DNA of 64,000 bases. Origin: a virus. Under the pieces are notes generated by a model that saw only the letters and a program-made list of their open reading frames with translations, did not search any database and was not told the DNA's origin. The translations under genes and the position numbers were made by a program. Where the stretch lies: IMG/VR virus record IMGVR_UViG_3300047457_000500, positions 59,488 through 123,487 of that record, one strand, 5' to 3'. Of this stretch, positions 1 to 64,000 are shown piece after piece; the stretch's first letter is position 1, and each line of letters opens with the position of its first letter.

Positions 1-1014
1 AAGGTATGTACCTTGACCTGAGAACTGTGTCCAATCTTGACCAGCAAAAGATGCTAAGTAATGATCAGACTGTACCCATGCTGTTGATGCATAGTTATTG
101 CCTTCCATTACGAAGACTGCTGCTCCTACTAATTCAGAGAAAGCGTCTGCATCTGCTGGGCGTGAAGCAACAAGTGTTGCTCCAGAAGCAGAAAGTTCCC
201 AGATACCATTTTCAGAATCAGTTGTTTGTCCTGTAAGAAGCAAACGATATCCAGCATCATTAATATCAAGTGGTGCGTGACCATCAATTACTGCACCTAC
301 AAAATCTCCTGCTACATTTACGTTAGATGTTGCAAGAAGATTTACTGCTGCCTTCCAGTTAAGACCAGATGAGAGACCATCTGCATATGCCTTAGCATTA
401 TTTTCTGCAGTAAGTGCTGCTGCATCTGCATAGTTGTTTGAACGAGTTACCTCAGCAGCAATTTCATCATCTGTGTAAGAGTTGGCATCTGCAAGTGCTG
501 CATTAGCCTTTGTTGTAGCATCTGATGCTGCATCTGCAATTGCATCATTCTTAGCAAGAAGAATTGCTGCATCACGAGCAATTACTTCGTCAGAGATTTC
601 TCCGTCTGTGTATTGCTGTGCTGCAAGAATTGCATCTGCCTCAGCATCTGCTGCTGCACCAATTGTATCCCACAAACCAGTGTTTGCAGTTACTGCTCTT
701 GCATCTGTAAAATATTTATTTGATGCACCTTCTGAAAGGTCATCTGTATCATGGTTTGAAAGTGAAGAAACTGTACCAGTTACATCACCAACAAGGTCTG
801 CTGTTATTGTTCCAGCAGCAAAGTTGCCTGAGCCATCACGCTTTACAACTGTGTTTGGTGTATTTGCTGAATCTGAGGATCCACCAATGAGACCAATAAT
901 ATAATCTTGGTCGTCTTCCTTCTTTGTAAGAATGTCAAAATTGTCGATGGTACCTGTTGTGCCTTCAACAATAAGACCATGCTTTACTTTAAAGTCTTTA
1001 TTTACTGTTGCCAT
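1..1014 (-). CDS. Tail fibre/virion structural protein, partial (runs off the left edge)
   Basis: Manually translated from ATG at 1014 (MATVNKDFKVKHGLIVEG...NTVVKRDGSGNFAAGTITADLVGDVTG), with Ala-rich repeats and an upstream AAGGAG. Absent from the ORF track because it lacks a stop in the window. Confidence 0.75.
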   Translation of the reverse strand, partial: MATVNKDFKVKHGLIVEGTTGTIDNFDILTKKEDDQDYIIGLIGGSSDSANTPNTVVKRDGSGNFAAGTITADLVGDVTGTVSSLSNHDTDDLSEGASNKYFTDARAVTANTGLWDTIGAAADAEADAILAAQQYTDGEISDEVIARDAAILLAKNDAIADAASDATTKANAALADANSYTDDEIAAEVTRSNNYADAAALTAENNAKAYADGLSSGLNWKAAVNLLATSNVNVAGDFVGAVIDGHAPLDINDAGYRLLLTGQTTDSENGIWELSASGATLVASRPADADAFSELVGAAVFVMEGNNYASTAWVQSDHYLASFAGQDWTQFSGQGTYL

Positions 1015-1029
1015 TTATTATCTCCTTGT

Positions 1030-1476
1030 TTATGCCTTAAGTCCAATTCGTGCGTAACGAACTGTGACTGGCTTAATTGTTGGGTCTGGTGTAACAGTTA
1101 ATGAAACTGTATTACCTACCCTAGAGACGCTAACGGTGCCAATATTCCCATCATTGTCTATTGTGCCATATTCAGAGACGTTTACATTTGTACCGTCTAC
1201 CAAAATGGTCAACTCTGTTGCGTAAAATTTGTTATCTCCTGCAGTTACTTTTGCAATAGAAACAAGATACTTAACCATACGCCATTCTGTGGCGTCAAAA
1301 TTGTCAATCACAGTAGCATTTTCAATGCCAGAGATTGTGTTTTCATTATTACCCATTGAACCAAGATCTGTTGAACGGGCTGAGGCTGAATCAATTAAAT
1401 CCTCATAGTCCTGCTGTGTGGGACGATCACCAGTTTGAAATTTTGTTTTCAATGTTGGAATTGATATTTTTGCCAT
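1030..1476 (-). CDS. Virion/tail-associated protein
   Basis: N-terminal KFQTGDRPTQQDYEDLIDS motif is typical of phage tail proteins; lies in the structural module. Confidence 0.6.
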   Translation of the reverse strand: MAKISIPTLKTKFQTGDRPTQQDYEDLIDSASARSTDLGSMGNNENTISGIENATVIDNFDATEWRMVKYLVSIAKVTAGDNKFYATELTILVDGTNVNVSEYGTIDNDGNIGTVSVSRVGNTVSLTVTPDPTIKPVTVRYARIGLKA

Positions 1477-1504
1477 GGCCTTATTATAACTCCTTTTTTA
1501 TATT

Positions 1505-1726
1505 TTAAAGAATCCAGTTGCTAAAACCAATAACTTGTAGTGGAATTGGTGGCGGATTAGAAGAACTGTACCCTTCAATATTTATAGATTTAAACCTTAC
1601 CCTAAAGGGCAAGTCATGTTTGATTGTTGCTGTTGGAGCAATTAGGTTTATTTGTTTTACAGAATAGTCAAGTGGTTTAATGTATTTGGTTTTATGTTGT
1701 ATGGTTGATAGTGTTGCTCTTGCCAT
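1505..1726 (-). CDS. Hypothetical structural-module protein
   Basis: Start/stop-coupled with the neighbouring gene (TAATG overlap). Confidence 0.6.
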   Translation of the reverse strand: MARATLSTIQHKTKYIKPLDYSVKQINLIAPTATIKHDLPFRVRFKSINIEGYSSSNPPPIPLQVIGFSNWIL

Positions 1727-2130
1727 TAATCAGTTACATCTTCAAGTATCTTCATGCTACCCTGACAAACTGTCCAGACTCTTGTAGCATCAGATAATTG
1801 AATATCAAAGATGTCCCCTGTTTCTAAAATTACTGATTGATCTGAAGTTAACCAAACAGTAAACTCTCCAACCAAATCATCAGCGTCTGCTTCTGGATTT
1901 AATTCCATAACTAATGTGGCGTCGTCCGTAATAACTCCAAGGTCTGATGTATTGTTAGGTCTTTTAATTTTCATATTAATATTCCAATCTGGAATAATTA
2001 ATGGTTCTCCAGCATCATCAACAACATAAACTTTAAAACCAGATGTATCTCCACGAACAACAGTCCAAATAACTGTAGGTGGTTTTTCACCTATATCATA
2101 AGAAGAAGCGGATCCACGAAAATTTGCCAT
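1726..2130 (-). CDS. Tail/baseplate-like protein (VVRGDT family)
   Basis: Shares a WxVVRGDT or YYKGDT start and a terminal GxI/MxV motif with 6363..6761 and 8597..8983; extended -10 immediately upstream. Confidence 0.6.
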   Translation of the reverse strand: MANFRGSASSYDIGEKPPTVIWTVVRGDTSGFKVYVVDDAGEPLIIPDWNINMKIKRPNNTSDLGVITDDATLVMELNPEADADDLVGEFTVWLTSDQSVILETGDIFDIQLSDATRVWTVCQGSMKILEDVTD

Positions 2131-2147
2131 GTTGTGATTATATCATA

Positions 2148-2714
2148 TTAGGCTAATCCAGCCTTCAATGCTCCCCAAGTTCCATTTCCTTTTGCTTGTA
2201 TAACTATTACTCCATCATTAACGGATGATAGTCCAACTACCCCGATTACTCCGCCAGTTGCAGTTGTTGTTAAGGCTCCAGAAGAATTTACATATAATAA
2301 ATCACCTGCTTGAAATGATGAAGTATTTATTCCTGGTCCAGATAAAACTCCAGAAACTACTACCTCTCCAATTCCTCCATTTGCAGTTATCTCTGTTTTA
2401 GTTAATCCTAAAAACGGATAATTATCTGAAAGTTCTGAAGTAAAAGGTTTAATAACTGTTCTACCGTCATGCTGTCCTCTTTCCTGATTTAATTCAGGAT
2501 TAAACCAAGTCGCTGCATATACTGGTCTACCAGCGCCAATATTATCTTGTGTTTTATTAATAACTTTAACTCTAACATTAGATACATCTAAAGATTGTAG
2601 GGCTGAATCAACAGAGTCTGCTAATTTTTTAATATCATTATGAACATTTACAGAATCTGTTGCTTCTGGAAACTTTAAACCATAATTATCTGTTATATCG
2701 GCCATAGAAAACAA
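2148..2714 (-). CDS. Tail fibre-like protein
   Basis: N-terminal TDNYGLKFP...DIKKLADSVD resembles actinophage minor tail proteins. The true start may be 2705. Confidence 0.55.
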   Translation of the reverse strand: MFSMADITDNYGLKFPEATDSVNVHNDIKKLADSVDSALQSLDVSNVRVKVINKTQDNIGAGRPVYAATWFNPELNQERGQHDGRTVIKPFTSELSDNYPFLGLTKTEITANGGIGEVVVSGVLSGPGINTSSFQAGDLLYVNSSGALTTTATGGVIGVVGLSSVNDGVIVIQAKGNGTWGALKAGLA

Positions 2715-2726
2715 TTATATCATTAT

Positions 2727-2756
2727 TTGACTAAATGGCCTAAATTGTGTTATACT
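2727..2756 (+). promoter_or_regulatory. SigA-type promoter (TTGACT-N18-TATACT) for the lysozyme-like gene
   Basis: Near-consensus -35 and -10 boxes; a short 5' hairpin (atggcacc/ggtgtcat) and AAGGAGG RBS follow. Confidence 0.6.
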
Positions 2757-2810
2757 AGGAAGTAATATGGCACCCCTAAAAAGGTGTCATTCGTTTCTAA
2801 GGAGGAAACT

Positions 2811-3374
2811 ATGATTACTTTTATGAATAATAACAAGAATATCATTGGCACACTCAGCATATTGGCTATGTTTTCCGTTTGGTCAAACGTGGCTAATGCT
2901 TCTGAAAACCGATTAGACGATAGTAAACCTATCGTGCTTGAAGAAATAGTAGAGGCCACGCAAGTGGCCAAAAGTGTTTCTGAGGCTAAAGAAGATCAGT
3001 TAGAAAAATACAAAAATGCTGTAAATCTATCTGACAAAGACCTTAAAAATCTACTACGTTTAGTAGGGTTTGAAGGTCAAAAACTAAAGGAGGCTTGGGC
3101 TATTGCTAAAAAAGAATCTGGCGGTAGACCAATGGCGCTAAACCTTAGTAAAAGAACTGGAGATAGTTCTTATGGCTTATTTCAAATAAATATGATTGGC
3201 GACCTTGGTCCTGAGCGTAGAGATAAGTTTAAGTTAGAATCAAACTATGAGTTATTTAATCCAGTATTGAATGCTCAAGTTGCGTTTCATATGTCTAACG
3301 GTGGTGAAAATTGGATTGCCTGGAAAGGTATCACCCCAAGAACACAAGAGTGGTTAAATAAATTTCCACATTAA
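2811..3374 (+). CDS. Secreted lysozyme-like/SLT transglycosylase
   Basis: AWAIAKKES catalytic Glu, YGLFQIN and terminal W..W motifs; N-terminal hydrophobic signal; RBS supports the 2811 start. Confidence 0.8.
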   Translation: MITFMNNNKNIIGTLSILAMFSVWSNVANASENRLDDSKPIVLEEIVEATQVAKSVSEAKEDQLEKYKNAVNLSDKDLKNLLRLVGFEGQKLKEAWAIAKKESGGRPMALNLSKRTGDSSYGLFQINMIGDLGPERRDKFKLESNYELFNPVLNAQVAFHMSNGGENWIAWKGITPRTQEWLNKFPH

Positions 3375-3383
3375 TTAAATGTT

Positions 3384-4103
3384 TTATCCCCAAGGGGCAA
3401 AGTTAAATGTTGCCTCTGGGGTAAAACTAAATACGCTAAACGATGATTCTGGGGTAAAACTAAATACGCTAAACGATGATTCTGGTGTAAATGAGAATAC
3501 AGAAAACGCTGGCATGAAGTTAAACGATGGTTCTGGCGTAAATGAAAATACTCCAAACGGAGAGAATCCGAATACGCCAAACGGTGGCATAAAGTTAAAC
3601 GATGGCTCTGGCGTAAATGAAAATACCCCAAATGGAGAAAAGCCAAACACGCCGAACGGTGGCATGAAGTTAAACGATGGTTCTGGAACAAATGAAAACA
3701 CGCCAAATGGAGAAAAGCCGAATACACCAAATGGTGGCATGAAGTTAAACGATGGTTCTGGAACAAACGAAAATACTCCGAATGGGGAAAAACCAAAAAC
3801 GCCAAATGGGGAAAAACCAAAAACGCCAAATGGAGAAAAACCAAAAACACCAAATGGTGTAAATGCAAATGAATGAATCTTATAATTAACAGTGCTTTCA
3901 TAATCTAGCAATGTATTTGCAGGAACATCTTGTGATTTTACTAAACCAGTAAGTGCTTCGTTGTCTTGAACTTCTTCTGTTTCGGTACCATATTTAAACC
4001 CTGCATTTTGAAGAGATGTTCTTGCTTGAAGTTTTGTTAAGCCAATTAAATTAGGAACCGCATTCATTCCTTTTGCAAAAAATGCCCATAATGAATTTAA
4101 CAT
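3384..4103 (-). CDS. PASTA-domain protein with a C-terminal Phe/Pro-rich repeat
   Basis: VPNLIGLT..A...LQNAGF...G.V.SQ..PA PASTA pattern; repeat units vary synonymously in this frame. Confidence 0.75.
   Translation of the reverse strand: MLNSLWAFFAKGMNAVPNLIGLTKLQARTSLQNAGFKYGTETEEVQDNEALTGLVKSQDVPANTLLDYESTVNYKIHSFAFTPFGVFGFSPFGVFGFSPFGVFGFSPFGVFSFVPEPSFNFMPPFGVFGFSPFGVFSFVPEPSFNFMPPFGVFGFSPFGVFSFTPEPSFNFMPPFGVFGFSPFGVFSFTPEPSFNFMPAFSVFSFTPESSFSVFSFTPESSFSVFSFTPEATFNFAPWG
3390..3870 (-). repeat. Coding tandem repeat (FGVFGFSP / FGVFSFxPEPSFNFMPP / FSVFSFTPESS)
   Basis: 24-, 33- and 51-nt units are visible in the DNA, with a 75-nt higher-order period. Confidence 0.9.
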
Positions 4104-4110
4104 TTTATGC

Positions 4111-4743
4111 CTACACCGTCAAATCGCCGATTAACACCCAGGTGTCTGTTGCATATTTTATTAAAGTAGCGCCAGCATACCTTGCAGCAATCTTCTTATT
4201 AGAATTTTTGCTGTTAATTATAACATCCACTGTAGCACCAGAGAAAGTTACATTCCCAGATCCTACCCTAATAACATCTATTCTTTGTCCTATTTCAAAA
4301 GGAACTGATGAGTTTAACGGTACAGTTACTGTTGTATCAGAACCAGAATTAATAGTTACTGTTTTACCAGCATCTCCCAAAACAAGGGTGTAGTTAGATG
4401 TTTTTTCATTAAATATAACACTATCAAGTAATCCTACCCACTTAGTTCCATTATAATATTGAAGTTGACTTATATCTGTACCGCCATTAGTCTGCTCTAC
4501 AAAACATACAGTTCCTTCTGTTGGAGAAGTTATTGCTGCATCTCTAGCAGTAGGGTTTTGAAATATATTTACTCCACCTTTTGCCTTTATAACATCATTT
4601 GCTGTTACTGTAGATCCAAAAATATGAGCCTGTGTCCATGTGTATGGAACATTAGTATTTGCTACACCAGCAATCGCATACCATTTATTATCTCCAGCGT
4701 CATACATGTATGCTACTTTGCTTTGAGGTGCAATTTGAGCCAT
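4111..4743 (-). CDS. Tail fibre-associated protein
   Basis: NPTARDAAITSPTEG and YTLVLGDAGK...WVLIGDL motifs are typical of phage fibre modules. Confidence 0.65.
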   Translation of the reverse strand: MAQIAPQSKVAYMYDAGDNKWYAIAGVANTNVPYTWTQAHIFGSTVTANDVIKAKGGVNIFQNPTARDAAITSPTEGTVCFVEQTNGGTDISQLQYYNGTKWVGLLDSVIFNEKTSNYTLVLGDAGKTVTINSGSDTTVTVPLNSSVPFEIGQRIDVIRVGSGNVTFSGATVDVIINSKNSNKKIAARYAGATLIKYATDTWVLIGDLTV

Positions 4744-4744
4744 A

Positions 4745-5782
4745 TTAGATCTCCTCCACTATGAAAGTATCAGAAGTTTCACCGATTCTTTGTGTTATTA
4801 CATTTGCAACATAACCATTTGGAGTAATATTAATTAATCTATATGTTATAACATCTCCAGTTGTTGCTCCATGTGTGTCTAGCCATTCAAAATGAGAACT
4901 TGTAAATTCTTTTGATACCAAGCCTACATTTATTGTTGAGTACGCACCAGCATTAATTTTTCTTTGCAAACCTAAAAATACCTCTTTGTTCGTATCTGTT
5001 GTTGGTCTACATACCCCTGTAAATGTTATCTTTGTTTTTGTAGAAGATGCACTTTTTGTTATTGATAACTCTAAGTCATCACCAGATATTGTTTTTAAAA
5101 CTTCGTCTTCGGCAACTCCATTAATATGTATTCCAATTAAACTTGTTTCTGCATAATCTCCAAAATAAATTGAGGATATATTTTTATTATTTTCATAATC
5201 TAGGTCTGTCCAAGAAACTCCAAGGGGTGCACTGGAGTCTGCCGTTAAAACTTTTCCATTGCTTCCAACTGTAAGTATTTCTGTAACTCCGCTTGAAGCA
5301 CCTACAATTAAATCACCTTTTGCTTCTGTGTATGTTCCGACTTTTACAAAACTAGAAGTGTCATAAACATATATATCTTTATTTTCAGAATCTTTATCTA
5401 TCCAAACAATTCCATTTGCTAAGTTTGTTGTTGGCGCTTCATTCTGATAAAGTGCAATTCCATATGTTGATTGTACAGTTGATCCACTTGAATCTGATGC
5501 CATGGCAATGTATCCATCTGTTGGCTGTGCTATTGCCTGTATTTGTGCAAGTGTTAAATAGTCAGACCCAATGCCCAACTCTTCCTGATCATCAACCCTG
5601 TTTTTTAGTTGTTGCAGATAGTATGCTATTGAAGGGTTTAAAAGTTGTTGAGGGTCTTCATTGGTAACATCATAGTTATAATTTCCATACAGGAATAACT
5701 TAAGCGCTGCTTGTATATCAGCCTTATCTTCATATCCTGGTTGCTTTGTATTCCACAAGCCACCAATGTCTTCTGCTGCCAC
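4745..5782 (-). CDS. Tail/virion protein
   Basis: AKGDLIVG..LTVGSNGKVLTADS fibre motif; GTG start with a GGGGTGA SD. Confidence 0.65.
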   Translation of the reverse strand: MAAEDIGGLWNTKQPGYEDKADIQAALKLFLYGNYNYDVTNEDPQQLLNPSIAYYLQQLKNRVDDQEELGIGSDYLTLAQIQAIAQPTDGYIAMASDSSGSTVQSTYGIALYQNEAPTTNLANGIVWIDKDSENKDIYVYDTSSFVKVGTYTEAKGDLIVGASSGVTEILTVGSNGKVLTADSSAPLGVSWTDLDYENNKNISSIYFGDYAETSLIGIHINGVAEDEVLKTISGDDLELSITKSASSTKTKITFTGVCRPTTDTNKEVFLGLQRKINAGAYSTINVGLVSKEFTSSHFEWLDTHGATTGDVITYRLINITPNGYVANVITQRIGETSDTFIVEEI

Positions 5783-5799
5783 TTAGATCACCCCCTTGA

Positions 5800-6363
5800 T
5801 TATACCACCGAAATATGCAGGTGGGCTGTTCTTGATTCAGATATATCTACCCAAGAACTTCCATCAAACTCCTTTGCATAAAATGTAATCTTTAAAACAT
5901 CTACAGACCCATCATTAATAATTTCTGTTTTTATTGAATTTGCAATAGGTCTTCCAGCAGATGTGGCTAATGTTGCCTGAACACTAAAGTTATCTACCCC
6001 AACATTACCAACATAGGAAGGGTCTTTGATAAAACTTATTGGAATGGTGCAATAATTTTGAGTTGGAAAACTAATTTCTTTTAACGTATCATAAGTATTT
6101 GGTATTAGTTTATTTAAAGGCTCCCACTGTGGAGTAGAACTTCCAAGACCATACGTGTACTGATACAGCATAAGATATTCTTCTGTATCGCTCTTTTGTA
6201 AATTTATGTATAAATCAAAAACATTTGGGTCTTGCCCTATATCTGTTACATCTGGTCTTCCATTACCTACAAAAATTAAACTTCCACGATCACCTTTATC
6301 GCCAAAATCAACTTCTACTTTTACAGTGTCTGGTCCGCCTAAAACTAATACATCGTCTGACAT
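5800..6363 (-). CDS. Virion structural protein
   Basis: Coupled to its neighbours in the structural operon. Confidence 0.55.
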   Translation of the reverse strand: MSDDVLVLGGPDTVKVEVDFGDKGDRGSLIFVGNGRPDVTDIGQDPNVFDLYINLQKSDTEEYLMLYQYTYGLGSSTPQWEPLNKLIPNTYDTLKEISFPTQNYCTIPISFIKDPSYVGNVGVDNFSVQATLATSAGRPIANSIKTEIINDGSVDVLKITFYAKEFDGSSWVDISESRTAHLHISVV

Positions 6364-6761
6364 TATTTATCTGCTACCTGTTCTGTAATACTTATAGTTC
6401 CAGTTAATAAAGTTAATACTTGTGGATAATCTACTCCTGGCTTTCTAACCTGTACATCGTATACATAATCCTTAGAAGCGTCCATTAGTAAACCATCTTC
6501 TGGTCTAATAGTACAAAGAACATAGTCTCCCTCGTCAGAAATTTTTGCTAAACACTTATGCCATCCTGGGGCTGTGCTTCCACCTCTTGTTTGTGCAAAT
6601 GCAAAAATAACTCCTTCTACTTCGCCAGTAGTCAAAGGATCATCTGGGATGTTATATGCTGTTAATGGAAACGGCAATCCGTCTGGTTTCTTAGGGTATA
6701 CACGAAATTCATAGGTGTCACCCTTATAATAATTTATGTTGTATGTTCCTGGAAATGCCAT
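6363..6761 (-). CDS. Tail/baseplate-like protein (YKGDT family)
   Basis: Paralogous pattern with 1726..2130 and 8597..8983; GAGGAGG RBS. Confidence 0.6.
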   Translation of the reverse strand: MAFPGTYNINYYKGDTYEFRVYPKKPDGLPFPLTAYNIPDDPLTTGEVEGVIFAFAQTRGGSTAPGWHKCLAKISDEGDYVLCTIRPEDGLLMDASKDYVYDVQVRKPGVDYPQVLTLLTGTISITEQVADK

Positions 6762-6777
6762 AGTTCCTCCTCGTAAA

Positions 6778-7497
6778 TTATATCACAGATACGTATATGG
6801 AATTCATAATTGCAGAAGCGTTATAGTCTGTTCTAATTTGCGGAATAGCACCAGAGTTCCACATAACGTTGTCCTCTATATAAAAGTTCTGAGTTACATA
6901 CATATTATATACATATTGATATTTTAATGATGCTACAAACTGGGATATTTCCGTATTTGATTTAGGGAAAAATGTTCTTATCCAAACCTCTGTGTTGTTA
7001 GATTCTGTTGTAAGTTCAAAATTATATGTTACAAATACCTGAGACCCTATCTTTAATCCATGAAAATTAAGCATTCTTTGATGCTCATTCCAAAGGCTTG
7101 TGCATCCCTCTGGCAGATATTTTTCATTTGTATTACTTCCTTTTGAATCTACCCATACATTTACCCACCCATCTTCTCCGTAATTAACTCCTAAGTCGAT
7201 AGGCTTTCTATTTTGATTAAAGTATGCTGCCCAGCCAGCCTGCTGACCAGAGGAGGATAACGAACTTAGACCATCCTTACCAGGTAGTCCTCTTTCGCCT
7301 TTAGGACCCTGAATGCCGTCTTTTCCAGCAGGACCCGTATCTCCTTTAGGACCCATAGGCCCCTGTGGCCCCATAGGCCCAGGAACAGGTACATAATTAA
7401 TTAATATATCAGTATTTGTTGTTTGAGTTTCTACAACTTGTGCAGCATAACTAGATTTTTTGCTGCCAGGGAAATCCATAGACTTAGAAACAGGCAT
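6778..7497 (-). CDS. Collagen-like virion protein
   Basis: Gly-X-Y run GPMGPQGPMGPKGDTGPAGKDG... Confidence 0.75.
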   Translation of the reverse strand: MPVSKSMDFPGSKKSSYAAQVVETQTTNTDILINYVPVPGPMGPQGPMGPKGDTGPAGKDGIQGPKGERGLPGKDGLSSLSSSGQQAGWAAYFNQNRKPIDLGVNYGEDGWVNVWVDSKGSNTNEKYLPEGCTSLWNEHQRMLNFHGLKIGSQVFVTYNFELTTESNNTEVWIRTFFPKSNTEISQFVASLKYQYVYNMYVTQNFYIEDNVMWNSGAIPQIRTDYNASAIMNSIYVSVI

Positions 7498-7514
7498 GGA
7501 GTTATTATCCCATA

Positions 7515-8225
7515 TTATTCACAAATATAAGAAAACGACATATGGAATTTATCGTCTGTATCTATACCAACGGGTGTATTATGATTAAATGTTTGATCTG
7601 CAGCACTGCTTCCTATTGCCCACACTGTAAACGTTGAAGAGTTATCAGACAAATGTCCTTTAAGACTATAGTGATCTGTTCCTTGGTTTGTAATTTTATG
7701 AACTGATCCACCATAAACATCTGTATGGTATTTAGAAGGGAAAGGAAGAGTAAGTGAATATTGTCCTGTTCCAAAATTAGTTACAGTAGTAAATAAAACA
7801 TCAATTTGCACAGTAACTAGATTTCCAATCTTAATGTATGATCCAGTTGCTGGTGTGTTATTAAAAGTTAATCCTGTACCGCTCCAAACTGGATTGTAAG
7901 AATTAATTGTTGTTGTTCCAGTGTCTAAGTTTGCATCTTGACCGTCTGCACCGTCTTGACCTGGTTCTGCAATTGTTGTCCAATAAGAAGTTCCTGGTGG
8001 ATATCCTGGATTTGGTTCTCCGACTCTGTAATAAGTTCCTCCAGCATATGTAACTACATCGCCAATATTGTAATCTGCTCCGTTATTATATTCACCAACA
8101 AAATTCCATAATGCGTCTGCACCATTAGCGCCTGCAGGACCTGGTTCTCCTTGTGGTCCTGGATCTCCTTGTGGACCAGTTCCTCCAGAACCTCCACCAA
8201 TACCAGGGTGTGTAAACCGTGCCAT
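7515..8225 (-). CDS. Collagen-like tail fibre protein with a short carbohydrate-binding-like module
   Basis: GPQGDPGPQGEPGPAG repeat, YNIGDVVTYAGGTY...W motif and a GSYIKIGNLV fibre-tip motif. Confidence 0.75.
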   Translation of the reverse strand: MARFTHPGIGGGSGGTGPQGDPGPQGEPGPAGANGADALWNFVGEYNNGADYNIGDVVTYAGGTYYRVGEPNPGYPPGTSYWTTIAEPGQDGADGQDANLDTGTTTINSYNPVWSGTGLTFNNTPATGSYIKIGNLVTVQIDVLFTTVTNFGTGQYSLTLPFPSKYHTDVYGGSVHKITNQGTDHYSLKGHLSDNSSTFTVWAIGSSAADQTFNHNTPVGIDTDDKFHMSFSYICE

Positions 8226-8506
8226 TAGTTCTGACTCTCTAATCCAGTCTGCATTACTGCCAAGTTCATTGTTGTTGATCCAATTGCATATAATGCATCA
8301 GCGCTTGGAAGTTCAAAAGATATTGAGTGGTTTGGCATAATTCTAAAACCATAATTAGTTGAAGAAACTGTATCATCTCCTCCAAGGTAAATGTACCCAG
8401 TGTCATTTACATTTTGAAGTGTTATGTCCATACCGCCATGTTTTCCATTTGGCGTAAGTCTTACTGGTGTTGCGCTTGTTAGTTCTACGATGGAGTGTTG
8501 TGCCAT
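8225..8506 (-). CDS. Small virion protein
   Basis: Coupled to its neighbours; ITLQN...IYLGG pattern. Confidence 0.55.
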   Translation of the reverse strand: MAQHSIVELTSATPVRLTPNGKHGGMDITLQNVNDTGYIYLGGDDTVSSTNYGFRIMPNHSISFELPSADALYAIGSTTMNLAVMQTGLESQN

Positions 8507-8507
8507 T

Positions 8508-8597
8508 TTATACCTTCCTTATCTTAAAAGTTTTTGAATTAATCTTAATAACTGGTGGTAGTTCTGTTCTTGGAGATGTGATTTTAATAACTGCCAT
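8508..8597 (-). CDS. Small hypothetical protein (29 aa, MAVIKITSPRTELPPVIKINSKTFKIRKV)
   Basis: Fills the gap exactly, with a TAATG overlap. Confidence 0.5.
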   Translation of the reverse strand: MAVIKITSPRTELPPVIKINSKTFKIRKV

Positions 8598-8983
8598 TAT
8601 AAACTCCCTGGAGTAATATCTCCCAAAACATAAATTGTTCCAATAACTGGAGTCCACACAGTGTCATTATCAATTATTACCTCAACATCAAATGGAAGTT
8701 CTGCAACTGTTGACTTATATCCGCTTCCCCAATTTTCTGTTGTTTCTGGATCTGCTTTTATGTCTACATAACCATCAGCGGCTTCACACTTTAAAGAATC
8801 TAATACATCTCCAAACTGATCGTAGGCCGTGCATCTATAGGTCCATCCGTCTGTGTTGTAATAGGTAACTTCGTCATCTTGATAAAACTCTACACGTAAT
8901 GTTGCTGTGTCTCCACGTACAACTCTCCACTGTATGTTTGCTGGATCAGCACCAAAAATTTCGGGAGCACATGGATTTGTCAT
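8597..8983 (-). CDS. Tail/baseplate-like protein (VVRGDT family)
   Basis: WRVVRGDT motif; leaderless promoter TGGTATAAT upstream. Confidence 0.6.
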   Translation of the reverse strand: MTNPCAPEIFGADPANIQWRVVRGDTATLRVEFYQDDEVTYYNTDGWTYRCTAYDQFGDVLDSLKCEAADGYVDIKADPETTENWGSGYKSTVAELPFDVEVIIDNDTVWTPVIGTIYVLGDITPGSL

Positions 8984-9012
8984 AATAGAAAGATTATACC
9001 ATCAAATATGGA

Positions 9013-9057
9013 CTTGCCCCAAGATCGGTGGGTATGAGAGACGGATCAAGGGGCAAG
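9013..9057 (-). ncRNA. Candidate small hairpin RNA with a 17-nt pyrimidine-rich loop
   Basis: Stem cttgcccc-aa-gatc / gatc-aa-ggggcaag; an extended -10 (TGATATACT, 9065-9073, minus strand) lies just upstream. Confidence 0.4.
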
Positions 9058-9273
9058 CATTAAAAGTATATCATAAAGGACAAAACGGACATTAGTTGTT
9101 TACGTCACAAATAGTTTATGGTATAGTACTTATAGGGTTTGTGGGGACTTTGCACTAGAGATATTATCTTCACTTCCACCATTAGATGTAACTAAAAAAT
9201 CTATGGGGGGAGGGGGGGACTTTCCCTAAAGATACTTACTATTATATAAAGAAAACAATGTTATAATCAATAT

Positions 9274-9900
9274 ATGATTAAAGTTTATAAAAATCTAATG
9301 TCCGAAGAAGACAGATTATCTGTTTTAGATGTTATGCAATATTTTGAAGAACCTCTATGGGGTCCTAGCATTTGTACAGATGAACCAGTAAGACAATTGA
9401 GGGACTGGCTGCCTATTTCAGTTCATAAAAAAATGTATTCTGTTCATAAAAAAGTTATACCATTAATAGAAAAAGATTTTAGATTAAGTGAAAGAAATGT
9501 AAAAATAACAAACCCAGAATATTCAGACCTTATGAATACTTCATTTTTAACTATGGATCGAAGAGATCCAGGAATGAGCCTAGGTCCTCATCCAGACATT
9601 CCTACAGGAACATATCAGCCTCATCCAGGAATATCTTTGGGTGGAGGAAGCCCTATCACAATATCAGGTATTTTCTACTGGAATGATGATATTGAAGGCG
9701 GAGAACTTAAGTTTCACGATGACGACGTTGCTATAGAAAGACCAGAGGAATGTGATATTAAATCTCCGTATATCTATAAGCCAGTTGCTGGAGATTTTGT
9801 TGCTTTTGAGTCTAAATATATACATGAAATTCTAGAGGTAAAATCTGGACACAGATATTCGACTCAGTGGTTTTTTGCTAATGAAAATTGGAAAGGCTAG
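9274..9900 (+). CDS. 2OG-Fe(II) oxygenase (prolyl hydroxylase-like)
   Basis: HPD, YWNDDIEGGEL, HEI and RYS motifs. Confidence 0.85.
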   Translation: MIKVYKNLMSEEDRLSVLDVMQYFEEPLWGPSICTDEPVRQLRDWLPISVHKKMYSVHKKVIPLIEKDFRLSERNVKITNPEYSDLMNTSFLTMDRRDPGMSLGPHPDIPTGTYQPHPGISLGGGSPITISGIFYWNDDIEGGELKFHDDDVAIERPEECDIKSPYIYKPVAGDFVAFESKYIHEILEVKSGHRYSTQWFFANENWKG

Positions 9901-10121
9901 TCCTTGTTTTTAATAACAAGGTCATATATAACATTTACTTTTTCCTCAAGCCTATTGACCTGATCTTTTAAACTTGATCCACCATTTGGCTTAAATTGTG
10001 ATTTAATTTCTTCAAAGTAATGTTTTGTTAACCACTTGATTCCATAGCCAACACCTGATAGAATAGTACATATGCCTATTATGATTTCAATTACTAACGC
10101 TGTACCCTGTGTAGCAAACAT
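9897..10121 (-). CDS. Small membrane protein
   Basis: Single TM helix followed by PNGGSSLKDQVNRLE, a motif common in actinophage membrane proteins. Confidence 0.6.
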   Translation of the reverse strand: MFATQGTALVIEIIIGICTILSGVGYGIKWLTKHYFEEIKSQFKPNGGSSLKDQVNRLEEKVNVIYDLVIKNKD

Positions 10122-10154
10122 AACAGGATTAATTATAAGTGGAGTTTTTAAAAA

Positions 10155-11054
10155 ATGAGAACTACTGGAGACAAAATTAGGGGAATTTCTAATTTCTTTA
10201 AAGATGAAATTATAAACGCATCGGACATAGTAAATGCTGACCCAAACGTGGTAAAAAGTCCATTAATATCTAACTCTTCTTTAAGACAAGTATGTTATGA
10301 CTGTACATGTCACGGTGGCCCAGATAACAAAAACATGGAACTTTATGATTTGGACGACATTGTATATAATATAAATAGTTTAGGATACAGGTCAGAAGAG
10401 TTCTCCAAGGAAGATGCACCAAATAACTTTTTGTATATTGGATGTTCTGTAACTTTTGGAGTTGGCCTGCCAGACGATGTAATTTGGCCATACTTTTTAA
10501 ATAAAAAGTTAAATGGAGAAAAAATATTTAACTTAGGAATTAACGGTATATCTACTAATGTAATTACTTATAATATACATAAATATATAAAACAATTTGG
10601 TAAGCCCAAAGCAATTTTTGCCTTGTATCCAAACATTCATAGAACAGAGTCTTTTTTAGATGACAAGTTAAGTATAATACATTTTAAGGAACATGCAGAG
10701 TTAGAGTTTGGACCTAACTTAAAGAATAAAGTGGATATAGCAGCGTTTGCCTTTAGTCAAATAAACACAATAAAGATTTTGGCAGATTATTTAGAATCTA
10801 TAGATATCCCATTTTTTTGGAGCAGTTGGTGGGGTGCGTTTGATAACTATGTACAATATCAAGACAAAGATCTTTTTAAAAATTTTGTAAAGTTTGATCG
10901 TTCGATAGACTTAGATTTAGTCGAACAATATAAAAATCATCACTACTTTAATGTTGCAAGAGACAATCAGCACTTTGGTATATTAGGACATATATCTATA
11001 ACAGAATCATTTTTCGATGCTTGGAAGGAATACAATGAAAAAAGAAATTCTTAA
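10155..11054 (+). CDS. SGNH/GDSL-hydrolase-like protein
   Basis: NSLGYRS, GCSVTFG, NLG..G and terminal D..H motifs. Confidence 0.65.
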   Translation: MRTTGDKIRGISNFFKDEIINASDIVNADPNVVKSPLISNSSLRQVCYDCTCHGGPDNKNMELYDLDDIVYNINSLGYRSEEFSKEDAPNNFLYIGCSVTFGVGLPDDVIWPYFLNKKLNGEKIFNLGINGISTNVITYNIHKYIKQFGKPKAIFALYPNIHRTESFLDDKLSIIHFKEHAELEFGPNLKNKVDIAAFAFSQINTIKILADYLESIDIPFFWSSWWGAFDNYVQYQDKDLFKNFVKFDRSIDLDLVEQYKNHHYFNVARDNQHFGILGHISITESFFDAWKEYNEKRNS

Positions 11055-11808
11055 GACCTTAGAGGGCTTCGACAAAATAATAATATCTCCCGATATGGAT
11101 GGTTTTATTTCGGCGCATTTCGTAAATAGGTTTAACGGCGCAAAGGTAGTTGGGACATATGATTCAAACAAGTTATGTCTTTCCGACGGGGTGAAAGTAG
11201 AAGAGTGCCTGTTCCTCGATTGTGACATAAACAGGCCAGATATAGTCTCGCTTGGAAATCATATGCGACTTATAAATGACAATATGTCTAAAAGATCGTT
11301 CAATCCAAATATTCATTTCGGCGTTACGAACTATAAAGACAAGTATCCATTTGCAACCGCATATCTTTTGGCGTTTGCGCTAGAGATTGAAACATCCCCA
11401 CAAGACATAATACGCATGGCATACGCTGACTCAACACTAAGGAATATGATTTCATACAGCGATAACATGCGAAATTGGTCAGATAAGATGCCTCATCCTT
11501 CTGTTAGATATGTGATCAACAACACAGAATATTCTAAAGCCCTGGATGACAATATAAGAGTCGAATACGGAAATGATCAATCATTTACCTCTTGGCGTTT
11601 TGGAAAAGAGCGGTATATGAAAACAATCAATGAAGCCCTAGTAAAAGAAAATGTTTCACATGAAACATTGACTACTGGTATAAAATATATTAAGGACAAG
11701 GTTGGGTATAATACTGTTAAGAGATATATGAATGATATTTTCTCATATGCAGAAACATATCAGGGAGAATACTCAGTAACATATATGGAGGAAACCGAAT
11801 GGAAATAG
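11035..11808 (+). CDS. DHH phosphoesterase-like protein
   Basis: SPDMDG, FLDCD, GNH and ADS motifs. Confidence 0.5.
   Translation: MKKEILKTLEGFDKIIISPDMDGFISAHFVNRFNGAKVVGTYDSNKLCLSDGVKVEECLFLDCDINRPDIVSLGNHMRLINDNMSKRSFNPNIHFGVTNYKDKYPFATAYLLAFALEIETSPQDIIRMAYADSTLRNMISYSDNMRNWSDKMPHPSVRYVINNTEYSKALDDNIRVEYGNDQSFTSWRFGKERYMKTINEALVKENVSHETLTTGIKYIKDKVGYNTVKRYMNDIFSYAETYQGEYSVTYMEETEWK
11652..11667. promoter_or_regulatory. parS-like palindrome TGTTTCACATGAAACA
   Basis: One mismatch from the bacterial parS consensus TGTTTCACGTGAAACA; lies inside a CDS. Confidence 0.35.
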
Positions 11809-12023
11809 TACCAGGGTTTGGAGATAAAAAAGATGTTAAGGTTTGGGATTTAATTAATCCTAATAAACCAAGAAGTGAGCAGGAAGAAGCCCAACGAAGG
11901 CTAGATATCTGTATGTCTTGTGAGCACCTAAACAAGCGTATGGTAAAATGTAATAAGTGTGGTTGTTTTATGAAATTAAAAACAACACTGCAAGGAGCAA
12001 AATGTCCAATAGGAAAGTGGTGA
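11799..12023 (+). CDS. Small Cys-rich protein (DUF6171-like)
   Basis: RLDICMSC...C..CGCFM..K......CP.GKW pattern. Confidence 0.65.
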   Translation: MEIVPGFGDKKDVKVWDLINPNKPRSEQEEAQRRLDICMSCEHLNKRMVKCNKCGCFMKLKTTLQGAKCPIGKW

Positions 12024-12026
12024 AAT

Positions 12027-12215
12027 ATGTATAGAGAAGAAGGCGTTGCGTTGATGACAAAGACGGTAAACGAGTACAATAGAAGAATGGCTGCAAACGC
12101 AGGTGTTCCAATGGACCAAGTAGAGTCCGTATTGGCACAACAGCAAGAACAGTTGAACGCTGTTAATGGGATGCTGTTTGACACTTTGAAGGAAAACGGA
12201 TATATTCGTGACTAA
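12027..12215 (+). CDS. Hypothetical protein
   Basis: Operon-coupled ORF. Confidence 0.55.
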   Translation: MYREEGVALMTKTVNEYNRRMAANAGVPMDQVESVLAQQQEQLNAVNGMLFDTLKENGYIRD

Positions 12216-12807
12216 TAGTTCTTTATTCTCTGAGTTTGAGCCTATTGTTATTAACAATGTTTTCAGCGAAGAAGAGATTAAAGAAATTTATGATTCCCGC
12301 TCCAAAAGTGAGAATCTTTTGGTTGATGCTAGTTGTGGCTACATAACTAATACAAAACCATTTAGCGAAAATATTAGGAAAAAGATTGTGCAGATTGTTC
12401 AAGACAATGTGCCGATAAAAGTTAAAGAGTGGGGCAATCATATGCCTAGGTATACTTTGGAATCCAATAGCAAGCCTAGGCTTCATCCCCATTATGATGT
12501 AGGGTTAGATCAAGCATCGTTTACTTTAAGTATTCAACTTGATCATACCTTACCTTGGACAGTTTATGTTGGACATCAAGGATATGATATTCCAAGAAAT
12601 ACCGCTGTCCTGTTCTCTGGATCACACCAAATACATTGGAGACCAGATATAGAGTTTGGGCCAAATGATTATTACGACATTATAGTTGCCCAAGTTGTAG
12701 AAGATACAGAAAACCCACTTGTGCTAGACGATACTCATAGAGAGCATATGTCAAACCAAGTGGGTTCTTTTGTTGCTAAGTATTTTACTTCACAATCGGG
12801 AAATTAG
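12208..12807 (+). CDS. 2OG-Fe(II) oxygenase-like protein (HWRP subfamily)
   Basis: PRLHPHYD, FTLSIQLD and FSGSHQIHWRP motifs. Confidence 0.75.
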   Translation: MTNSSLFSEFEPIVINNVFSEEEIKEIYDSRSKSENLLVDASCGYITNTKPFSENIRKKIVQIVQDNVPIKVKEWGNHMPRYTLESNSKPRLHPHYDVGLDQASFTLSIQLDHTLPWTVYVGHQGYDIPRNTAVLFSGSHQIHWRPDIEFGPNDYYDIIVAQVVEDTENPLVLDDTHREHMSNQVGSFVAKYFTSQSGN

Positions 12808-13057
12808 CCCTCTTAAGTGCATCCTTTAATGGTGGATCTAGTTCATCATACTTCTTGTCAATTACCCGCCCATCATTAGAATTAATGTGAACAATTTCAG
12901 TCTTTCTTAGTTGTGTGTTATCAGATGGATCTGCAAATGTTTTTAGAACAATAAGATAATCGCAAAAATCCTTAAAAATAAAGTCCTTTGCTTGAGCATT
13001 TCCGTCTTGAGTTGTATACCAATCAGTCTCTACAAAACTCATTTTTTCTAGTGCCAT
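12785..13057 (-). CDS. Hypothetical protein
   Basis: AGGAGG RBS upstream. Confidence 0.55.
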   Translation of the reverse strand: MALEKMSFVETDWYTTQDGNAQAKDFIFKDFCDYLIVLKTFADPSDNTQLRKTEIVHINSNDGRVIDKKYDELDPPLKDALKRANFPIVK

Positions 13058-13112
13058 GGTGGCCTCCTATCTTCTTTAAAAGTATACCATAATCATATGT
13101 TATAATCTTTAT

Positions 13113-13799
13113 ATGGCAAATATCGATCCTTTAGTACCGCACACAGAGAAGCATTTCTTTACTGATGAAGAATACGGCATGATTTATGACACAATAAAAA
13201 AGACTATCGATCTTGGTGTTGCTGAAGCAAACGATCCATGGTTACATTTCCGTAAAAACACAAATAATGGATTTTTAGTTATATTCTTTAGTGAGCGTCG
13301 CAATGGACCACTACCAGGATTGCCTAAGCAAGTAGAAGATAAGATTAGACAAAAGTTTGAAGAGAAAACAGGTGGACCTGTAGATCACATAGGTGTATTG
13401 TGGGCTAGATATACGCCATTGAGTGGAGAGATTCCATCTTTATACCCGCACCAAGATAGATCAGAAACACATACAGCGTATATGTTTACAATTGAATTAG
13501 ATAAAACTCTTGATTGGGACTTCTATGTTGAAGATGAAAAGTTCCAAATGGAAAAAAACCAAGCAGTGTGGTTCTCTGGTACAAACCAAGCACACTGGAG
13601 ACCAGATAGACATTTTGGTGAAGAAGATTATTATGACATCTTGTTATGTCAAACACATCATGGAGAAGATGACAATCCTTTATCTGAAGAACATTATTTA
13701 GATGGAGACGATCATGCTACTGAGGTTGCCCAGAAGTATGCTCATCTTCTACCCGAAACACTTTTGAAAGCATCTCGCCTTCAGGGTCCCTGCCAGTAG
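13113..13799 (+). CDS. 2OG-Fe(II) oxygenase-like protein (HWRP subfamily)
   Basis: LYPHQD and FSGTNQAHWRP motifs; leaderless promoter TGTTATAAT. Confidence 0.75.
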   Translation: MANIDPLVPHTEKHFFTDEEYGMIYDTIKKTIDLGVAEANDPWLHFRKNTNNGFLVIFFSERRNGPLPGLPKQVEDKIRQKFEEKTGGPVDHIGVLWARYTPLSGEIPSLYPHQDRSETHTAYMFTIELDKTLDWDFYVEDEKFQMEKNQAVWFSGTNQAHWRPDRHFGEEDYYDILLCQTHHGEDDNPLSEEHYLDGDDHATEVAQKYAHLLPETLLKASRLQGPCQ

Positions 13800-13880
13800 T
13801 GTGATCTTTTTCTGATCTACAACTGCATCCATCACAACAAAAATCTGAAAAAATTTTGAATGCCAAACTATTATTTTCTG

Positions 13881-14042
13881 TCATATTGAAGTCCATCCTT
13901 GTGCTGTAGCCTTTCCGCTTGCTATCCAGTCACGATGTAACTCATGCTGAAAAGTCCAATTGGTCTCATGTGTATCCCGCCCACAATTATGGCAAAAATC
14001 TGAATTTATATCTTTATACACATGATCACAATATTTAGACAT
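13881..14042 (-). CDS. Small Cys/His protein (53 aa, MSKYCDHVY...CHNCG...)
   Basis: Manual translation; TGGTATAAT lies 6 nt upstream of the ATG. Confidence 0.55.
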   Translation of the reverse strand: MSKYCDHVYKDINSDFCHNCGRDTHETNWTFQHELHRDWIASGKATAQGWTSI

Positions 14043-14180
14043 AAAACCATTATACCAAAAATCTGAATTTTTTTCTTAAATGTACGATACATAATATATA
14101 AAAATAAAACAAAAAAAAATAGTGAGCACATATTTAGCGATCAAAATATATGTGCCCACTAGTAGGGGAAGGTTTTATTC

Positions 14181-14372
14181 CTATACTGGTACTTCCATTT
14201 TTCCAAATAGCCACCCGTTGTGTATTCCAATGAGTGGTGCGTCTATACAAACCGCATAACCTATTGGCAAAGAGTCTGAGAATGTAGAAATAAAAGTTTC
14301 TACTGTTTCCTTGTTAGGGAGATTTATTGTCTTAGTTTCTCCGTTAGTTGTTGTTAGTCTGATTGGTATCAT
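14181..14372 (-). CDS. Early-region hypothetical protein
   Basis: AGGAG RBS; last gene of the leftward early operon. Confidence 0.6.
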   Translation of the reverse strand: MIPIRLTTTNGETKTINLPNKETVETFISTFSDSLPIGYAVCIDAPLIGIHNGWLFGKMEVPV

Positions 14373-14495
14373 TGTTATTTTCTCCTAGTTCTATTTTATA
14401 CCTTGTTTTGTAATGGCTTCTATCATAGTTGGCAATAGTACCATATTTCTTGATGTGTGCGAGTCTTTTTAGTTGTTCCTCGCTATACCCTGCCA

Positions 14496-14606
14496 CTATT
14501 CAACACACTCGCAAGGTTCTACCGCATAGTCATTTTCATCACCAATAAAAATAACTCCTTGTCCATAGCATGATGAGCAATCTATAATTTGTACTGAGTT
14601 TATCAT
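14496..14606 (-). CDS. Small zinc-finger protein (CSSCYGQG...CEC)
   Basis: Manual translation; GAAAGGA RBS; similar to 17295..17504. Confidence 0.6.
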   Translation of the reverse strand: MINSVQIIDCSSCYGQGVIFIGDENDYAVEPCECVE

Positions 14607-14628
14607 TTCTTATCCTTTCGTTTCAATA

Positions 14629-14651
14629 ATCTTAGCATAGGGCACTGACAA
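14629..14651 (-). promoter_or_regulatory. PafBC/RecA-NDp-type promoter TTGTCAGTG-N8-TAAGAT
   Basis: Matches the mycobacterial tTGTCRgtg-N8-TAnnnT motif. Confidence 0.6.
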
Positions 14652-14654
14652 GGG

Positions 14655-14831
14655 TTAGCCTTGCCAATGTTGAGAGTCATCACCCTCATCTACTCTAACA
14701 GTTTCGATAGTGTAGCCCCAACGGACTAGGCTATCTAGCAAGTCATTTATTTGATACTCGCTAACCATGAGGCGATTTACTACCTCTACTAGTGTGCCGT
14801 CTTTTTCGGCTGTATAACTTAAAGTTTTCAT
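14655..14831 (-). CDS. Early-region hypothetical protein (58 aa)
   Basis: Manual translation MKTLSYTAEKDG...; AGAAAGGA RBS. Confidence 0.6.
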   Translation of the reverse strand: MKTLSYTAEKDGTLVEVVNRLMVSEYQINDLLDSLVRWGYTIETVRVDEGDDSQHWQG

Positions 14832-14850
14832 TTTCTAATCCTTTCTAAAA

Positions 14851-14967
14851 TTAGTGCTTAGAGCAATCGTGAGTTTTGTAAACTTGGAAACCCCATACTG
14901 GGCAAACCTTGTAATCTGCTGGGTTCACTATCATGTAATCGTTTCTGCTTTCGTAAATTGTGTTCAT
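14851..14967 (-). CDS. Early-region hypothetical protein (38 aa)
   Basis: Manual translation MNTIYESRNDY...; AGAAAGGA RBS. Confidence 0.55.
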   Translation of the reverse strand: MNTIYESRNDYMIVNPADYKVCPVWGFQVYKTHDCSKH

Positions 14968-15002
14968 TTACTTATCCTTTCTTTTTCTATCTTTCTAGGA
15001 GT

Positions 15003-15025
15003 ATCCTAACACCTACCACTGACAT
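15003..15025 (-). promoter_or_regulatory. PafBC/RecA-NDp-type promoter ATGTCAGTG-N8-TAGGAT
   Basis: A 25-bp identical copy occurs at 15322-15346. Confidence 0.6.
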
Positions 15026-15063
15026 TTTGGGGTGTCTGTGGGGTGTGTCCCCTGTGATGTGTA

Positions 15064-15276
15064 TCACTCGAAGAATACAGCACCTCTAACATTTTTGTGA
15101 TTTACACAAACATTTCCACGAGGGATTTCCACATGGCATTTGAAGCATAGCATTTTGACTTCTGCTTTTGTAACTATTGCTAATTCTAAATCTAGCAATT
15201 CGCTACTAGTAGCATTTTCTAACGATACCCAACCAGCACCGTTTTCATCTAATCTAAACATTTCTAATGTAGCCAT
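15064..15276 (-). CDS. Early-region small Cys/His protein
   Basis: AGAAAGG RBS; CFKC...CVNH. Confidence 0.6.
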   Translation of the reverse strand: MATLEMFRLDENGAGWVSLENATSSELLDLELAIVTKAEVKMLCFKCHVEIPRGNVCVNHKNVRGAVFFE

Positions 15277-15324
15277 TTTGTGACCACCTTTCTTTCTAAT
15301 CTAAAACTTATCTTGATACCTAGT

Positions 15325-15627
15325 ATCCTAACACCTACCACTGACAAATTGGGGGTAACAATTCGGACATTTGGTATATTTGGGATTGTGAGTTACCTCA
15401 CATTTTTTAGGCCACTATTTATTTTTTATAGGAGTATCCTAACATATAAATCTAAAAAAGTCAACACGACACGCCGTATTTCTAGATAACATTTTCATAA
15501 CGACACGCCCGACAGCGTCGGCAAATGTCCGTTTTGTCCGATTTACGTTTATGTGATTATGCTCACAAAAATAAATCCCCGACACGCCCGAAAAACAGGC
15601 TAATTTGTCAGTCCCCCCTGTTAGAAT
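15325..15627. promoter_or_regulatory. Divergent early control region with PafBC-type promoters, CRP-like boxes and CGACACGCC boxes
   Basis: TTGTCAGT-type promoters at 15325-15347 (-) and 15605-15627 (+); TGTGA-N6-TCACA at 15387-15402 and 15552-15567; CGACACGCC at 15467, 15501 and 15580. Confidence 0.7.
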
Positions 15628-15661
15628 ACTAGTATTAGAAAATAAAGAAAGGTGGTCTAAA

Positions 15662-15841
15662 ATGACTACACTAAGAGAAATAGAAAATCTAGGCTTTTGC
15701 CTAACCGATAATATCTGTGTGTTTTGCTCACACACTATGGACGGGTGGGATCGTGTATGCGTACCCTGTAACGAATATAAAGGCGTGATGAATATCGTTT
15801 CCGCCGTAGGCTACTATGGGAAAGATATTCTTCCCGTGTGA
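15662..15841 (+). CDS. Small zinc-finger protein
   Basis: CVFC...CVPC; AGAAAGG RBS supports the 15662 start. Confidence 0.6.
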   Translation: MTTLREIENLGFCLTDNICVFCSHTMDGWDRVCVPCNEYKGVMNIVSAVGYYGKDILPV

Positions 15842-15911
15842 GCCACCTCACAAAAATAAATAAAATCTAACGGCGTGTCGCCTTGAAAATGTCAGCCAAA
15901 AATGCTAAAAT
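15837..15911 (+). promoter_or_regulatory. Composite promoter: CRP-like box, CGGCGTGTCG, TTGAAA-N17-TAAAAT with an internal TGTCAG
   Basis: Read directly from the sequence; the architecture is repeated at 16919-16998. Confidence 0.65.
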
Positions 15912-15943
15912 TACAGAGTAATAAAATGAAAGAAGGTAAAAAT

Positions 15944-16144
15944 ATGTCAGCAAATGTGTATCCAATCCAAGCCCTACTAATTGGTAAGGCTTATCGCTCT
16001 CGCTCTATTCAGGGAATTATTGAGGACGCAGAGCCTCGCCCTAATGTATGGTATAAAGGCGCAGATGCCTACGCCGTTCGTGTTCGTCCTGTAAATGGTG
16101 CTCGTGATGAATGGCGCACTCTAGCCGTAAAGGTTGGTGAGTAA
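15944..16144 (+). CDS. Small SH3-like early protein
   Basis: Paralog of 17029..17244 (LL.G..Y...G.I..AE.R..VW....AYA.R). Confidence 0.6.
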   Translation: MSANVYPIQALLIGKAYRSRSIQGIIEDAEPRPNVWYKGADAYAVRVRPVNGARDEWRTLAVKVGE

Positions 16145-16254
16145 TGAAACTAGATGAATTCAAAGCCTATATTGAGGCACAGCGCAAAGCGCAACAATTG
16201 ACAAACTTAGAGAAAATCGCTAAAATTATAACAACAGAAAAGAAAGGTAACTAA
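16144..16254 (+). CDS. Small hypothetical protein (36 aa, MKLDEFKAYIEAQRK...)
   Basis: TAATG coupling; manual translation. Confidence 0.5.
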   Translation: MKLDEFKAYIEAQRKAQQLTNLEKIAKIITTEKKGN

Positions 16255-16258
16255 ATAA

Positions 16259-16522
16259 ATGACTACTACTAATTACACAGACTATAAATTTTCCGTCAAT
16301 GGCGTAAAGTTTATTTCAAGAATAAATGCTAACTCTCCATTCGCAGGCTCTCTCGCAAAACTTCCTTCGCAGGTTGTTATCGATATGAATGTTCAAGCCG
16401 TAACGGAATTAGTTGGTGACGCTTCTAAATTTACTCGTGATGAGTTATTGGAAGAATTAGAAAGAGTAAATGACGGCGGAACTCATGCATTCATTCTACT
16501 AGATGAAGAGGTGAGTGCATGA
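16259..16522 (+). CDS. Early-region hypothetical protein
   Basis: AGAAAGG RBS. Confidence 0.6.
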   Translation: MTTTNYTDYKFSVNGVKFISRINANSPFAGSLAKLPSQVVIDMNVQAVTELVGDASKFTRDELLEELERVNDGGTHAFILLDEEVSA

Positions 16523-16710
16523 GCCTAACAAAAACACACTTCAAGGCTATCGCCTCAATTCTAAATGATGTCAAAGAAGAAATTCATCCGCAAGTCTATG
16601 AGGATTTAGTAGAAGGATTTTCAACTTATTTCGGAACAAAAAACGAAATGTTCGATAAAGCAAAATTTGAAACCGCTTGCGGTGTTGATGAGTTAGGAAT
16701 AATTGCATGA
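16519..16710 (+). CDS. Early-region hypothetical protein
   Basis: MxxTKxHFxxIA...NxxFD..KF..AC motif, common in phage early genes. Confidence 0.65.
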   Translation: MSLTKTHFKAIASILNDVKEEIHPQVYEDLVEGFSTYFGTKNEMFDKAKFETACGVDELGIIA

Positions 16711-16896
16711 TTAGATTTCTAACTACACTTGTTCAAATTGGTTTAGTTCTTTCAATTTATTTTATAATAAAACTTGCCAAAGAATAAAATCAAATTTTCA
16801 AAATGTGAAATCTGCGGTAGAATTTTTATCGCAGATCTAAAATGTTTTGTGTGTGCTGCTAAACAATAGTTGAAATTTCAACAAGTTGCCGACCAC

Positions 16897-16917
16897 TTAT
16901 CCACAGGGTTATCCACA
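16897..16917 (+). promoter_or_regulatory. Two tandem perfect DnaA boxes (TTATCCACA x2)
   Basis: At 16897-16905 and 16909-16917, 3-nt spacer, intergenic. Confidence 0.6.
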
Positions 16918-17028
16918 ATGTGAATTACGTTACAATAAAAAAATTTCCCAGATTTTACGGCGTGTCGTTTTGATTTTGTCAGTCCTAGATGATAGGATTA
17001 CAGAGTAATAAAATGAAAGGAAAACTAA

Positions 17029-17244
17029 ATGAGAAGTTACTCTATTGAAGATTTGTTGGTAGGGCAATACTATAAGCCTACCTCTCTAGCCCGTAGATTT
17101 ATGGGGGGAGAAATAAATTTTGCTGAAAAGCGTGATGATGTTTGGGTAGGCACAGACTATCAAGCCTACGCAATTCGTTATCGTGTTGGACAGTCCCTAA
17201 AGACTGATTGGGCTACTATTGCCGTTCGTGTGTCTGATTTGTAA
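17029..17244 (+). CDS. Small SH3-like early protein
   Basis: Paralog of 15944..16144; both leaders share attacagagtaataaaatgaaag. Confidence 0.65.
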   Translation: MRSYSIEDLLVGQYYKPTSLARRFMGGEINFAEKRDDVWVGTDYQAYAIRYRVGQSLKTDWATIAVRVSDL

Positions 17245-17294
17245 ATGTCAGACCAATATGCTAAGATTTCAGTATCAAAAGAAAGGATATAAAA

Positions 17295-17504
17295 ATGGAT
17301 AAATTGGAATACGCACTACGCACTATCGCTAATTGCGATTTGTGTTATGGTCAAGGTTATAATGGTTGGGCTATTGGCGAGGACTATGATATGGAGGATT
17401 GTATTTGTAATCCTTATGGTCTAATCCTTGAAAATGGCGAAGTTATTTTTGATAATGGCTTACTAAGTGAGCCTGAACTATTCACAACGCAGGAGGCTTA
17501 CTAA
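17295..17504 (+). CDS. Small zinc-finger protein
   Basis: CDLCYGQG...CIC; has its own PafBC-type promoter at 17245-17267. Confidence 0.65.
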   Translation: MDKLEYALRTIANCDLCYGQGYNGWAIGEDYDMEDCICNPYGLILENGEVIFDNGLLSEPELFTTQEAY

Positions 17505-17505
17505 T

Positions 17506-17790
17506 ATGGGAAGTAATTTTGCTAATGATTTGGCTTTGGCTGATAATCTAACTATTGAAACTCAGATTGAAATACACCTGAAGTCTAATCACTATCCACC
17601 CGTTCCGTCTTTCATGGTGCCTACTTGTATTGAGGCTATTGACGCTGTAAATGACGCAGGGCTTTGGCACTTAGAAATACCTCTACCTGAAGGGGTATTG
17701 TATAAGGGTAATTTGACTACCGCACCAGCACACGCTATTATTGACCAACACCACCTTGAAGCGTGGCTTATTGAAAGAGAGGAATACTAA
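17506..17790 (+). CDS. Early-region hypothetical protein
   Basis: MGSNFAND start with AGGAGG RBS; HL.SNHYPPVP motif. Confidence 0.65.
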   Translation: MGSNFANDLALADNLTIETQIEIHLKSNHYPPVPSFMVPTCIEAIDAVNDAGLWHLEIPLPEGVLYKGNLTTAPAHAIIDQHHLEAWLIEREEY

Positions 17791-18001
17791 AATGGAATAC
17801 AACTATGTTCTAACAACTTACTATGACGGAGAATTATTTTCTACTCATAGAATTAGCGACTTCATGGAAGCGCATGAGGCGTGGGCTAAATGTGTAGACT
17901 ACGGCAACGCTACCATGTTCGCAACTTATAATCTTACAGACCCAACAGGTAAAATGTATACAAAAAACTTTTATTCTGATGGCAGAGTAGAGATTAGATA
18001 A
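17791..18001 (+). CDS. Early-region hypothetical protein
   Basis: Probable start MEYNY just after the previous stop; GAGGA RBS. Start coordinate is approximate. Confidence 0.55.
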
Positions 18002-18229
18002 ATGTCTGCTACAATAAATGACATGGAACTAGTATTCGCTGATTATCTTTTGCCAAACCAATTGGCAGAAGGTGATCTAGTAAAGATTGAAGATCAATTT
18101 GTAACAGTAAAAACAATCATGGAAGCAAGTAATGGTTATCATTTAGTTTTGCTTGATGACTTTGATGATGAAGTTGAAGCATTTGTTTTAGATGATGACA
18201 AAATTGAATGGTACGTTTTTGTAGAGTAA
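18002..18229 (+). CDS. Small acidic SH3-like protein
   Basis: QLAEGDLVKI...VTVKTI beta-barrel pattern. Confidence 0.55.
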   Translation: MSATINDMELVFADYLLPNQLAEGDLVKIEDQFVTVKTIMEASNGYHLVLLDDFDDEVEAFVLDDDKIEWYVFVE

Positions 18230-18326
18230 AAGTGCCCGACTCGATTTGCACTAAATGTCCGTTTTACGTAGTTTGTTAAGAACCTCCCTATTTGATTTTC
18301 TAATATTTTTATGATATTATTATTTC

Positions 18327-18470
18327 ATGTTTAGAAAAAGCAAAGAGGAATTAAGGCGTATTCAAGAATTACGCAGATCTAACGCTGCCTCTGCCTTGCC
18401 AAACAAAAAGGCCTATACTAGACAAAGCAGCAAAAAAATGTTAGAATTAGAAAAGAAAGAAAGGCCCTAA
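18327..18470 (+). CDS. Small basic protein (47 aa, ...ELRRSNAASALPNKKAYTR...)
   Basis: Manual translation; extended -10 immediately upstream. Confidence 0.55.
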   Translation: MFRKSKEELRRIQELRRSNAASALPNKKAYTRQSSKKMLELEKKERP

Positions 18471-19190
18471 ATGAAACTAAAGCGCAGCAATGATAGGAAA
18501 GTAGCAAATGCAGTCTCCCCAAATGGAAAAACCCCAACAATCGCAAACACTTTTGGATTACCTAGTGGTAAGGCTTACTCATGTCCTGGTGAGACCTCTG
18601 TATGCAGCAAAGTATGCTACGCAGGAAAACTTGAAAAAATCTACAAAGGTGTAAGAGATACCCTATTACATAACTGGAATTTATTGAAAGACGCAGACCA
18701 TGACACTATGGAAGAGTTGCTCATGGAAATGATAGAAGACTTCAAAAAAGACTGTGATAAGCGTGAGGCTCCTAAACTATTTCGTATTCACTGGGACGGT
18801 GATTTCTTTTCGGATGAGTACGCATTCGCCTGGAAGCATGTTGTGCTAAATAATCCTGATGTTCAATTCTGGGTATACACTCGTGTGGCTTCCGCTGCTA
18901 ATATGCTCAAGAATATTGAAAACCTAAGTTTATATTTCTCTGCAGATAGTGAGAATATCAAAACCGCTGTAGAGTTAAAACAAACTCATGGCATTCGTAT
19001 GGCATACCTTGCACAAAATTTTGCTGCAGGACAAGAAAAAATGAAAGAACTTATTTCTAAACCTGGAGCAAAGTGTCCTGAAAATGCAAAACGCATTCCG
19101 CTTATTTCTACTAATGGAAGTGCGTGTGTGTCATGTGGGTTGTGTGTTTATAACAAGTCTGATATAGTATTCTCTGCTAGTAAAAAATAG
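18471..19190 (+). CDS. Gp88-like Fe-S/radical-SAM-fold protein
   Basis: SCPG.T..C.K.CYA, FRIHWDGDF, FWVYTR, C-terminal CP...CVSCGLC. Confidence 0.75.
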   Translation: MKLKRSNDRKVANAVSPNGKTPTIANTFGLPSGKAYSCPGETSVCSKVCYAGKLEKIYKGVRDTLLHNWNLLKDADHDTMEELLMEMIEDFKKDCDKREAPKLFRIHWDGDFFSDEYAFAWKHVVLNNPDVQFWVYTRVASAANMLKNIENLSLYFSADSENIKTAVELKQTHGIRMAYLAQNFAAGQEKMKELISKPGAKCPENAKRIPLISTNGSACVSCGLCVYNKSDIVFSASKK

Positions 19191-19419
19191 GAGTTGAAAT
19201 GAAAATGCAATATGTATTCTTAGCATGGTTCGTATTGTTATTTTTTATTTATCAATAGATCCCCCGCAAAAGTGGTCGGCCCCTAAACCTTAGATTTGTC
19301 AAGTTACGACGCTGTGATTAAGGACACAGGAAAAAACCTCATAAAATGCCATAAACGATTTGTATTTCTTGTATTTTTTTGCTAAACTTATACTATAACG
19401 ACAACAGAAAGGAAACGAA

Positions 19420-19587
19420 ATGACACTAGGCGGATACACTTATCAGGTAGGCGATTTATTCACCACCTCTAAGACAGGAGTTACAGGACGAATTGAAAAG
19501 TTTGTTCCTATCTCTCGTAATGTTACCAGAGTCATGCTACGCTTGGCAAATAACCAACAGCGTTTTGCTATGGTCAAAACACACTAA
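19420..19587 (+). CDS. Small SH3-like early protein
   Basis: YQVGDLFTTSKTGVTGRI; paralog of the next gene; manual translation. Confidence 0.65.
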   Translation: MTLGGYTYQVGDLFTTSKTGVTGRIEKFVPISRNVTRVMLRLANNQQRFAMVKTH

Positions 19588-19683
19588 TCTCAAAATATGA
19601 GAAATCTCAGAAATAACTTGACGAGAAATCTCAAAAATGCTAAAATTGAATATATCAACAACCAACTAACAAAGGAGAAAGAA

Positions 19684-19851
19684 ATGGCAGTAAATAACGC
19701 AACTTACAAGGTAGGCGACACCTACACCTCACAGAAGTCAAAGGTCACAGGTGTTATCACAGAAATCAAGCCAAACACAGACGGAACAAGCGTTCGTGTG
19801 AAACTTGATGTCAATGGCTCACCTCGCTGGACTACTTGGACAGCAAAGTAA
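19684..19851 (+). CDS. Small SH3-like early protein
   Basis: YKVGDTYTSQKSKVTGVI; AAGGAG RBS supports the 19684 start. Confidence 0.7.
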   Translation: MAVNNATYKVGDTYTSQKSKVTGVITEIKPNTDGTSVRVKLDVNGSPRWTTWTAK

Positions 19852-19866
19852 TTCCTAAACAGGAAA

Positions 19867-19896
19867 AGTCCTGAGCATGACTACTAAAACTGCTCA
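19867..19896 (+). ncRNA. Conserved 3' pseudoknot motif, copy 1
   Basis: AGTC-CTGAGCAT-GACT-ACTAAAAC-TGCTCA. Confidence 0.7.
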
Positions 19897-19931
19897 TAAC
19901 AACAAACAACGAAAGAAAAGGAAAATAACAA

Positions 19932-20354
19932 ATGGCACGACAAAAAGCAATTAGCGTGAAAATCGCTACAACCAAAGTTATCAAGGCTTTGGAAACTAAG
20001 TTAGCACAAATCAAGAAAGATAAGGCTAACCAAAAAACTAACGAGGAGAAGTATCAGAAGGCTCACGAAAAGTGGCTAAAAGATGTTGCTAAACTTTCTC
20101 TCGCTCAAATCTCAAAGGCAGAAAACCTACGAGCAAGCACACGCTACAATGGCATGGTAAATGTAGATTTTGATTTGCCTAAGTCTGTGGTAGCAGATTT
20201 CCCTGCTGAACCTGAAAAGGATTTTGAGACTTTTCATGAGTGGCAGTATAAGGAAATGGTTGAGGAAATTGAGAACGCAATTCGTATTCTCAAGATGACA
20301 GATGAGGAAGTAGTTTCTACTTCTACTTACAACGCTATCGCTAGATACTTGTAA
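19932..20354 (+). CDS. Hypothetical coiled-coil protein
   Basis: Strong RBS and biased codon usage. Confidence 0.7.
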   Translation: MARQKAISVKIATTKVIKALETKLAQIKKDKANQKTNEEKYQKAHEKWLKDVAKLSLAQISKAENLRASTRYNGMVNVDFDLPKSVVADFPAEPEKDFETFHEWQYKEMVEEIENAIRILKMTDEEVVSTSTYNAIARYL

Positions 20355-20425
20355 TTTGGTTGGGGGAGGGTATTTGACTCCCCCACTAATAAATGCTATG
20401 ATTAGATAATACGAAAGGATAAGCC

Positions 20426-20839
20426 ATGGAAACAACTAACATTCATAACGTCACTGAGGAATTTTTAAAAACTCAGATTACACAAAAAGATGAACGAATT
20501 CAGGTCCTGGAAGAGCATGTACAGCGTGTAACACAGCGTGACTACGCTACCGCTGGAAAACTGCAGGCAATGCGAGACGGTCTACACGAGTGGACTATGA
20601 CTGAATTAGAAAATAATGGAATCACAGAGGAGCAGGCTACTGAACTTTCTGAGATTGGTGGATTTGAACTTACAAAAGAAGTAGAGGCTGAAGTTACAGT
20701 CCGCTACTGGATTACTCTTCAGATTCCTGCAGGAGAAGACGCAGAGTCTGTAATCAATGATATTGATTTCGACGCAATTACATATGATACTGATGTGATA
20801 ACACATGTTAGTTCATCTGTAGACAGTATCGATATCTAA
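20426..20839 (+). CDS. Hypothetical acidic protein
   Basis: Own promoter (TTGACT...TATGAT) and GAAAGGA RBS. Confidence 0.7.
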   Translation: METTNIHNVTEEFLKTQITQKDERIQVLEEHVQRVTQRDYATAGKLQAMRDGLHEWTMTELENNGITEEQATELSEIGGFELTKEVEAEVTVRYWITLQIPAGEDAESVINDIDFDAITYDTDVITHVSSSVDSIDI

Positions 20840-20845
20840 CAATCT

Positions 20846-20918
20846 TCCTGGCCTTCATGAAAGGGGCCAGGATCTGCAAGCATCGCTCTTCTTTCATCCT
20901 TTCTTTCAAAGAGCATGC
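20846..20918 (+). ncRNA. Two hairpins, the second with an anti-SD loop (UCAUCCUUUCUUUC)
   Basis: tcctggcc/ggccagga stem, then a gcat-c-gctctt/aagagc-atgc stem around an 18-nt pyrimidine loop. Confidence 0.5.
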
Positions 20919-20921
20919 AAG

Positions 20922-20951
20922 GGACCTGAGCACGTCCACGTAAACTGCTCA
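20922..20951 (+). ncRNA. Conserved 3' pseudoknot motif, copy 2
   Basis: GGAC-CTGAGCAC-GTCC-ACGTAAAC-TGCTCA, followed by a T run. Confidence 0.7.
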
Positions 20952-21089
20952 TTTTTTATTGAAAAAGTGGTCGGGCGATTTGTCCTATATGTCCGATTTA
21001 CGAATTATGATCATATTCCCCAATCCTGGATTTGCTTTTGTCACCCCATTGTGCTAAACTTTAGATAACAAAACAGAAAGGAAATAAAA

Positions 21090-22097
21090 ATGGCTCATGA
21101 ATTAGAATCTGCTAATTCTTTCGCATCATTCCGTGAACCTGCTTGGCATGGTTTAGGAACTGTATTTCAGGAGGAAGTTACTACTGAAAAAATGTTGGAA
21201 CTCGCTAACCTTGATGGTTGGAATGTTCGTCTTGAAGATGTCGTAATCCCAGACACTCTTTCATCTGATAAATCTTATCAATATGTTGTGCGTGATAACC
21301 CATTCACCGCAAATCAAGTTGATGTTCTAGGCGTTGTTGGTGAACGCTATGTCCCATTGCAAAATGAAGACCTATTCACATTTGGTGATGCAATTCTTGA
21401 TGGCGGAGGTCGTTGGGAAACTGCTGGCTCATTGCGTGGTGGTCGTGTTGTATTTGGTTCTCTTGCTCTTGAGCGTGAGACTGTTCTAGACCCTAATGGC
21501 GTCGCTGATGTTGTCAAGACTTATCTTCTTGTCAACACATCACATGATGGTTCTGTTGCTATTCAAGCATCTGTAACACCTGTTCGTGTTGTATGCGCTA
21601 ACACTCTTGCTGTTGCACTAGGTCGCACTAGCAAAAAGGGTGGCGTAAAACAATCATTCAAGATTCGTCACACACAATCTGCTGAGGGTAAAGTTCAACA
21701 GGCTCGTGAGGCTCTTGCTGTTGCCAATGCTTATATGGATTCATTCTCTCTAATGGCTAAGGCTATGATTGAGAAAGAAATCACAGCGCAACAATTCAAT
21801 GATATTGTTCTCGCTGCGTATCCTAAGCCTGATGAAACCAAAAAGGGTGCATTGTCTAAGTGGACAACTAAGATTGACACTATCAATGACATCTATACAG
21901 GTGAATTCAATGGCATGATTGCTGGCACTGCATGGGGTGCATGGAATGCACTTACAGAAAGAATCGATTGGTATCGTGGAGGTAAGCGTGGTCTTACTGA
22001 ATCAATTCTAATGGGTTCAAGTGGATTTGACCCTGCTATCACAGCAGAAAAAAATCGTTTGCTAACTATTGTTCGCAACTCTCTAGAATTGGTGTAA
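21090..22097 (+). CDS. DUF932 family phage/plasmid protein
   Basis: MAHELE...PAWHGLG, ETAGSL.GGR, NTSHDGS and VRVVCANT motifs. Confidence 0.9.
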   Translation: MAHELESANSFASFREPAWHGLGTVFQEEVTTEKMLELANLDGWNVRLEDVVIPDTLSSDKSYQYVVRDNPFTANQVDVLGVVGERYVPLQNEDLFTFGDAILDGGGRWETAGSLRGGRVVFGSLALERETVLDPNGVADVVKTYLLVNTSHDGSVAIQASVTPVRVVCANTLAVALGRTSKKGGVKQSFKIRHTQSAEGKVQQAREALAVANAYMDSFSLMAKAMIEKEITAQQFNDIVLAAYPKPDETKKGALSKWTTKIDTINDIYTGEFNGMIAGTAWGAWNALTERIDWYRGGKRGLTESILMGSSGFDPAITAEKNRLLTIVRNSLELV

Positions 22098-22104
22098 CAA
22101 TTCA

Positions 22105-22131
22105 ACTCCTGAGCATGAGTAAAAACTGCTC
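22105..22131 (+). ncRNA. Conserved 3' pseudoknot motif, copy 3
   Basis: ACTC-CTGAGCAT-GAGT-AAAAAC-TGCTC. Confidence 0.7.
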
Positions 22132-22229
22132 TCTTGACAAAGATCAAAAAAGGTGCCGACCAAAAATATCATTTAGAAATTTAATTACGATACGTTGACA
22201 AAATCCCCAAATTTTGCTATTATTTATTC

Positions 22230-22424
22230 ATGGACCAAAAAGAACTAACGACATACATGACAAACCTGCGTAGTGGCCTGGATGAAGACCTACGTAATCT
22301 TGCTGCAGAAATGGACTCTATTGACCCTGCCTCTAAAGACTTTGCAGACCTAGACTTTGAGTTTAATTATATTACAGGACAAGTATCAATGTTAAGCCAT
22401 ATACTACAAAAGATAGGACAATAA
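22230..22424 (+). CDS. Hypothetical protein
   Basis: TTGACA-N17-TATTAT promoter, apparently leaderless. Confidence 0.6.
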   Translation: MDQKELTTYMTNLRSGLDEDLRNLAAEMDSIDPASKDFADLDFEFNYITGQVSMLSHILQKIGQ

Positions 22425-22582
22425 TGCTGGGGTATACAGAAGAACAAGTAGATAAGATGCTCACTACATTAAACTATACTATTCATCATCATATGACTGG
22501 TAAGTTTGCAGATGAGGATAGGTCAGTACTTAGAGATCTAGAGGACTTCTTACAGGGTTTGTTAGCAGAGGGACGTATTTGA
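22424..22582 (+). CDS. Small hypothetical protein (MLGYTEEQ...GLLAEGRI)
   Basis: TAATG coupling; manual translation. Confidence 0.55.
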   Translation: MLGYTEEQVDKMLTTLNYTIHHHMTGKFADEDRSVLRDLEDFLQGLLAEGRI

Positions 22583-22634
22583 CATCCCCCTGATATTTTG
22601 CTAGAATTGCATACAACGACTAGAAAGGAATAAT

Positions 22635-23330
22635 ATGCCAAATTGGGTATATAACTCTCTAACTATTGAGGGTAATGCAGAAGACATTTCTGCTATCAAA
22701 ACACAACTAAACCAACCATTCCAACGTCAACACGACCAATGGAATATGGAAACAAGACAAATGGAATTACAGGATGTTACTTATTCAAACCCTGTATTTG
22801 CATTCTGGAATATTATCAAGCCAACTAATCTAGAGGCATACAATAAGCAGTCTGACCATTCATTACCTATGGAAGAACAACTTATGTTCAAGGGTGATAA
22901 CTGGTATGACTGGAATGTAACTAACTGGGGAACCAAATGGGATGTTGCTGTATCAGATAATGAGCAGTATCCTGAGACTGAACTAATCAACGAAGAGGAT
23001 TGGTCAGATAGACTTACCTATAGTTTCAATACCGCTTGGTCTCCTCCTCTTCCTGCTATTGCTACATTGTCAGAACAATATCCTAATTTAGAATTTACCT
23101 TGTCATACGAGGAAGAAACAGGCTGGGGTGGCGAAATAGAGTTCCTCAATGGTCAAGATACTGTATTAGAAAACTATGAAAACAAATGTCGTGACTGTGA
23201 TTCAATCAACACACTAGAGTATTGCGAAAACGACTGTGGTGAGATATGCTCTGATTGCCATTACATGGGTGAGGCAGACTTAGAGTGTGTTGCAGAGTGT
23301 GACATACATAAAGAATACTTGGAGGCATAA
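22635..23330 (+). CDS. DUF1281/YubB-like ferredoxin-fold protein with a Cys-rich tail
   Basis: MPNWV.N.L.I.G, WYDWN..NWGTKW and F.TAWSPP motifs. Confidence 0.8.
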   Translation: MPNWVYNSLTIEGNAEDISAIKTQLNQPFQRQHDQWNMETRQMELQDVTYSNPVFAFWNIIKPTNLEAYNKQSDHSLPMEEQLMFKGDNWYDWNVTNWGTKWDVAVSDNEQYPETELINEEDWSDRLTYSFNTAWSPPLPAIATLSEQYPNLEFTLSYEEETGWGGEIEFLNGQDTVLENYENKCRDCDSINTLEYCENDCGEICSDCHYMGEADLECVAECDIHKEYLEA

Positions 23331-23581
23331 TGTTACCTGATTATCTAAAGAATGCAATCAATGCAGGTGCTACAGGACTAGATGTCATGCACGGGCACCT
23401 GAAGACGCTTATGCTTGACGCAGAACGGGAACTAGAAGAGGCGCAGCGGGTAGAAGACGAGACCGAAGAGGCCATTGATTCCATGGAGCGCAAGTACTGG
23501 GAGGGACAATTAGACGCCCTATCATATGTTTATAGCCTTACATATGAACTGTCATTTGCAGTAGCGGATAGGGAGGAATAG
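23330..23581 (+). CDS. Hypothetical protein
   Basis: TAATG coupling; DSMERKYWEGQLDAL. Confidence 0.6.
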   Translation: MLPDYLKNAINAGATGLDVMHGHLKTLMLDAERELEEAQRVEDETEEAIDSMERKYWEGQLDALSYVYSLTYELSFAVADREE

Positions 23582-23660
23582 ATCCACGTGTATGAGCAAT
23601 TGACATTAGACCTGGACCCTGATATCATTAATACAAACCCAACTACAGAAAGGACCCCCC

Positions 23661-24020
23661 ATGGGAGCACGTTGTAACTTTATCTTTAAACAATCAGAGG
23701 ACCAGGCCGTAGCGCTGTACAGCCACTGGGACGAAGACCATATGTATGAACTCCTGGCAGCAGCCCTGCAGCATGCAATGCCACGTATTCAAATGGGTGA
23801 TACCCCGTATGCGACTCGTATGGCTATCAGTTACATTATCAAGGATAGTATCTTAGATGAGACTGGATATGGAATTTATGCCTGTGACCCCTCAGACCAG
23901 GGATTCATGGACCATCCAATCACAATAGATTTCACAGACGGTACCGTGGGCAGCGGTGAAGACTGGCACTCAATTCCTGATTTTATTTCTTATCATTCTG
24001 CTCAGTTAATTACAAAATAA
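23661..24020 (+). CDS. Hypothetical phage protein (MGAR...LYSHW family)
   Basis: AGAAAGGA RBS; recurrent phage motif. Confidence 0.7.
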   Translation: MGARCNFIFKQSEDQAVALYSHWDEDHMYELLAAALQHAMPRIQMGDTPYATRMAISYIIKDSILDETGYGIYACDPSDQGFMDHPITIDFTDGTVGSGEDWHSIPDFISYHSAQLITK

Positions 24021-24027
24021 TAACTTT

Positions 24028-24087
24028 GGGGCGTAAGGTTTGGTTTATTCCTTTCGTCGTTGTGCCTTGCGCCCCTCCCACTTTTTT
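24028..24087 (+). ncRNA. Hairpin with an anti-leader/anti-SD loop and a T tract
   Basis: 12-bp stem ggggcgtaaggt/gccttgcgcccc; the loop is complementary to 22613-22633. Confidence 0.55.
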
Positions 24088-24105
24088 GATAGAATAGGAG
24101 TAACT

Positions 24106-24324
24106 ATGACTACACGCAGACACAGACTAACTGACGAGGAACGAGTTGCCATGCGCCTTGCCACTTTAGTATCTGACTTGCGACTTGACATCGAGCAGGT
24201 TGGGCAGTATTTAGCGCAGGTAGCACCAACAGTATCGTATAATAGACTTATCACAATCGCAGAAAGCGCACAACATCACAAAGAGGAGAAATACAATGAG
24301 CAATACCAATACAGACTTTTCTAG
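24106..24324 (+). CDS. Hypothetical protein
   Basis: AGGAG RBS before MTTRRHR. Confidence 0.6.
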   Translation: MTTRRHRLTDEERVAMRLATLVSDLRLDIEQVGQYLAQVAPTVSYNRLITIAESAQHHKEEKYNEQYQYRLF

Positions 24325-24568
24325 TCGTTGTAATATTCTGGCAGACCTGTGGTTGAACTATAAAGATGATGCTGAGTTTTCTGACTTCATACAATATAAT
24401 GACATGGGTTTGCCCCTAGCATTTTTTGTTAGTCAAGAAGTTGTTCCTAGTAATGATATGGTAATGAACTATGTCAATGAAACTTGGGAGTTATTCTTAG
24501 AGGCTCTAAAGATAGAAGACACAGGGTTTGACACACTTGACGAATTGCTAATGGGATTTGACAAGTAG
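24296..24568 (+). CDS. Hypothetical acidic protein
   Basis: GAGGAG RBS. Confidence 0.65.
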   Translation: MSNTNTDFSSRCNILADLWLNYKDDAEFSDFIQYNDMGLPLAFFVSQEVVPSNDMVMNYVNETWELFLEALKIEDTGFDTLDELLMGFDK

Positions 24569-24600
24569 CCACGAAAGTGGTCGGCATATTATTTTAGTTA

Positions 24601-25220
24601 TACAAACCATTACGATACCAAACCATTTTTCCCCAAAATAGGATTACGATCCAAACCATATTTTTCCCAAACCATGATAAATGGTGTTATGATTATATGT
24701 ATGCCAAGACATTTTTATAGAGTTAATTATCCAAACCAAGCAAATGATGATGATAGAGGTTTGCATAATGCCTTTGTAGCCTTTACTCATCTTATAGGTC
24801 TTAGTAAGTACTTCTCTTTTATCCCGCCCGTTTTTGACAGGGACGAGTGGCGGGCCGAACACGGGGCGGGATCTAAAAAAGATTACGATCATACCATATA
24901 TCCCCCTAATAAGCAATAACAAACCATATTTCCTGGTTTTAAAACATTTTCAAACATAATAAAAAGTATTACGAACTTATTGGAATTTTCCCAGACTTTT
25001 GGCAATTTTTCTGCATAAATCTATTACGAAGATACTTGACAAACCATGGTTTTGCAGATATAATGCCCAAACCTTGATATATGGTTTGACAGATATGGGG
25101 CATATATGGTATAAGGGTTTGATGGATATAGGGTTTGATGGTTTGGCATTACGATCCCCGCATTAAAAAGCGCTTCATTACCCATATCTCTCCACTATCC
25201 TCCACTTTACTCCACATATA
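24601..25220. repeat. Iteron-like tract of CAAACC(AT) and ATTACGA repeats
   Basis: About 12 CAAACC/GGTTTG copies and 6 ATTACGA copies; orientation switches near 25045. Confidence 0.65.
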
Positions 25221-25274
25221 AAATAACAGTAAGATTTATTTTTCAAAATAAGCGATGCTATAATTAAGTTTGCC

Positions 25275-25766
25275 ATGATAAAAGACGTATTTACGCAGCC
25301 ACAAATAGATTTTATAAACCAACTCGTGTTGGATAACTATGACAAATTGGATAGCAGGTATTCAGAACGAGGTAGGGAAGATATCGTTTTAACTCCCAAT
25401 GGGACAGCAGCATTTGAGAACCTAAACCCTATTGCCAAAGAAATATGTGACCGTGTGCTTTCATATTTTGATGAGGGTAAATACATCAATGCCATAACCT
25501 ATGGTGAATACACAAACAAACACACCAACCCTAATCTTCCACCACACAAGGATCCTATCCATACCAAGAATGGCCTAACCTTTGACTACCTATTGGATTC
25601 AAATGTTGATTGGCCAATATGTCTGGAAGGTGACTGTGTGAGCCTAGAAAAGAATGATGCTATCATTTTTAGTCCATGTGAGCAGTATCACCACAGACCA
25701 GAAATGATATTTAATGATGGCGATTATGTTAAAGTTTTATTTTTTATGATTAGGACAAACCAATGA
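25275..25766 (+). CDS. 2OG-Fe(II) oxygenase-like protein (HxRP subfamily)
   Basis: PNLPPHKD, TFDYLLD and QYHHRP motifs. Confidence 0.7.
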   Translation: MIKDVFTQPQIDFINQLVLDNYDKLDSRYSERGREDIVLTPNGTAAFENLNPIAKEICDRVLSYFDEGKYINAITYGEYTNKHTNPNLPPHKDPIHTKNGLTFDYLLDSNVDWPICLEGDCVSLEKNDAIIFSPCEQYHHRPEMIFNDGDYVKVLFFMIRTNQ

Positions 25767-25918
25767 TATCTCACGACTCAAAAGTTGATATTATTGTAGA
25801 AATAATACACGAACATCTAAAGGGTAAGCATAAGGACTCTCTATCTAAAAGATTGGCGGTAGAGATAATTGAAGCCCTAGATGACGAACCTACACCATCA
25901 TGGTATGAACACGGTTAA
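25763..25918 (+). CDS. Small hypothetical protein (51 aa)
   Basis: ATGA coupling; manual translation. Confidence 0.5.
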   Translation: MISHDSKVDIIVEIIHEHLKGKHKDSLSKRLAVEIIEALDDEPTPSWYEHG

Positions 25919-26149
25919 TGCTATAATGGAAAGATGTCTGATACATTGAAATGTTATTATTGTGATAACAAACCAGAATATACTCAACCAGATAAGACTA
26001 CTGGTGTTATCGTCGATGTTTGTAAAAGACATTTTATCTACATGTATATGGGGTGATTATGGACAAAGATAAGGCAGATGCCAACTTCAAGGCTTTTTGG
26101 ATTCTATTGGGATCTATCATTGTTATTCTTACTATAGTAGGGATTGCTA

Positions 26150-26326
26150 TTGGGTAATAGGGCTAATAGGGATTACGAAGAACTTACAGATCCCGTCGAA
26201 CTTTTGGTAAAAACCAAAGCACCTACTAAATGGTTATTGATAGATAGGGAAACAGGACAAGTCTATCAAGGCAGTCCATATGGTCATTGGGATAGGTTAG
26301 ATCCTGTTATAAAGGATAAAATATGA
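26150..26326 (+). CDS. Hypothetical protein
   Basis: KTKAPTKWLLIDRETGQVY motif; TTG start. Confidence 0.55.
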   Translation: MGNRANRDYEELTDPVELLVKTKAPTKWLLIDRETGQVYQGSPYGHWDRLDPVIKDKI

Positions 26327-26859
26327 GAGTTCATTTACTTACCCTGCCTGGAATGAAAGAAACTGTTGGAGAATATATCCAGATTAAGTTTGAAATCCCT
26401 CACGTTTCATTTAAGTATTCATTTGGACCAGATATGCCAGAAGATGATGTAGATCACATTATTGGCCTGTGCAGAAAACCACAAGAGGCCATTGCTGATC
26501 TTATTCATCAAGGATATGAAACACCTGCAGCATTAGAAAAATATAGAAGATATTCGGATTATATATGTGACAATGCTAAAACCATAATAAACTATGAATC
26601 TCTTAAAGATATAGATGGTTTGACTAAGGCATTGTTTAATCATTTTGCCCTTGAGGATGATAACTGGAAAACCAAAACTGGCAAAGAGTCTTTGTTTGAT
26701 GAGATAATGTCTAGGCAAATTCCATTTAATGTATGGGTTGAGCCATATCAGGATGCATTCAAGGGATTAATGTATCCAGAGATAGTCTTAAAGGGCATGA
26801 TAGATGAAAGACTATTAGAGCATTATGATAAGGTGGATACTAGAACTATTAAACCCTAG
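26323..26859 (+). CDS. Hypothetical protein, possibly a degenerate sulfotransferase fold
   Basis: R.P..AI.. and I.YE.L segments; weak similarity. Confidence 0.45.
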   Translation: MRVHLLTLPGMKETVGEYIQIKFEIPHVSFKYSFGPDMPEDDVDHIIGLCRKPQEAIADLIHQGYETPAALEKYRRYSDYICDNAKTIINYESLKDIDGLTKALFNHFALEDDNWKTKTGKESLFDEIMSRQIPFNVWVEPYQDAFKGLMYPEIVLKGMIDERLLEHYDKVDTRTIKP

Positions 26860-26892
26860 TGCTAGTGTCTAGCATAAAATGGTTTGATATTT

Positions 26893-27780
26893 CTATTTAC
26901 CGCCGAACTTTAAGCGCTTGTTTATTAGGTCTATAACTGTTTCAGAAACTTCTTTATTCCACCCACCGCCAGGGTGTTGATTATCGCCAGCCAAAAACCA
27001 ATACTTTACATCGCTGTTACCGTAATCCTTTTTTGTGTAATCTGGATAAGATGTGGGTATTTTAAAATAAGAACTATATTGTTCAGCAAAGTTATCAAAT
27101 ACAGACTCTGAGTCAATATGCCAAGTACTCCACAAAAATATAGAGCCATTTGCCTTGAATATATTTTCTAATAAATCTATCATTGTCAAATAAACTATTG
27201 CATTTTCTTGCGGTATATAGTTTTCTTTATACTTTGATAACTCCTCATACATCCAGTCAACCGTATTGTCTTTATAGAAGTTTAATTGGGCTGGTATAAA
27301 CTGATCTATGTATGTGCTGTAAATCATCTTTCGATGGATGTCTGGCAATATCATTACTAGCACATCTGGTATTCCGTATTTATTAATAAAGGCGCATATA
27401 TTTTTTATTATTAAATGAATTGATGCACCCATCATAGAAAGATTATAGCCTTTAGTGTCTTTTATATTTTTAAAGTATTCTGTTGTAAAATCAGACCATC
27501 TAAATTCTTGTGGGATATCCTGTCCAAAACTAAAAGAGCATCCACTGTACAATATGTTTAAATTGTCTTTATTTAAAGGCTCAAAGTTGTCTGTTCTAAA
27601 TCCGTCTTTATTTATCTTATATGTTATATCATCAGCATTTGTGCTCTTAGTATAAAAATAATCATTATCCCAGTACCCTTCTCTGGTTAGCATAGATCCA
27701 TTAACACCTTTGATATGAAATTGTGAATGATCAAAAACAGTTATGTTTTTATATATACTTTCATTAATGTTTAACGTCAT
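26893..27780 (-). CDS. SGNH/GDSL-like protein
   Basis: GCSFSFG and GDNQHPG motifs; tandem paralog of the next gene. Confidence 0.7.
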   Translation of the reverse strand: MTLNINESIYKNITVFDHSQFHIKGVNGSMLTREGYWDNDYFYTKSTNADDITYKINKDGFRTDNFEPLNKDNLNILYSGCSFSFGQDIPQEFRWSDFTTEYFKNIKDTKGYNLSMMGASIHLIIKNICAFINKYGIPDVLVMILPDIHRKMIYSTYIDQFIPAQLNFYKDNTVDWMYEELSKYKENYIPQENAIVYLTMIDLLENIFKANGSIFLWSTWHIDSESVFDNFAEQYSSYFKIPTSYPDYTKKDYGNSDVKYWFLAGDNQHPGGGWNKEVSETVIDLINKRLKFGGK

Positions 27781-28649
27781 AAAACCTCAAGCACTCGTTT
27801 TGCAAATCTTTCATGCCACCCACCACCTGGATGTCTACCATCCCCTGCTATTTTCCAATACGGAGATTCGTGCTCCTCATAGTCTTGCTTAACAGACCTT
27901 GGACCACTTATTAAGTTTTTAGAATCAAACCAGCAATCTAAATCGTTGGCAAACATAGAAAAACAATCCTCAGTTAAACCATCATATGTAGAAACTAAAA
28001 ACTTAGAGCCAGCATTTTTGCATAATAACTCTAATAATTTAAGCATTAATAAATTATTTAATAATAAATTTTCTGGCATCAGTTGATCAACAAAATTTTT
28101 AGCATCGGGCTTTTGTGTTCTAGGAGTTAAATCAAAAAATTCTGATGTCACTGGATCAAAAGTAACTGTTCTAGTTATATCTGGCATTAATGCAATTATT
28201 AAATCTGGCATTCCGTAAGTATTAATAAAAGCACATATGTTGCTAAGTGTTAAAAATATAGATCCACCCATAATAGACAAATTATATTCTTCAACATCTT
28301 TATTTTTAGATAATTCTTTTGTTATTAGTTTTGTCCATAACATCTCTTCTGGTAGATCTTGTCCAAATGTTACTGAGCATCCGCTATACAAAACCGTAAA
28401 CTTTTTCTTATCCACTGGCTTAAAATTATTGCATCTAAAACCCTGTTTGTTTAACTTATATAATAAGTCTATACTAAGTTTCATTGTATGCACATTATGC
28501 GTATAATAATAATCATCTTCCCAATATCCAGAATCCATTTTATTATTACTTTTATTAGAGTTAAAAACCATCTGCATTCTGGTATTTACTATAGTATTAG
28601 GGCTAAGAATATCCCTATTATTATTTAAAATATCAGTTTTATATGCCAT
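27777..28649 (-). CDS. SGNH/GDSL-like protein
   Basis: GCSVTFG and GDGRHPG motifs. Confidence 0.7.
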   Translation of the reverse strand: MAYKTDILNNNRDILSPNTIVNTRMQMVFNSNKSNNKMDSGYWEDDYYYTHNVHTMKLSIDLLYKLNKQGFRCNNFKPVDKKKFTVLYSGCSVTFGQDLPEEMLWTKLITKELSKNKDVEEYNLSIMGGSIFLTLSNICAFINTYGMPDLIIALMPDITRTVTFDPVTSEFFDLTPRTQKPDAKNFVDQLMPENLLLNNLLMLKLLELLCKNAGSKFLVSTYDGLTEDCFSMFANDLDCWFDSKNLISGPRSVKQDYEEHESPYWKIAGDGRHPGGGWHERFAKRVLEVL

Positions 28650-28960
28650 ATAATATATTGTACTTGACTTTTATTCCTATAGAGAATATAATGGTTATAT
28701 GAATAGGTTTATTATATGCCCAGCCTGCAAAAAAGAGATAGAGGTTAGGTGGGGTATTTTTGCCCATGATACACTTAATAGACACATAAAGGAGCATAGA
28801 TGAAACAGCATACATTTCCAGACCCAGACAAAGAGGGATATGAAATTGTTATACCTAATGAAGTTAAAAAAGATATCATCATTGAATATTTAAGAACAAC
28901 CTATTATTGGTCTATTGCATTGGCATGTTTCATTATTGGATTTTTAGTTAGGTCCGTATT

Positions 28961-29218
28961 ATGATTAATTGGATTGTAGATAATTTATTTAAATGGGATA
29001 GCCTTCGCATTGCACTTTTTTCAGAAGTCGATTGGTATAACTCTATTTCTCGTACCTTGGAAGATCCAGATTCTATGAAAACTGTTTCTACAATTTGGTG
29101 TGAGCCTGATGGTTGGCGTGGATGGAACTTAAAAGATGAAGGTACATATTATTTTCATGATTTGCCAGAAAAAGGTATTGCAGACATTATGGACATAATT
29201 TATGGGAGTGATGAATGA
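28961..29218 (+). CDS. Hypothetical protein
   Basis: Operon-coupled ORF. Confidence 0.55.
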   Translation: MINWIVDNLFKWDSLRIALFSEVDWYNSISRTLEDPDSMKTVSTIWCEPDGWRGWNLKDEGTYYFHDLPEKGIADIMDIIYGSDE

Positions 29219-29514
29219 CCTGGGCTTGCCCTTGTAATGGCTGTAAAAAGGCACAGAAGGTCATTATAGACCAGATCATTGAAGACTATAAGTCTTGTCC
29301 GAATATTGTTGAGTATGATGAAAAACTATACTGTTCTACATGGTATAGACATGATGATTGTGTAAGGCTAATGGAACTATTAAATAAGATTACGAATAAA
29401 GATTTATATTCCCTGCCAGAAACAAGGCCAGTAGTTAGAGATGCAATAGAGAAAATGATTAATGATCCAGATACCGCAGAAATATTACGAAGACTTGAAG
29501 ACAACGGTATTTGA
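29215..29514 (+). CDS. Cys-rich hypothetical protein
   Basis: CPCNGC...C...HDDC. Confidence 0.55.
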   Translation: MTWACPCNGCKKAQKVIIDQIIEDYKSCPNIVEYDEKLYCSTWYRHDDCVRLMELLNKITNKDLYSLPETRPVVRDAIEKMINDPDTAEILRRLEDNGI

Positions 29515-29547
29515 CAAACAACATAGCACAAACTATAATTAAATAAT

Positions 29548-29621
29548 GGAGCAGTAGCCAAGTTGGTCAAGGCCCCGAACTCATAATTCGGCTATCGTAG
29601 GTTCGAGTCCTACCTGCTCTA
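29548..29621 (+). tRNA. tRNA with CAT anticodon (Met or Ile2)
   Basis: GGAGCAG/CTGCTCT acceptor, CCGAA-CTCATAA-TTCGG anticodon arm, GTTCGAG T loop. Confidence 0.9.
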
Positions 29622-29623
29622 CA

Positions 29624-29787
29624 AGGCTCATCAGGAATTCGACCTCTCGATGAGTACAACTGCCCTGAAACCAGCCTGGTGGTAGTCGTTGGATAACCTG
29701 TGTCGAACAGGCCCAAGCAGACAGCATCTAAGGAGCAGAGCCAGTAGTTATATTCGCCGTAAAAACGGGTAGCGTGACTGGCACCCA
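29624..29787 (+). ncRNA. Unassigned structured RNA between tRNAs
   Basis: GC-richer 165-nt spacer with several stems (ctcatc/gatgag, cctgt/acagg, gccagt/actggc). Confidence 0.4.
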
Positions 29788-29788
29788 A

Positions 29789-29861
29789 GCCCTTGTAGCC
29801 CAGTGGTAGAGGCACACGACTTAAAATCGTGCAAGCGTTGGTTCGAATCCAACCAGGGGTA
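29789..29861 (+). tRNA. tRNA-Leu(TAA), short variable arm
   Basis: CACGA-CTTAAAA-TCGTG anticodon arm. Confidence 0.9.
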
Positions 29862-29862
29862 C

Positions 29863-29939
29863 GCATCTGTAACTCAGTTGGTTAGAGTACCCGCCTTATA
29901 TGCGGAGAGCCGAAGGTTCAAGTCCTTCCAGATGTACCA
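29863..29939 (+). tRNA. tRNA-Ile(TAT)
   Basis: CCGC-CTTATAT-GCGG anticodon arm; encoded CCA. Confidence 0.85.
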
Positions 29940-29940
29940 G

Positions 29941-30012
29941 ACCTCTGTAACTCAGCGGAAGAGTAGCGGACTTCTAATCCGTTTGTCGCAGGTTCGATTC
30001 CTGCCAGGGGTG
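29941..30012 (+). tRNA. tRNA-Arg(TCT)
   Basis: GCGGA-CTTCTAA-TCCGT anticodon arm. Confidence 0.9.
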
Positions 30013-30028
30013 CTACAATTAAGTACTT

Positions 30029-30104
30029 TGGTCTGTAGTTCAGTTGGTAGAACACTCGACTGTTAATCGAGATGTCGCAGGATCGAGACCTGCCAGACCA
30101 GCCA
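30029..30104 (+). tRNA. tRNA-Asn(GTT)
   Basis: CTCGA-CTGTTAA-TCGAG anticodon arm; variant T loop ATCGAGA; encoded CCA. Confidence 0.9.
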
Positions 30105-30105
30105 A

Positions 30106-30179
30106 GGTCCGTTAGTTCAGTTGGTTAGAACGCTACCCTGTCACGGTAGAGGTCGTCGGTTCAAGTCCGATACGGATCG
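30106..30179 (+). tRNA. tRNA-Asp(GTC)
   Basis: CTACC-CTGTCAC-GGTAG anticodon arm. Confidence 0.9.
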
Positions 30180-30180
30180 C

Positions 30181-30251
30181 TGGAACATAGTGTAGTGGTA
30201 GCACAACGGATTCCAAACCCGTTAGTGTGGGTTCGATTCCTACTGTTCCTG
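30181..30251 (+). tRNA. tRNA-Trp(CCA)
   Basis: ACGGA-TTCCAAA-CCCGT anticodon arm; T:T mismatch at 1:72. Confidence 0.8.
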
Positions 30252-30255
30252 CAAT

Positions 30256-30327
30256 GGCACTATCGTCTATCGGTTAGGACATCGCCCTTTCACGGCGGAA
30301 AGACGGGTTCGATTCCCGTTAGTGCTG
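30256..30327 (+). tRNA. tRNA-Glu(TTC)
   Basis: TCGCC-CTTTCAC-GGCGG anticodon arm. Confidence 0.9.
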
Positions 30328-30362
30328 CGGGTTGTCGTAGGTTCAAATCCTACAGGAGGCTC
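30328..30362 (+). pseudogene. 3' half of a tRNA
   Basis: Variable loop, GTAGG-TTCAAAT-CCTAC T arm and acceptor 3' strand AGGAGGC; no 5' half. Confidence 0.7.
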
Positions 30363-30387
30363 TGGTATAATTTTAAAAAGGAGAATT

Positions 30388-30609
30388 ATGAGACCAGGAA
30401 TGATAGTCATGATAACTGACGAAGGACAGTATAATAAAAAGGCTGCAGAAATTATATCTTCTGTAGATGATGATTTTACTGTGAAGGTTTGTGACACTAG
30501 CGAAACAATAGTTTTAAAATCTAGTAGTTTAAAAAGAAGAAAACTATGTGTTTGTAATACATCAAAGAGCAAGCCATTTTGTGATGGCTCGCACTCTGGT
30601 TTATTTTAA
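30388..30609 (+). CDS. KOW/SH3-like domain fused to a CDGSH iron-sulfur motif
   Basis: LCVCNTSKSKPFCDGSH; AAGGAG RBS. Confidence 0.8.
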   Translation: MRPGMIVMITDEGQYNKKAAEIISSVDDDFTVKVCDTSETIVLKSSSLKRRKLCVCNTSKSKPFCDGSHSGLF

Positions 30610-31361
30610 TTCATAGTGTTATACTTTCCATCTATTACGATGCAGACTTGATCTAATATGTTTCTTGGCTCATTGTTAAAGTATAATCTTAGTCCATCTA
30701 ATGTATCATGTATAACTTTTTCGTTATTCATTGTTAGATTATAACAAAGAGCAGCCCTTCTTGTTTTTCCCAATATAGAAATTGCTTCTTCCAAAAAGTT
30801 TGGTATCTCATCATGAAATTCTTGACCACGTTTTGCATTTCTTAGCATCAAAACCATTGGGTATCTATAATCTTTTCTTTCTTCTAAAAACAATAACCTT
30901 TCATCTTTAACAAAAGGCAAAAATGATTCAAATATAAAGTTATGCATGGTACCTGTAACTGCAACTGCTGCCATTACAACAGATGGTCCTGGAGTAGATG
31001 TAATATGTATTCCTTCTGATATGCATCTCTTTACAATTCTAGCGCCTGGATCAGCAACGCCTGGCATTCCCTCATCTGATATTAAATATACATCTTCTCC
31101 ACTTTTTAATATAGACAAAACCTTTTCCATATTGTGTAATTCATATGCTTCTCCTGGCTCACCACCATCTGAATCATATTCTATTGATATTGTGTTTACG
31201 TTAGGCTTTTGCATCCCTAGTGCTGGCCAAATTCTTTCAAATGCTTCTTCTCTTTCAATTACTATATTTTTTGCATCTTTAATATATTGATATGCTCTAT
31301 TAGACATATCATCCCAGTTGCCTACGGGTAATCCAACTAAAAAAAGTTTTCCATATTTCAT
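30606..31361 (-). CDS. rsmI: RsmI-like SAM-dependent methyltransferase (tetrapyrrole methylase fold), copy 1
   Basis: GKLFLVGLPVGN, ISDEGMPGVADPG, PGPS and FIFESFLP motifs. Confidence 0.75.
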   Translation of the reverse strand: MKYGKLFLVGLPVGNWDDMSNRAYQYIKDAKNIVIEREEAFERIWPALGMQKPNVNTISIEYDSDGGEPGEAYELHNMEKVLSILKSGEDVYLISDEGMPGVADPGARIVKRCISEGIHITSTPGPSVVMAAVAVTGTMHNFIFESFLPFVKDERLLFLEERKDYRYPMVLMLRNAKRGQEFHDEIPNFLEEAISILGKTRRAALCYNLTMNNEKVIHDTLDGLRLYFNNEPRNILDQVCIVIDGKYNTMN

Positions 31362-31395
31362 ATATCAAGTATACACCATGTGATACAATGATTTA

Positions 31396-31977
31396 ATGAT
31401 AGTAGATAAAGAGTTTTTATCTTTAGAAGAGGTAACGCATTTAAAAAATGTTATGTGCGAAGATCCAAAATGGAATTTTCCATGGATATTTCATAAATCT
31501 ACAAATATAAAAACAGATAATTATGCAATCTTAGATGGCGACAATATAGTTGATAGTCCACAGTTTGTCCATATGGCTATGTTTAATAAACAAAAACAAT
31601 CTCCTTTTGCAGATAACTGTATATCCATATTAAATCAATTTGCTAAAAAAAATAATATAAGAGTTGATGATATTATTAGAATTAAAGCAAATATGATATT
31701 AAAAAATTGTGATGCTGGAATACATTATCCACATGTAGATGCAGATAAAGATCATCTAGTATTCTTGTACTATGTAAATGATTCAGATGGAGATACAATA
31801 TTTTTTAATGAAAAATATGACGGTTCTAAAATAGATAATTTAACTGTTATGTCTAGAGTATCTCCAGAATCTGGAAAGGCTGTAGTATTTGACGGAAGAA
31901 CATACCATGCATCTTCAAGCCCCTCAATAGGTGATTATAGGTGTGTTATTAATATAGACTTTATAGGAAGTTTGTGA
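31396..31977 (+). CDS. 2OG-Fe(II) oxygenase
   Basis: HYPHVD, YYVNDSDGDT and HAS...R motifs. Confidence 0.85.
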   Translation: MIVDKEFLSLEEVTHLKNVMCEDPKWNFPWIFHKSTNIKTDNYAILDGDNIVDSPQFVHMAMFNKQKQSPFADNCISILNQFAKKNNIRVDDIIRIKANMILKNCDAGIHYPHVDADKDHLVFLYYVNDSDGDTIFFNEKYDGSKIDNLTVMSRVSPESGKAVVFDGRTYHASSSPSIGDYRCVINIDFIGSL

Positions 31978-32040
31978 TATAATATTAATGTACCTGCCCA
32001 AAGGGGGGTATAAAATGACTCGCTTAACAAGGAGAAAATA

Positions 32041-32460
32041 ATGGTAAGTTCATTTGCATTGGATCTATTTAAGGATCCATTTTTTATTGGTTTCAACAGA
32101 GAGTTGGACCGTCTTTCAAATATCCATCGTGAGGCAACTCGTCAATCTTATCCACCATACGATGTGGTAAAACTTGATGAGGACACTTACAAACTATCTT
32201 TGGCACTTGCTGGCTTTAGCAAGTATGAGGTAGAGGTTTCTGTGGATAATGGAAGTTTAATTATCAAGGGTGAGAAAGCCGAAGAGGACTCAACTAACGT
32301 CCTACATAAGGGTATCGCAACTCGTAAGTTCACACGCACCTTTGCTCTTGGAGAGTATATGGAGGTTGATCGTGCTGAAATGGCAGACGGTATTCTTAGC
32401 GTCTTTGTGGAAAGAAACATCCCCGAAGAAAAGAAACCAAAAACTATCAAAATCAAGTAA
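32041..32460 (+). CDS. hsp20: Small heat shock protein (Hsp20/IbpA-like)
   Basis: YPPYDV, ALAGF, LHKGIATRKF and IPEEKKPKTIKI motifs. Confidence 0.95.
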   Translation: MVSSFALDLFKDPFFIGFNRELDRLSNIHREATRQSYPPYDVVKLDEDTYKLSLALAGFSKYEVEVSVDNGSLIIKGEKAEEDSTNVLHKGIATRKFTRTFALGEYMEVDRAEMADGILSVFVERNIPEEKKPKTIKIK

Positions 32461-32481
32461 GTAACAGTATTGTCATACTGA

Positions 32482-32509
32482 CCACCTGAGCATGTGGATA
32501 AACTGCTCA
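32482..32509 (+). ncRNA. Conserved 3' pseudoknot motif, copy 4
   Basis: CCAC-CTGAGCAT-GTGG-ATAAAC-TGCTCA. Confidence 0.7.
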
Positions 32510-32531
32510 TTTGCCATGCTATAATATTCTT

Positions 32532-32849
32532 ATGCCATATCATGTAGGTGCTAAAGGTTCCCATGGATGTTCTGGATACCCTGCTGTAAAAGACACAGGA
32601 GAGGTTATGGGGTGCCATAAAACTCGTGCTGATGCTGCAGGACAAATCTATGCAATCAATAGGTCTGAAGGCAATATAAAGTCTTTAAATAATGAATGCT
32701 GCCCAGATGAAGTAGAAAAGAAAGCCCCTTGTTGGGAAGGATATGTTCAGCGTGGCATGAAAGAAAAAAATGGCAAGATGGTACCCAACTGTATTCCAGT
32801 AGAGAAAACAATTTGGGAAGGTTCAGCCTTCGATAGAAAGAAAAGATAA
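32532..32849 (+). CDS. Hypothetical phage protein
   Basis: GCH.T...A..Q..A and PCWEGY...GMK.K.GK.VPNC motifs; leaderless start MPYHV. Confidence 0.7.
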   Translation: MPYHVGAKGSHGCSGYPAVKDTGEVMGCHKTRADAAGQIYAINRSEGNIKSLNNECCPDEVEKKAPCWEGYVQRGMKEKNGKMVPNCIPVEKTIWEGSAFDRKKR

Positions 32850-33001
32850 TGTCAAAAAGAAAATCATCTGGTAAATTTAGATCTAAGCATCCTTTTAATC
32901 CAATACAAATCAAAGATGGAATGATTGTTCGTCTTCGTAAAGATGGAACAATTAAAGCAGTTCTTGGTAAGTATGGCGAATATGGTAAAAATACTAAATA
33001 G
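32849..33001 (+). CDS. Small basic protein (50 aa)
   Basis: TAATG coupling; manual translation. Confidence 0.55.
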   Translation: MSKRKSSGKFRSKHPFNPIQIKDGMIVRLRKDGTIKAVLGKYGEYGKNTK

Positions 33002-33758
33002 TTATTTTTTGATTTGTAATTCCATCAACGACTAAGCATAAATTACCCAAAACTTTATTATTTAATAAATACTCTTCTATATCTTTTAGCAATCCCCTTA
33101 TTACTTTTTGTTTTGAAGTTGTTAGATCTATGCAAAGTACAGCACGTCGGTCTTCTCCAAAAAAAGAAATACATTCTTTAATAAAAACATCAGCATCAAA
33201 ACAGTTATGTATCATATGAATTTTATCGTCACTGTCTATAGGTCTAGTGTTTGGGTTATGTAAAAGAAAGATCATTGGTGCAGGTGATGTTTGTAAAAAT
33301 TTAAATTTTTCATGTCTGTCAGAGTTTGTATTAGACATAAATCCTTCAAATATAAAGTTGTTCAGAACATTGCATACAGATGCTGCTGCTACTACAGTGG
33401 ATGGGCCAGGAGTTGTTACTATTTCTATATTATTTTTTATTGCTTCTTTTACTAATATTTCACCAGGATCTGCTAAACCAGGCATTCCTTCATCTGATAT
33501 TATATAAACATCTTCTCCACCTTTAAGCAATGAAATAATTTTTTCTTTAATATTCATTTCTCTGTTATTGTTTAAAGAAAAGCATATGTCTATTAATTCT
33601 GCACTATAATAAAAATTATTTAAATTACAATATTCCTTAAACCTATCTATATCTTCAACACAAATATATTTAGCGTCAGAAAAAGCGTCCAGCAGTCTTT
33701 TGGAAACATCTAAACTATTCCCTATTGGGGATCCAATTAGATATAACTTACCATACAT
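32994..33758 (-). CDS. rsmI: RsmI-like methyltransferase, copy 2
   Basis: GKLYLIGSPIGN, ICVED, ISDEGMPGLADPG, PGPS and FIFEGF motifs. Confidence 0.75.
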   Translation of the reverse strand: MYGKLYLIGSPIGNSLDVSKRLLDAFSDAKYICVEDIDRFKEYCNLNNFYYSAELIDICFSLNNNREMNIKEKIISLLKGGEDVYIISDEGMPGLADPGEILVKEAIKNNIEIVTTPGPSTVVAAASVCNVLNNFIFEGFMSNTNSDRHEKFKFLQTSPAPMIFLLHNPNTRPIDSDDKIHMIHNCFDADVFIKECISFFGEDRRAVLCIDLTTSKQKVIRGLLKDIEEYLLNNKVLGNLCLVVDGITNQKITI

Positions 33759-33927
33759 CTCGCAAATTACTTTCTTTTAAATACTTTTTAAATAACTGCA
33801 TTAACTCATCAGCATATTTATCGTAATCGATATCTAATATAAGATTTCCATCTATTAATTTGTGTACTTTAATTTCTTTTCCTATATTAAATAATACTTC
33901 TTTTATAGAGTCTTCTACATTTTTCAT
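33748..33927 (-). CDS. Hypothetical protein
   Basis: Start MKNVED right after the upstream stop. Confidence 0.55.
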   Translation of the reverse strand: MKNVEDSIKEVLFNIGKEIKVHKLIDGNLILDIDYDKYADELMQLFKKYLKESNLRDVW

Positions 33928-33928
33928 A

Positions 33929-34591
33929 TTAGTAAAAAGTACTTGGATCTGGATGCATATCATAATATTCAGAAAAGAATCTATTTCTTTCATGAAGTAT
34001 TTGATCTTGATGATCATCATAAGGCACATCTTCTACATATTCTAAATGACAGAATATCATGTCCTGATGGCTACCTGATTTTAATTCTTTCTTTCTTCTC
34101 CAATGAGGTTGTTGTGTTCCAGCAAAAACCAATGCTTGGTTGTCTTCTAGAAAATATTCTACATCTTCTACTACTACGCCCCACTCTTCGTCTGCTCTAA
34201 TTTGTATGTCAAAGGTTATTCTTTGCTTATCTCTCATGTCTGTGTGCGGGAATAATTTAGTCATCCATCCATACTCCATGCTATATCTAGCAAATGAGTG
34301 ATCATCAACCAGTCTAACATTATCACCCAAAGATCTTTTTACTGCTTCGTTTATTTTGTCTTTAATCCTTGGGCCTAAATCTATATGCCATGCTTTCATC
34401 CCGCCCCATTTTTGGATCTGAGTTTTATCCTCTGGAGTATTGTTTACAATTTCATATAAATGCTCTATATCTTCTTTTGAGAAAATATTATCTACAATAA
34501 ATGGAACAAAATCTTGATTTGATATAGGTTCTTGAGATTTTTTGAGTTCCATGTATTTCTCATATGCTGGGCCTTTGACTGGTTCTTTCAT
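33929..34591 (-). CDS. 2OG-Fe(II) oxygenase-like protein (HWR subfamily)
   Basis: LFPHTD, TFDIQI and FAGTQQPHWR motifs. Confidence 0.75.
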   Translation of the reverse strand: MKEPVKGPAYEKYMELKKSQEPISNQDFVPFIVDNIFSKEDIEHLYEIVNNTPEDKTQIQKWGGMKAWHIDLGPRIKDKINEAVKRSLGDNVRLVDDHSFARYSMEYGWMTKLFPHTDMRDKQRITFDIQIRADEEWGVVVEDVEYFLEDNQALVFAGTQQPHWRRKKELKSGSHQDMIFCHLEYVEDVPYDDHQDQILHERNRFFSEYYDMHPDPSTFY

Positions 34592-34626
34592 AATACTTTA
34601 TTATATCATAGTGTATAATCATTATT

Positions 34627-35385
34627 ATGCCATTAACAGACGAGCAAAAACGTATAACTGAGCAGGTTGAAAAAAATAGCGGTATGTCAAAAAAAATAGT
34701 AGAATCTTTTTCTTTAGATGAAATTAGAAAATTAAATAAGGATGAAATAGAGGATCCACGAGAACTAAGTCAGGATCAATTAGATGGTGCACTACTTTTT
34801 AAATCAAGGGAAGAGTATATCAAAAGCCTAAAAAAAGGATTAAGATATATGGAGGTTGGAGTTGCCTGGGGATATTATTCTGAATTAGTTTGTGAAAGCG
34901 CCAAACCATCGGTTATTGATTTGGTTTGTAGGTTTGATCAGGATATGAAATGTTGGTCATGGAGAAGGTTTGGCGAATGCCAATGTAAGCCTATAAAGCA
35001 TACATATGATTTTTCTGCTGAAGAATCAGAAGATTTTATTAAAAATAAATTTTTAAAATACGGAAACGTTACAACATATAAAGGGGATGCAGAAGATATT
35101 CTTCCAACCTTTATAGGCAGAGAGTATGACTATATATACATAGACATTCATAATGGAAGAGCAGCAACAAGAAAAGTTTTATCAGACTCTTCTAAATTAA
35201 TTCCAATTGGTGGAATAATAGGACTAAATGATTATTTAATTTATGATGGAATAATAGATGGAGTTCAATATGGAACATATCAAACAGTAAATGAATTTTT
35301 ACACTACAATAAAAATTGGTCTGTTAATGCACTCGCTCTTCATAAATTAGGATTTTATGATATCTATCTTAGGAGAGATTGGTGA
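34627..35385 (+). CDS. Class I SAM methyltransferase (Methyltransf_24-like)
   Basis: MEVGVAWG, YDYIYID.H and GGIIGLNDY motifs. Confidence 0.8.
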   Translation: MPLTDEQKRITEQVEKNSGMSKKIVESFSLDEIRKLNKDEIEDPRELSQDQLDGALLFKSREEYIKSLKKGLRYMEVGVAWGYYSELVCESAKPSVIDLVCRFDQDMKCWSWRRFGECQCKPIKHTYDFSAEESEDFIKNKFLKYGNVTTYKGDAEDILPTFIGREYDYIYIDIHNGRAATRKVLSDSSKLIPIGGIIGLNDYLIYDGIIDGVQYGTYQTVNEFLHYNKNWSVNALALHKLGFYDIYLRRDW

Positions 35386-36272
35386 GTTTAGATAAAGATT
35401 ATATATTAAAAAAAGACATTTCTAATCAAGGAATGTCTAATACAATATCAAATGAATTTGATTTATCTTGGCATAAAGGAAGTAATGTTTTTGAAGAAAC
35501 TATAACCAAATCTGAAATTAAAACTAACGTTATAGATGACAAAACTGTTTTATATAAATATAATTCAAATTTTTTTAGATCTAGTGAATTTACAACAAAT
35601 CCTTCAAGACCACATATTTTATTTGCTGGATGTTCGCAAACCGAAGGCATAGGCGGTAATCTAGAAACTGTTTGGCCAACCATTTTTTTACAAAACTCTA
35701 ATGTTGAAGACAAGACATTGTACAGTTTAGCCAGGTCTGGTTGGGGATGGCAAATGATAATAGATAATATAAGAATATATATACGTGAGTATAGTAAACC
35801 AGATTATATTTTTATTCTGTTGCCAAACATATCTAGAAGGTTTGAATTTGACACAATAAACAATAACGACTATTGCTATATGCAAAGGTATCCGAAGTCA
35901 TCTGGTGGCCCTTCGGAAAAAGAAGACATAGGTATTTTATCTAAAAATGAATATTTTGAATCACTTATGAATTTTGTTGTTGGTTGGAGACTTTTTATAG
36001 ATTACTGCAATTCAAATAATATCAAAATTTTGTGGTCTACTTGGTACTTTAATGATTTAGAAAATTTAAAAACATTAAAAATGATAGATAGTTCATATGT
36101 GCCCATGAATATAGATGATCAAGTAGATTATGTTGCAACCCAATATCAATCAGGGTGGCAAAAAACTGAGCATGACTTAAAGAAAAGAGATGGTCATGCT
36201 GGTACATTAATTAATATGTATTATGCTAATTGCTTTTTAAAAACAGCAAAGGAGAAATGGAATGTTTTTTAA
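35379..36272 (+). CDS. SGNH/GDSL-like protein
   Basis: FAGCSQTEG and RDGHAG motifs. Confidence 0.7.
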   Translation: MVSLDKDYILKKDISNQGMSNTISNEFDLSWHKGSNVFEETITKSEIKTNVIDDKTVLYKYNSNFFRSSEFTTNPSRPHILFAGCSQTEGIGGNLETVWPTIFLQNSNVEDKTLYSLARSGWGWQMIIDNIRIYIREYSKPDYIFILLPNISRRFEFDTINNNDYCYMQRYPKSSGGPSEKEDIGILSKNEYFESLMNFVVGWRLFIDYCNSNNIKILWSTWYFNDLENLKTLKMIDSSYVPMNIDDQVDYVATQYQSGWQKTEHDLKKRDGHAGTLINMYYANCFLKTAKEKWNVF

Positions 36273-36346
36273 AAAAATATACAGAAAATTTAAAAAGTGG
36301 AACTATATGAGAAGATTAAAAAAGCAACTAAAAGATCCACCAAACT

Positions 36347-36913
36347 TTATTTACTAACTAAAAAACATCTTATTGCATATTTTTTGCCAGACACTATTGG
36401 GTTTGACCTATGTGTATAAGGCCAGTTAGAAGGAAACATAATCAGACTATTTTTAGGAGGTGTAATTTTAATATCAAAATGTTTAAATTCTAATTCTCCA
36501 CCTTCATAATCATCATTTAAATATGCTAAAGCAGCACCAATTCTATTGTCCATGCCAAGAGTATCGCTGTGGAAAATAACAGAATTATCTATTTCATATT
36601 TTAACAAAGTCACCATTGGTCTAGAATCATCCCCGTAATCTGGCATCATGTTTGGCACATTATATAAAGACTTATAAATATTTATGCAGTTTTCAAGTTT
36701 AATTTTGAAGTCATCATACAAAATTTTTGCATTATTATCTAATTGCTCTATATCACTCAACTGTATAGAATAAGATTTTCTTACAATGTCTCCATTTGGA
36801 TTGTTTATTTTTAATTGAAAATGATCAGATATATTATTTTCTATAAAACTAATATACTCTTGATCAAAAAAATTATCAAATAATACTATTCCTGGGCCAA
36901 GTATTTTATGCAT
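36347..36913 (-). CDS. 2OG-Fe(II) prolyl hydroxylase-like oxygenase
   Basis: HSD, YLNDDYEGGEL, FPSNWPYTH and GKKY motifs. Confidence 0.85.
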   Translation of the reverse strand: MHKILGPGIVLFDNFFDQEYISFIENNISDHFQLKINNPNGDIVRKSYSIQLSDIEQLDNNAKILYDDFKIKLENCINIYKSLYNVPNMMPDYGDDSRPMVTLLKYEIDNSVIFHSDTLGMDNRIGAALAYLNDDYEGGELEFKHFDIKITPPKNSLIMFPSNWPYTHRSNPIVSGKKYAIRCFLVSK

Positions 36914-36945
36914 AATTTTATTGTACCATATGATACAATTATTAT

Positions 36946-37707
36946 GTGACTATATTTCATAACCATATACCCAGAACTTCAGGCGGAGTAATAAATCATT
37001 ATATTAAAAATGATGATCGAATAAACAAATATATTATTGAGCCTACAGATCAAATTGACGTTGAAGAGTTTAAAAACAAACAATACATTGCGGGTCATAT
37101 TGGACAATTACCACAAAAATACATAGATGATGTTATGTCATTTTCTTTTATTAGGGATCCCAAGGAACAATGGCTAAGTTGGTTTTGGTTAATGTATAGG
37201 CAGGGGCTTACAGTAGTTGATTCAAAAATAGTTGGTTCCGTATACGGTACACCTCAGTCTTATATGGAAAAATTTTTGTATGATGAATCATATTACCCTG
37301 GAACATCAAATATTCAGTCAAAATTCCTATTAGGTTATGTAGATGTAGACCTATGGAATAAACTTGAAGAACCTATAGATAAAATGAAGGCAAACTGGTG
37401 TTTAAAAGAATACAATATGGATCAGTCAGAAATAGATAATGCTATTGAGTCTAATCTATTAGAGACTGTTGAAAATAGAGATAAAATGATTGACTTTTTA
37501 AATACCGTTTTTAAGAAAAAATACAAAATAAATAATGCGATATCACATTATGAGTGGTCTGGACATAACACACCAAAACCAAACCCGCTGGACTTTTCTA
37601 TCCCAGATTCCTGGATCAACAGAATAAATGAATTGAATAATGTAGACCTTTATTTATACAATAAGGTTGGGGCTGCTAAGAAAAAATATGCTATAATGTC
37701 ATTATGA
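36946..37707 (+). CDS. Sulfotransferase family protein
   Basis: HIPRTSG 5'-PSB loop and FIRDP....S 3'-PB motif. Confidence 0.75.
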   Translation: MTIFHNHIPRTSGGVINHYIKNDDRINKYIIEPTDQIDVEEFKNKQYIAGHIGQLPQKYIDDVMSFSFIRDPKEQWLSWFWLMYRQGLTVVDSKIVGSVYGTPQSYMEKFLYDESYYPGTSNIQSKFLLGYVDVDLWNKLEEPIDKMKANWCLKEYNMDQSEIDNAIESNLLETVENRDKMIDFLNTVFKKKYKINNAISHYEWSGHNTPKPNPLDFSIPDSWINRINELNNVDLYLYNKVGAAKKKYAIMSL

Positions 37708-37934
37708 GTACTTTTAAAGTAGGACGTGCTGGTACGGGGACCTGCCGTGAAAGACAATACCCACTATTTAAAGATAATGAGCAGGTAGGCTGTTTCTATT
37801 TACCAAAGGATGCTGCTAACCACGCTAGAGAAGAGTTTGGTGCTACAGAAGTAGTCGCATTTGACATCGATAATCTGGAGTCAACAGAAGAAGTTGTTGT
37901 TGTATACCAGGATGGCAAGTGGGTTCTTAAGTAA
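37704..37934 (+). CDS. Small Cys protein, tandem paralog A
   Basis: MSTFK..C.E..YPL..VGCF..PK motif shared with the next gene. Confidence 0.65.
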   Translation: MSTFKVGRAGTGTCRERQYPLFKDNEQVGCFYLPKDAANHAREEFGATEVVAFDIDNLESTEEVVVVYQDGKWVLK

Positions 37935-38182
37935 TGTCTACATTTAAAATTGAAAAAAGTGGATCATTCGGATGCGAAGAAAACAAGTATCCACTTTTAG
38001 TAGATGATGTCTGTGTTGGATGCTTTGAATTTCCTAAAGAAGCAGCAGCAGAGGCAAGAGAAAGAGGGGCTACTGCTATAGATGCTTTTGACTATACATT
38101 GCCAGAAGACGAAAGTTCTAGACACGCCCTAGCATTAAAGCCAGACGGAACATGGTGCCATACCTTTTCAAATATGGCCTAA
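37934..38182 (+). CDS. Small Cys protein, tandem paralog B
   Basis: Same motif as the previous gene. Confidence 0.65.
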   Translation: MSTFKIEKSGSFGCEENKYPLLVDDVCVGCFEFPKEAAAEARERGATAIDAFDYTLPEDESSRHALALKPDGTWCHTFSNMA

Positions 38183-38206
38183 CAAAAAAGAAAAGAGAAA
38201 GTAAAT

Positions 38207-38899
38207 ATGGATCCGCTTAAATTTAAATACCAACAAGAAGGTTTTACAGAAAGCAGGAATGGAGAAAGGTTTTATTTCTCATCACCATTTCCTGGCATGC
38301 ACATTTATGATAATGTATGGCCAGATTCCATGGATTTTATTAATGAAATAAGTAAAGATGAGTTTTGGGAATCTAATGAACGTGGAAACAGAAAGTGGAT
38401 TCGTGAAGACTATTATGATGAATTAAATGGTAAAAGATCAGAAACATGTTGGATTTGGAATCATCCCAAGTTTGTTGAAAATTTTCAGGAAGTTATTGAT
38501 TCCTATTTATGGCAATGGGATCTTGCCCCACTAAGCAGAGAAGCAATGAGAATATCAAGGTACGAGCCAGGAGAATGGTTCTCTATGCATGCAGACGATT
38601 CATATGGAACACCTAGAACAGTATCTATGGTGTACTACCCAAATGATGATTACGAAGGTGGAGAATTAGAGTTTGTTCATTTTGGAGTTAAGATAAAGCC
38701 GAAGGCTGGTCAGTTGTTTGTGTTTCCATCAGCATATAGTTATATGCATAAAATTCATGCAATTAAATCTGGCGTTAGGTATACCTTTGTATCTTTCTTC
38801 TCAGAGATATCAGAAAAAGAAAGACAGACAAGATTTGCACAAATAGAGTTTCCATATACAACAGACCTTCAGTATCAATTTGAAGACAAAAAACTATGA
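38207..38899 (+). CDS. 2OG-Fe(II) prolyl hydroxylase-like oxygenase
   Basis: HAD, YPNDDYEGGEL, YMH and GVRY motifs. Confidence 0.85.
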   Translation: MDPLKFKYQQEGFTESRNGERFYFSSPFPGMHIYDNVWPDSMDFINEISKDEFWESNERGNRKWIREDYYDELNGKRSETCWIWNHPKFVENFQEVIDSYLWQWDLAPLSREAMRISRYEPGEWFSMHADDSYGTPRTVSMVYYPNDDYEGGELEFVHFGVKIKPKAGQLFVFPSAYSYMHKIHAIKSGVRYTFVSFFSEISEKERQTRFAQIEFPYTTDLQYQFEDKKL

Positions 38900-39780
38900 C
38901 TTTAAGAAAAATTATAAACGAAACAGTATATGATTTAGAAGATCAGGTAGAGTGTCTACAAAATAATTTTCCAGCATGGATGGTGCAACCTGGTTTTATT
39001 TTAAAAAACAATCAAGTAGTTTATAAAATTAACTACGTAGACGACGAAGAGTATAGCCCTAAGCAATCTTTTTATTTTCTTCATATACCTAAAACTTCTG
39101 GAATGTCTATAAAGGTTCCTTTATTGCATGGATTTAACCAAAAAAGAATGTACAGTAACTTTTTACAATACATTAATGATGATGAAATGATAAAGTGTGA
39201 TTTTGTTAGTGGTCATTTTGCATTATATCCAGTAGAACTATTCAAAAGTTTTAATAAAAAACTATTAACCTATACAATATTAAGAGAACCTACAGAAAGA
39301 TTTTTGAGTAACTTTTTATATCAAAACAATAATCCTACGTTAGATGATTTAGATTACTTTATGCATGATCCTAAACAAAATAATGTTCAGCACAAACATC
39401 TTACATGTACGTTAAATATAAAAGACCTTACGCCACATTATAATTTGTTATGTGAAAATAAAATAACTTATGAAGAATATAAAACTAGAGCACTATCTTA
39501 TAATGATTTAGTTATGGTTTATGATAATATAGACGATGCATTACAAAATATTAATTATATTGAGATAGTGGAAAATCAAAAAGATTTATCAAAATTAAAC
39601 AACATTACTTCAAAAAAATTTGGAGTTTATCTTCCTATCAAAAAACCATTTGAGAATGTAGGCAAGAATAAAGATTTTATTAATACAATACCTAAGAGCA
39701 TGATAAATACAATAAAAGAAAATCAAAACTTAGACTACGAACTTTATGAAAAAATAAAGATGGGCTACTACAATGAATAG
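38896..39780 (+). CDS. Sulfotransferase family protein
   Basis: FLHIPKTSGMS and LREPTERFLS motifs. Confidence 0.85.
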   Translation: MTLRKIINETVYDLEDQVECLQNNFPAWMVQPGFILKNNQVVYKINYVDDEEYSPKQSFYFLHIPKTSGMSIKVPLLHGFNQKRMYSNFLQYINDDEMIKCDFVSGHFALYPVELFKSFNKKLLTYTILREPTERFLSNFLYQNNNPTLDDLDYFMHDPKQNNVQHKHLTCTLNIKDLTPHYNLLCENKITYEEYKTRALSYNDLVMVYDNIDDALQNINYIEIVENQKDLSKLNNITSKKFGVYLPIKKPFENVGKNKDFINTIPKSMINTIKENQNLDYELYEKIKMGYYNE

Positions 39781-39798
39781 CCCATCCCTTTTATAGAA

Positions 39799-40068
39799 CT
39801 ACTTCTTTTTTACAGTGGCTTTCTTTTTAGGGGCAGCCTTTTCTGCTAACTTCTTTAGTTCTGAATCGACTACAGTTGCAATCAATCCGAATGCTGGATC
39901 TTTTGGATTTACTGCTCTTAATGCAGGTCCTGCTATTGCAATTACACCAGCAAGCAATACGCCAGTCAGAGTAACTCCATCACCTTGTGCAACATATGTT
40001 GCTGCAGCAACTGCAAAAGATCTTCCATAAGAAGACAACATTTCTTTGTGTGACTTTTTAAGTTTCAT
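39799..40068 (-). CDS. Holin-like membrane protein
   Basis: SYGRSF...ALRAVNPKDPAFG; hydrophobic helices and a basic tail. Confidence 0.55.
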   Translation of the reverse strand: MKLKKSHKEMLSSYGRSFAVAAATYVAQGDGVTLTGVLLAGVIAIAGPALRAVNPKDPAFGLIATVVDSELKKLAEKAAPKKKATVKKK

Positions 40069-40077
40069 TTTTTCCTC

Positions 40078-40236
40078 CTAGGATATGAATCTTGTTATGG
40101 CATCGTAACCTAGCCATAGTCCTATTATACCAGCCACTCCTGCAAAAACTGGTGGTGCTGGAACTGGTAGTTTAAAGGCAGCAAAGATAACTCCACATCC
40201 AAAACCAGTTATAATTGATAAAACTATTTCCTTCAT
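40078..40236 (-). CDS. XapX-domain (DUF1427-like) membrane protein, 52 aa
   Basis: Manual translation ...FKLPVPAPPVFAGVAGIIGLWLG...; AAGGAG RBS. Confidence 0.75.
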   Translation of the reverse strand: MKEIVLSIITGFGCGVIFAAFKLPVPAPPVFAGVAGIIGLWLGYDAITRFIS

Positions 40237-40439
40237 TTTTCTCCCTTTGTGTTAGTTGGATGATCTAATGGAGTTGGAACTGTCATTAAAGCACCACATT
40301 CATTGCATTCCCCGTCTAAAAAATAAATCCCTATTTCATAATCTGAGGGATCAAAAATAACCTTTACTCTTATTACTTTAGAGCCACACATTAAGCAACA
40401 TGACGATGGGATACCACGTAGATTAACCTTGTTCTTCAT
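40233..40439 (-). CDS. Zinc-ribbon protein
   Basis: CLMCGS...CNECG. Confidence 0.6.
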   Translation of the reverse strand: MKNKVNLRGIPSSCCLMCGSKVIRVKVIFDPSDYEIGIYFLDGECNECGALMTVPTPLDHPTNTKGEK

Positions 40440-41970
40440 AAAACTTTTCCTTTAAAATATGAAAATGTGTTTTAGAGTTATCTACAATACTGTCCCATAC
40501 ATTTTTTGCTTCCTGTCTTTTCTGAAAATATTTTTCCATTTTATTCTTAATGTCAGAATTATTAGCATCAGACATTTTTTCAAGAAGACTTATATATGTT
40601 TTATAAAATGGTCTTATGCCAAACCCTGCCTTGATAGTGTCTACGTTATTATTTGCCCATTCTACATTAGATTTAAAATAATTTTTTGGATATGACTTAG
40701 AGGTAACACTTCTCCAATACTCTGTGTCATTTCTTTGAGACAATGCGTAATGCATTCCTACAAAGTCAAACATTTTTTCTATTCTTGTTTTAGTTTTATA
40801 ATTAAAATTATCAATGTCATACTGTGTTACTGATCCTCTTTCAAGAGCATCTACCAACGTAAAGCAATTTTGATGAGTAAGTAATAAGCCAGTGCTTTCA
40901 AGAGGTTCTAAAAACCCTGCTGCCAAACCTACAGCAACAACATTACCAACCCAAAATCTATCATAGTATCCGTTGTGTATTTTTATATTTTTAAATGTTA
41001 AAGATTTTGATCTTTCTGGATCGTGAACCACCATTTGATCAGAATCTAAGTATTGCTTATACTCCTCAAGAGCATCTTCATCACTTATAAAATCATTACA
41101 GTATACATATCCAGAACCAATTCTATTCCAAAGAGGGATGTTCCAGACCCATCCATTATTAATAGCAGTACAATTAGTAAAGGTTTGTAACTCTTTTTCT
41201 TTATTAGTATATGGAACATGCGCTGTCCATGCCCTGTTGTTAGGCAAAAACTCTGCTGTTGAGATAAACTTTTCATTGATAAACTTACCTAGCAATATAC
41301 TGTTAAATCCAGAACAATCAACAAATAAATCAGCAGTTACTTCTGTGCCATCATCTAAAACTAAAGAATGTATTCCTGAATTGCTTGGGTAAATTTTATT
41401 TACTGTACCCCAAATTCTTTTTACTCCTCGTGGCATAGCATAAAACTCTGCAAGCCAGTTGCCTAATTTAGTAGCATCCATTTGCAATGCCAAATCCCTA
41501 TGCGGTTGGTAAGGATTCATGTCCTCTATATGATCAACCACGATCTTATTTGTTTCTATACTTTTTGCCTGCGGGAAAAAATATCTAACATAATCTTGAT
41601 CTTCAGTTTCTGGGTAAAAAGCCTTTTTATAATACCAATCATCTAAACCAAAACATGTTAACTCTTTATCTAAATTTGGGTGCCCAAATGGATAATAAAA
41701 TGTTTTAGAGTCTTTAGTTTTAAAGTTTGTAAAACCAATTGCAACCTTGTATGAAGCATTTGTATACTTCATAATACTAGAATAATCTAAATCTAAAAAG
41801 TTAAAGAATCCATTTATTTCAAATGTAGTGCTTTCTCCAACACCTATTATAGGAACATCTTTACTTTCAATTAAAACTATTTCTTTTTCAGGATATGCTT
41901 TTATCAAAGCAGATGCTGTCATCCATCCAGCGGACCCTCCGCCAACAATAACTATCTTATCTGTCTTCAT
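40423..41970 (-). CDS. Flavin-dependent tryptophan halogenase-like protein (PrnA family)
   Basis: GGGSAGW, GVGEST, FVDCSG, GWVWNIP and FLEPLESTG motifs. Confidence 0.9.
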   Translation of the reverse strand: MKTDKIVIVGGGSAGWMTASALIKAYPEKEIVLIESKDVPIIGVGESTTFEINGFFNFLDLDYSSIMKYTNASYKVAIGFTNFKTKDSKTFYYPFGHPNLDKELTCFGLDDWYYKKAFYPETEDQDYVRYFFPQAKSIETNKIVVDHIEDMNPYQPHRDLALQMDATKLGNWLAEFYAMPRGVKRIWGTVNKIYPSNSGIHSLVLDDGTEVTADLFVDCSGFNSILLGKFINEKFISTAEFLPNNRAWTAHVPYTNKEKELQTFTNCTAINNGWVWNIPLWNRIGSGYVYCNDFISDEDALEEYKQYLDSDQMVVHDPERSKSLTFKNIKIHNGYYDRFWVGNVVAVGLAAGFLEPLESTGLLLTHQNCFTLVDALERGSVTQYDIDNFNYKTKTRIEKMFDFVGMHYALSQRNDTEYWRSVTSKSYPKNYFKSNVEWANNNVDTIKAGFGIRPFYKTYISLLEKMSDANNSDIKNKMEKYFQKRQEAKNVWDSIVDNSKTHFHILKEKFYEEQG

Positions 41971-42322
41971 TTGGTCTCATTTGCTCTAATTGCTCAAACG
42001 CTTTCTTTATTCTAGGAACTGATAGGTCATTGGGAGACTCAGATTCTTTTTCTAAAATATTTGCAAACAAAACTAATTCATTTTGCAAGTCTTCAATATA
42101 CTTATATGCCATCTCTCGTGTATCATTTAAAAATGCTATGAAATGATCTTTATCTGGATCTTCATTTGTATGAATAAGTTTATCTTTTATAGCATTCATA
42201 TCTATTGTTGACTGCGCTAATAAAAACATCAACTCAATATTTTTATTTTTTAACCTTATATTTTCTATTACTGCGCCAGTAATAACTACTACAACGACTA
42301 CAAATATCAATAAATCAAGCAT
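41957..42322 (-). CDS. Membrane-anchored hypothetical protein
   Basis: N-terminal TM helix. Confidence 0.6.
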   Translation of the reverse strand: MLDLLIFVVVVVVITGAVIENIRLKNKNIELMFLLAQSTIDMNAIKDKLIHTNEDPDKDHFIAFLNDTREMAYKYIEDLQNELVLFANILEKESESPNDLSVPRIKKAFEQLEQMRPNEDR

Positions 42323-42812
42323 TTAGTGCCTCATGTGTTGGCCAATAATACTTGCACGGTAATTTACGCTCTGGGCAACAAGGTGAGTTAAAAAAACTAT
42401 TAACATATGGCTGAAATTTTGCATAATATAGAGGATCTTTATTAAACAAACTAACCCTATGTGTGGTAGTAATTCTAGACAATTTATTATCATCAAACCA
42501 AAATGAAGGAGTGTCACTACGCCAATCGTTCCAACATTGGTCTTTAAGTCTATTAAGGTTTGTCTCATTGTTTTCTGTCTTGATGCCACGAGACTTAGCC
42601 TCTAAAATCATAGCCTGTACATATGACCACAAACCACGCTCAAACCCACGCCACATTAATACTGCTGGATGATTACGCCACCCACCTGTAGGAGACTTAC
42701 CAGATAAAACATTAAGTATTTGGTAACATTCTAAAATTTGTTTATTAAGACGTTTTGAATCAAGTATTTGAGCAGACTGACTAAAGTCTTGAGATGGTAG
42801 AAATGTTTGCAT
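42315..42812 (-). CDS. Pyrimidine dimer DNA glycosylase-like protein (endonuclease V family)
   Basis: MQTFLP, LDSKRL.KQ..E..QI and HPAV.MWRG motifs. Confidence 0.8.
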   Translation of the reverse strand: MQTFLPSQDFSQSAQILDSKRLNKQILECYQILNVLSGKSPTGGWRNHPAVLMWRGFERGLWSYVQAMILEAKSRGIKTENNETNLNRLKDQCWNDWRSDTPSFWFDDNKLSRITTTHRVSLFNKDPLYYAKFQPYVNSFFNSPCCPERKLPCKYYWPTHEALNA

Positions 42813-42813
42813 G

Positions 42814-43050
42814 TTATTTACCGCCTTCACGTACTAAAAGAACAACTGCGCCATTGTCCTCAAGAGCCTTTTTAACCCTTATCATATATTCTACAGCACG
42901 GCGCTTATCTGTGTCAAGTAAAGACATAAAAGATTTTTCTGGTGCCCTAACTGTTATAAAACTATCATTGTCTACCAGTTCTAGTTTAAATCCTTTTGGG
43001 GCAAAATGGTCTAATGACCTAAATGCTTTACGCATAGCATCTGTATACAT
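42814..43050 (-). CDS. Hypothetical protein
   Basis: Operon-coupled ORF. Confidence 0.6.
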   Translation of the reverse strand: MYTDAMRKAFRSLDHFAPKGFKLELVDNDSFITVRAPEKSFMSLLDTDKRRAVEYMIRVKKALEDNGAVVLLVREGGK

Positions 43051-43349
43051 TAAAATAATTCTTCTGGTTGCTTTCTAGCAGTAGTTATTATTGCTTTGGT
43101 CCCTTCCCACCTTACACGACCCTTGCACCCAACATTATATTTTGTATCGCCTTCATATTCTGACGACACTGCATAAGCATATCCATGTAATTCAAAATCA
43201 CTAGCCAAAACTTGGTTTCCATTAATAAAAATTCTCCAAACCATCGGATCGTCTGGCCCAGCCTTTGTATTAAATCTTAATATAATATCATCATATGGCC
43301 TTAACCATCTATCTTTAATTATAGACCAAATATAATTTAATTTATTCAT
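43050..43349 (-). CDS. Hypothetical protein
   Basis: Operon-coupled ORF. Confidence 0.6.
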   Translation of the reverse strand: MNKLNYIWSIIKDRWLRPYDDIILRFNTKAGPDDPMVWRIFINGNQVLASDFELHGYAYAVSSEYEGDTKYNVGCKGRVRWEGTKAIITTARKQPEELF

Positions 43350-44104
43350 AGTCCCATTTCTTTTCTTTTTTGTGTTGCAGAAATAGACTGTATATTATCA
43401 GGCAATGTTACCTGTTCAATCTTATATCCTACATCACGACCATACACAATGTTTGTAATATTAGGCAATCTTAATACAAGGGTATCCTTAAATGGATTAT
43501 CTTGTTTAATATAATTTTCTACTTCGCTATACTGTAAAGGATCTTTTTCTGATGTCTTGTATGTATTACGGACCCCAACCAGTACCTGATTAGTTCTTTT
43601 ATGTGCTTCTTCTTTTAATGCTTGATGACCCTCATGCCACGGTTGGTAACGTCCAAGTTGCAACGTAGTTGGAGCAGACCAATCAAACAATCCGCCAGCC
43701 TGTATTACAGTATTAACTTCTTGCTCTATTGTGTATCCATCTAATATTCTTAAATCAAAAATCCTAGGCTCTTCCCAAATCTTATTTGTATTTTCAAATC
43801 TGCCTTCTTTAATTCTATCAACCCACACTACTAAATCTGCATCACCAAATGCTTCTCGTGTCTGTTCTGTAGGACAAATAAAGTCAACAATAACTGGTGC
43901 TACATTTTGTTTTGCAATAAGACGTGCCATCTCACCCATGCGTCTTGCTTGCTCAATTCTATCTTCTGGTGTAAAGGAAAGATCAGAATTAACTGTAGAC
44001 CTAACCTCATCAGCATTAAGATGTATAGCGTTTATTCTCTCTTTTAGCGCTACCGCTAGTGCAGTTTTGCCAGATCCAGGAAGCCCAATTATTTGAATTA
44101 TCAT
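43346..44104 (-). CDS. Adenylylsulfate kinase-like domain fused to an HxGH nucleotidyltransferase
   Basis: GLPGSGKT, NADEVR..DLSF..EDR and GRYQPWHEGH motifs. Confidence 0.85.
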   Translation of the reverse strand: MIIQIIGLPGSGKTALAVALKERINAIHLNADEVRSTVNSDLSFTPEDRIEQARRMGEMARLIAKQNVAPVIVDFICPTEQTREAFGDADLVVWVDRIKEGRFENTNKIWEEPRIFDLRILDGYTIEQEVNTVIQAGGLFDWSAPTTLQLGRYQPWHEGHQALKEEAHKRTNQVLVGVRNTYKTSEKDPLQYSEVENYIKQDNPFKDTLVLRLPNITNIVYGRDVGYKIEQVTLPDNIQSISATQKRKEMGL

Positions 44105-44111
44105 ATATCGA

Positions 44112-44549
44112 TTATATCAGACCAACATAATCGCTACAAATTCCAGCAATAAAGTCTGGTACATTATTTCTGGGATCTTCTAAATATACCAAAATACTTT
44201 TATCTGTTACTGGCATACCAGGGTATGTCCAAATATAATGATTTGTAGTTATTGTATGCTTGTCGCTCTCATGCCAAAATCCTTGATAATATTTTGGCTT
44301 ATTGATTATATAATTTAATGCATCTAGATTTTTACAATGTAGCCATATTTTTTTTACATATGAGTCTATAAAAAATTGATCAATCTGGTACTGAGGATAG
44401 TCGTGGCCAAGATATAGCACATTATCTACTACCCAAAAATCTACCTCAACATTATATCCAGATGATATTGCCTTCTTTATATATTCAGGATTATTTTCTA
44501 GTTCTTTATTTGGACCAAATATATTTCCTCTATGTGATATTTTAATCAT
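44112..44549 (-). CDS. GDPD/PI-PLC-like phosphodiesterase
   Basis: ISHRGN, EN, VEVD, LGHD, HCKN and GICSD motifs. Confidence 0.8.
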   Translation of the reverse strand: MIKISHRGNIFGPNKELENNPEYIKKAISSGYNVEVDFWVVDNVLYLGHDYPQYQIDQFFIDSYVKKIWLHCKNLDALNYIINKPKYYQGFWHESDKHTITTNHYIWTYPGMPVTDKSILVYLEDPRNNVPDFIAGICSDYVGLI

Positions 44550-45747
44550 TTACAAGGCCCCATTTTTCAATTGCCTTGATATATTCTGACTTATAGTCTC
44601 TATCAATTGCCTGCCTCATAGCCCTAGCACCACCTATAGTGCCTTCAGGATGGCCGTGTACGGCTCCACCAACGTTAGCCATATACTCTGTCCCAAATCG
44701 ACGTGTAATAGCCTCTACAAGCCCAGGGTGCATTCCGCAACTTAGGGCAGGAACAACATTACTATCGTTTAATAGCCTTATAGATCTATCTAGTTCTACT
44801 TCGTCATCGCTTAAATACCCTCCCCACATACCAGTATGTATTGTGTCTACGCCCATCAGAGCAGCAAGTTTACATAAAACGTACCAGTCTATCTTAAAGT
44901 TATGCTGTGAATTGGTTAGTATCTTATCTCCGCTTTTCTGAAAATGCATAAATAATGGTAGATCTAACTTACGTATTGAGTTATAGGCTCCAAATCCACT
45001 CCAAAAGTTTACATGTATTCCATTTCCACCATTTTCATAAACTAACTTTGCTCTATCTAAAATAGCATGTGGGTCAGAGTTTATGCAATGTGCAAAAACT
45101 ACATTCCTGCCAGAATCTGAAATTATTTTTGCAATGTGCTCTACACGTTCTTCTAGTCTACAAAAAGACGGATTAGATAAAATCTCATCTTCTTTTATGA
45201 AATCAACTCCACCATCCACTAACTCTTTAACAATATAACCAAGTTGTTTTACAGATATGCCAGTTTTTGGCTTTACGATTCCGCCAAGCAACGGCTTATT
45301 ATATTGATTAGTAAACTCTCTAATACCAGACATTCCGTATTTTGGTTTTAAGAAACTTCTTTTTACAGACTCAGGAAACTCTATATCAACAACACGACAT
45401 ACTTTAAATATATTAATATCTAATTGACCGCCCATTATTTGACACAATAAATGAGATATACCGTCATTATCCCAATCTGAATTTATTTTTGGAAATCCGA
45501 TTTTTACAAATCCGTTTAATTTTGATTTTAAATTTTCTTCTTCATCATATATAACACAGGAAGACATTTCAAATATGTCGTCTGTTTCCCAGTTGTTTCT
45601 TTGCTTTGGATTGCCAACACTTTGTCCTATTGCTAAATCCCATGCTGCGTCATTAAGTCTTCCATGAACAGAGTTTACCTCAATGTAATAGGTTACAACA
45701 ACACATCTATCCTTTTCTAGGTCATCTAACTCTCTATAAAACTTCAT
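44542..45747 (-). CDS. RuBisCO-like protein (form IV/RLP)
   Basis: GGIVKPKTG, GVDFIKEDE, DTIHTG, PALSCGMH and GGAVHGHP motifs; start MKFYREL with a GGAGA RBS. Confidence 0.9.
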   Translation of the reverse strand: MKFYRELDDLEKDRCVVVTYYIEVNSVHGRLNDAAWDLAIGQSVGNPKQRNNWETDDIFEMSSCVIYDEEENLKSKLNGFVKIGFPKINSDWDNDGISHLLCQIMGGQLDINIFKVCRVVDIEFPESVKRSFLKPKYGMSGIREFTNQYNKPLLGGIVKPKTGISVKQLGYIVKELVDGGVDFIKEDEILSNPSFCRLEERVEHIAKIISDSGRNVVFAHCINSDPHAILDRAKLVYENGGNGIHVNFWSGFGAYNSIRKLDLPLFMHFQKSGDKILTNSQHNFKIDWYVLCKLAALMGVDTIHTGMWGGYLSDDEVELDRSIRLLNDSNVVPALSCGMHPGLVEAITRRFGTEYMANVGGAVHGHPEGTIGGARAMRQAIDRDYKSEYIKAIEKWGLVND

Positions 45748-46057
45748 ATTTATCTCCTGGTAGTGATGGAACCTTAACAACTAAAACAGTACAGTCTTCT
45801 AAAAATATAGGATCAGCAATCTCCCCTGGTGTAAAAACAAATACATCTCCAGAGTTAAGTTCTTTATCCTGTATTATCATTTTGCCATTTACTAAAACAT
45901 TATACTCAGTGCCAACCTTGTGATAATGTTTTGGCCAAACCTCTCCAGCCTTATGCCGAAGCAAACCAACTTCAAACTTATCTGTCTTTAGTAAAGATGG
46001 ATCAAAGTTTCCAATTATCCACCCCCTAGTAAAGTCTTCTATTCTTCTGATTTCCAT
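45734..46057 (-). CDS. Cupin protein
   Basis: HYHK..TEYNV...G.M motif. Confidence 0.8.
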   Translation of the reverse strand: MEIRRIEDFTRGWIIGNFDPSLLKTDKFEVGLLRHKAGEVWPKHYHKVGTEYNVLVNGKMIIQDKELNSGDVFVFTPGEIADPIFLEDCTVLVVKVPSLPGDKYEVL

Positions 46058-46767
46058 AATTTCTCCATATATAGTTCTAAGTCTGAAGGCACCCCAACAG
46101 CGTTATGCTGATAAGAAGGTATGTGATATATTCCAATTTTTTTGCCATCCATAATCATTGAGTTATAGGTTGGACCAACATAAAACTCATTGTTATACCT
46201 TTCATTATTATAGATCATTCTTGTTGCACTGTCAACAAAATCTTTTCCATGTTTCCAATAATGGATACCATTTAATGATATGTCGCTTATAACTTCTTTT
46301 TCTTTTATCTGTGTTACTAATCCTTGTTTATTAATTTTAGCATAACTGTTTTTATCCGTACTTGATGTGTAAGTAACAATCATTCCATCATATTTAGAGT
46401 TACGGGCAACCTGTAAAAATAAATCAGAATCCCACCACATTATTTGATCTGAGTTAGCAATAATTAACTCATCATCATTGTTTATATAATCTTTGGCAAT
46501 AAGACATGTTTCTGCTGGGCCATTTGTTAATTCATTTATTTTTATAATATTACATGAACTATCTATACTTTTTAATACAGAATATAATTCATCAAAAAAT
46601 ATACTATCTCTTATAACAAAATGATAATTACCTATTATAGATAAAGACTCTATTGCATGCTCTATCATTGTTTTGCCATTTATTTTAATAAGTGGCTTTG
46701 TTGTTTTATAAGTTTCTATAGGAAATCTGCTACCCAGACCCGCCATAGGAATTAATATATTTGTCAT
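46039..46767 (-). CDS. Sugar nucleotidyltransferase
   Basis: ILIPMAGLGSRF, KPLI, NSDQ, KEK and NEFYV motifs. Confidence 0.85.
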   Translation of the reverse strand: MTNILIPMAGLGSRFPIETYKTTKPLIKINGKTMIEHAIESLSIIGNYHFVIRDSIFFDELYSVLKSIDSSCNIIKINELTNGPAETCLIAKDYINNDDELIIANSDQIMWWDSDLFLQVARNSKYDGMIVTYTSSTDKNSYAKINKQGLVTQIKEKEVISDISLNGIHYWKHGKDFVDSATRMIYNNERYNNEFYVGPTYNSMIMDGKKIGIYHIPSYQHNAVGVPSDLELYMEKLWKSEE

Positions 46768-47729
46768 AGTGTATTTAGCATCTTTTCTAGTTCGTATTCT
46801 ATTTTACCATATTCTCTAGAAATGTTAGGAACTGATATATATTTTTTATTAGCCCATAAGGTTGCTAACAAGAAAAAATGATAGTGAAATTCTATTTTTT
46901 GTCTAACTATTTGTATGGTGCTTAATTCTATTACTGTTGTTTTATCCCTCATAAATAATAAATTAGTCAACCCAGATCCAGATAATCCAGCAATAACTCC
47001 TACCTGATCAAAAAATCTTATTTGATCTTCAATAGTTTTAAATATACTAGTATCAACTATTTCAAAACCATGTTTTTTAAATAAATTTTCTAGTTTAATC
47101 TCATCATCTATTCTTAGGTCATCTTTATATGGCAGTTTATCTATCTCTTCTTGTGTCATTTGGTTTATTTGTGTGACTGTTAAGTTTTGCTTTCCGCCCC
47201 TTGTAACATAAACCTTTTTATTATTAGGCAAAGATATATCTCTATACGAACTCATAAGATCGTCTAGTATATTAATATGATCTCCACACATTTCTAGTTT
47301 TTCATAATAATAAAAATTTGATAATATAGGAGGATACTTTGCATGTATCTGTGTTACGGAAAATTTAATATTATAATTTCTTAATACTTGAACAATAAAA
47401 GTTCCAGTTGATTGAAATGCAGAAATTTCTTTACTTGGATGCAATAGTATTACCTCTATATTAGGGTCTTTTTTATATTCCCATAATATTGGCGCTAGAG
47501 TATTTAGTAAACTATGAAAAAAATTTGTTTCAAATCTAACTACTATTTTTCTTAATTTAGTTTCTTCTAGGAAGGTATCAGCATACTGTGTTAGTTCCCT
47601 ACGAAACTCTTCATTATGCCAATTTTCTTTTAATATTTCTGTTATTATTGGCTTACCTGCATTAAAGTCATCTTCAATTATACAAATACCCTTATAGTGC
47701 ACTGGCTCTACTGGATGCTGTCTTATCAT
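46764..47729 (-). CDS. Glycosyltransferase family 61-like protein
   Basis: FFH, YVTR, QIRFF and GSGLTNLLFM....VIEL motifs. Confidence 0.75.
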   Translation of the reverse strand: MIRQHPVEPVHYKGICIIEDDFNAGKPIITEILKENWHNEEFRRELTQYADTFLEETKLRKIVVRFETNFFHSLLNTLAPILWEYKKDPNIEVILLHPSKEISAFQSTGTFIVQVLRNYNIKFSVTQIHAKYPPILSNFYYYEKLEMCGDHINILDDLMSSYRDISLPNNKKVYVTRGGKQNLTVTQINQMTQEEIDKLPYKDDLRIDDEIKLENLFKKHGFEIVDTSIFKTIEDQIRFFDQVGVIAGLSGSGLTNLLFMRDKTTVIELSTIQIVRQKIEFHYHFFLLATLWANKKYISVPNISREYGKIEYELEKMLNTL

Positions 47730-48649
47730 AAATAATTTAAAAATCCTTTGTTTTTAAAGTATTCTATTATTGTATCAGATTTTCTTTCATGTGGTATAGT
47801 AATATATATATGTTTTTTAGCCCAACAAAAGGCAGCATAAAATGGATGTACCTGCTGCTTGGCAGAAACTACTACTGGCGTCTGTAGTTCTATTACTACC
47901 CCACCTGGCTGCATAAAAATCATATTTGCCATTCCTGATCCAGAAGGACAAATCATAACCCTTACATTATTTAAAAACTTAACCTGCTCTCCAAAATTTT
48001 TAAAATCTTCTGGGTATACTATTTCTACATTATTTTCTATAAAAAATTCAATAAGTTTGTCTTCATCCTCAACCCTTAAATCATTTTTTACAACTAAGGT
48101 ATCTCTATCTCTGTCATGAAAAATAGATCCCTCTTCTTTGGGCTTTACTTTTGATCTAGCCAAATAAATAATCTTATCTGGTTTTTTAGACCTATCAATA
48201 AACCCGCTGCAATAATCGTATACATCATCAACAAAAGAAGATTGAAACGGAACTGTATGAAAATATTTTGCATCTTTTACTTTTACAGTCTCATCTTTTA
48301 TATTAACTAGGCGGTATCTAACCTTTTTATTAGTTAACATATTAAGTATAAATTTAGAATGAGGAATTTGCAAATCTCCATCGTGAACATCTATTCCTAA
48401 TATTATTAAAAAATAAGCATTTTTGTTTTTATTAAAGAAAAATAAAATATAAGAGACCATATTAAAAAATGCATGTAAGAAATTTTTGTGCCACAAAACT
48501 ATATGAACATCATCTTCTTGGATTAAGTCCTCAATGTCAAGATCATCTAACCTTGTTATTGTGGGGCCAAAATCTTCTTTTTTAGTTCTAGATAGTAGGT
48601 TAACACCTTCTAAAACCTTTGGCTCAATGAAGTCTCCGTATACAAACAT
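47726..48649 (-). CDS. Glycosyltransferase family 61-like protein
   Basis: FLH, YLARS, EQV.F and GSGMANMIFMQPGGVVIEL motifs. Confidence 0.8.
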   Translation of the reverse strand: MFVYGDFIEPKVLEGVNLLSRTKKEDFGPTITRLDDLDIEDLIQEDDVHIVLWHKNFLHAFFNMVSYILFFFNKNKNAYFLIILGIDVHDGDLQIPHSKFILNMLTNKKVRYRLVNIKDETVKVKDAKYFHTVPFQSSFVDDVYDYCSGFIDRSKKPDKIIYLARSKVKPKEEGSIFHDRDRDTLVVKNDLRVEDEDKLIEFFIENNVEIVYPEDFKNFGEQVKFLNNVRVMICPSGSGMANMIFMQPGGVVIELQTPVVVSAKQQVHPFYAAFCWAKKHIYITIPHERKSDTIIEYFKNKGFLNYL

Positions 48650-48650
48650 G

Positions 48651-48935
48651 TTATTTCTCGTTGGTCAAACTAACCCAAAGATTGCTCCAGTCTTTTTCAT
48701 CTTTATGATTATTAAACTCTTTAGATATTTCTCCACCCTCTAAATAAACTCCGCCCCATACTCCCCATTCTTTTTGAGAGACGCCCACAGAAAAGCAAGT
48801 TTTCATTACTGGGCATCTGGTGCACAATTCATCTATTGCGCTTCTAAAGTTTTCTGATTCTTCGTATTTATCAAAAAATAAATTAGTATCATAATCTAAA
48901 CATGACCCATTATCTTTCCACTTTAATTTATGCAT
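48651..48935 (-). CDS. whiB: WhiB family transcription factor
   Basis: W.....C...FF...C..CPV...C...WGVWGG motif. Confidence 0.9.
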   Translation of the reverse strand: MHKLKWKDNGSCLDYDTNLFFDKYEESENFRSAIDELCTRCPVMKTCFSVGVSQKEWGVWGGVYLEGGEISKEFNNHKDEKDWSNLWVSLTNEK

Positions 48936-49521
48936 TGTGTTCCCTAACAGATATCATTTTCTTACCCCATAAACTTTGTCTTACACTTTGAAAATTTGTC
49001 AACTCTTCATCTTTAGGCCAGTCATGAGTCCAAGAATTCATTTCAACCTTGTAGGCATTTTCAATAGCATGATCTTCGTTATCAGCAAATACATCAATAA
49101 AATACTTGTCAGAAAAAACTATTTCTGCCCTATATTTTTTATTGCCTTCGCCAAAAATAGGCTTGTCTATGATTTTATAATAATAATTTTTAACACTTCC
49201 AGACTCTACCCACCAACTTAAAGAGTCAACAAAAACAAACATATCTCCTTTATTTGATTTTGTTCTTCTAAGTAAATGTGTTTTGAGGTTGTCCTTGAAG
49301 AAATGAACATAGGTATTATCCTCTTCTATTACCATACCCACTGCACGATACGGATCTTGCTGAGGCAAATCTTCTGCATAAAATCCTAATTCAACAATTT
49401 TAGACCTTACATTAGAAAATATATTTTGGTTTAATTCTTCTTCACTTACCTCAGAAAGAGTTCCTGGACAATAAAAGAAAGTATCACAATCTTTAAGTTT
49501 ATTCTCAAGGTCTTTGTTCAT
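48928..49521 (-). CDS. Hypothetical protein
   Basis: Operon-coupled ORF. Confidence 0.55.
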   Translation of the reverse strand: MNKDLENKLKDCDTFFYCPGTLSEVSEEELNQNIFSNVRSKIVELGFYAEDLPQQDPYRAVGMVIEEDNTYVHFFKDNLKTHLLRRTKSNKGDMFVFVDSLSWWVESGSVKNYYYKIIDKPIFGEGNKKYRAEIVFSDKYFIDVFADNEDHAIENAYKVEMNSWTHDWPKDEELTNFQSVRQSLWGKKMISVREHNA

Positions 49522-49729
49522 TACTGATCATCCTGTCTGGTATATCCCAGCCATTCGGACCTGGCTTAAATGTTTTTGTCATGTGCCACTTTCCATTTAA
49601 ATACTTTCCGTATTTAGATGTTCTGGCTTTATCGGATGGATATGAGTTTACAACATCCCATCCAGACCAAGACAAACTCTTGTTTGAAGCAACAATTGAT
49701 TCCATTTTTTCTAATGACTTAATGTACAT
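49505..49729 (-). CDS. Hypothetical protein
   Basis: AAGGA RBS; operon-coupled ORF. Confidence 0.6.
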   Translation of the reverse strand: MYIKSLEKMESIVASNKSLSWSGWDVVNSYPSDKARTSKYGKYLNGKWHMTKTFKPGPNGWDIPDRMISNEQRP

Positions 49730-49737
49730 ATTTTTCC

Positions 49738-50088
49738 TTAGTATTTAAAAATTCCCACTTCAATGTTATTGTTTTCTGCCTCTTTAACTAAGTTGCCTTT
49801 AGGCTCACTAGGAGTTGACAAATAGGCAAAGTAATTTATTGAGTTTATATTTTCAATAACCCATGAAGGTGGTACGTATCTTAGTTTTAGTTTAATGCCA
49901 CGTGATTTCATGCTCCGCTCTGAAACATTTACAAACTCCATGGCCATAGTGTTTGTCTTTGCTGGACCCACACTGTATATTTCTAACTGCTTATCGTCTT
50001 GCGAAAGACTAGATAGTGCAACACCGATAGCACGTAGAAAAACTTGATAATCACTAAAGTTGTTGGTTCCCTGAACCACTACTATCAT
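49738..50088 (-). CDS. SLOG/YspA-like protein
   Basis: MIVVVQGT..F.DY start; GAGGAG RBS. Confidence 0.5.
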   Translation of the reverse strand: MIVVVQGTNNFSDYQVFLRAIGVALSSLSQDDKQLEIYSVGPAKTNTMAMEFVNVSERSMKSRGIKLKLRYVPPSWVIENINSINYFAYLSTPSEPKGNLVKEAENNNIEVGIFKY

Positions 50089-50491
50089 TATAATTCTCCT
50101 CTCGTAATCTATCAATGATGAACATCATTTTATCTAATTGTACCCTACTCATAGTCATTGTGTCAACTCTTCTTGTAGTATCTTTATCAACTATTCCTTC
50201 ATTGTTCATGTCTGCCATATAAAAAACATTATCTTTAATCCAATAGGCGCTGTTTTCCATTATGATAACCTTTATGCTGTACTTTGATTCGTGCATAAAC
50301 GCTTGACTTTTCTTTTTATTTTTATTATGTTTAAACTTTGGCAACAGAGGGGAGACTATGTTATGGATGTGGCTTTGGCTATATCTTATAGGTTCTATGG
50401 TTGGTTCTTTTAATATATTATTTTTACTCTGTAATTTAAAAATACAGTAAATAACTAAAAATGCTGAGAAAAACCCTACTAGATATTCCAT
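50054..50491 (-). CDS. Membrane-anchored hypothetical protein
   Basis: N-terminal TM helix; leaderless promoter. Confidence 0.6.
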   Translation of the reverse strand: MEYLVGFFSAFLVIYCIFKLQSKNNILKEPTIEPIRYSQSHIHNIVSPLLPKFKHNKNKKKSQAFMHESKYSIKVIIMENSAYWIKDNVFYMADMNNEGIVDKDTTRRVDTMTMSRVQLDKMMFIIDRLREENYNDSSGSGNQQL

Positions 50492-50513
50492 AACAAGACT
50501 ATTATACTACTTG

Positions 50514-50834
50514 TTACAATAGGCTTCTTTTTATCTCTTTGAGGGTATAAAGAACTTCCTCATCAAGATCTTTAGTTGCATCATAATCAAAGGCTTTTTC
50601 TGTAAGTTTTACTAACGGATTTTCCTCAGTAATATCCATCTCCACTATTTCTTTTTCCCATAAAATCATTATATGTGTAGAGAACAGATTTTGTATTTCT
50701 CTGTGTAAAACTGGGCTTATTTTTTCTAATTTTTTGGTAAAGTTATATAGCATTTCTCCAGTGTCTGGGTCTATACCTGCTGGCTCTAATGCACCAGACA
50801 ATATTAATTTATCGAAATCATCATTTACTTGCAT
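50514..50834 (-). CDS. Hypothetical protein
   Basis: Operon-coupled ORF. Confidence 0.6.
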   Translation of the reverse strand: MQVNDDFDKLILSGALEPAGIDPDTGEMLYNFTKKLEKISPVLHREIQNLFSTHIMILWEKEIVEMDITEENPLVKLTEKAFDYDATKDLDEEVLYTLKEIKRSLL

Positions 50835-51237
50835 TCTTTGCCTTTTCTTTTTGTTGTGCTAGTGCAGCAAAGTCTTTAACCTTTGTCTCACCCATGTAAG
50901 GCCATGCATATCCCTGCTCTATCATGTGATCATTAACAGATACAGTGTCTCCATCTACATAAAGCCAGCCCAATATTCTTCCATATTTTTCTGACGAGTC
51001 TGGTTTTTCTGTTTTAATTACAATGCCCTCTGCATCTTTTAGTTTATTTTTTAAAAATTCTTTTGATTCAAGGCCAAGGCTTTTCTCAAACTTATCCTTA
51101 GTTCTTGACTCTGGAGTATCTATACCCGCAAGCCTTACTCTTTGTGAATATGATACATTAAACCCAAGATCTATGTCGACGTCAATAGTATCGCCATCAA
51201 CAACAGCGATAAGTTTTTTTACTCTATAAATATACAA
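50821..51237 (-). CDS. Thermonuclease (SNase-like)
   Basis: VVDGDT, RVRLAGIDTPE and KYGRIL motifs. Confidence 0.9.
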   Translation of the reverse strand: MYIYRVKKLIAVVDGDTIDVDIDLGFNVSYSQRVRLAGIDTPESRTKDKFEKSLGLESKEFLKNKLKDAEGIVIKTEKPDSSEKYGRILGWLYVDGDTVSVNDHMIEQGYAWPYMGETKVKDFAALAQQKEKAKNASK

Positions 51238-51238
51238 C

Positions 51239-51934
51239 TTATACCACCTCCACGATATTAGGAAGTACTACTATATCTGCGTTTGGAATATCCTTTAATA
51301 TCATAGATTTGACCTGAGCAATAGATAGTTTATCCTCATCTGACATTCCCATACAGTGTCTTATTCCTATAACAACATTTCTAGTTTTAGATAGTTCGTT
51401 ATATTTTTCTAAATCCGAATCTGTCCATGGCTGAAACTTGCCAACCATTAGTGTTTGCTCTGGCTTCCAGTCAAATGTCTCATATTTTTTAATAACACTA
51501 AATGCTCTAGTTGGTAGTGCATCAAGATATTCATTGCCAGTATTAGTTATTCTAAGGTCGTACTCATTTTCTTCTGGCTCTTCCCATGAAATAACTTTAC
51601 CAAATTTATCTGTAAATTCTTTTTTATCTGTAGTATCTATCCAAACTGAAATGTCTGGAAACTTTGCGGTATCAGATAAATGCATATATCCACTAATATC
51701 TCTGAATTGATCACGTGCCTCTTTTGTTGGAAAATATCCACTAACCACTATAGATGAGTTATAATCCTTTGTAAAGAAAATTGATATGGTCCTCAACCAT
51801 CGAGCATACTGAGCCTGTAATTCCGCCATTGGCAAATCTGTATCCAATACATGCCACGAGTTAGTTCTTTCTGCATAGGCTATAGATACATCAGTTCTTG
51901 TCTTTTCGTCCATTCCAAAAAATTGAACAATCAT
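51239..51934 (-). CDS. Catalytically degenerate paralog of the APS kinase-nucleotidyltransferase fusion
   Basis: Collinear with 43346..44104, but the P-loop and HxGH motif are lost. Confidence 0.65.
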   Translation of the reverse strand: MIVQFFGMDEKTRTDVSIAYAERTNSWHVLDTDLPMAELQAQYARWLRTISIFFTKDYNSSIVVSGYFPTKEARDQFRDISGYMHLSDTAKFPDISVWIDTTDKKEFTDKFGKVISWEEPEENEYDLRITNTGNEYLDALPTRAFSVIKKYETFDWKPEQTLMVGKFQPWTDSDLEKYNELSKTRNVVIGIRHCMGMSDEDKLSIAQVKSMILKDIPNADIVVLPNIVEVV

Positions 51935-52191
51935 GAATAGGATTCTCCCTTGGTTCTGTTCTCGTCTAGTCTTGATCTTTCATCAACTATTTGTAATGCA
52001 AATTTCATTAAGTTATCATACCCTACGGCATTGTCTACTGACTTATTGTAGTGATGTCCACAAAATAATAGGTCATAGTTGTTTTTCCCAATAACTTTTA
52101 CATACGCCTGTGCGCCACAGCGATCACATCTGTCAGTGGCATCAAGCAACCAGACATCGCCTTCTTCTTTATTCTTAAGCATACTAAACAT
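51931..52191 (-). CDS. Zinc-binding actinobacterial-type protein
   Basis: DRCDRCGAQAY...LLFCGHH. Confidence 0.75.
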   Translation of the reverse strand: MFSMLKNKEEGDVWLLDATDRCDRCGAQAYVKVIGKNNYDLLFCGHHYNKSVDNAVGYDNLMKFALQIVDERSRLDENRTKGESYS

Positions 52192-52192
52192 A

Positions 52193-52378
52193 TTATACCT
52201 TTCTATTGTCAGTTTTATAGAATCCAGAGCCGTTAAAAGTAACCCCTATACTTGAGTATACACGAACTAAGGGTTTATTGCAAGTCTCACAACTATACCC
52301 TGGATCTGATTCTGACATAGATCTTACTTTGGTGTACCGCACAGCACAGGACATGCAGTCATATTCATATGCTGGCAC
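52193..52378 (-). CDS. FmdB family zinc-ribbon protein
   Basis: GTG start MPAYEYDC..C...C..C...FNGSGFYKTD. Confidence 0.85.
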   Translation of the reverse strand: MPAYEYDCMSCAVRYTKVRSMSESDPGYSCETCNKPLVRVYSSIGVTFNGSGFYKTDNRKV

Positions 52379-52482
52379 TATTTCTTTTTCTTCCTCAATT
52401 GCCAAACTGTAATGCCACGGGGAGCAGAACTTAACTCATACCCAAGCATGCTTGCGATAAATCTAATAATTCTAATACGCAT
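52378..52482 (-). CDS. Small basic protein (34 aa, MRIRIIRFIASMLGYE...)
   Basis: Fills the gap exactly, overlapping both neighbours. Confidence 0.55.
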   Translation of the reverse strand: MRIRIIRFIASMLGYELSSAPRGITVWQLRKKKK

Positions 52483-52700
52483 CATCCAACCTTCTTTCCG
52501 TATTTAGCCCATACTCTTTCATGTAAGTAATAGCCCAAAGACTCCCACAAAATATATCCAAGCGCTCCAAGAGTGGCATATTCATACTCTACCTCTCCAG
52601 TAATCATATATGTAATTATTGCAATAATTCCTGCAACACCCACTAAGTGAAATGTCTCCCAACTGAGTGTTTTTAGCAGACTCTTTTTCTTTGATTCCAT
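52482..52700 (-). CDS. DUF2061-like membrane protein
   Basis: KSLLKTLSW...YYLHERVW. Confidence 0.75.
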   Translation of the reverse strand: MESKKKSLLKTLSWETFHLVGVAGIIAIITYMITGEVEYEYATLGALGYILWESLGYYLHERVWAKYGKKVG

Positions 52701-52722
52701 TTTTCCTCCTATATATATAGTA

Positions 52723-53448
52723 TCATTTTGATTGAGAGATTACAAGTGTATAATAAGAATAAAACATAAGAATATTAGTTTTCCATCCATTTATTATATC
52801 AAAATGAAATGGAAATTTTCTATGTTTTTCTAAAATTTCTTTCATTTCTTTGCTCTTGCCCCTCAATATTTTTTGTGTCGGCTTACTTATATCACAACAA
52901 ACCGCTAAATCTCTGTCTGGAAAAACTGTTGCAATGTCATCAATGTACTTATCCAAAAATGGAATACAAATAAAAATAATAGGACAATCTAAAGATTTTA
53001 TATTATTTAAAAAATTTAAAGTATTATCTTGTGGGATCCTTCCTGCAAAATAAAATTCTCCCCTATTTCCTTCAAAACCAGAAAAAAACAATGCTTGCAA
53101 AACCGAGTTTGGTCCAGGAATGAGGTCTATATCTATTCCCATTCTAATTAAGTTGTGTAATAATTCAATACCAGAGTCTTGTATTGTGGGATAGCCGTCA
53201 TTTGAAACTACAAGAATATTTTTATCTTCCTTCAATCCATTAAGTATTACTTCCAATATTTGCTTAATATTATCCTTAGTTTCGTATATTTGTGAAATAT
53301 TTGCACCATTTTCCAAACAAAATTTTTTAAATACTTTTTCAGTTTCAACTATTGCTATATCAGTTATCTTTAGGTACTCCTGTAATGCAATAGCAATATG
53401 AGAGTTGTCGCCTATTGGGGTGGCTGCAAATACAACCTTTTTTGTCAT
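52723..53448 (-). CDS. rsmI: RsmI-like methyltransferase, copy 3 (most diverged)
   Basis: AATPIGD, VSNDGYPTIQDSG, IPGPNS and FYFAGRIP motifs. Confidence 0.7.
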   Translation of the reverse strand: MTKKVVFAATPIGDNSHIAIALQEYLKITDIAIVETEKVFKKFCLENGANISQIYETKDNIKQILEVILNGLKEDKNILVVSNDGYPTIQDSGIELLHNLIRMGIDIDLIPGPNSVLQALFFSGFEGNRGEFYFAGRIPQDNTLNFLNNIKSLDCPIIFICIPFLDKYIDDIATVFPDRDLAVCCDISKPTQKILRGKSKEMKEILEKHRKFPFHFDIINGWKTNILMFYSYYTLVISQSK

Positions 53449-54881
53449 CTAACTATCCTTGTGTTATATGTATTTTCCCAATTAACTATATCTGTTTCGT
53501 CATTAAGCAATGGTTGCCCTTTGATATTTAAACTAGTATTTAGTAATACTGGAACTCCAGTAAGCGTATACCAATTAGATAGTACAGCATATAAACCAGG
53601 ATGTTGCTTTTCATTTACTGTTTGAACTCTGGATGTTCCGTCTTTATGAACTACTGATGGAATCTTTTCAGGCTGTAAACATTTAACCGCATACTGCATA
53701 TACGGAGAAGTAAACTTCATATCAAACCATTTGCTTGCATGCTCCTCCATAACTACTGGTGCAAAGGGTCTAAATAGTTCCCTCTTCTTGATTAAATTAA
53801 CTTTATCTTTAATGTTAGGGTCTCTTGGATCTGCCAAAATTGATCTATTACCCAAAGCCCTTGGACCATATTCAGCCTTTCCAGTTGCTACTGCTGCTAC
53901 CTTGTTTCTAATTAATTCGGTAATTATTTCTGTTACTGGATACTCTCCGCCTAAATCATATCCAAGATATGGGGTTTGCCAATTTATATGATTACCGTAT
54001 GCAGCGGCTGCTGCACCAAGTGATGAACCAGCATCGCCTGGGTTTGGCATAATCCACACATTATCAAACATTCTCCAAAGCATAGTATTGGCAGAACAAT
54101 TTAGGGCACACCCACCCATAAACACAAGATTTTTTTCTCCAGTAAGTTTTTGTGCCATTGCCATAAAATTAACAAGTCTATCTTCGTATACTCTTTGTAC
54201 TGCTGCAGCAATGTCAAACTTATCCTGTTGTGATATCTCTATTCCCCAATCTAAAATTCCATTATGAAAAGCATACTTTTGTTCATGTATGTTTGGAAAA
54301 TATTCTTTTACTTTTATATAATACTTTGTCCAGTCACCGTAGGCAGCCATACCCATAAAAATATATTCTTCTTCGTTTGGTTTTAGTCCAACTAACTGAG
54401 TAAATGCTGAATAAAACAAACCGAAACTTAGTGGATAGTTTTGTTTATAAACTTGCCTAATGTTTGATCCATTACCAACCCAAACTGTTGAGGTATTATA
54501 TTCTCCGATTGCATCTAAAACAACTATGACTGCATTTTGAAAATTACTTGTGTAATAACCTGCTGCTGCATGAGAATAGTGATGGCTAAATGACTCTCTT
54601 GGAATCCATCTTAAATCTTTACGATCTAAATAATACGGCTTCCCCCCACCAAAACCACCACGAGTTGATATTCTTAATTTCTTTAACCACCTATTTTCAT
54701 AGTAAGCAACCCTATCTGGTTTACCAAACTGTAGAGCATAATCAATAATGCTATCATTATTAAACCAGTCATTTTTTTGTTTGCTAAATCTTTCTGCGTG
54801 TCCAGCAAACAGTATCTCACCATCCTCTATTAAAGAAATAGAGGCGTCATGTGTTGTTTCATTTATTCCAAGAATTTTCAT
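53445..54881 (-). CDS. Carbamoyltransferase (NodU/CmcH family)
   Basis: HDAS, ERFS..K, HHYSHA, DAIGE, GGCALN, EYGPRALG.RS and LNTSLN motifs; start MKILG. Confidence 0.92.
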   Translation of the reverse strand: MKILGINETTHDASISLIEDGEILFAGHAERFSKQKNDWFNNDSIIDYALQFGKPDRVAYYENRWLKKLRISTRGGFGGGKPYYLDRKDLRWIPRESFSHHYSHAAAGYYTSNFQNAVIVVLDAIGEYNTSTVWVGNGSNIRQVYKQNYPLSFGLFYSAFTQLVGLKPNEEEYIFMGMAAYGDWTKYYIKVKEYFPNIHEQKYAFHNGILDWGIEISQQDKFDIAAAVQRVYEDRLVNFMAMAQKLTGEKNLVFMGGCALNCSANTMLWRMFDNVWIMPNPGDAGSSLGAAAAAYGNHINWQTPYLGYDLGGEYPVTEIITELIRNKVAAVATGKAEYGPRALGNRSILADPRDPNIKDKVNLIKKRELFRPFAPVVMEEHASKWFDMKFTSPYMQYAVKCLQPEKIPSVVHKDGTSRVQTVNEKQHPGLYAVLSNWYTLTGVPVLLNTSLNIKGQPLLNDETDIVNWENTYNTRIVR

Positions 54882-55548
54882 ATCTGTCCTTAAATTGATT
54901 ATACCAGAACTGATGAATACTTTTTCCAGGGTGATGGTTGTCATCTCCGTGCAGGCTATCGCCATAGTATTCTATCTTATCAAAATCTGGAGACCTAAAC
55001 GTTTTAAACTGTTCAAGCATTTGATAATTTTTTTTATCTGCCCAAGAAGTAGATAAAAGAGTTATATTGTTTTTCTTACAATAATTTTCTAATATATAAT
55101 AATTATTATATATAAAATTATTTATAAAATCTTTTTTAATGTATCTAGATTCCCTATGTATTGGCGGTAGTAAAATAAAAATATAATTTGGCACCCCGTA
55201 AGACTCAACATACTTTATGGTATTAATAATAATTTCTATTATAGATCCGCCTGGTAAAGATATGTTAAAAAAGCCAGAGGTATTTTTAAAATCAGAATAT
55301 ACATTATATGCCCATGTATCTTCTATGTTTACCCCTATGCCAGCAGTTATAGAACATCCATTAAATAATATATGGGTTTTGCCTGTATGATCTTTTATTA
55401 ATTCATCACACCTAAGCCCCTTAGAATTTAATTTATAGACTATATCATTTTTGTCAATATGTTTTTTATAATCTGGCATGCCATCTTTATGCCAAAAGAT
55501 TGGCGCTATATCTGGATTGTCTAGTAAATAATTTTCATAAAATCGCAT
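54859..55548 (-). CDS. SGNH/GDSL-like protein
   Basis: NGCSITAG and DNHHPG motifs; start MRFYEN inferred from a TAATG overlap. Confidence 0.7.
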   Translation of the reverse strand: MRFYENYLLDNPDIAPIFWHKDGMPDYKKHIDKNDIVYKLNSKGLRCDELIKDHTGKTHILFNGCSITAGIGVNIEDTWAYNVYSDFKNTSGFFNISLPGGSIIEIIINTIKYVESYGVPNYIFILLPPIHRESRYIKKDFINNFIYNNYYILENYCKKNNITLLSTSWADKKNYQMLEQFKTFRSPDFDKIEYYGDSLHGDDNHHPGKSIHQFWYNQFKDRYENSWNK

Positions 55549-56219
55549 TATTCCTGGCCAGTCGACATTATTGGTGTCTTCATGTTGTGATACCAATGAG
55601 GCATTGAGTATCTAGTTCCATTTATAATTGGTGCAACTTCATGTATATAAAGATAGTTTGATGGGAAATAGATTATGCTACCAGGTTCTGGCTTCATTCT
55701 TACATTAGAATTAGGGAAGCATATTTCACCACCATCGTAATCATTATTTAGATACATAACTGTTGATAAAACTCTACTGCTAACTCCATGATCTTGATGC
55801 GCTGGTAAATAGCCACCCTTTTCATATCTTAATAAATGTATGCTGTATTCTCTTGATTTTATGTTTCTACCAGCAAAAGGGTATACTACATTTGCATAGT
55901 GGTTTGTTGCAGCATCTAATGCATCATAAAGTCTTTTAGATATATAGTGTTGCTCGTTATAGTAATAATCATTTGCTTTTACATCTTCTGGCTTAGGGAA
56001 AAATTTTTGCCAGCAAAAAGTTTCTAATGTTCCAGCACTTTCATTTTGCCAAGCATGCCAAGGCTTTACTTCAGTAAAGGAGTTGCCGTGTTCATTATTT
56101 TTATATTTTTCATCAATAGATGAAACAATATCAATAATTTCTTGAGGGTTTTTAAGTGCATTCTTATAATATACTAACCCTAAATCTAAAATTTCATAAT
56201 CATAGGTAGTTGAATTCAT
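55548..56219 (-). CDS. 2OG-Fe(II) prolyl hydroxylase-like oxygenase
   Basis: HQD, YLNNDYDGGE, HEV and GTRY motifs. Confidence 0.85.
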   Translation of the reverse strand: MNSTTYDYEILDLGLVYYKNALKNPQEIIDIVSSIDEKYKNNEHGNSFTEVKPWHAWQNESAGTLETFCWQKFFPKPEDVKANDYYYNEQHYISKRLYDALDAATNHYANVVYPFAGRNIKSREYSIHLLRYEKGGYLPAHQDHGVSSRVLSTVMYLNNDYDGGEICFPNSNVRMKPEPGSIIYFPSNYLYIHEVAPIINGTRYSMPHWYHNMKTPIMSTGQE

Positions 56220-56802
56220 GCTCTGGTGCCCTCCATCTTGGGTGTTTGTCTTCTCCTAAAAAGTCTGGATCTGAATACTGCGGTCTTGAAGTATGCATGT
56301 ATAGCGCAGTATATCTGTGACCAGATGTTACCTCTGTAATTCCATGTATATATTCACTGCCAGCACTTGGGAAAAATACTGCTGAATATCTTTTTGGTTG
56401 ATAAATAAAATCTTGGTTTGGGAAAAATATTTTTCCGCCTTCGTATTCTGGAGATTCATTGAGATATATAATTGTGCTCCACTCAATCCACGCCTCTGGG
56501 TCTTGTGCATCTAAATGTAGTGCACCTTTTGTCCCTGTCGTCCAATGAGATCCAAATGCCTTGAATACATATATGGGACTCTTGAAACCATTCAATTCCT
56601 TATGAACCTCGTTTGATTTGTCGCCATACTTTTTTAATATAGACATTACTGTTGGGTTGTAAGGCAATGATGTACCGCCGAACCTTTCCTTATAGTATTC
56701 TGGGTAAGGCAATCTAATAGCCGTAGGATCGTTTTGCTGCTGTATTAATGTTAGAGCATCTATAGGCTCTATAAAATTATCAATAATATGTATTCTGTGC
56801 AT
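56200..56802 (-). CDS. 2OG-Fe(II) prolyl hydroxylase-like oxygenase
   Basis: HLD, YLN..YEGG, HGI and GHRY motifs. Confidence 0.85.
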   Translation of the reverse strand: MHRIHIIDNFIEPIDALTLIQQQNDPTAIRLPYPEYYKERFGGTSLPYNPTVMSILKKYGDKSNEVHKELNGFKSPIYVFKAFGSHWTTGTKGALHLDAQDPEAWIEWSTIIYLNESPEYEGGKIFFPNQDFIYQPKRYSAVFFPSAGSEYIHGITEVTSGHRYTALYMHTSRPQYSDPDFLGEDKHPRWRAPEHEFNYL

Positions 56803-56829
56803 TTTTCCTCCTTATAACATTATACACTA

Positions 56830-57684
56830 TTAGTAAATATAGTGTAATCTGCCTATAAACTTTCTACCGTCTAACTTATCAAATGGGTTGTTGTAACAAT
56901 CGTACTCAACATCATTTGTTAAAAATGGTAGAGGGAATATAGAATCAATATTAATTTTATGATGATTTATAAAATCACTGACAGTCCTATTATTTCCCGA
57001 TTCAAAATATAAACTTTCTTCATTTTTTATTACTTTGATCATTTCATTATAATTATGATTTATAGAGTATGGAACGTACAGGGTATCTATAGAGTTTGTA
57101 CCTTCCAACGAATACAGATACTGTGGGCAAGAATATATGTCTACTCCCCTAGTAAACCAATATAAAGATAAATACTCTGATTCGCCACGATACTTTAAGA
57201 ATGTTGGATAGTTGGTGTTCCTAAACAACTCTGTTTTTAAAAATATAAAATCTTTATTCACTATCTGAGACAGCATAAAACTATCTGATTGGGTTGGATT
57301 ATTATATAAGAAAAAGTTATCATTAGTTATATTTGGATTCCCTTGTCCAGATATCACTGTATTATCTTTATAATTATCTATTAAGGTAGAGTCCCAATTT
57401 TCAGAAACAAATACGTTATCAGAAATTATTAACATAAAATCTTCTTTAACATCTTTTGTTGCTTCAAATCTATAGTGACATTGTCCATATGGGTGATCCC
57501 AAAACTTATGTCTGTATTTTACATTTTTAATTTCTTCATAATATGTATTTTTAATAATAGGTGTTTGGTCTATTATGTATATATTTATGATGTTATTTTT
57601 GGATGAATTTTCGTTCAGTCTTTTTACAACTTCCTTAAGAAGTTTTCCTTTATATGAATAAATTACAACTCCAATGCTACTCAT
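56830..57684 (-). CDS. GT-A glycosyltransferase, GT60 (hydroxyproline GlcNAc transferase)-like
   Basis: IGVVIYSYK, I..Q, G.C..R and ML.ISD...F..NWD..LI pattern. Confidence 0.5.
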   Translation of the reverse strand: MSSIGVVIYSYKGKLLKEVVKRLNENSSKNNIINIYIIDQTPIIKNTYYEEIKNVKYRHKFWDHPYGQCHYRFEATKDVKEDFMLIISDNVFVSENWDSTLIDNYKDNTVISGQGNPNITNDNFFLYNNPTQSDSFMLSQIVNKDFIFLKTELFRNTNYPTFLKYRGESEYLSLYWFTRGVDIYSCPQYLYSLEGTNSIDTLYVPYSINHNYNEMIKVIKNEESLYFESGNNRTVSDFINHHKINIDSIFPLPFLTNDVEYDCYNNPFDKLDGRKFIGRLHYIY

Positions 57685-58459
57685 CGTCGTGGTTTGCATC
57701 CTTTGAAAACATATTCTTTATTCCATAAATCTTTTTTCTCCATGTTGTTTTCTTGTAATATCCGTATAGCAATGATCTTCTGTCTTCTGCCTTTAATAAT
57801 TTTTTGTCCACAGCATCATAAGATTCATCTATACTCATTTCCCAATTATCTCTTTTAAATGGTATTATCTGCATAATTGGAGTACCTTTTGGTATAACTC
57901 CCTGAAATCCACGCTTTAAAAAGAAAGCAATAAATACTGGAAGGCCCCATATATCTGATTCAACAACTCCAGACATAGTATAAAATGGAAGGTCGTGCCT
58001 ATTCATTGGATGTGTTATTAGTACAGAATATCCAGGAGGTGTATCGTAAAACCAATTCATTCTAAACCCATAGTGCATAGGATGACAGTTATCTGGAACA
58101 ACTATATCATTGGTTGGTCTTTTATCTAAAAGCATTATGCTTCCATTCCAAGATAACTTAGGCCTTCCATCTGGATCCAACTCCACATGCAAATCATCTT
58201 CCAATAAATACATATATCCAGCGGTTAGTGCATCAAAAAATGGCAAACACATTTTTGTTGCAACTTGAGCACCATCTGAACCTAGGTGATTAACTGGGTT
58301 TAAATATCTGTCATCATTCCAGTTATCATGTTTTGCTAGACTCTTATACCATTCTGGAACATGTTTGACTGCTGGTTCTGGAGCAACCTGACATACAGAC
58401 CAGTGTGGTTGTGCATTTAGTGCTGGTGTAAATACTATATCTAGAGGCTGATCACTCAT
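57677..58459 (-). CDS. Hypothetical beta-strand protein, paralog A
   Basis: PEWYK, K.C.PF.D....GY, W...TPPGYS.L..HP and GTPI.QIIPFKR motifs. Confidence 0.7.
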   Translation of the reverse strand: MSDQPLDIVFTPALNAQPHWSVCQVAPEPAVKHVPEWYKSLAKHDNWNDDRYLNPVNHLGSDGAQVATKMCLPFFDALTAGYMYLLEDDLHVELDPDGRPKLSWNGSIMLLDKRPTNDIVVPDNCHPMHYGFRMNWFYDTPPGYSVLITHPMNRHDLPFYTMSGVVESDIWGLPVFIAFFLKRGFQGVIPKGTPIMQIIPFKRDNWEMSIDESYDAVDKKLLKAEDRRSLLYGYYKKTTWRKKIYGIKNMFSKDANHDDE

Positions 58460-59184
58460 CTAAATCTTTTCATGCTTCTGAATTTATTCTTATATCCATT
58501 GCTGAATGTTGATCTTAAATAAATTCTTTGATATCCTATTTCTTTTTTAACTTGTTCATGAGATACAACCTCTGACTCCCAGTCTTCTCTTTTCATAGGT
58601 ATAATCTGAACTAACGGAGTTCCCTGCTTTATTACTCCAACAAATCCCTTTTTAATAAAGAATGAGAAGTGTCCGTCAGTTATAAATTTATCTGTATCTA
58701 CAAAACCACCTACAGCCTTGAATGGTAAATCATCTTGATGATTAGGGTGTAATACTAAAGTGCTATATCCTTTTTCTGTTTTAAATGCCCAGAATGGCAT
58801 AATTCTAAATAGTTGTTTGTGATACATATCTGTGTCTACTGGATAATGATTGTATTGTTCTGGAGAATGAGTTGCAAACATGTCTGTACCAAATCTCTTC
58901 ATTGGGTTTGGGCACTGTATATTAAGTTTATTTGGATCACTTGCATCAATATAAACATCCATTGGTAGCGATAGGATATAACCTGCAGTCATCAAATCAA
59001 ACACTGGCATACATTTTTTAACCGTACCGTTGAAAGATCCAGAGGCTAGTCCTCGTTCCTCATCTACAGTAGCAGGCTGCTTCTTGTACCATTCTGGAAC
59101 AAACTTAGATGCTGGAACTGGCGGTGGCGTAAAGATTTCTGTATCTTCACTAAACGGGTAAAATTTTATCTTTCGTGAACTCAT
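58456..59184 (-). CDS. Hypothetical beta-strand protein, paralog B
   Basis: Same motif set as paralog A. Confidence 0.7.
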   Translation of the reverse strand: MSSRKIKFYPFSEDTEIFTPPPVPASKFVPEWYKKQPATVDEERGLASGSFNGTVKKCMPVFDLMTAGYILSLPMDVYIDASDPNKLNIQCPNPMKRFGTDMFATHSPEQYNHYPVDTDMYHKQLFRIMPFWAFKTEKGYSTLVLHPNHQDDLPFKAVGGFVDTDKFITDGHFSFFIKKGFVGVIKQGTPLVQIIPMKREDWESEVVSHEQVKKEIGYQRIYLRSTFSNGYKNKFRSMKRFR

Positions 59185-59857
59185 AAAACTCCTTAACTCT
59201 CTCTATTAACATTATATCAGTTGTTTGAACCTCAATATCAAACATTGGGGATTGCTTTCTTATTTTGCCAAATTCTTCATCGGACATGTGCGGTCCTAAA
59301 TTCTTAAAATGAAAATGAACGAAAGGAGGCTCTACTTCCGTTGTATTTATTGGTATATTGTTAAACCTCATAGACTCTTCATAAATATAAAATGGGCTGT
59401 CCTTTGGTTGTTTAAATGTTACATCTACATTATAATCAATAACCCAAGGCACATAAAATCTATAGATACCGTCAAAACAGTCAGGTGGCAAACTGTACTC
59501 TTTGTTAGAACTATAATATTGTCGTATCCAGGGTCTGTCTATGTTATAAAATTGCCCACTTCTTCTATAATGATCGATCAATAAAAACATTTCGGCATGA
59601 TTTCCCTGCCTAAGTATAAATCCATTATCATTAATAGAAACTAGGCTGGGTGGGGGATATAGCGTAGCAACATAATGATTTATTGGCTTTAATATAGAGT
59701 TCTTAAATAATTCATTTTCTTTTACTGGGATATAAGAAAGCCATCTTTTATAAGGGACTGCTATTTTATTTATATATAAAAAACTTTCAGATTTTGAGTT
59801 TTCCCAAAGATCCCAGTCCTTCTTAAACTCAGTAAGCATCTCATCGTGCTGGCTCAA
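59150..59857 (-). CDS. Hypothetical protein
   Basis: Operon-coupled ORF; the true start may be 59839. Confidence 0.55.
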   Translation of the reverse strand: MSQHDEMLTEFKKDWDLWENSKSESFLYINKIAVPYKRWLSYIPVKENELFKNSILKPINHYVATLYPPPSLVSINDNGFILRQGNHAEMFLLIDHYRRSGQFYNIDRPWIRQYYSSNKEYSLPPDCFDGIYRFYVPWVIDYNVDVTFKQPKDSPFYIYEESMRFNNIPINTTEVEPPFVHFHFKNLGPHMSDEEFGKIRKQSPMFDIEVQTTDIMLIERVKEFYEFTKDKILPV

Positions 59858-61400
59858 TCTTTATCACATCCCCAAAACTTCCTGACTCAACCACAGTTAT
59901 TCTAATTCCATTATACACTGCAGTTTCTCCTAATTTTAAAGACGCATTAGAGTTTTGTCCAGGAGATTTATTGTCCATGTTTGATGCTTGTATCATTTTT
60001 TTATTTTCTGGTAAAACTAATCTTATGCCATCTGCATGTGAAGTTAATGATGTATTTACAACATAAACCAAAGCGCCCTCAGAAACTTTCGGTAACTTAT
60101 AGTTAATACCTTCAGACCTTTGCGATTCAATTACTATAGCCCTTTGTCTATCTATTGGAATAATTATTGACTTACTTCTTGTACTTTTAACTGTAGATGG
60201 AGATATATATGCAACAGATTCACGATTTTTATCTAAACATATAACTTGTGAGTCAGAAATATATCCAGCGATCCACTTATGCCAAGTCAAAAGATCATAG
60301 GCTGATGCCCAGTTAATAAGTCCCCACCATTGAGGAGAATCTGGCTGAGAGTGACTGTTATCGTCAAAGCCAATACCGACATGCATTAACTCATGAATCC
60401 ACCAAGTAGGGAAAGAGAAATTTCTTTCTTGTGCAATATTGCCACCACTTGGCATAACAGAAATAGTAACAGGACCCTCATTTGTTCTTATTGTACCAAT
60501 TCCTACCTGATCACCAACTATTTTATTAGTGGATGGAGGAAATAAAACTAGCACAATGTGTGATCCAGAAAAATTAATCTGAGAATCTACAGCCTTTATC
60601 AAATCAGAAGAAAATCTTTGTGCATCTGATTGCTTTCTGTCATGTATTAAATTATAAGAAGATATGTTTCCAGGAAAATACAAATAGTTATCTGGTACTC
60701 TTATCTGTATATTTGAACCATTATCTGATGCCTGCTTTGTCCAATCAACAAGAAAGTCAAAATATTTTTTAAAATCATCAGATGGCTTAGTATTTGAATT
60801 TGGAATATCATTGGAATACAAAGGAATTACCTGATACACCGTATTTGGAGAAGGATGCTTTAGGTTTTCTGACCAAAACTTATCAGCATCTTTAAACCCT
60901 ATAGTATTTTGTTTTTGTGGATTGTGGTTTAATTTACATTCTGAAATATTATTAGCAATAAAACTATTCTGTGTTTTAGGAACAGATGTTAACTCTGAAG
61001 TAGATGGTACTCTAAACGGACTAAGGCATCCGCCTCCATTAATATGCTTTCTCTCAAAGTCTTTCCACTCAGCAGGGGTATTGGGATCTAATTCGCATGG
61101 ACTTGAAAAATATTTTTTATTTGTAGAAACCTCAACATTAGTTGGAGTAGGTGTTGGGGTTATTGTTGTATTTGTAACTGGAGTCTTTTTAATTGCCCAT
61201 CTGTATGTAGATCCGTCTTTTAGGCAAATTCTATTTTTTTCTACTTTGCCCACTTTTGATTTTGGGCATGCGGTTCTAGTTATTGTGTAATCAGTTACAT
61301 TATTTTGAGCAACTGGCATTTGAGTTGGCAATACAATAGATGCTGCTGCTACTGCAGATATACTTACAAGATACACTTTAGATGAACGTCCTAACTTCAT
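59841..61400 (-). CDS. Secreted zinc metalloprotease (M6-like)
   Basis: Signal peptide, Cys-pair N-terminal module, PT linker, HELMH zinc motif, GALVY.V. Confidence 0.75.
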   Translation of the reverse strand: MKLGRSSKVYLVSISAVAAASIVLPTQMPVAQNNVTDYTITRTACPKSKVGKVEKNRICLKDGSTYRWAIKKTPVTNTTITPTPTPTNVEVSTNKKYFSSPCELDPNTPAEWKDFERKHINGGGCLSPFRVPSTSELTSVPKTQNSFIANNISECKLNHNPQKQNTIGFKDADKFWSENLKHPSPNTVYQVIPLYSNDIPNSNTKPSDDFKKYFDFLVDWTKQASDNGSNIQIRVPDNYLYFPGNISSYNLIHDRKQSDAQRFSSDLIKAVDSQINFSGSHIVLVLFPPSTNKIVGDQVGIGTIRTNEGPVTISVMPSGGNIAQERNFSFPTWWIHELMHVGIGFDDNSHSQPDSPQWWGLINWASAYDLLTWHKWIAGYISDSQVICLDKNRESVAYISPSTVKSTRSKSIIIPIDRQRAIVIESQRSEGINYKLPKVSEGALVYVVNTSLTSHADGIRLVLPENKKMIQASNMDNKSPGQNSNASLKLGETAVYNGIRITVVESGSFGDVIKIEPAR

Positions 61401-61464
61401 ATATATATGGGATGCCTTATGCTTCCCACTCCTTTAACTTGTTTAATATATATTTAGTATACAT

Positions 61465-61998
61465 CTAAATACTCAATATGTCAATTGGACCTTTACAGGA
61501 CATTGAATGATTTATTGCAGCATTTACTGCAAGCACAGACCTTTTCCTTGCATCTTTTTGTTTTTGTGTTGAATATAAAGATCCTAATGCTATATCTCCG
61601 CCAGAACCCATTGCCAGATAATCTTGTTCATATTGTGTTAAAGACATATCTCCTGCATTATGTTCGTATATTTTTCCACGCACACAAATTATCATTCCAA
61701 AATCTGATGATGGTGAAGTGTCTACCCACCATTCTTCATAAAACTTACGTAATGCTTTTAAGAATTTACTATACATAAATTTATCAATACTGCCACGACC
61801 TTCGTATGCTGGAGGAACAAACAAATGCTTTATTCTATCTCCATCCATTGATCCTGCATATCCAAAAAGGTACCCTTCTTTTTTCCATATCTTAGGACTT
61901 GAACAAACATTAATAACGTTATCGTCTGAAACGCCACGATCTCCAGCCATCCAGATTTTATTATTTGCCTTATCACGAACGACTGCTATGCAAGTCAT
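61465..61998 (-). CDS. HslV/proteasome-like Ntn-hydrolase
   Basis: N-terminal Thr (MTCI), AGD, K33-like PKI and AMGSG motifs. Confidence 0.8.
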   Translation of the reverse strand: MTCIAVVRDKANNKIWMAGDRGVSDDNVINVCSSPKIWKKEGYLFGYAGSMDGDRIKHLFVPPAYEGRGSIDKFMYSKFLKALRKFYEEWWVDTSPSSDFGMIICVRGKIYEHNAGDMSLTQYEQDYLAMGSGGDIALGSLYSTQKQKDARKRSVLAVNAAINHSMSCKGPIDILSI

Positions 61999-62054
61999 TA
62001 AAGTACCTTTCTGTGTTTAGTATTTAGTATATCATTGAAATAAAAAAGTGTCAA

Positions 62055-62648
62055 CTAATTAATAGTTTGTCCACATTCTGGACATGTCTTATGCTTTTTA
62101 GCAGTCTTATTAGGCTTTGTAGGCTCATCAGATTTCTTTACTGCTGCCCCTCCAAACTTTGGACGACCAAAGCCTACTATAGAAATCATTACATTCTTTT
62201 TATTTTTCTTATAGGCACGAAGTTGTTTACAAACCTCTCCACCATTTCTCTGGCTGCCCTTTTTATTGCTTGAAGTATTACCTTCAATGCACCATACAGT
62301 ACCATCTTCATTGTCTTCAATAACAATACCTACGTGAGAAATTCTATCGACACCGTCTGAAGGGAAATCAAAATAGGCGATATCCCCTGGCTCTGGATCT
62401 GCTACATCTCCGTCAATCCATGCGCCAGCCTTTTTAAATGCTGCTGCGCCACTTGGAGTATAAACAGTATTAGGAACTTTTACGCCTGCCTCATTTGCAC
62501 ACCACATAACAAATGAGCCACACCATGGTTGAAAATTGGCCTTAGCAAACTTACCATATTTAGTCTCATTATCTTTTGGACCTTCAATAGTTCCAACTTC
62601 GCCCTTGGCTACCTCAATTAATTTTTCTGCAGTTCCCATTTCTGCCAT
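62055..62648 (-). CDS. CHAP-domain endolysin
   Basis: PWCGSFV, HVGIV and IEGNT motifs. Confidence 0.88.
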   Translation of the reverse strand: MAEMGTAEKLIEVAKGEVGTIEGPKDNETKYGKFAKANFQPWCGSFVMWCANEAGVKVPNTVYTPSGAAAFKKAGAWIDGDVADPEPGDIAYFDFPSDGVDRISHVGIVIEDNEDGTVWCIEGNTSSNKKGSQRNGGEVCKQLRAYKKNKKNVMISIVGFGRPKFGGAAVKKSDEPTKPNKTAKKHKTCPECGQTIN

Positions 62649-62650
62649 GA

Positions 62651-63094
62651 TTATTCCTTATCCCAATTAGTATCTATTGGTTGCTCTTCTGGCATAGCGC
62701 CATCTGGTTTCTTTGCAAGTCTTGCTCTTACTTCGTCAAGTTCTGCGTCAAGTTTATCTTCAGCCATTCTAATTTCAGATTCTAACTTTTTATCTGCCTG
62801 AGTATTTTTAGCATCTACCTCTTTATTTGCAACCTGTGCTGCCATAACATCTTTAGCACCTGATTGACCAATTAATAAACCAGCAAGTGTTCCTGTAATA
62901 AATGTTGCAACTGATCCCAAAACATTAAAGAACATCTTGTCATTTTCTGACTGTGCTCCGATAGGCTGTGTTACAAATATAAGAGCATACAAAATTCCTA
63001 ATGCTGTAAAAAGAAGGATTGCTCCAAGTGTACAACCAAGAATAAACTTTAGTCGTGCATCAAGATCCTGTGGTGTTAATCGTTGCTTAGACAT
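62651..63094 (-). CDS. Two-TM membrane protein with a coiled-coil tail (holin/lysis accessory)
   Basis: Two hydrophobic helices; adjacent to the endolysin. Confidence 0.6.
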   Translation of the reverse strand: MSKQRLTPQDLDARLKFILGCTLGAILLFTALGILYALIFVTQPIGAQSENDKMFFNVLGSVATFITGTLAGLLIGQSGAKDVMAAQVANKEVDAKNTQADKKLESEIRMAEDKLDAELDEVRARLAKKPDGAMPEEQPIDTNWDKE

Positions 63095-63306
63095 TACTTA
63101 CCTTTCGTTTTCTGATACTCTTTCCAAGTATCTTTTCCAATTATATCTCTTGTGCATGTTCCAGTAGTCTCACATATTGGAACATTACACTCTGCCTTAT
63201 CCCAGTTGGCTGGGTCCTGGCAAGGGTAGCGATAATGACCGTCATACCCGCAGCCAGAAAGGCCTAATATAAGTATACACGATAATAAAATATGACGAAT
63301 CTTCAT
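63094..63306 (-). CDS. Small Cys-rich lipoprotein
   Basis: Lipobox LSGC; RYPCQDP.NW...EC..P.C...GTC. Confidence 0.75.
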   Translation of the reverse strand: MKIRHILLSCILILGLSGCGYDGHYRYPCQDPANWDKAECNVPICETTGTCTRDIIGKDTWKEYQKTKGK

Positions 63307-63318
63307 ATTGTTATTATA

Positions 63319-63528
63319 CTATTCTTTTTCTTCACGAAGCGGAATGGTAATAAGCCATAGGGCTATTGATATTAATGTGGCTACCCCAACTACCTGCTGT
63401 GCGGTACCTGTAAGGGTAAGCCAAGCAATAAAGAAACCAAGGATAGTAAATACCTGGGCTATGCTTTCAATAATAGCAGCCTTAAACCACTTAAATAGTC
63501 CTTTAACTACCTTATTAATCATGTTCAT
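63319..63528 (-). CDS. Small membrane protein
   Basis: Two TM helices. Confidence 0.6.
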   Translation of the reverse strand: MNMINKVVKGLFKWFKAAIIESIAQVFTILGFFIAWLTLTGTAQQVVGVATLISIALWLITIPLREEKE

Positions 63529-63529
63529 A

Positions 63530-64000
63530 TTATAACCTCCTTAGTGACATAACTGAACTAACAATATTTCCTACCAAAATAACAGGAATGACTACCTCTT
63601 GAACCTTTTCTCTCTGATCATCTGTCATATCTTTACCCCATTCTGTTGGGCTTAATAATTTTTCAAAGTCTATATTTGTCAATACCCCAAGTGGGTCTGC
63701 TAAAAATGCTTCTGTTTGTACTTCAGTAATAGCATCCGCTAATGTATATGGCATTGGGGCATCTGCGTTTTCTTCTGCTCTACCCGCAAACTCTACAAAT
63801 GCCACTGCTATTGCTGGATTGTCTTTAATTGCTTCTGCAATTATTGCTATTTCTTCTGCCTTAATTCCAAGACTTTCTGCTACTGCTTCTTCCTCTGTTG
63901 TGGATAATTCAGTTAGCATGTTTGATAATTCGGCAGCCAACTTAGCATCGTTTTGTCCAATTAGTTTATTTAACTTATTAAGTTCATCTGCTGAAATTGG
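63530..64000 (-). CDS. C-terminal part of a large acidic, membrane-anchored protein (partial)
   Basis: The frame stays open to the right edge; C-terminal hydrophobic segment. Confidence 0.6.
   Translation of the reverse strand, partial: PISADELNKLNKLIGQNDAKLAAELSNMLTELSTTEEEAVAESLGIKAEEIAIIAEAIKDNPAIAVAFVEFAGRAEENADAPMPYTLADAITEVQTEAFLADPLGVLTNIDFEKLLSPTEWGKDMTDDQREKVQEVVIPVILVGNIVSSVMSLRRL

Follow-up and report, generated by a model that had tools for sequence, protein, structure and literature searches.

A RuBisCO-like protein (RLP) encoded by a phage lies beside a sugar-activating enzyme, and its relatives stand next to, or are fused with, such an enzyme across viruses, SAR11, Legionella and tiny archaea; the RLP therefore probably helps to make an unusual activated sugar. 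From sequence comparison and gene context we favour the view that it is an enolising isomerase with a biosynthetic role, serving a single nucleotidyltransferase (NTase). The gene was studied in a window of 64,000 nucleotides from the IMG/VR virus record IMGVR_UViG_3300047457_000500.

A compact gene block in a phage genome

The RLP gene is one of six tightly packed genes between positions 44112 and 48649, all on the minus strand (Table 1), as the initial annotation had described. In gene order, the stop of each overlaps the start of the next by 4, 4, 19, 14 and 8 nt. The block opens with GT61 b, 1 nt after whiB, and orthologues of GT61 b that are 54–58% identical occupy the same position in five other viral contigs (L003–L006 and L008), in which the position of whiB is also conserved. 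Both of the large reading frames belong to the GT61 family, scoring above the Pfam cut-off, and cross-match at 25–33% identity, so that they are distant paralogues. The WhiB-like regulator is regarded as context. Beginning 7 nt downstream of the block is a kinase fusion gene, in which APS_kinase covers residues 2–85 and CTP_transf_like residues 151–187, with weak matches to NMN adenylyltransferases. It follows the cassette in L004–L006 and is absent there in L003 and L008; it is possibly an extra cassette member, or possibly an enzyme of NadR-like NAD salvage.

Table 1. Genes of the block and its immediate neighbours.
Product	Length	Coordinates	Strand	Evidence
WhiB-like regulator (context gene directly upstream)		48651..48935	-	PF02467 4.1e-12
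GT61 glycosyltransferase b	307 aa	47726..48649	-	PF04577 1e-14, 55.4 bits vs cut-off 27
GT61 glycosyltransferase a	321 aa	46764..47729	-	PF04577 1.7e-14, 54.7 bits vs cut-off 27
Nucleotidyltransferase (NTase)	242 aa	46039..46767	-	NTP_transferase PF00483 2.2e-7, 31.1 bits vs 21.2
Small monocupin, phosphomannose-isomerase-like	107 aa	45734..46057	-	Cupin_7 24.3 bits, below cut-off 27
RuBisCO-like protein (RLP)	401 aa	44542..45747	-	PF00016 3.4e-42
Minimal GDPD/PI-PLC-fold protein	145 aa	44112..44549	-	Profile, invariant residues, model
P-loop kinase + cytidylyltransferase-like domain fusion		43346..44104	-	APS_kinase 8e-16, CTP_transf_like 1e-3

The reading frame of the RLP (44542–45780, 412 aa) extends to a TTG at 45780. 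All 15 aligned homologues start at its residue 12, and AGGAGA stands 5 nt ahead of the ATG at 45747; we therefore take translation to begin at that ATG.

The contig comes from a true phage, one that most resembles the large Streptomyces phages, and carries terminase, portal, protease and tail genes elsewhere. Nor is it chimeric at this point, as the five other viral contigs share both the cassette and its phage flanks, with whiB upstream and a halogenase gene downstream. In an independent run, DNA contigs extend across the gene junctions, and near-identical DNA is present in 17 lake or freshwater runs, eight of them possible sources. Short contigs that match exactly also occur in three RNA libraries, where the evidence is weak because DNA carry-over is possible.

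The RLP and its place in the superfamily

The protein belongs to the RuBisCO large-subunit superfamily, with 145.2 bits for PF00016 (cut-off 30.1) and 22.3 for the N-terminal family PF02788, RuBisCO_large_N (cut-off 20.7). Alignment to form III RuBisCOs bears out the motifs first read from the sequence: KPK and KEDE are kept, MHFQKSG replaces HGHRAMH and GGYLS replaces GKLEG. Numbering the sites by what we take to be their spinach RuBisCO equivalents, K175 and K177 (KPK), K201, D203 and E204 (KEDE), H327, G403 and G404 are retained, and the substitutions are H294Q, R295K, H298D, K334Y, E60G, T65N, N123G and G380C. The protein has thus kept the Mg/carbamate centre, the lysines that abstract the proton and one loop for phosphate binding; the residues for addition of CO2 and for the second (distal) phosphate are lost. 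These features are common to the family. Across 55 viral, bacterial and archaeal RLPs, KPK, FIKEDEI, GQS.GN, the Q, S and G of QKSG, H.GM.GGY and SCG are invariant, while the lysine of QKSG is found in 53 and the second glycine of the GG loop in 54. The changes E60G, N123G, H294Q and K334Y are present in all 55 relatives, R295K in 53 and H298D in 47.

The closest matches in both the PDB and NCBIfam are form III RuBisCOs, yet the scores against the carboxylating forms I–III lie well below the curated cut-offs (rubisco_III, the best, 203.8 against 497; PRK04208 194 against 438; PRK13475 102.8 against 489). With the residues for CO2 addition replaced, this upholds the earlier view that the protein is not a carboxylase. 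It also falls outside the characterised clades, since every NCBIfam equivalog remains far below its cut-off, including those for MtnW/YkrW (NF007095, 156.8 against 409; TIGR03332, 134 against 513.6) and OiaX (144.9 against 700). The structure of a DK-MTP-1-P enolase (2oej) is nevertheless among the better PDB matches, at 4.4e-37. Many of the relatives are marine or from SAR11, which offers a lead, and only that, towards IV-GOS, a clade of ocean-metagenome RLPs reportedly described in a 2007 review by Tabita et al.

The characterised form IV RLPs are the DK-MTP-1-P enolase (MtnW/YkrW), the 5-methylthioribulose-1-P 1,3-isomerase of Rhodospirillum rubrum and OiaX/OiaC of the apiose pathway, all of which perform enolate chemistry on a keto-sugar monophosphate and do not fix CO2. 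The phage RLP shares with them the RuBisCO fold, the carbamate/Mg centre and the equivalent of K175, but has invariant motifs of its own in QKSG, GGY and SCG, and its setting is biosynthetic where theirs is catabolic or one of salvage.

The initial annotation held that RLPs are rarely seen in viruses, which is outdated, as Jaffe, Castelle, Dupont and Banfield (2019; PMC6389311) described about 80 non-redundant phage ‘Form IV-like’ RLPs. In that account the phage and Beckwithbacteria proteins group together and are divergent, some key residues being kept and others missing, and their function is called ‘unclear’. Judged by the same description our RLP is one of them: it is phage-encoded, has divergent residues and groups with Beckwithbacteria, a protein from a Beckwithbacteria MAG (L025, 47% identical) lying inside the family tree. 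The terms nucleotidyl-, glycosyl- and cupin are absent from the main text of that paper, and the distribution over SAR11, Legionellaceae, Verrucomicrobiota and DPANN, together with the linkage and fusion to NTases set out below, goes beyond that text.

Linkage to a nucleotidyltransferase

How constant is the company of the RLP? An NTase gene lies within 1.5 kb in 11 of 12 viral loci, and in all ten that have flanks of 2 kb or more on each side, though these loci are partly non-independent (L003, L007 and L008 are mutual near-duplicates, as are L004 and L005). The same is true of 42 of 48 cellular loci, and of 33 of the 34 with full flanks; in the exception with full flanks, L021, the RLP is flanked by a methyltransferase gene and a gene of the arginase family, with no NTase. 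The carriers include SAR11, Legionellaceae, Verrucomicrobiota, CPR bacteria, DPANN archaea and viruses, and the linkage still holds where RLP identity falls to 35%, as it does in Legionella. Indeed, two metagenome proteins (P0121 and P0122) are each a single RLP–NTase–cupin polypeptide, and an NTase–cupin fusion occurs in L011–L014; in both kinds of fusion the cupin is C-terminal to the NTase. Since 35 of the 48 cellular loci lack the cupin and 28 lack the GDPD-like gene, the RLP–NTase pair is the sole constant core.

Beyond the NTase, cupin and GDPD-like genes, the neighbours are glycan genes. They include NAD-dependent epimerase/dehydratase (14 loci), GT2 (11 and 6 loci), GT11, GT17, GT61, DegT aminotransferase and methyltransferase genes. 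LicD adjoins the RLP–NTase pair in all four Legionellaceae loci, GT61 genes are found in the SAR11 locus L043, and there is a weak RXYLT1_C match in RLP loci. In viruses and cellular glycan loci alike, conservation of this setting is strong. Linkage, fusions and neighbours all speak for the biosynthetic NDP-sugar role proposed at the outset; nothing points to the branched sugar that had been entertained with it.

The NTase is identified as a sugar-phosphate nucleotidyltransferase by its PF00483 match and an N-terminal G-x-G-x-R motif, with P7, G10, G12, R14 and F15 invariant in all 17 homologues. It reaches no NCBIfam equivalog cut-off, the best being rmlA_long (43 against 320). The family profile finds the uncharacterised structure 4evw at 5.7e-36, followed by GDP-mannose pyrophosphorylases at about 1e-12; sugar-1-phosphate enzymes as a whole (GDP-Man PPase, RmlA, GlmU) match at 1e-12 to 1e-8, and IspD and inositol-phosphate cytidylyltransferases at about 1e-4. 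On this profile the NTase is placed in a distinct subfamily of NDP-sugar pyrophosphorylases.

The other two small proteins were named correctly, despite poor or absent Pfam matches. In the cupin H44 and E51 are invariant in 13 of 13 homologues, and its profile matches 7zvm, an archaeal phosphomannose (Man-6-P) isomerase, at 2.8e-4. The predicted model (pLDDT 96.3) supports the fold, with 7zvm again the top Foldseek match (2.7e-6, TM 0.67/0.69). The 145-aa protein matches no Pfam family at E up to 0.01, GDPD (PF03009) included. Its profile, however, matches the GDPD structures 3i10 (2.7e-5) and 7e0v (2e-4), and all 16 homologues share, without variation, the catalytic His-Arg ... Glu-x-Asp ... 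His-Asp residues (H6, R7, E35, D37, H49 and D50). GDPDs fill the first ten Foldseek ranks for its AlphaFold model (pLDDT 94.8), with a TMq of just 0.45–0.61 because the protein has only about 60% of the length of a GDPD.

Cultured cyanophages carry a related cassette in which the RLP is replaced. No RLP was found in 50,697 GenBank phage records. Seventeen records of Synechococcus phages, all without the RLP, contain both the NTase and a GDPD-like gene. Such cassettes are seen in S-CAM9, S-PRM1, B3/B23, DSL-LC03, S-SM2, Bellamy and S-SKS1. All have an orthologous NTase (28–44% identical), all except S-SKS1 have the minimal GDPD-like gene (35–46%), and GT61 and nucleotide-sugar epimerase genes are often present; in place of the RLP there is HAD_2, RpiB, DHBP synthase or a class II aldolase. 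NTases of the family are fused to RpiB in Bellamy (PF02502, 4e-32), to DHBP synthase in S-SKS1 (PF00926, 5e-65) and to HAD_2 in S-CAM9, B23 and Pelagibacter, HAD_2 being present on 65 among the 120 long NTase relatives listed. In S-SM2 the NTase is grouped with a class II aldolase and lies beside GT61. Fused NTases interleave with RLP-linked ones in the tree, although both of our trees were built by rapid searches, with SH-aLRT as the one measure of support, and S-SKS1, Bellamy and L043b are on long branches.

The fusions to HAD_2, RpiB and DHBP synthase point to a pentose or pentulose phosphate as substrate. On the position of the phosphate the evidence pulls in different directions: the NTase profile, being nearer to the sugar-1-phosphate enzymes, would fit an anomeric phosphate, whereas the RpiB and DHBP synthase fusions and LicD would fit a non-anomeric one.

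A proposed pathway to an activated sugar, and alternatives

Substrate, nucleotide and order of steps can be proposed from these comparisons. Drawing on the pentose-phosphate pool, the RLP would take up a ketopentose monophosphate (ribulose- or xylulose-5-phosphate being the likeliest) and rearrange it via an enediolate to a sugar or ketol phosphate accepted by its partner NTase, with the PMI-like cupin contributing an aldose–ketose step. The NTase would form the NDP-activated compound, which the two GT61 enzymes might use in assembling a glycan, either on the envelope of the host or on proteins of the virion. The GDPD-fold protein may carry out a phosphodiester step, and could open a cyclic phosphate or pass on a phospho-sugar. 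The cassette would be a mobile module in an actinophage-like freshwater phage; SAR11, Legionellaceae, CPR bacteria and DPANN archaea have the same module within their surface-glycan islands.

Type II PMI-GMP enzymes (ManC, AlgA, XanB) are bifunctional phosphomannose isomerase/GDP-mannose pyrophosphorylases, whose two domains are responsible for the opening and closing steps, with a separate phosphomutase supplying the sugar-1-phosphate in between. Their domain order, NTase first and cupin isomerase second, is repeated in L011–L014, P0121 and P0122. In contrast to those enzymes there is no Pfam MannoseP_isomer match, the NTase belongs to the 4evw subfamily, and the third enzyme is the RLP (a HAD_2 domain in other cassettes) rather than phosphomannomutase. 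A second parallel is CDP-ribitol synthesis, with TarI and TarJ (fused as Bcs1), ISPD in animals, and LicD/fukutin-type phospho-alcohol transferases. There too an NTase is coupled, or even fused, to an enzyme that modifies ribulose-5-phosphate, a presumed RLP substrate, and LicD, GT61 and the weak RXYLT1_C match extend the likeness. Unlike that system the cassette has no reductase, and its NTase lies outside the IspD/TarI family (IspD structure, 3.5e-4).

The order of the steps could be reversed, although we think this unlikely. The NTase would act first and the RLP would then work on a nucleotide-linked keto-sugar, for example epimerising an NDP-pentulose or shifting its carbonyl, as RmlC- and FdtA-type cupins do in a similar way with NDP-4-keto sugars, with the beta-phosphate of the nucleotide in the retained phosphate site. 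A cupin placed after the NTase in the fusions is what would be expected of enzymes acting on an NDP product, and the epimerase/dehydratases beside the RLP are makers of NDP-keto sugars. Loss of the distal phosphate residues would leave room for a different group; yet the phosphate site that is kept corresponds to the closed glycine loop of RuBisCO, and the fusion partners RpiB and DHBP synthase use free sugar phosphates. The CDP-6-fructose route of C. jejuni is said to begin with the NTase, on a ketose phosphate, but we know of no RLP with a nucleotide-linked substrate.

It is most improbable that RLP and cupin are a methionine-salvage pair, an MtnW-like enolase with an acireductone-dioxygenase-like cupin, recycling 5-methylthio- or 5-deoxyribose during infection and unrelated to the glycosyltransferases. 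The RLP, cupin, HAD and class II aldolase folds are the same set as MtnW, MtnD, MtnX/C and MtnB, HAD_2 and class II aldolase genes occur in the RLP-less cyanophage cassettes, and the match to 2oej is in keeping with this. But the MtnW scores are far too low, the constant partner is an NTase, fused to the RLP in P0121 and P0122, and the neighbours are glycan genes, with the cupin usually missing from cellular loci. We attach as little probability to the idea that the activated sugar decorates phage DNA as a hypermodified base, not a glycan or protein. Phages do make their own NDP-sugars for DNA glycosylation, and this lytic-type genome has many nucleotide-metabolism genes; however, a search of it found neither a ThyX gene nor any gene of the thymidylate-synthase family, to which the pyrimidine hydroxymethylases belong, the GT61 family transfers sugars to proteins and glycans, and the same cassette is found in cellular surface-glycan loci. 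Least probable of all is a working carboxylase, or a cellular fragment mis-assembled onto phage DNA: the form III matches and a GC content dipping to 0.29 across the GT61 genes are outweighed by the replacement of K334, E60, N123 and H294 throughout the family, the low rubisco_III score, the recurrence of cassette and flanks in other viral contigs and the independent contigs spanning the junctions.

We thus return to the RLP as an isomerase serving one NTase. If this is true, supplying a surface glycan with an unusual activated sugar would be an uncharacterised role for the RLP family.

The cassette and its phage genome

Six overlapping minus-strand open reading frames (stop/start overlaps of 4, 4, 19, 14 and 8 nt) make up a cassette encoding two GT61 glycosyltransferases, a nucleotidyltransferase (NTase), a cupin, a RuBisCO-like protein (RLP) and a minimal GDPD-fold protein (mini-GDPD). 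The source virus record, of which the window takes bases 59488-123487, is 123,487 bases long and rated 100% complete. A TTG at 45780 could open the RLP frame, and all 15 aligned homologues begin at residue 12 of that frame, an ATG with AGGAGA 5 nt ahead of it; the gene boundaries in the table are therefore drawn from that ATG. Promoter-like sites (76, versus 70.3 on shuffling) and terminator-like sites (5 versus 6.0) are at the shuffle level, and so no promoter or terminator of its own can be claimed for the cassette, which is part of a long co-directional gene array.

Features of the cassette and of the surrounding phage genome (window positions, except where G000:C1 denotes the rest of the same genome)
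Feature	Position	Strand	Observation
Six-gene cassette	44112-48649	-	
GT61 pair	within 44112-48649	-	Pfam Glyco_transf_61, 1e-14 and 1.7e-14
NTase	within 44112-48649	-	Pfam NTP_transferase, 2.2e-7
Cupin	within 44112-48649	-	Cupin_7, weak: 24.3 bits, below the cut-off of 27
RLP	44542-45747	-	401 aa; RuBisCO_large 3.4e-42, RuBisCO_large_N 1.6e-4
Mini-GDPD	within 44112-48649	-	145 aa; no match in Pfam scan
WhiB gene	upstream of the cassette	-	ends 1 nt before the cassette
Kinase/cytidylyltransferase-like gene	43346-44104	-	starts 7 nt after the cassette
Its distant paralogue	51239-51934	-	no match in Pfam scan
Pyrimidine-dimer DNA glycosylase, denV-like	42315-42830	-	PF03013 3.7e-19; in the cassette's gene array, 1.3 kb below
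Staphylococcal-nuclease homologue	50821-51237	-	PF00565 5.6e-18; in the cassette's gene array, 2.2 kb above
Tryptophan-halogenase family	40423-41970	-	
Tryptophan-halogenase family	G000:C1:15715-17217	-	
Carbamoyltransferase	53445-54965	-	Carbam_trans_N and Carbam_trans_C
GlcNAc-transferase-like protein	56830-57699	-	weak
Terminator-like hairpin	39789-39756	-	sole strong one on this strand

Elsewhere the genome encodes terminase, portal, head protease, RNR, tail proteins and a DnaE-like polymerase. This polymerase shares 53-55% identity with its counterparts in Streptomyces phages of 121-131 kb, and this kinship, together with the WhiB gene, suggests an actinobacterial host. The initial annotation had allowed that the contig might be chimeric at the cassette. 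Five other viral contigs have the cassette between the same flanks, and DNA contigs from another run bridge its gene junctions; both findings count against a chimera. Seventeen lake or freshwater runs, eight of them possibly the source, contain near-identical DNA. In three RNA libraries, short contigs match parts of the cassette exactly, which is weak evidence of expression given that strand is not readable and DNA carry-over is possible; bins without cover in these libraries carry no meaning.

The absence of ThyA-family and ThyX genes from the phage genome speaks against glycosylated hydroxymethyl-pyrimidine DNA. Farther along the cassette's strand, the carbamoyltransferase and the weakly matching GlcNAc-transferase-like protein mark a second glycan-modification island. 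The two tryptophan-halogenase-family genes give family matches to PF04820 (3e-101) and phrog_2928 (7.5e-86). The gene following the cassette encodes an N-terminal APS-kinase-like P-loop kinase and a C-terminal HxGH-type cytidylyltransferase-like domain, with weak matches to NMN adenylyltransferase; it is about 25-27% identical to its paralogue (tblastn, related contigs), and could serve NadR-like NAD salvage or be an extra sugar kinase/adenylyltransferase. It comes after the cassette in the viral loci L004-L006, and not in L003 or L008.

Active site and distribution of the RLP

The best PDB matches of the RLP are form III RuBisCOs (8dht at 1.2e-42, 2cwx and 1geh), followed by the DK-MTP-1-P enolase 2oej (4.4e-37). 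Reading residues from the printed alignments of these matches, in spinach RuBisCO numbering, K175 and K177 (VKPK), K201, D203 and E204 (KEDE), H327, S379, G381 and G403/G404 are retained, while the substitutions are E60>G, T65>N, N123>G, H294>Q, R295>K, H298>D, K334>Y and G380>C. The active-site assignments made by eye in the initial annotation are thus borne out by alignment to the form III enzymes. Across 55 viral, bacterial and archaeal members of the family the motifs GQS.GN, KPK, FIKEDEI, the Q, S and G of QKSG, H.GM.GGY and SCG are invariant; GGQ.D (53-55 of 55), the lysine of QKSG (53 of 55) and the second glycine of the GG loop (54 of 55) are nearly so. A single conserved reaction is therefore to be expected throughout the family, and one that is not carboxylation. 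Placed by NCBIfam equivalog scores, the protein falls far below the cut-off of every equivalog (score/cut-off), among them rubisco_III (204/497), MtnW (157/409 and 134/514) and OiaX (145/700).

How widespread is this RLP? A protein database contains 2748 relatives at E ≤0.001 among 5329 candidates, with identities of 58-96% among the 120 matches listed. Scanning viral sequences gave 12 loci. A scan of cellular genomes with the RLP-family alignment as query gave 48, whereas a single RLP protein as query found no relatives in 14 stretches. The cellular carriers are Pelagibacteraceae (in two separate clades), Legionellaceae, Francisellaceae, Verrucomicrobiota, Planctomycetota, Patescibacteria, including a Beckwithbacteria MAG, and many DPANN archaea; no RLP was found in 50,697 GenBank phage records. 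In a tree of 74 sequences with SH-aLRT support only (omitting the duplicates L005 and L008 and the too-short L007, L060 and L061), viral and cellular members are interleaved throughout. The window's RLP forms a phage subclade with L003, L004 and L006, nested in a clade of metagenome proteins that is sister to one SAR11 clade. The clade is in print as the 'Form IV-like' RLPs of phages and Beckwithbacteria, with function left unclear, in a paper whose main text makes no mention of gene context and whose supplementary figures may contain gene maps (Jaffe et al. 2019, PMC6389311). Apart from that paper, a search of the main texts in a limited literature collection found no report on what this clade does or which genes surround it, no paper linking an RLP with an NTase, and nothing relevant on CDP- or UDP-ribulose or -xylulose.

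Gene linkage was scored by tblastn and ORF matching, counting partners within 1.5 kb of the RLP. On the question whether the neighbourhood is conserved in viruses and capsule loci, the NTase is present at 11 of 12 viral loci (10/10 with flanks of at least 2 kb) and 42 of 48 cellular loci (33/34 with full flanks), where the viral loci are partly dependent (L003, L007 and L008 are near-duplicates, as are L004 and L005) and the cellular counts take in an adjacent NTase paralogue at L017. The cupin is found at 11 of 12 viral loci (10/10) and 13 of 48 cellular loci (10/34), and a GDPD-like gene at 10 of 12 (8/10) and 18 of 48 (15/34). What stays constant is therefore the RLP-NTase pair. The sole viral locus missing NTase and cupin, L007, is on a contig that ends inside the RLP, and the cellular loci without an NTase are short or edge contigs (L023, L027 and L060-L062) and L021. 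The latter (RLP at 7998-9188) is the only full-flank locus with no NTase, cupin or GDPD-like neighbour; an arginase-family gene lies on one side and a long methyltransferase-domain protein on the other.

The association extends to fusion. A search among longer metagenome proteins gave three matches, and two of them, P0121 (813 aa) and P0122 (817 aa), are single chains of RLP, NTase, spacer and cupin; NTase and cupin share one ORF in the viral loci L011-L014. The third, P0123 (724 aa), is an RLP extended at its C-terminus by 340 aa that match nothing in Pfam and are unlike the cassette proteins. When all ORFs of 60 loci were clustered and representatives scanned, the neighbours proved to be glycan genes: an NAD-dependent epimerase/dehydratase (14 loci), GT2 clusters (11 and 6 loci), GT11, GT17, GT61, a DegT aminotransferase and methyltransferases. 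In each of the four Legionellaceae loci a LicD-family gene lies divergently beside the RLP-NTase pair, and the cupin and GDPD-like genes are missing. In the second SAR11 clade (e.g. L043:6770-9951) the RLP stands between two divergent NTase paralogues, and mini-GDPD, GT17, GT61, methyltransferase and epimerase genes lie around them.

Partner proteins and the NTase in other settings

A profile of 16 mini-GDPD homologues matches GDPD structures (3i10 at 2.7e-5, 7e0v at 2e-4), and H6, R7, N9, E35, D37, H49, D50, H71 and K73 are invariant among them. The ten best Foldseek matches of its AlphaFold model (pLDDT 94.8) are all GDPDs (best E 9.5e-4, TMq 0.45-0.61). The protein is thus a stripped-down GDPD/PI-PLC barrel that retains the catalytic set and is not a member of Pfam GDPD. 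For the cupin (model pLDDT 96.3) the best structural matches are Thermococcus phosphomannose isomerases (7zvm at 2.7e-6, TM 0.67/0.69); its sequence profile places quercetinases first, then 7zvm at 2.8e-4, and H44 and E51 are invariant. The NTase profile best matches the uncharacterised structure 4evw (5.7e-36), with GDP-mannose pyrophosphorylases (~1e-12), RmlA and GlmU (~1e-8) and IspD (3.5e-4) below. In the ESM Atlas, mini-GDPD and NTase fall mostly in viral 'hypothetical' or NTP-transferase clusters. A predicted complex of RLP and NTase scored 0.00, informative in neither direction.

The NTase also occurs apart from the RLP. By tblastn it matches 22 GenBank phage records, 19 of them from Synechococcus phages, and the mini-GDPD matches 17, all from Synechococcus phages. 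In S-CAM9 gp067 and B23 gp352 the NTase is fused to HAD_2, with a mini-GDPD gene close behind, and a Pelagibacter genome encodes a 52%-identical HAD_2-NTase besides its RLP cluster. S-SKS1 SWZG_00042 (L067:4998-6425) carries the NTase joined to a complete DHBP synthase domain (PF00926, 5.4e-65), and Bellamy gp206 (L069:4489-5646) joins it to RpiB (PF02502, 3.9e-32); their annotations read merely 'DHBP synthase' and 'phosphatase'. In S-SM2 a tandem NTase is followed by GT61, a class II aldolase, a small HAD and mini-GDPD. The S-SKS1 and Bellamy fusions hint at nucleotide activation of compounds derived from ribulose-5-phosphate in cyanophages.

There are 628 long NTase relatives at E ≤1e-10; among the 120 listed, 65 contain HAD_2, 53 have NTase-type domains only (tandem), a methyltransferase domain is present in one, and the last gives no match. 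In a tree of 71 NTase domains, from a quick search with some long branches and omitting L005, L008, L010, L023 and L050, fused forms interleave with RLP-linked forms. The HAD-fused forms group with NTases linked to the RLP of SAR11 clade 1 (SH-aLRT 99), and the RpiB-fused form is sister to those of DPANN and SAR11 clade 2 (SH-aLRT 97).

A possible biosynthetic role

RpiB, DHBP synthase and AraD-type class II aldolases act on ribulose-5-phosphate or its isomers, and it is mainly because these are the partners in fusions and cassettes that we place the RLP substrate in the pentose/pentulose phosphate pool. The gene anatomy, active-site pattern, linkage, fusions and glycan setting are observed; the chemistry is inferred, and a plausible functional reading of the cassette is as follows. 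The RLP would enolise a ketopentose monophosphate, rearranging it to the substrate of its NTase, and the cupin may contribute an aldose-ketose step. The NTase would activate the product for use by the GT61 pair, and the mini-GDPD would deal with a phosphodiester. The possibly branched sugar product of the initial annotation has been dropped, as no gene speaks for it.

This chemistry could take either of two forms. One, a sugar-1-phosphate route, is favoured by the relationship of the NTase to sugar-1-phosphate enzymes (GDP-mannose pyrophosphorylase and RmlA), by the resemblance of the NTase-cupin fusions to PMI-GMP, and by the replacement of the RLP with HAD_2, which is beta-phosphoglucomutase-like. 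The RpiB and DHBP synthase fusions and LicD favour the other, in which a non-anomeric phosphate is used as in the CDP-ribitol route. A more specific scheme, which we think improbable though worth stating, is a mutase-free 'carbonyl-walk' in which the RLP, with the cupin where present, would move the carbonyl of an ordinary pentulose-5-phosphate down the chain, opposite in direction to the R. rubrum RLP reaction, to give pentulose-1-phosphate. Isomerisation to pentose-1-phosphate would follow, and the NTase would make from it an NDP-pentose for GT61 pentosyltransferases. If true, SAR11, Legionellaceae, CPR/DPANN and many phages would be using a previously unknown route of sugar-1-phosphate synthesis, and with it a new biosynthetic function of the RuBisCO fold.

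To our knowledge, the characterised RuBisCO-like proteins all act in salvage or catabolism. An RLP clade tied to an NTase in surface-glycan loci would mean a biosynthetic role for the RuBisCO fold, and would supply a function for the 'Form IV-like' RLPs of phages, a question open since 2019. The cassette is small, with four soluble enzymes whose likely substrates can be purchased, so that a direct test in vitro is feasible. Surface structures decide phage adsorption and grazing, and the role would point to an unknown activated sugar or sugar phosphate on the surfaces of SAR11, Legionellaceae and viruses. The role would be found in SAR11, among the commonest cells in water, in some of the most abundant aquatic viruses, and in the Legionellaceae.
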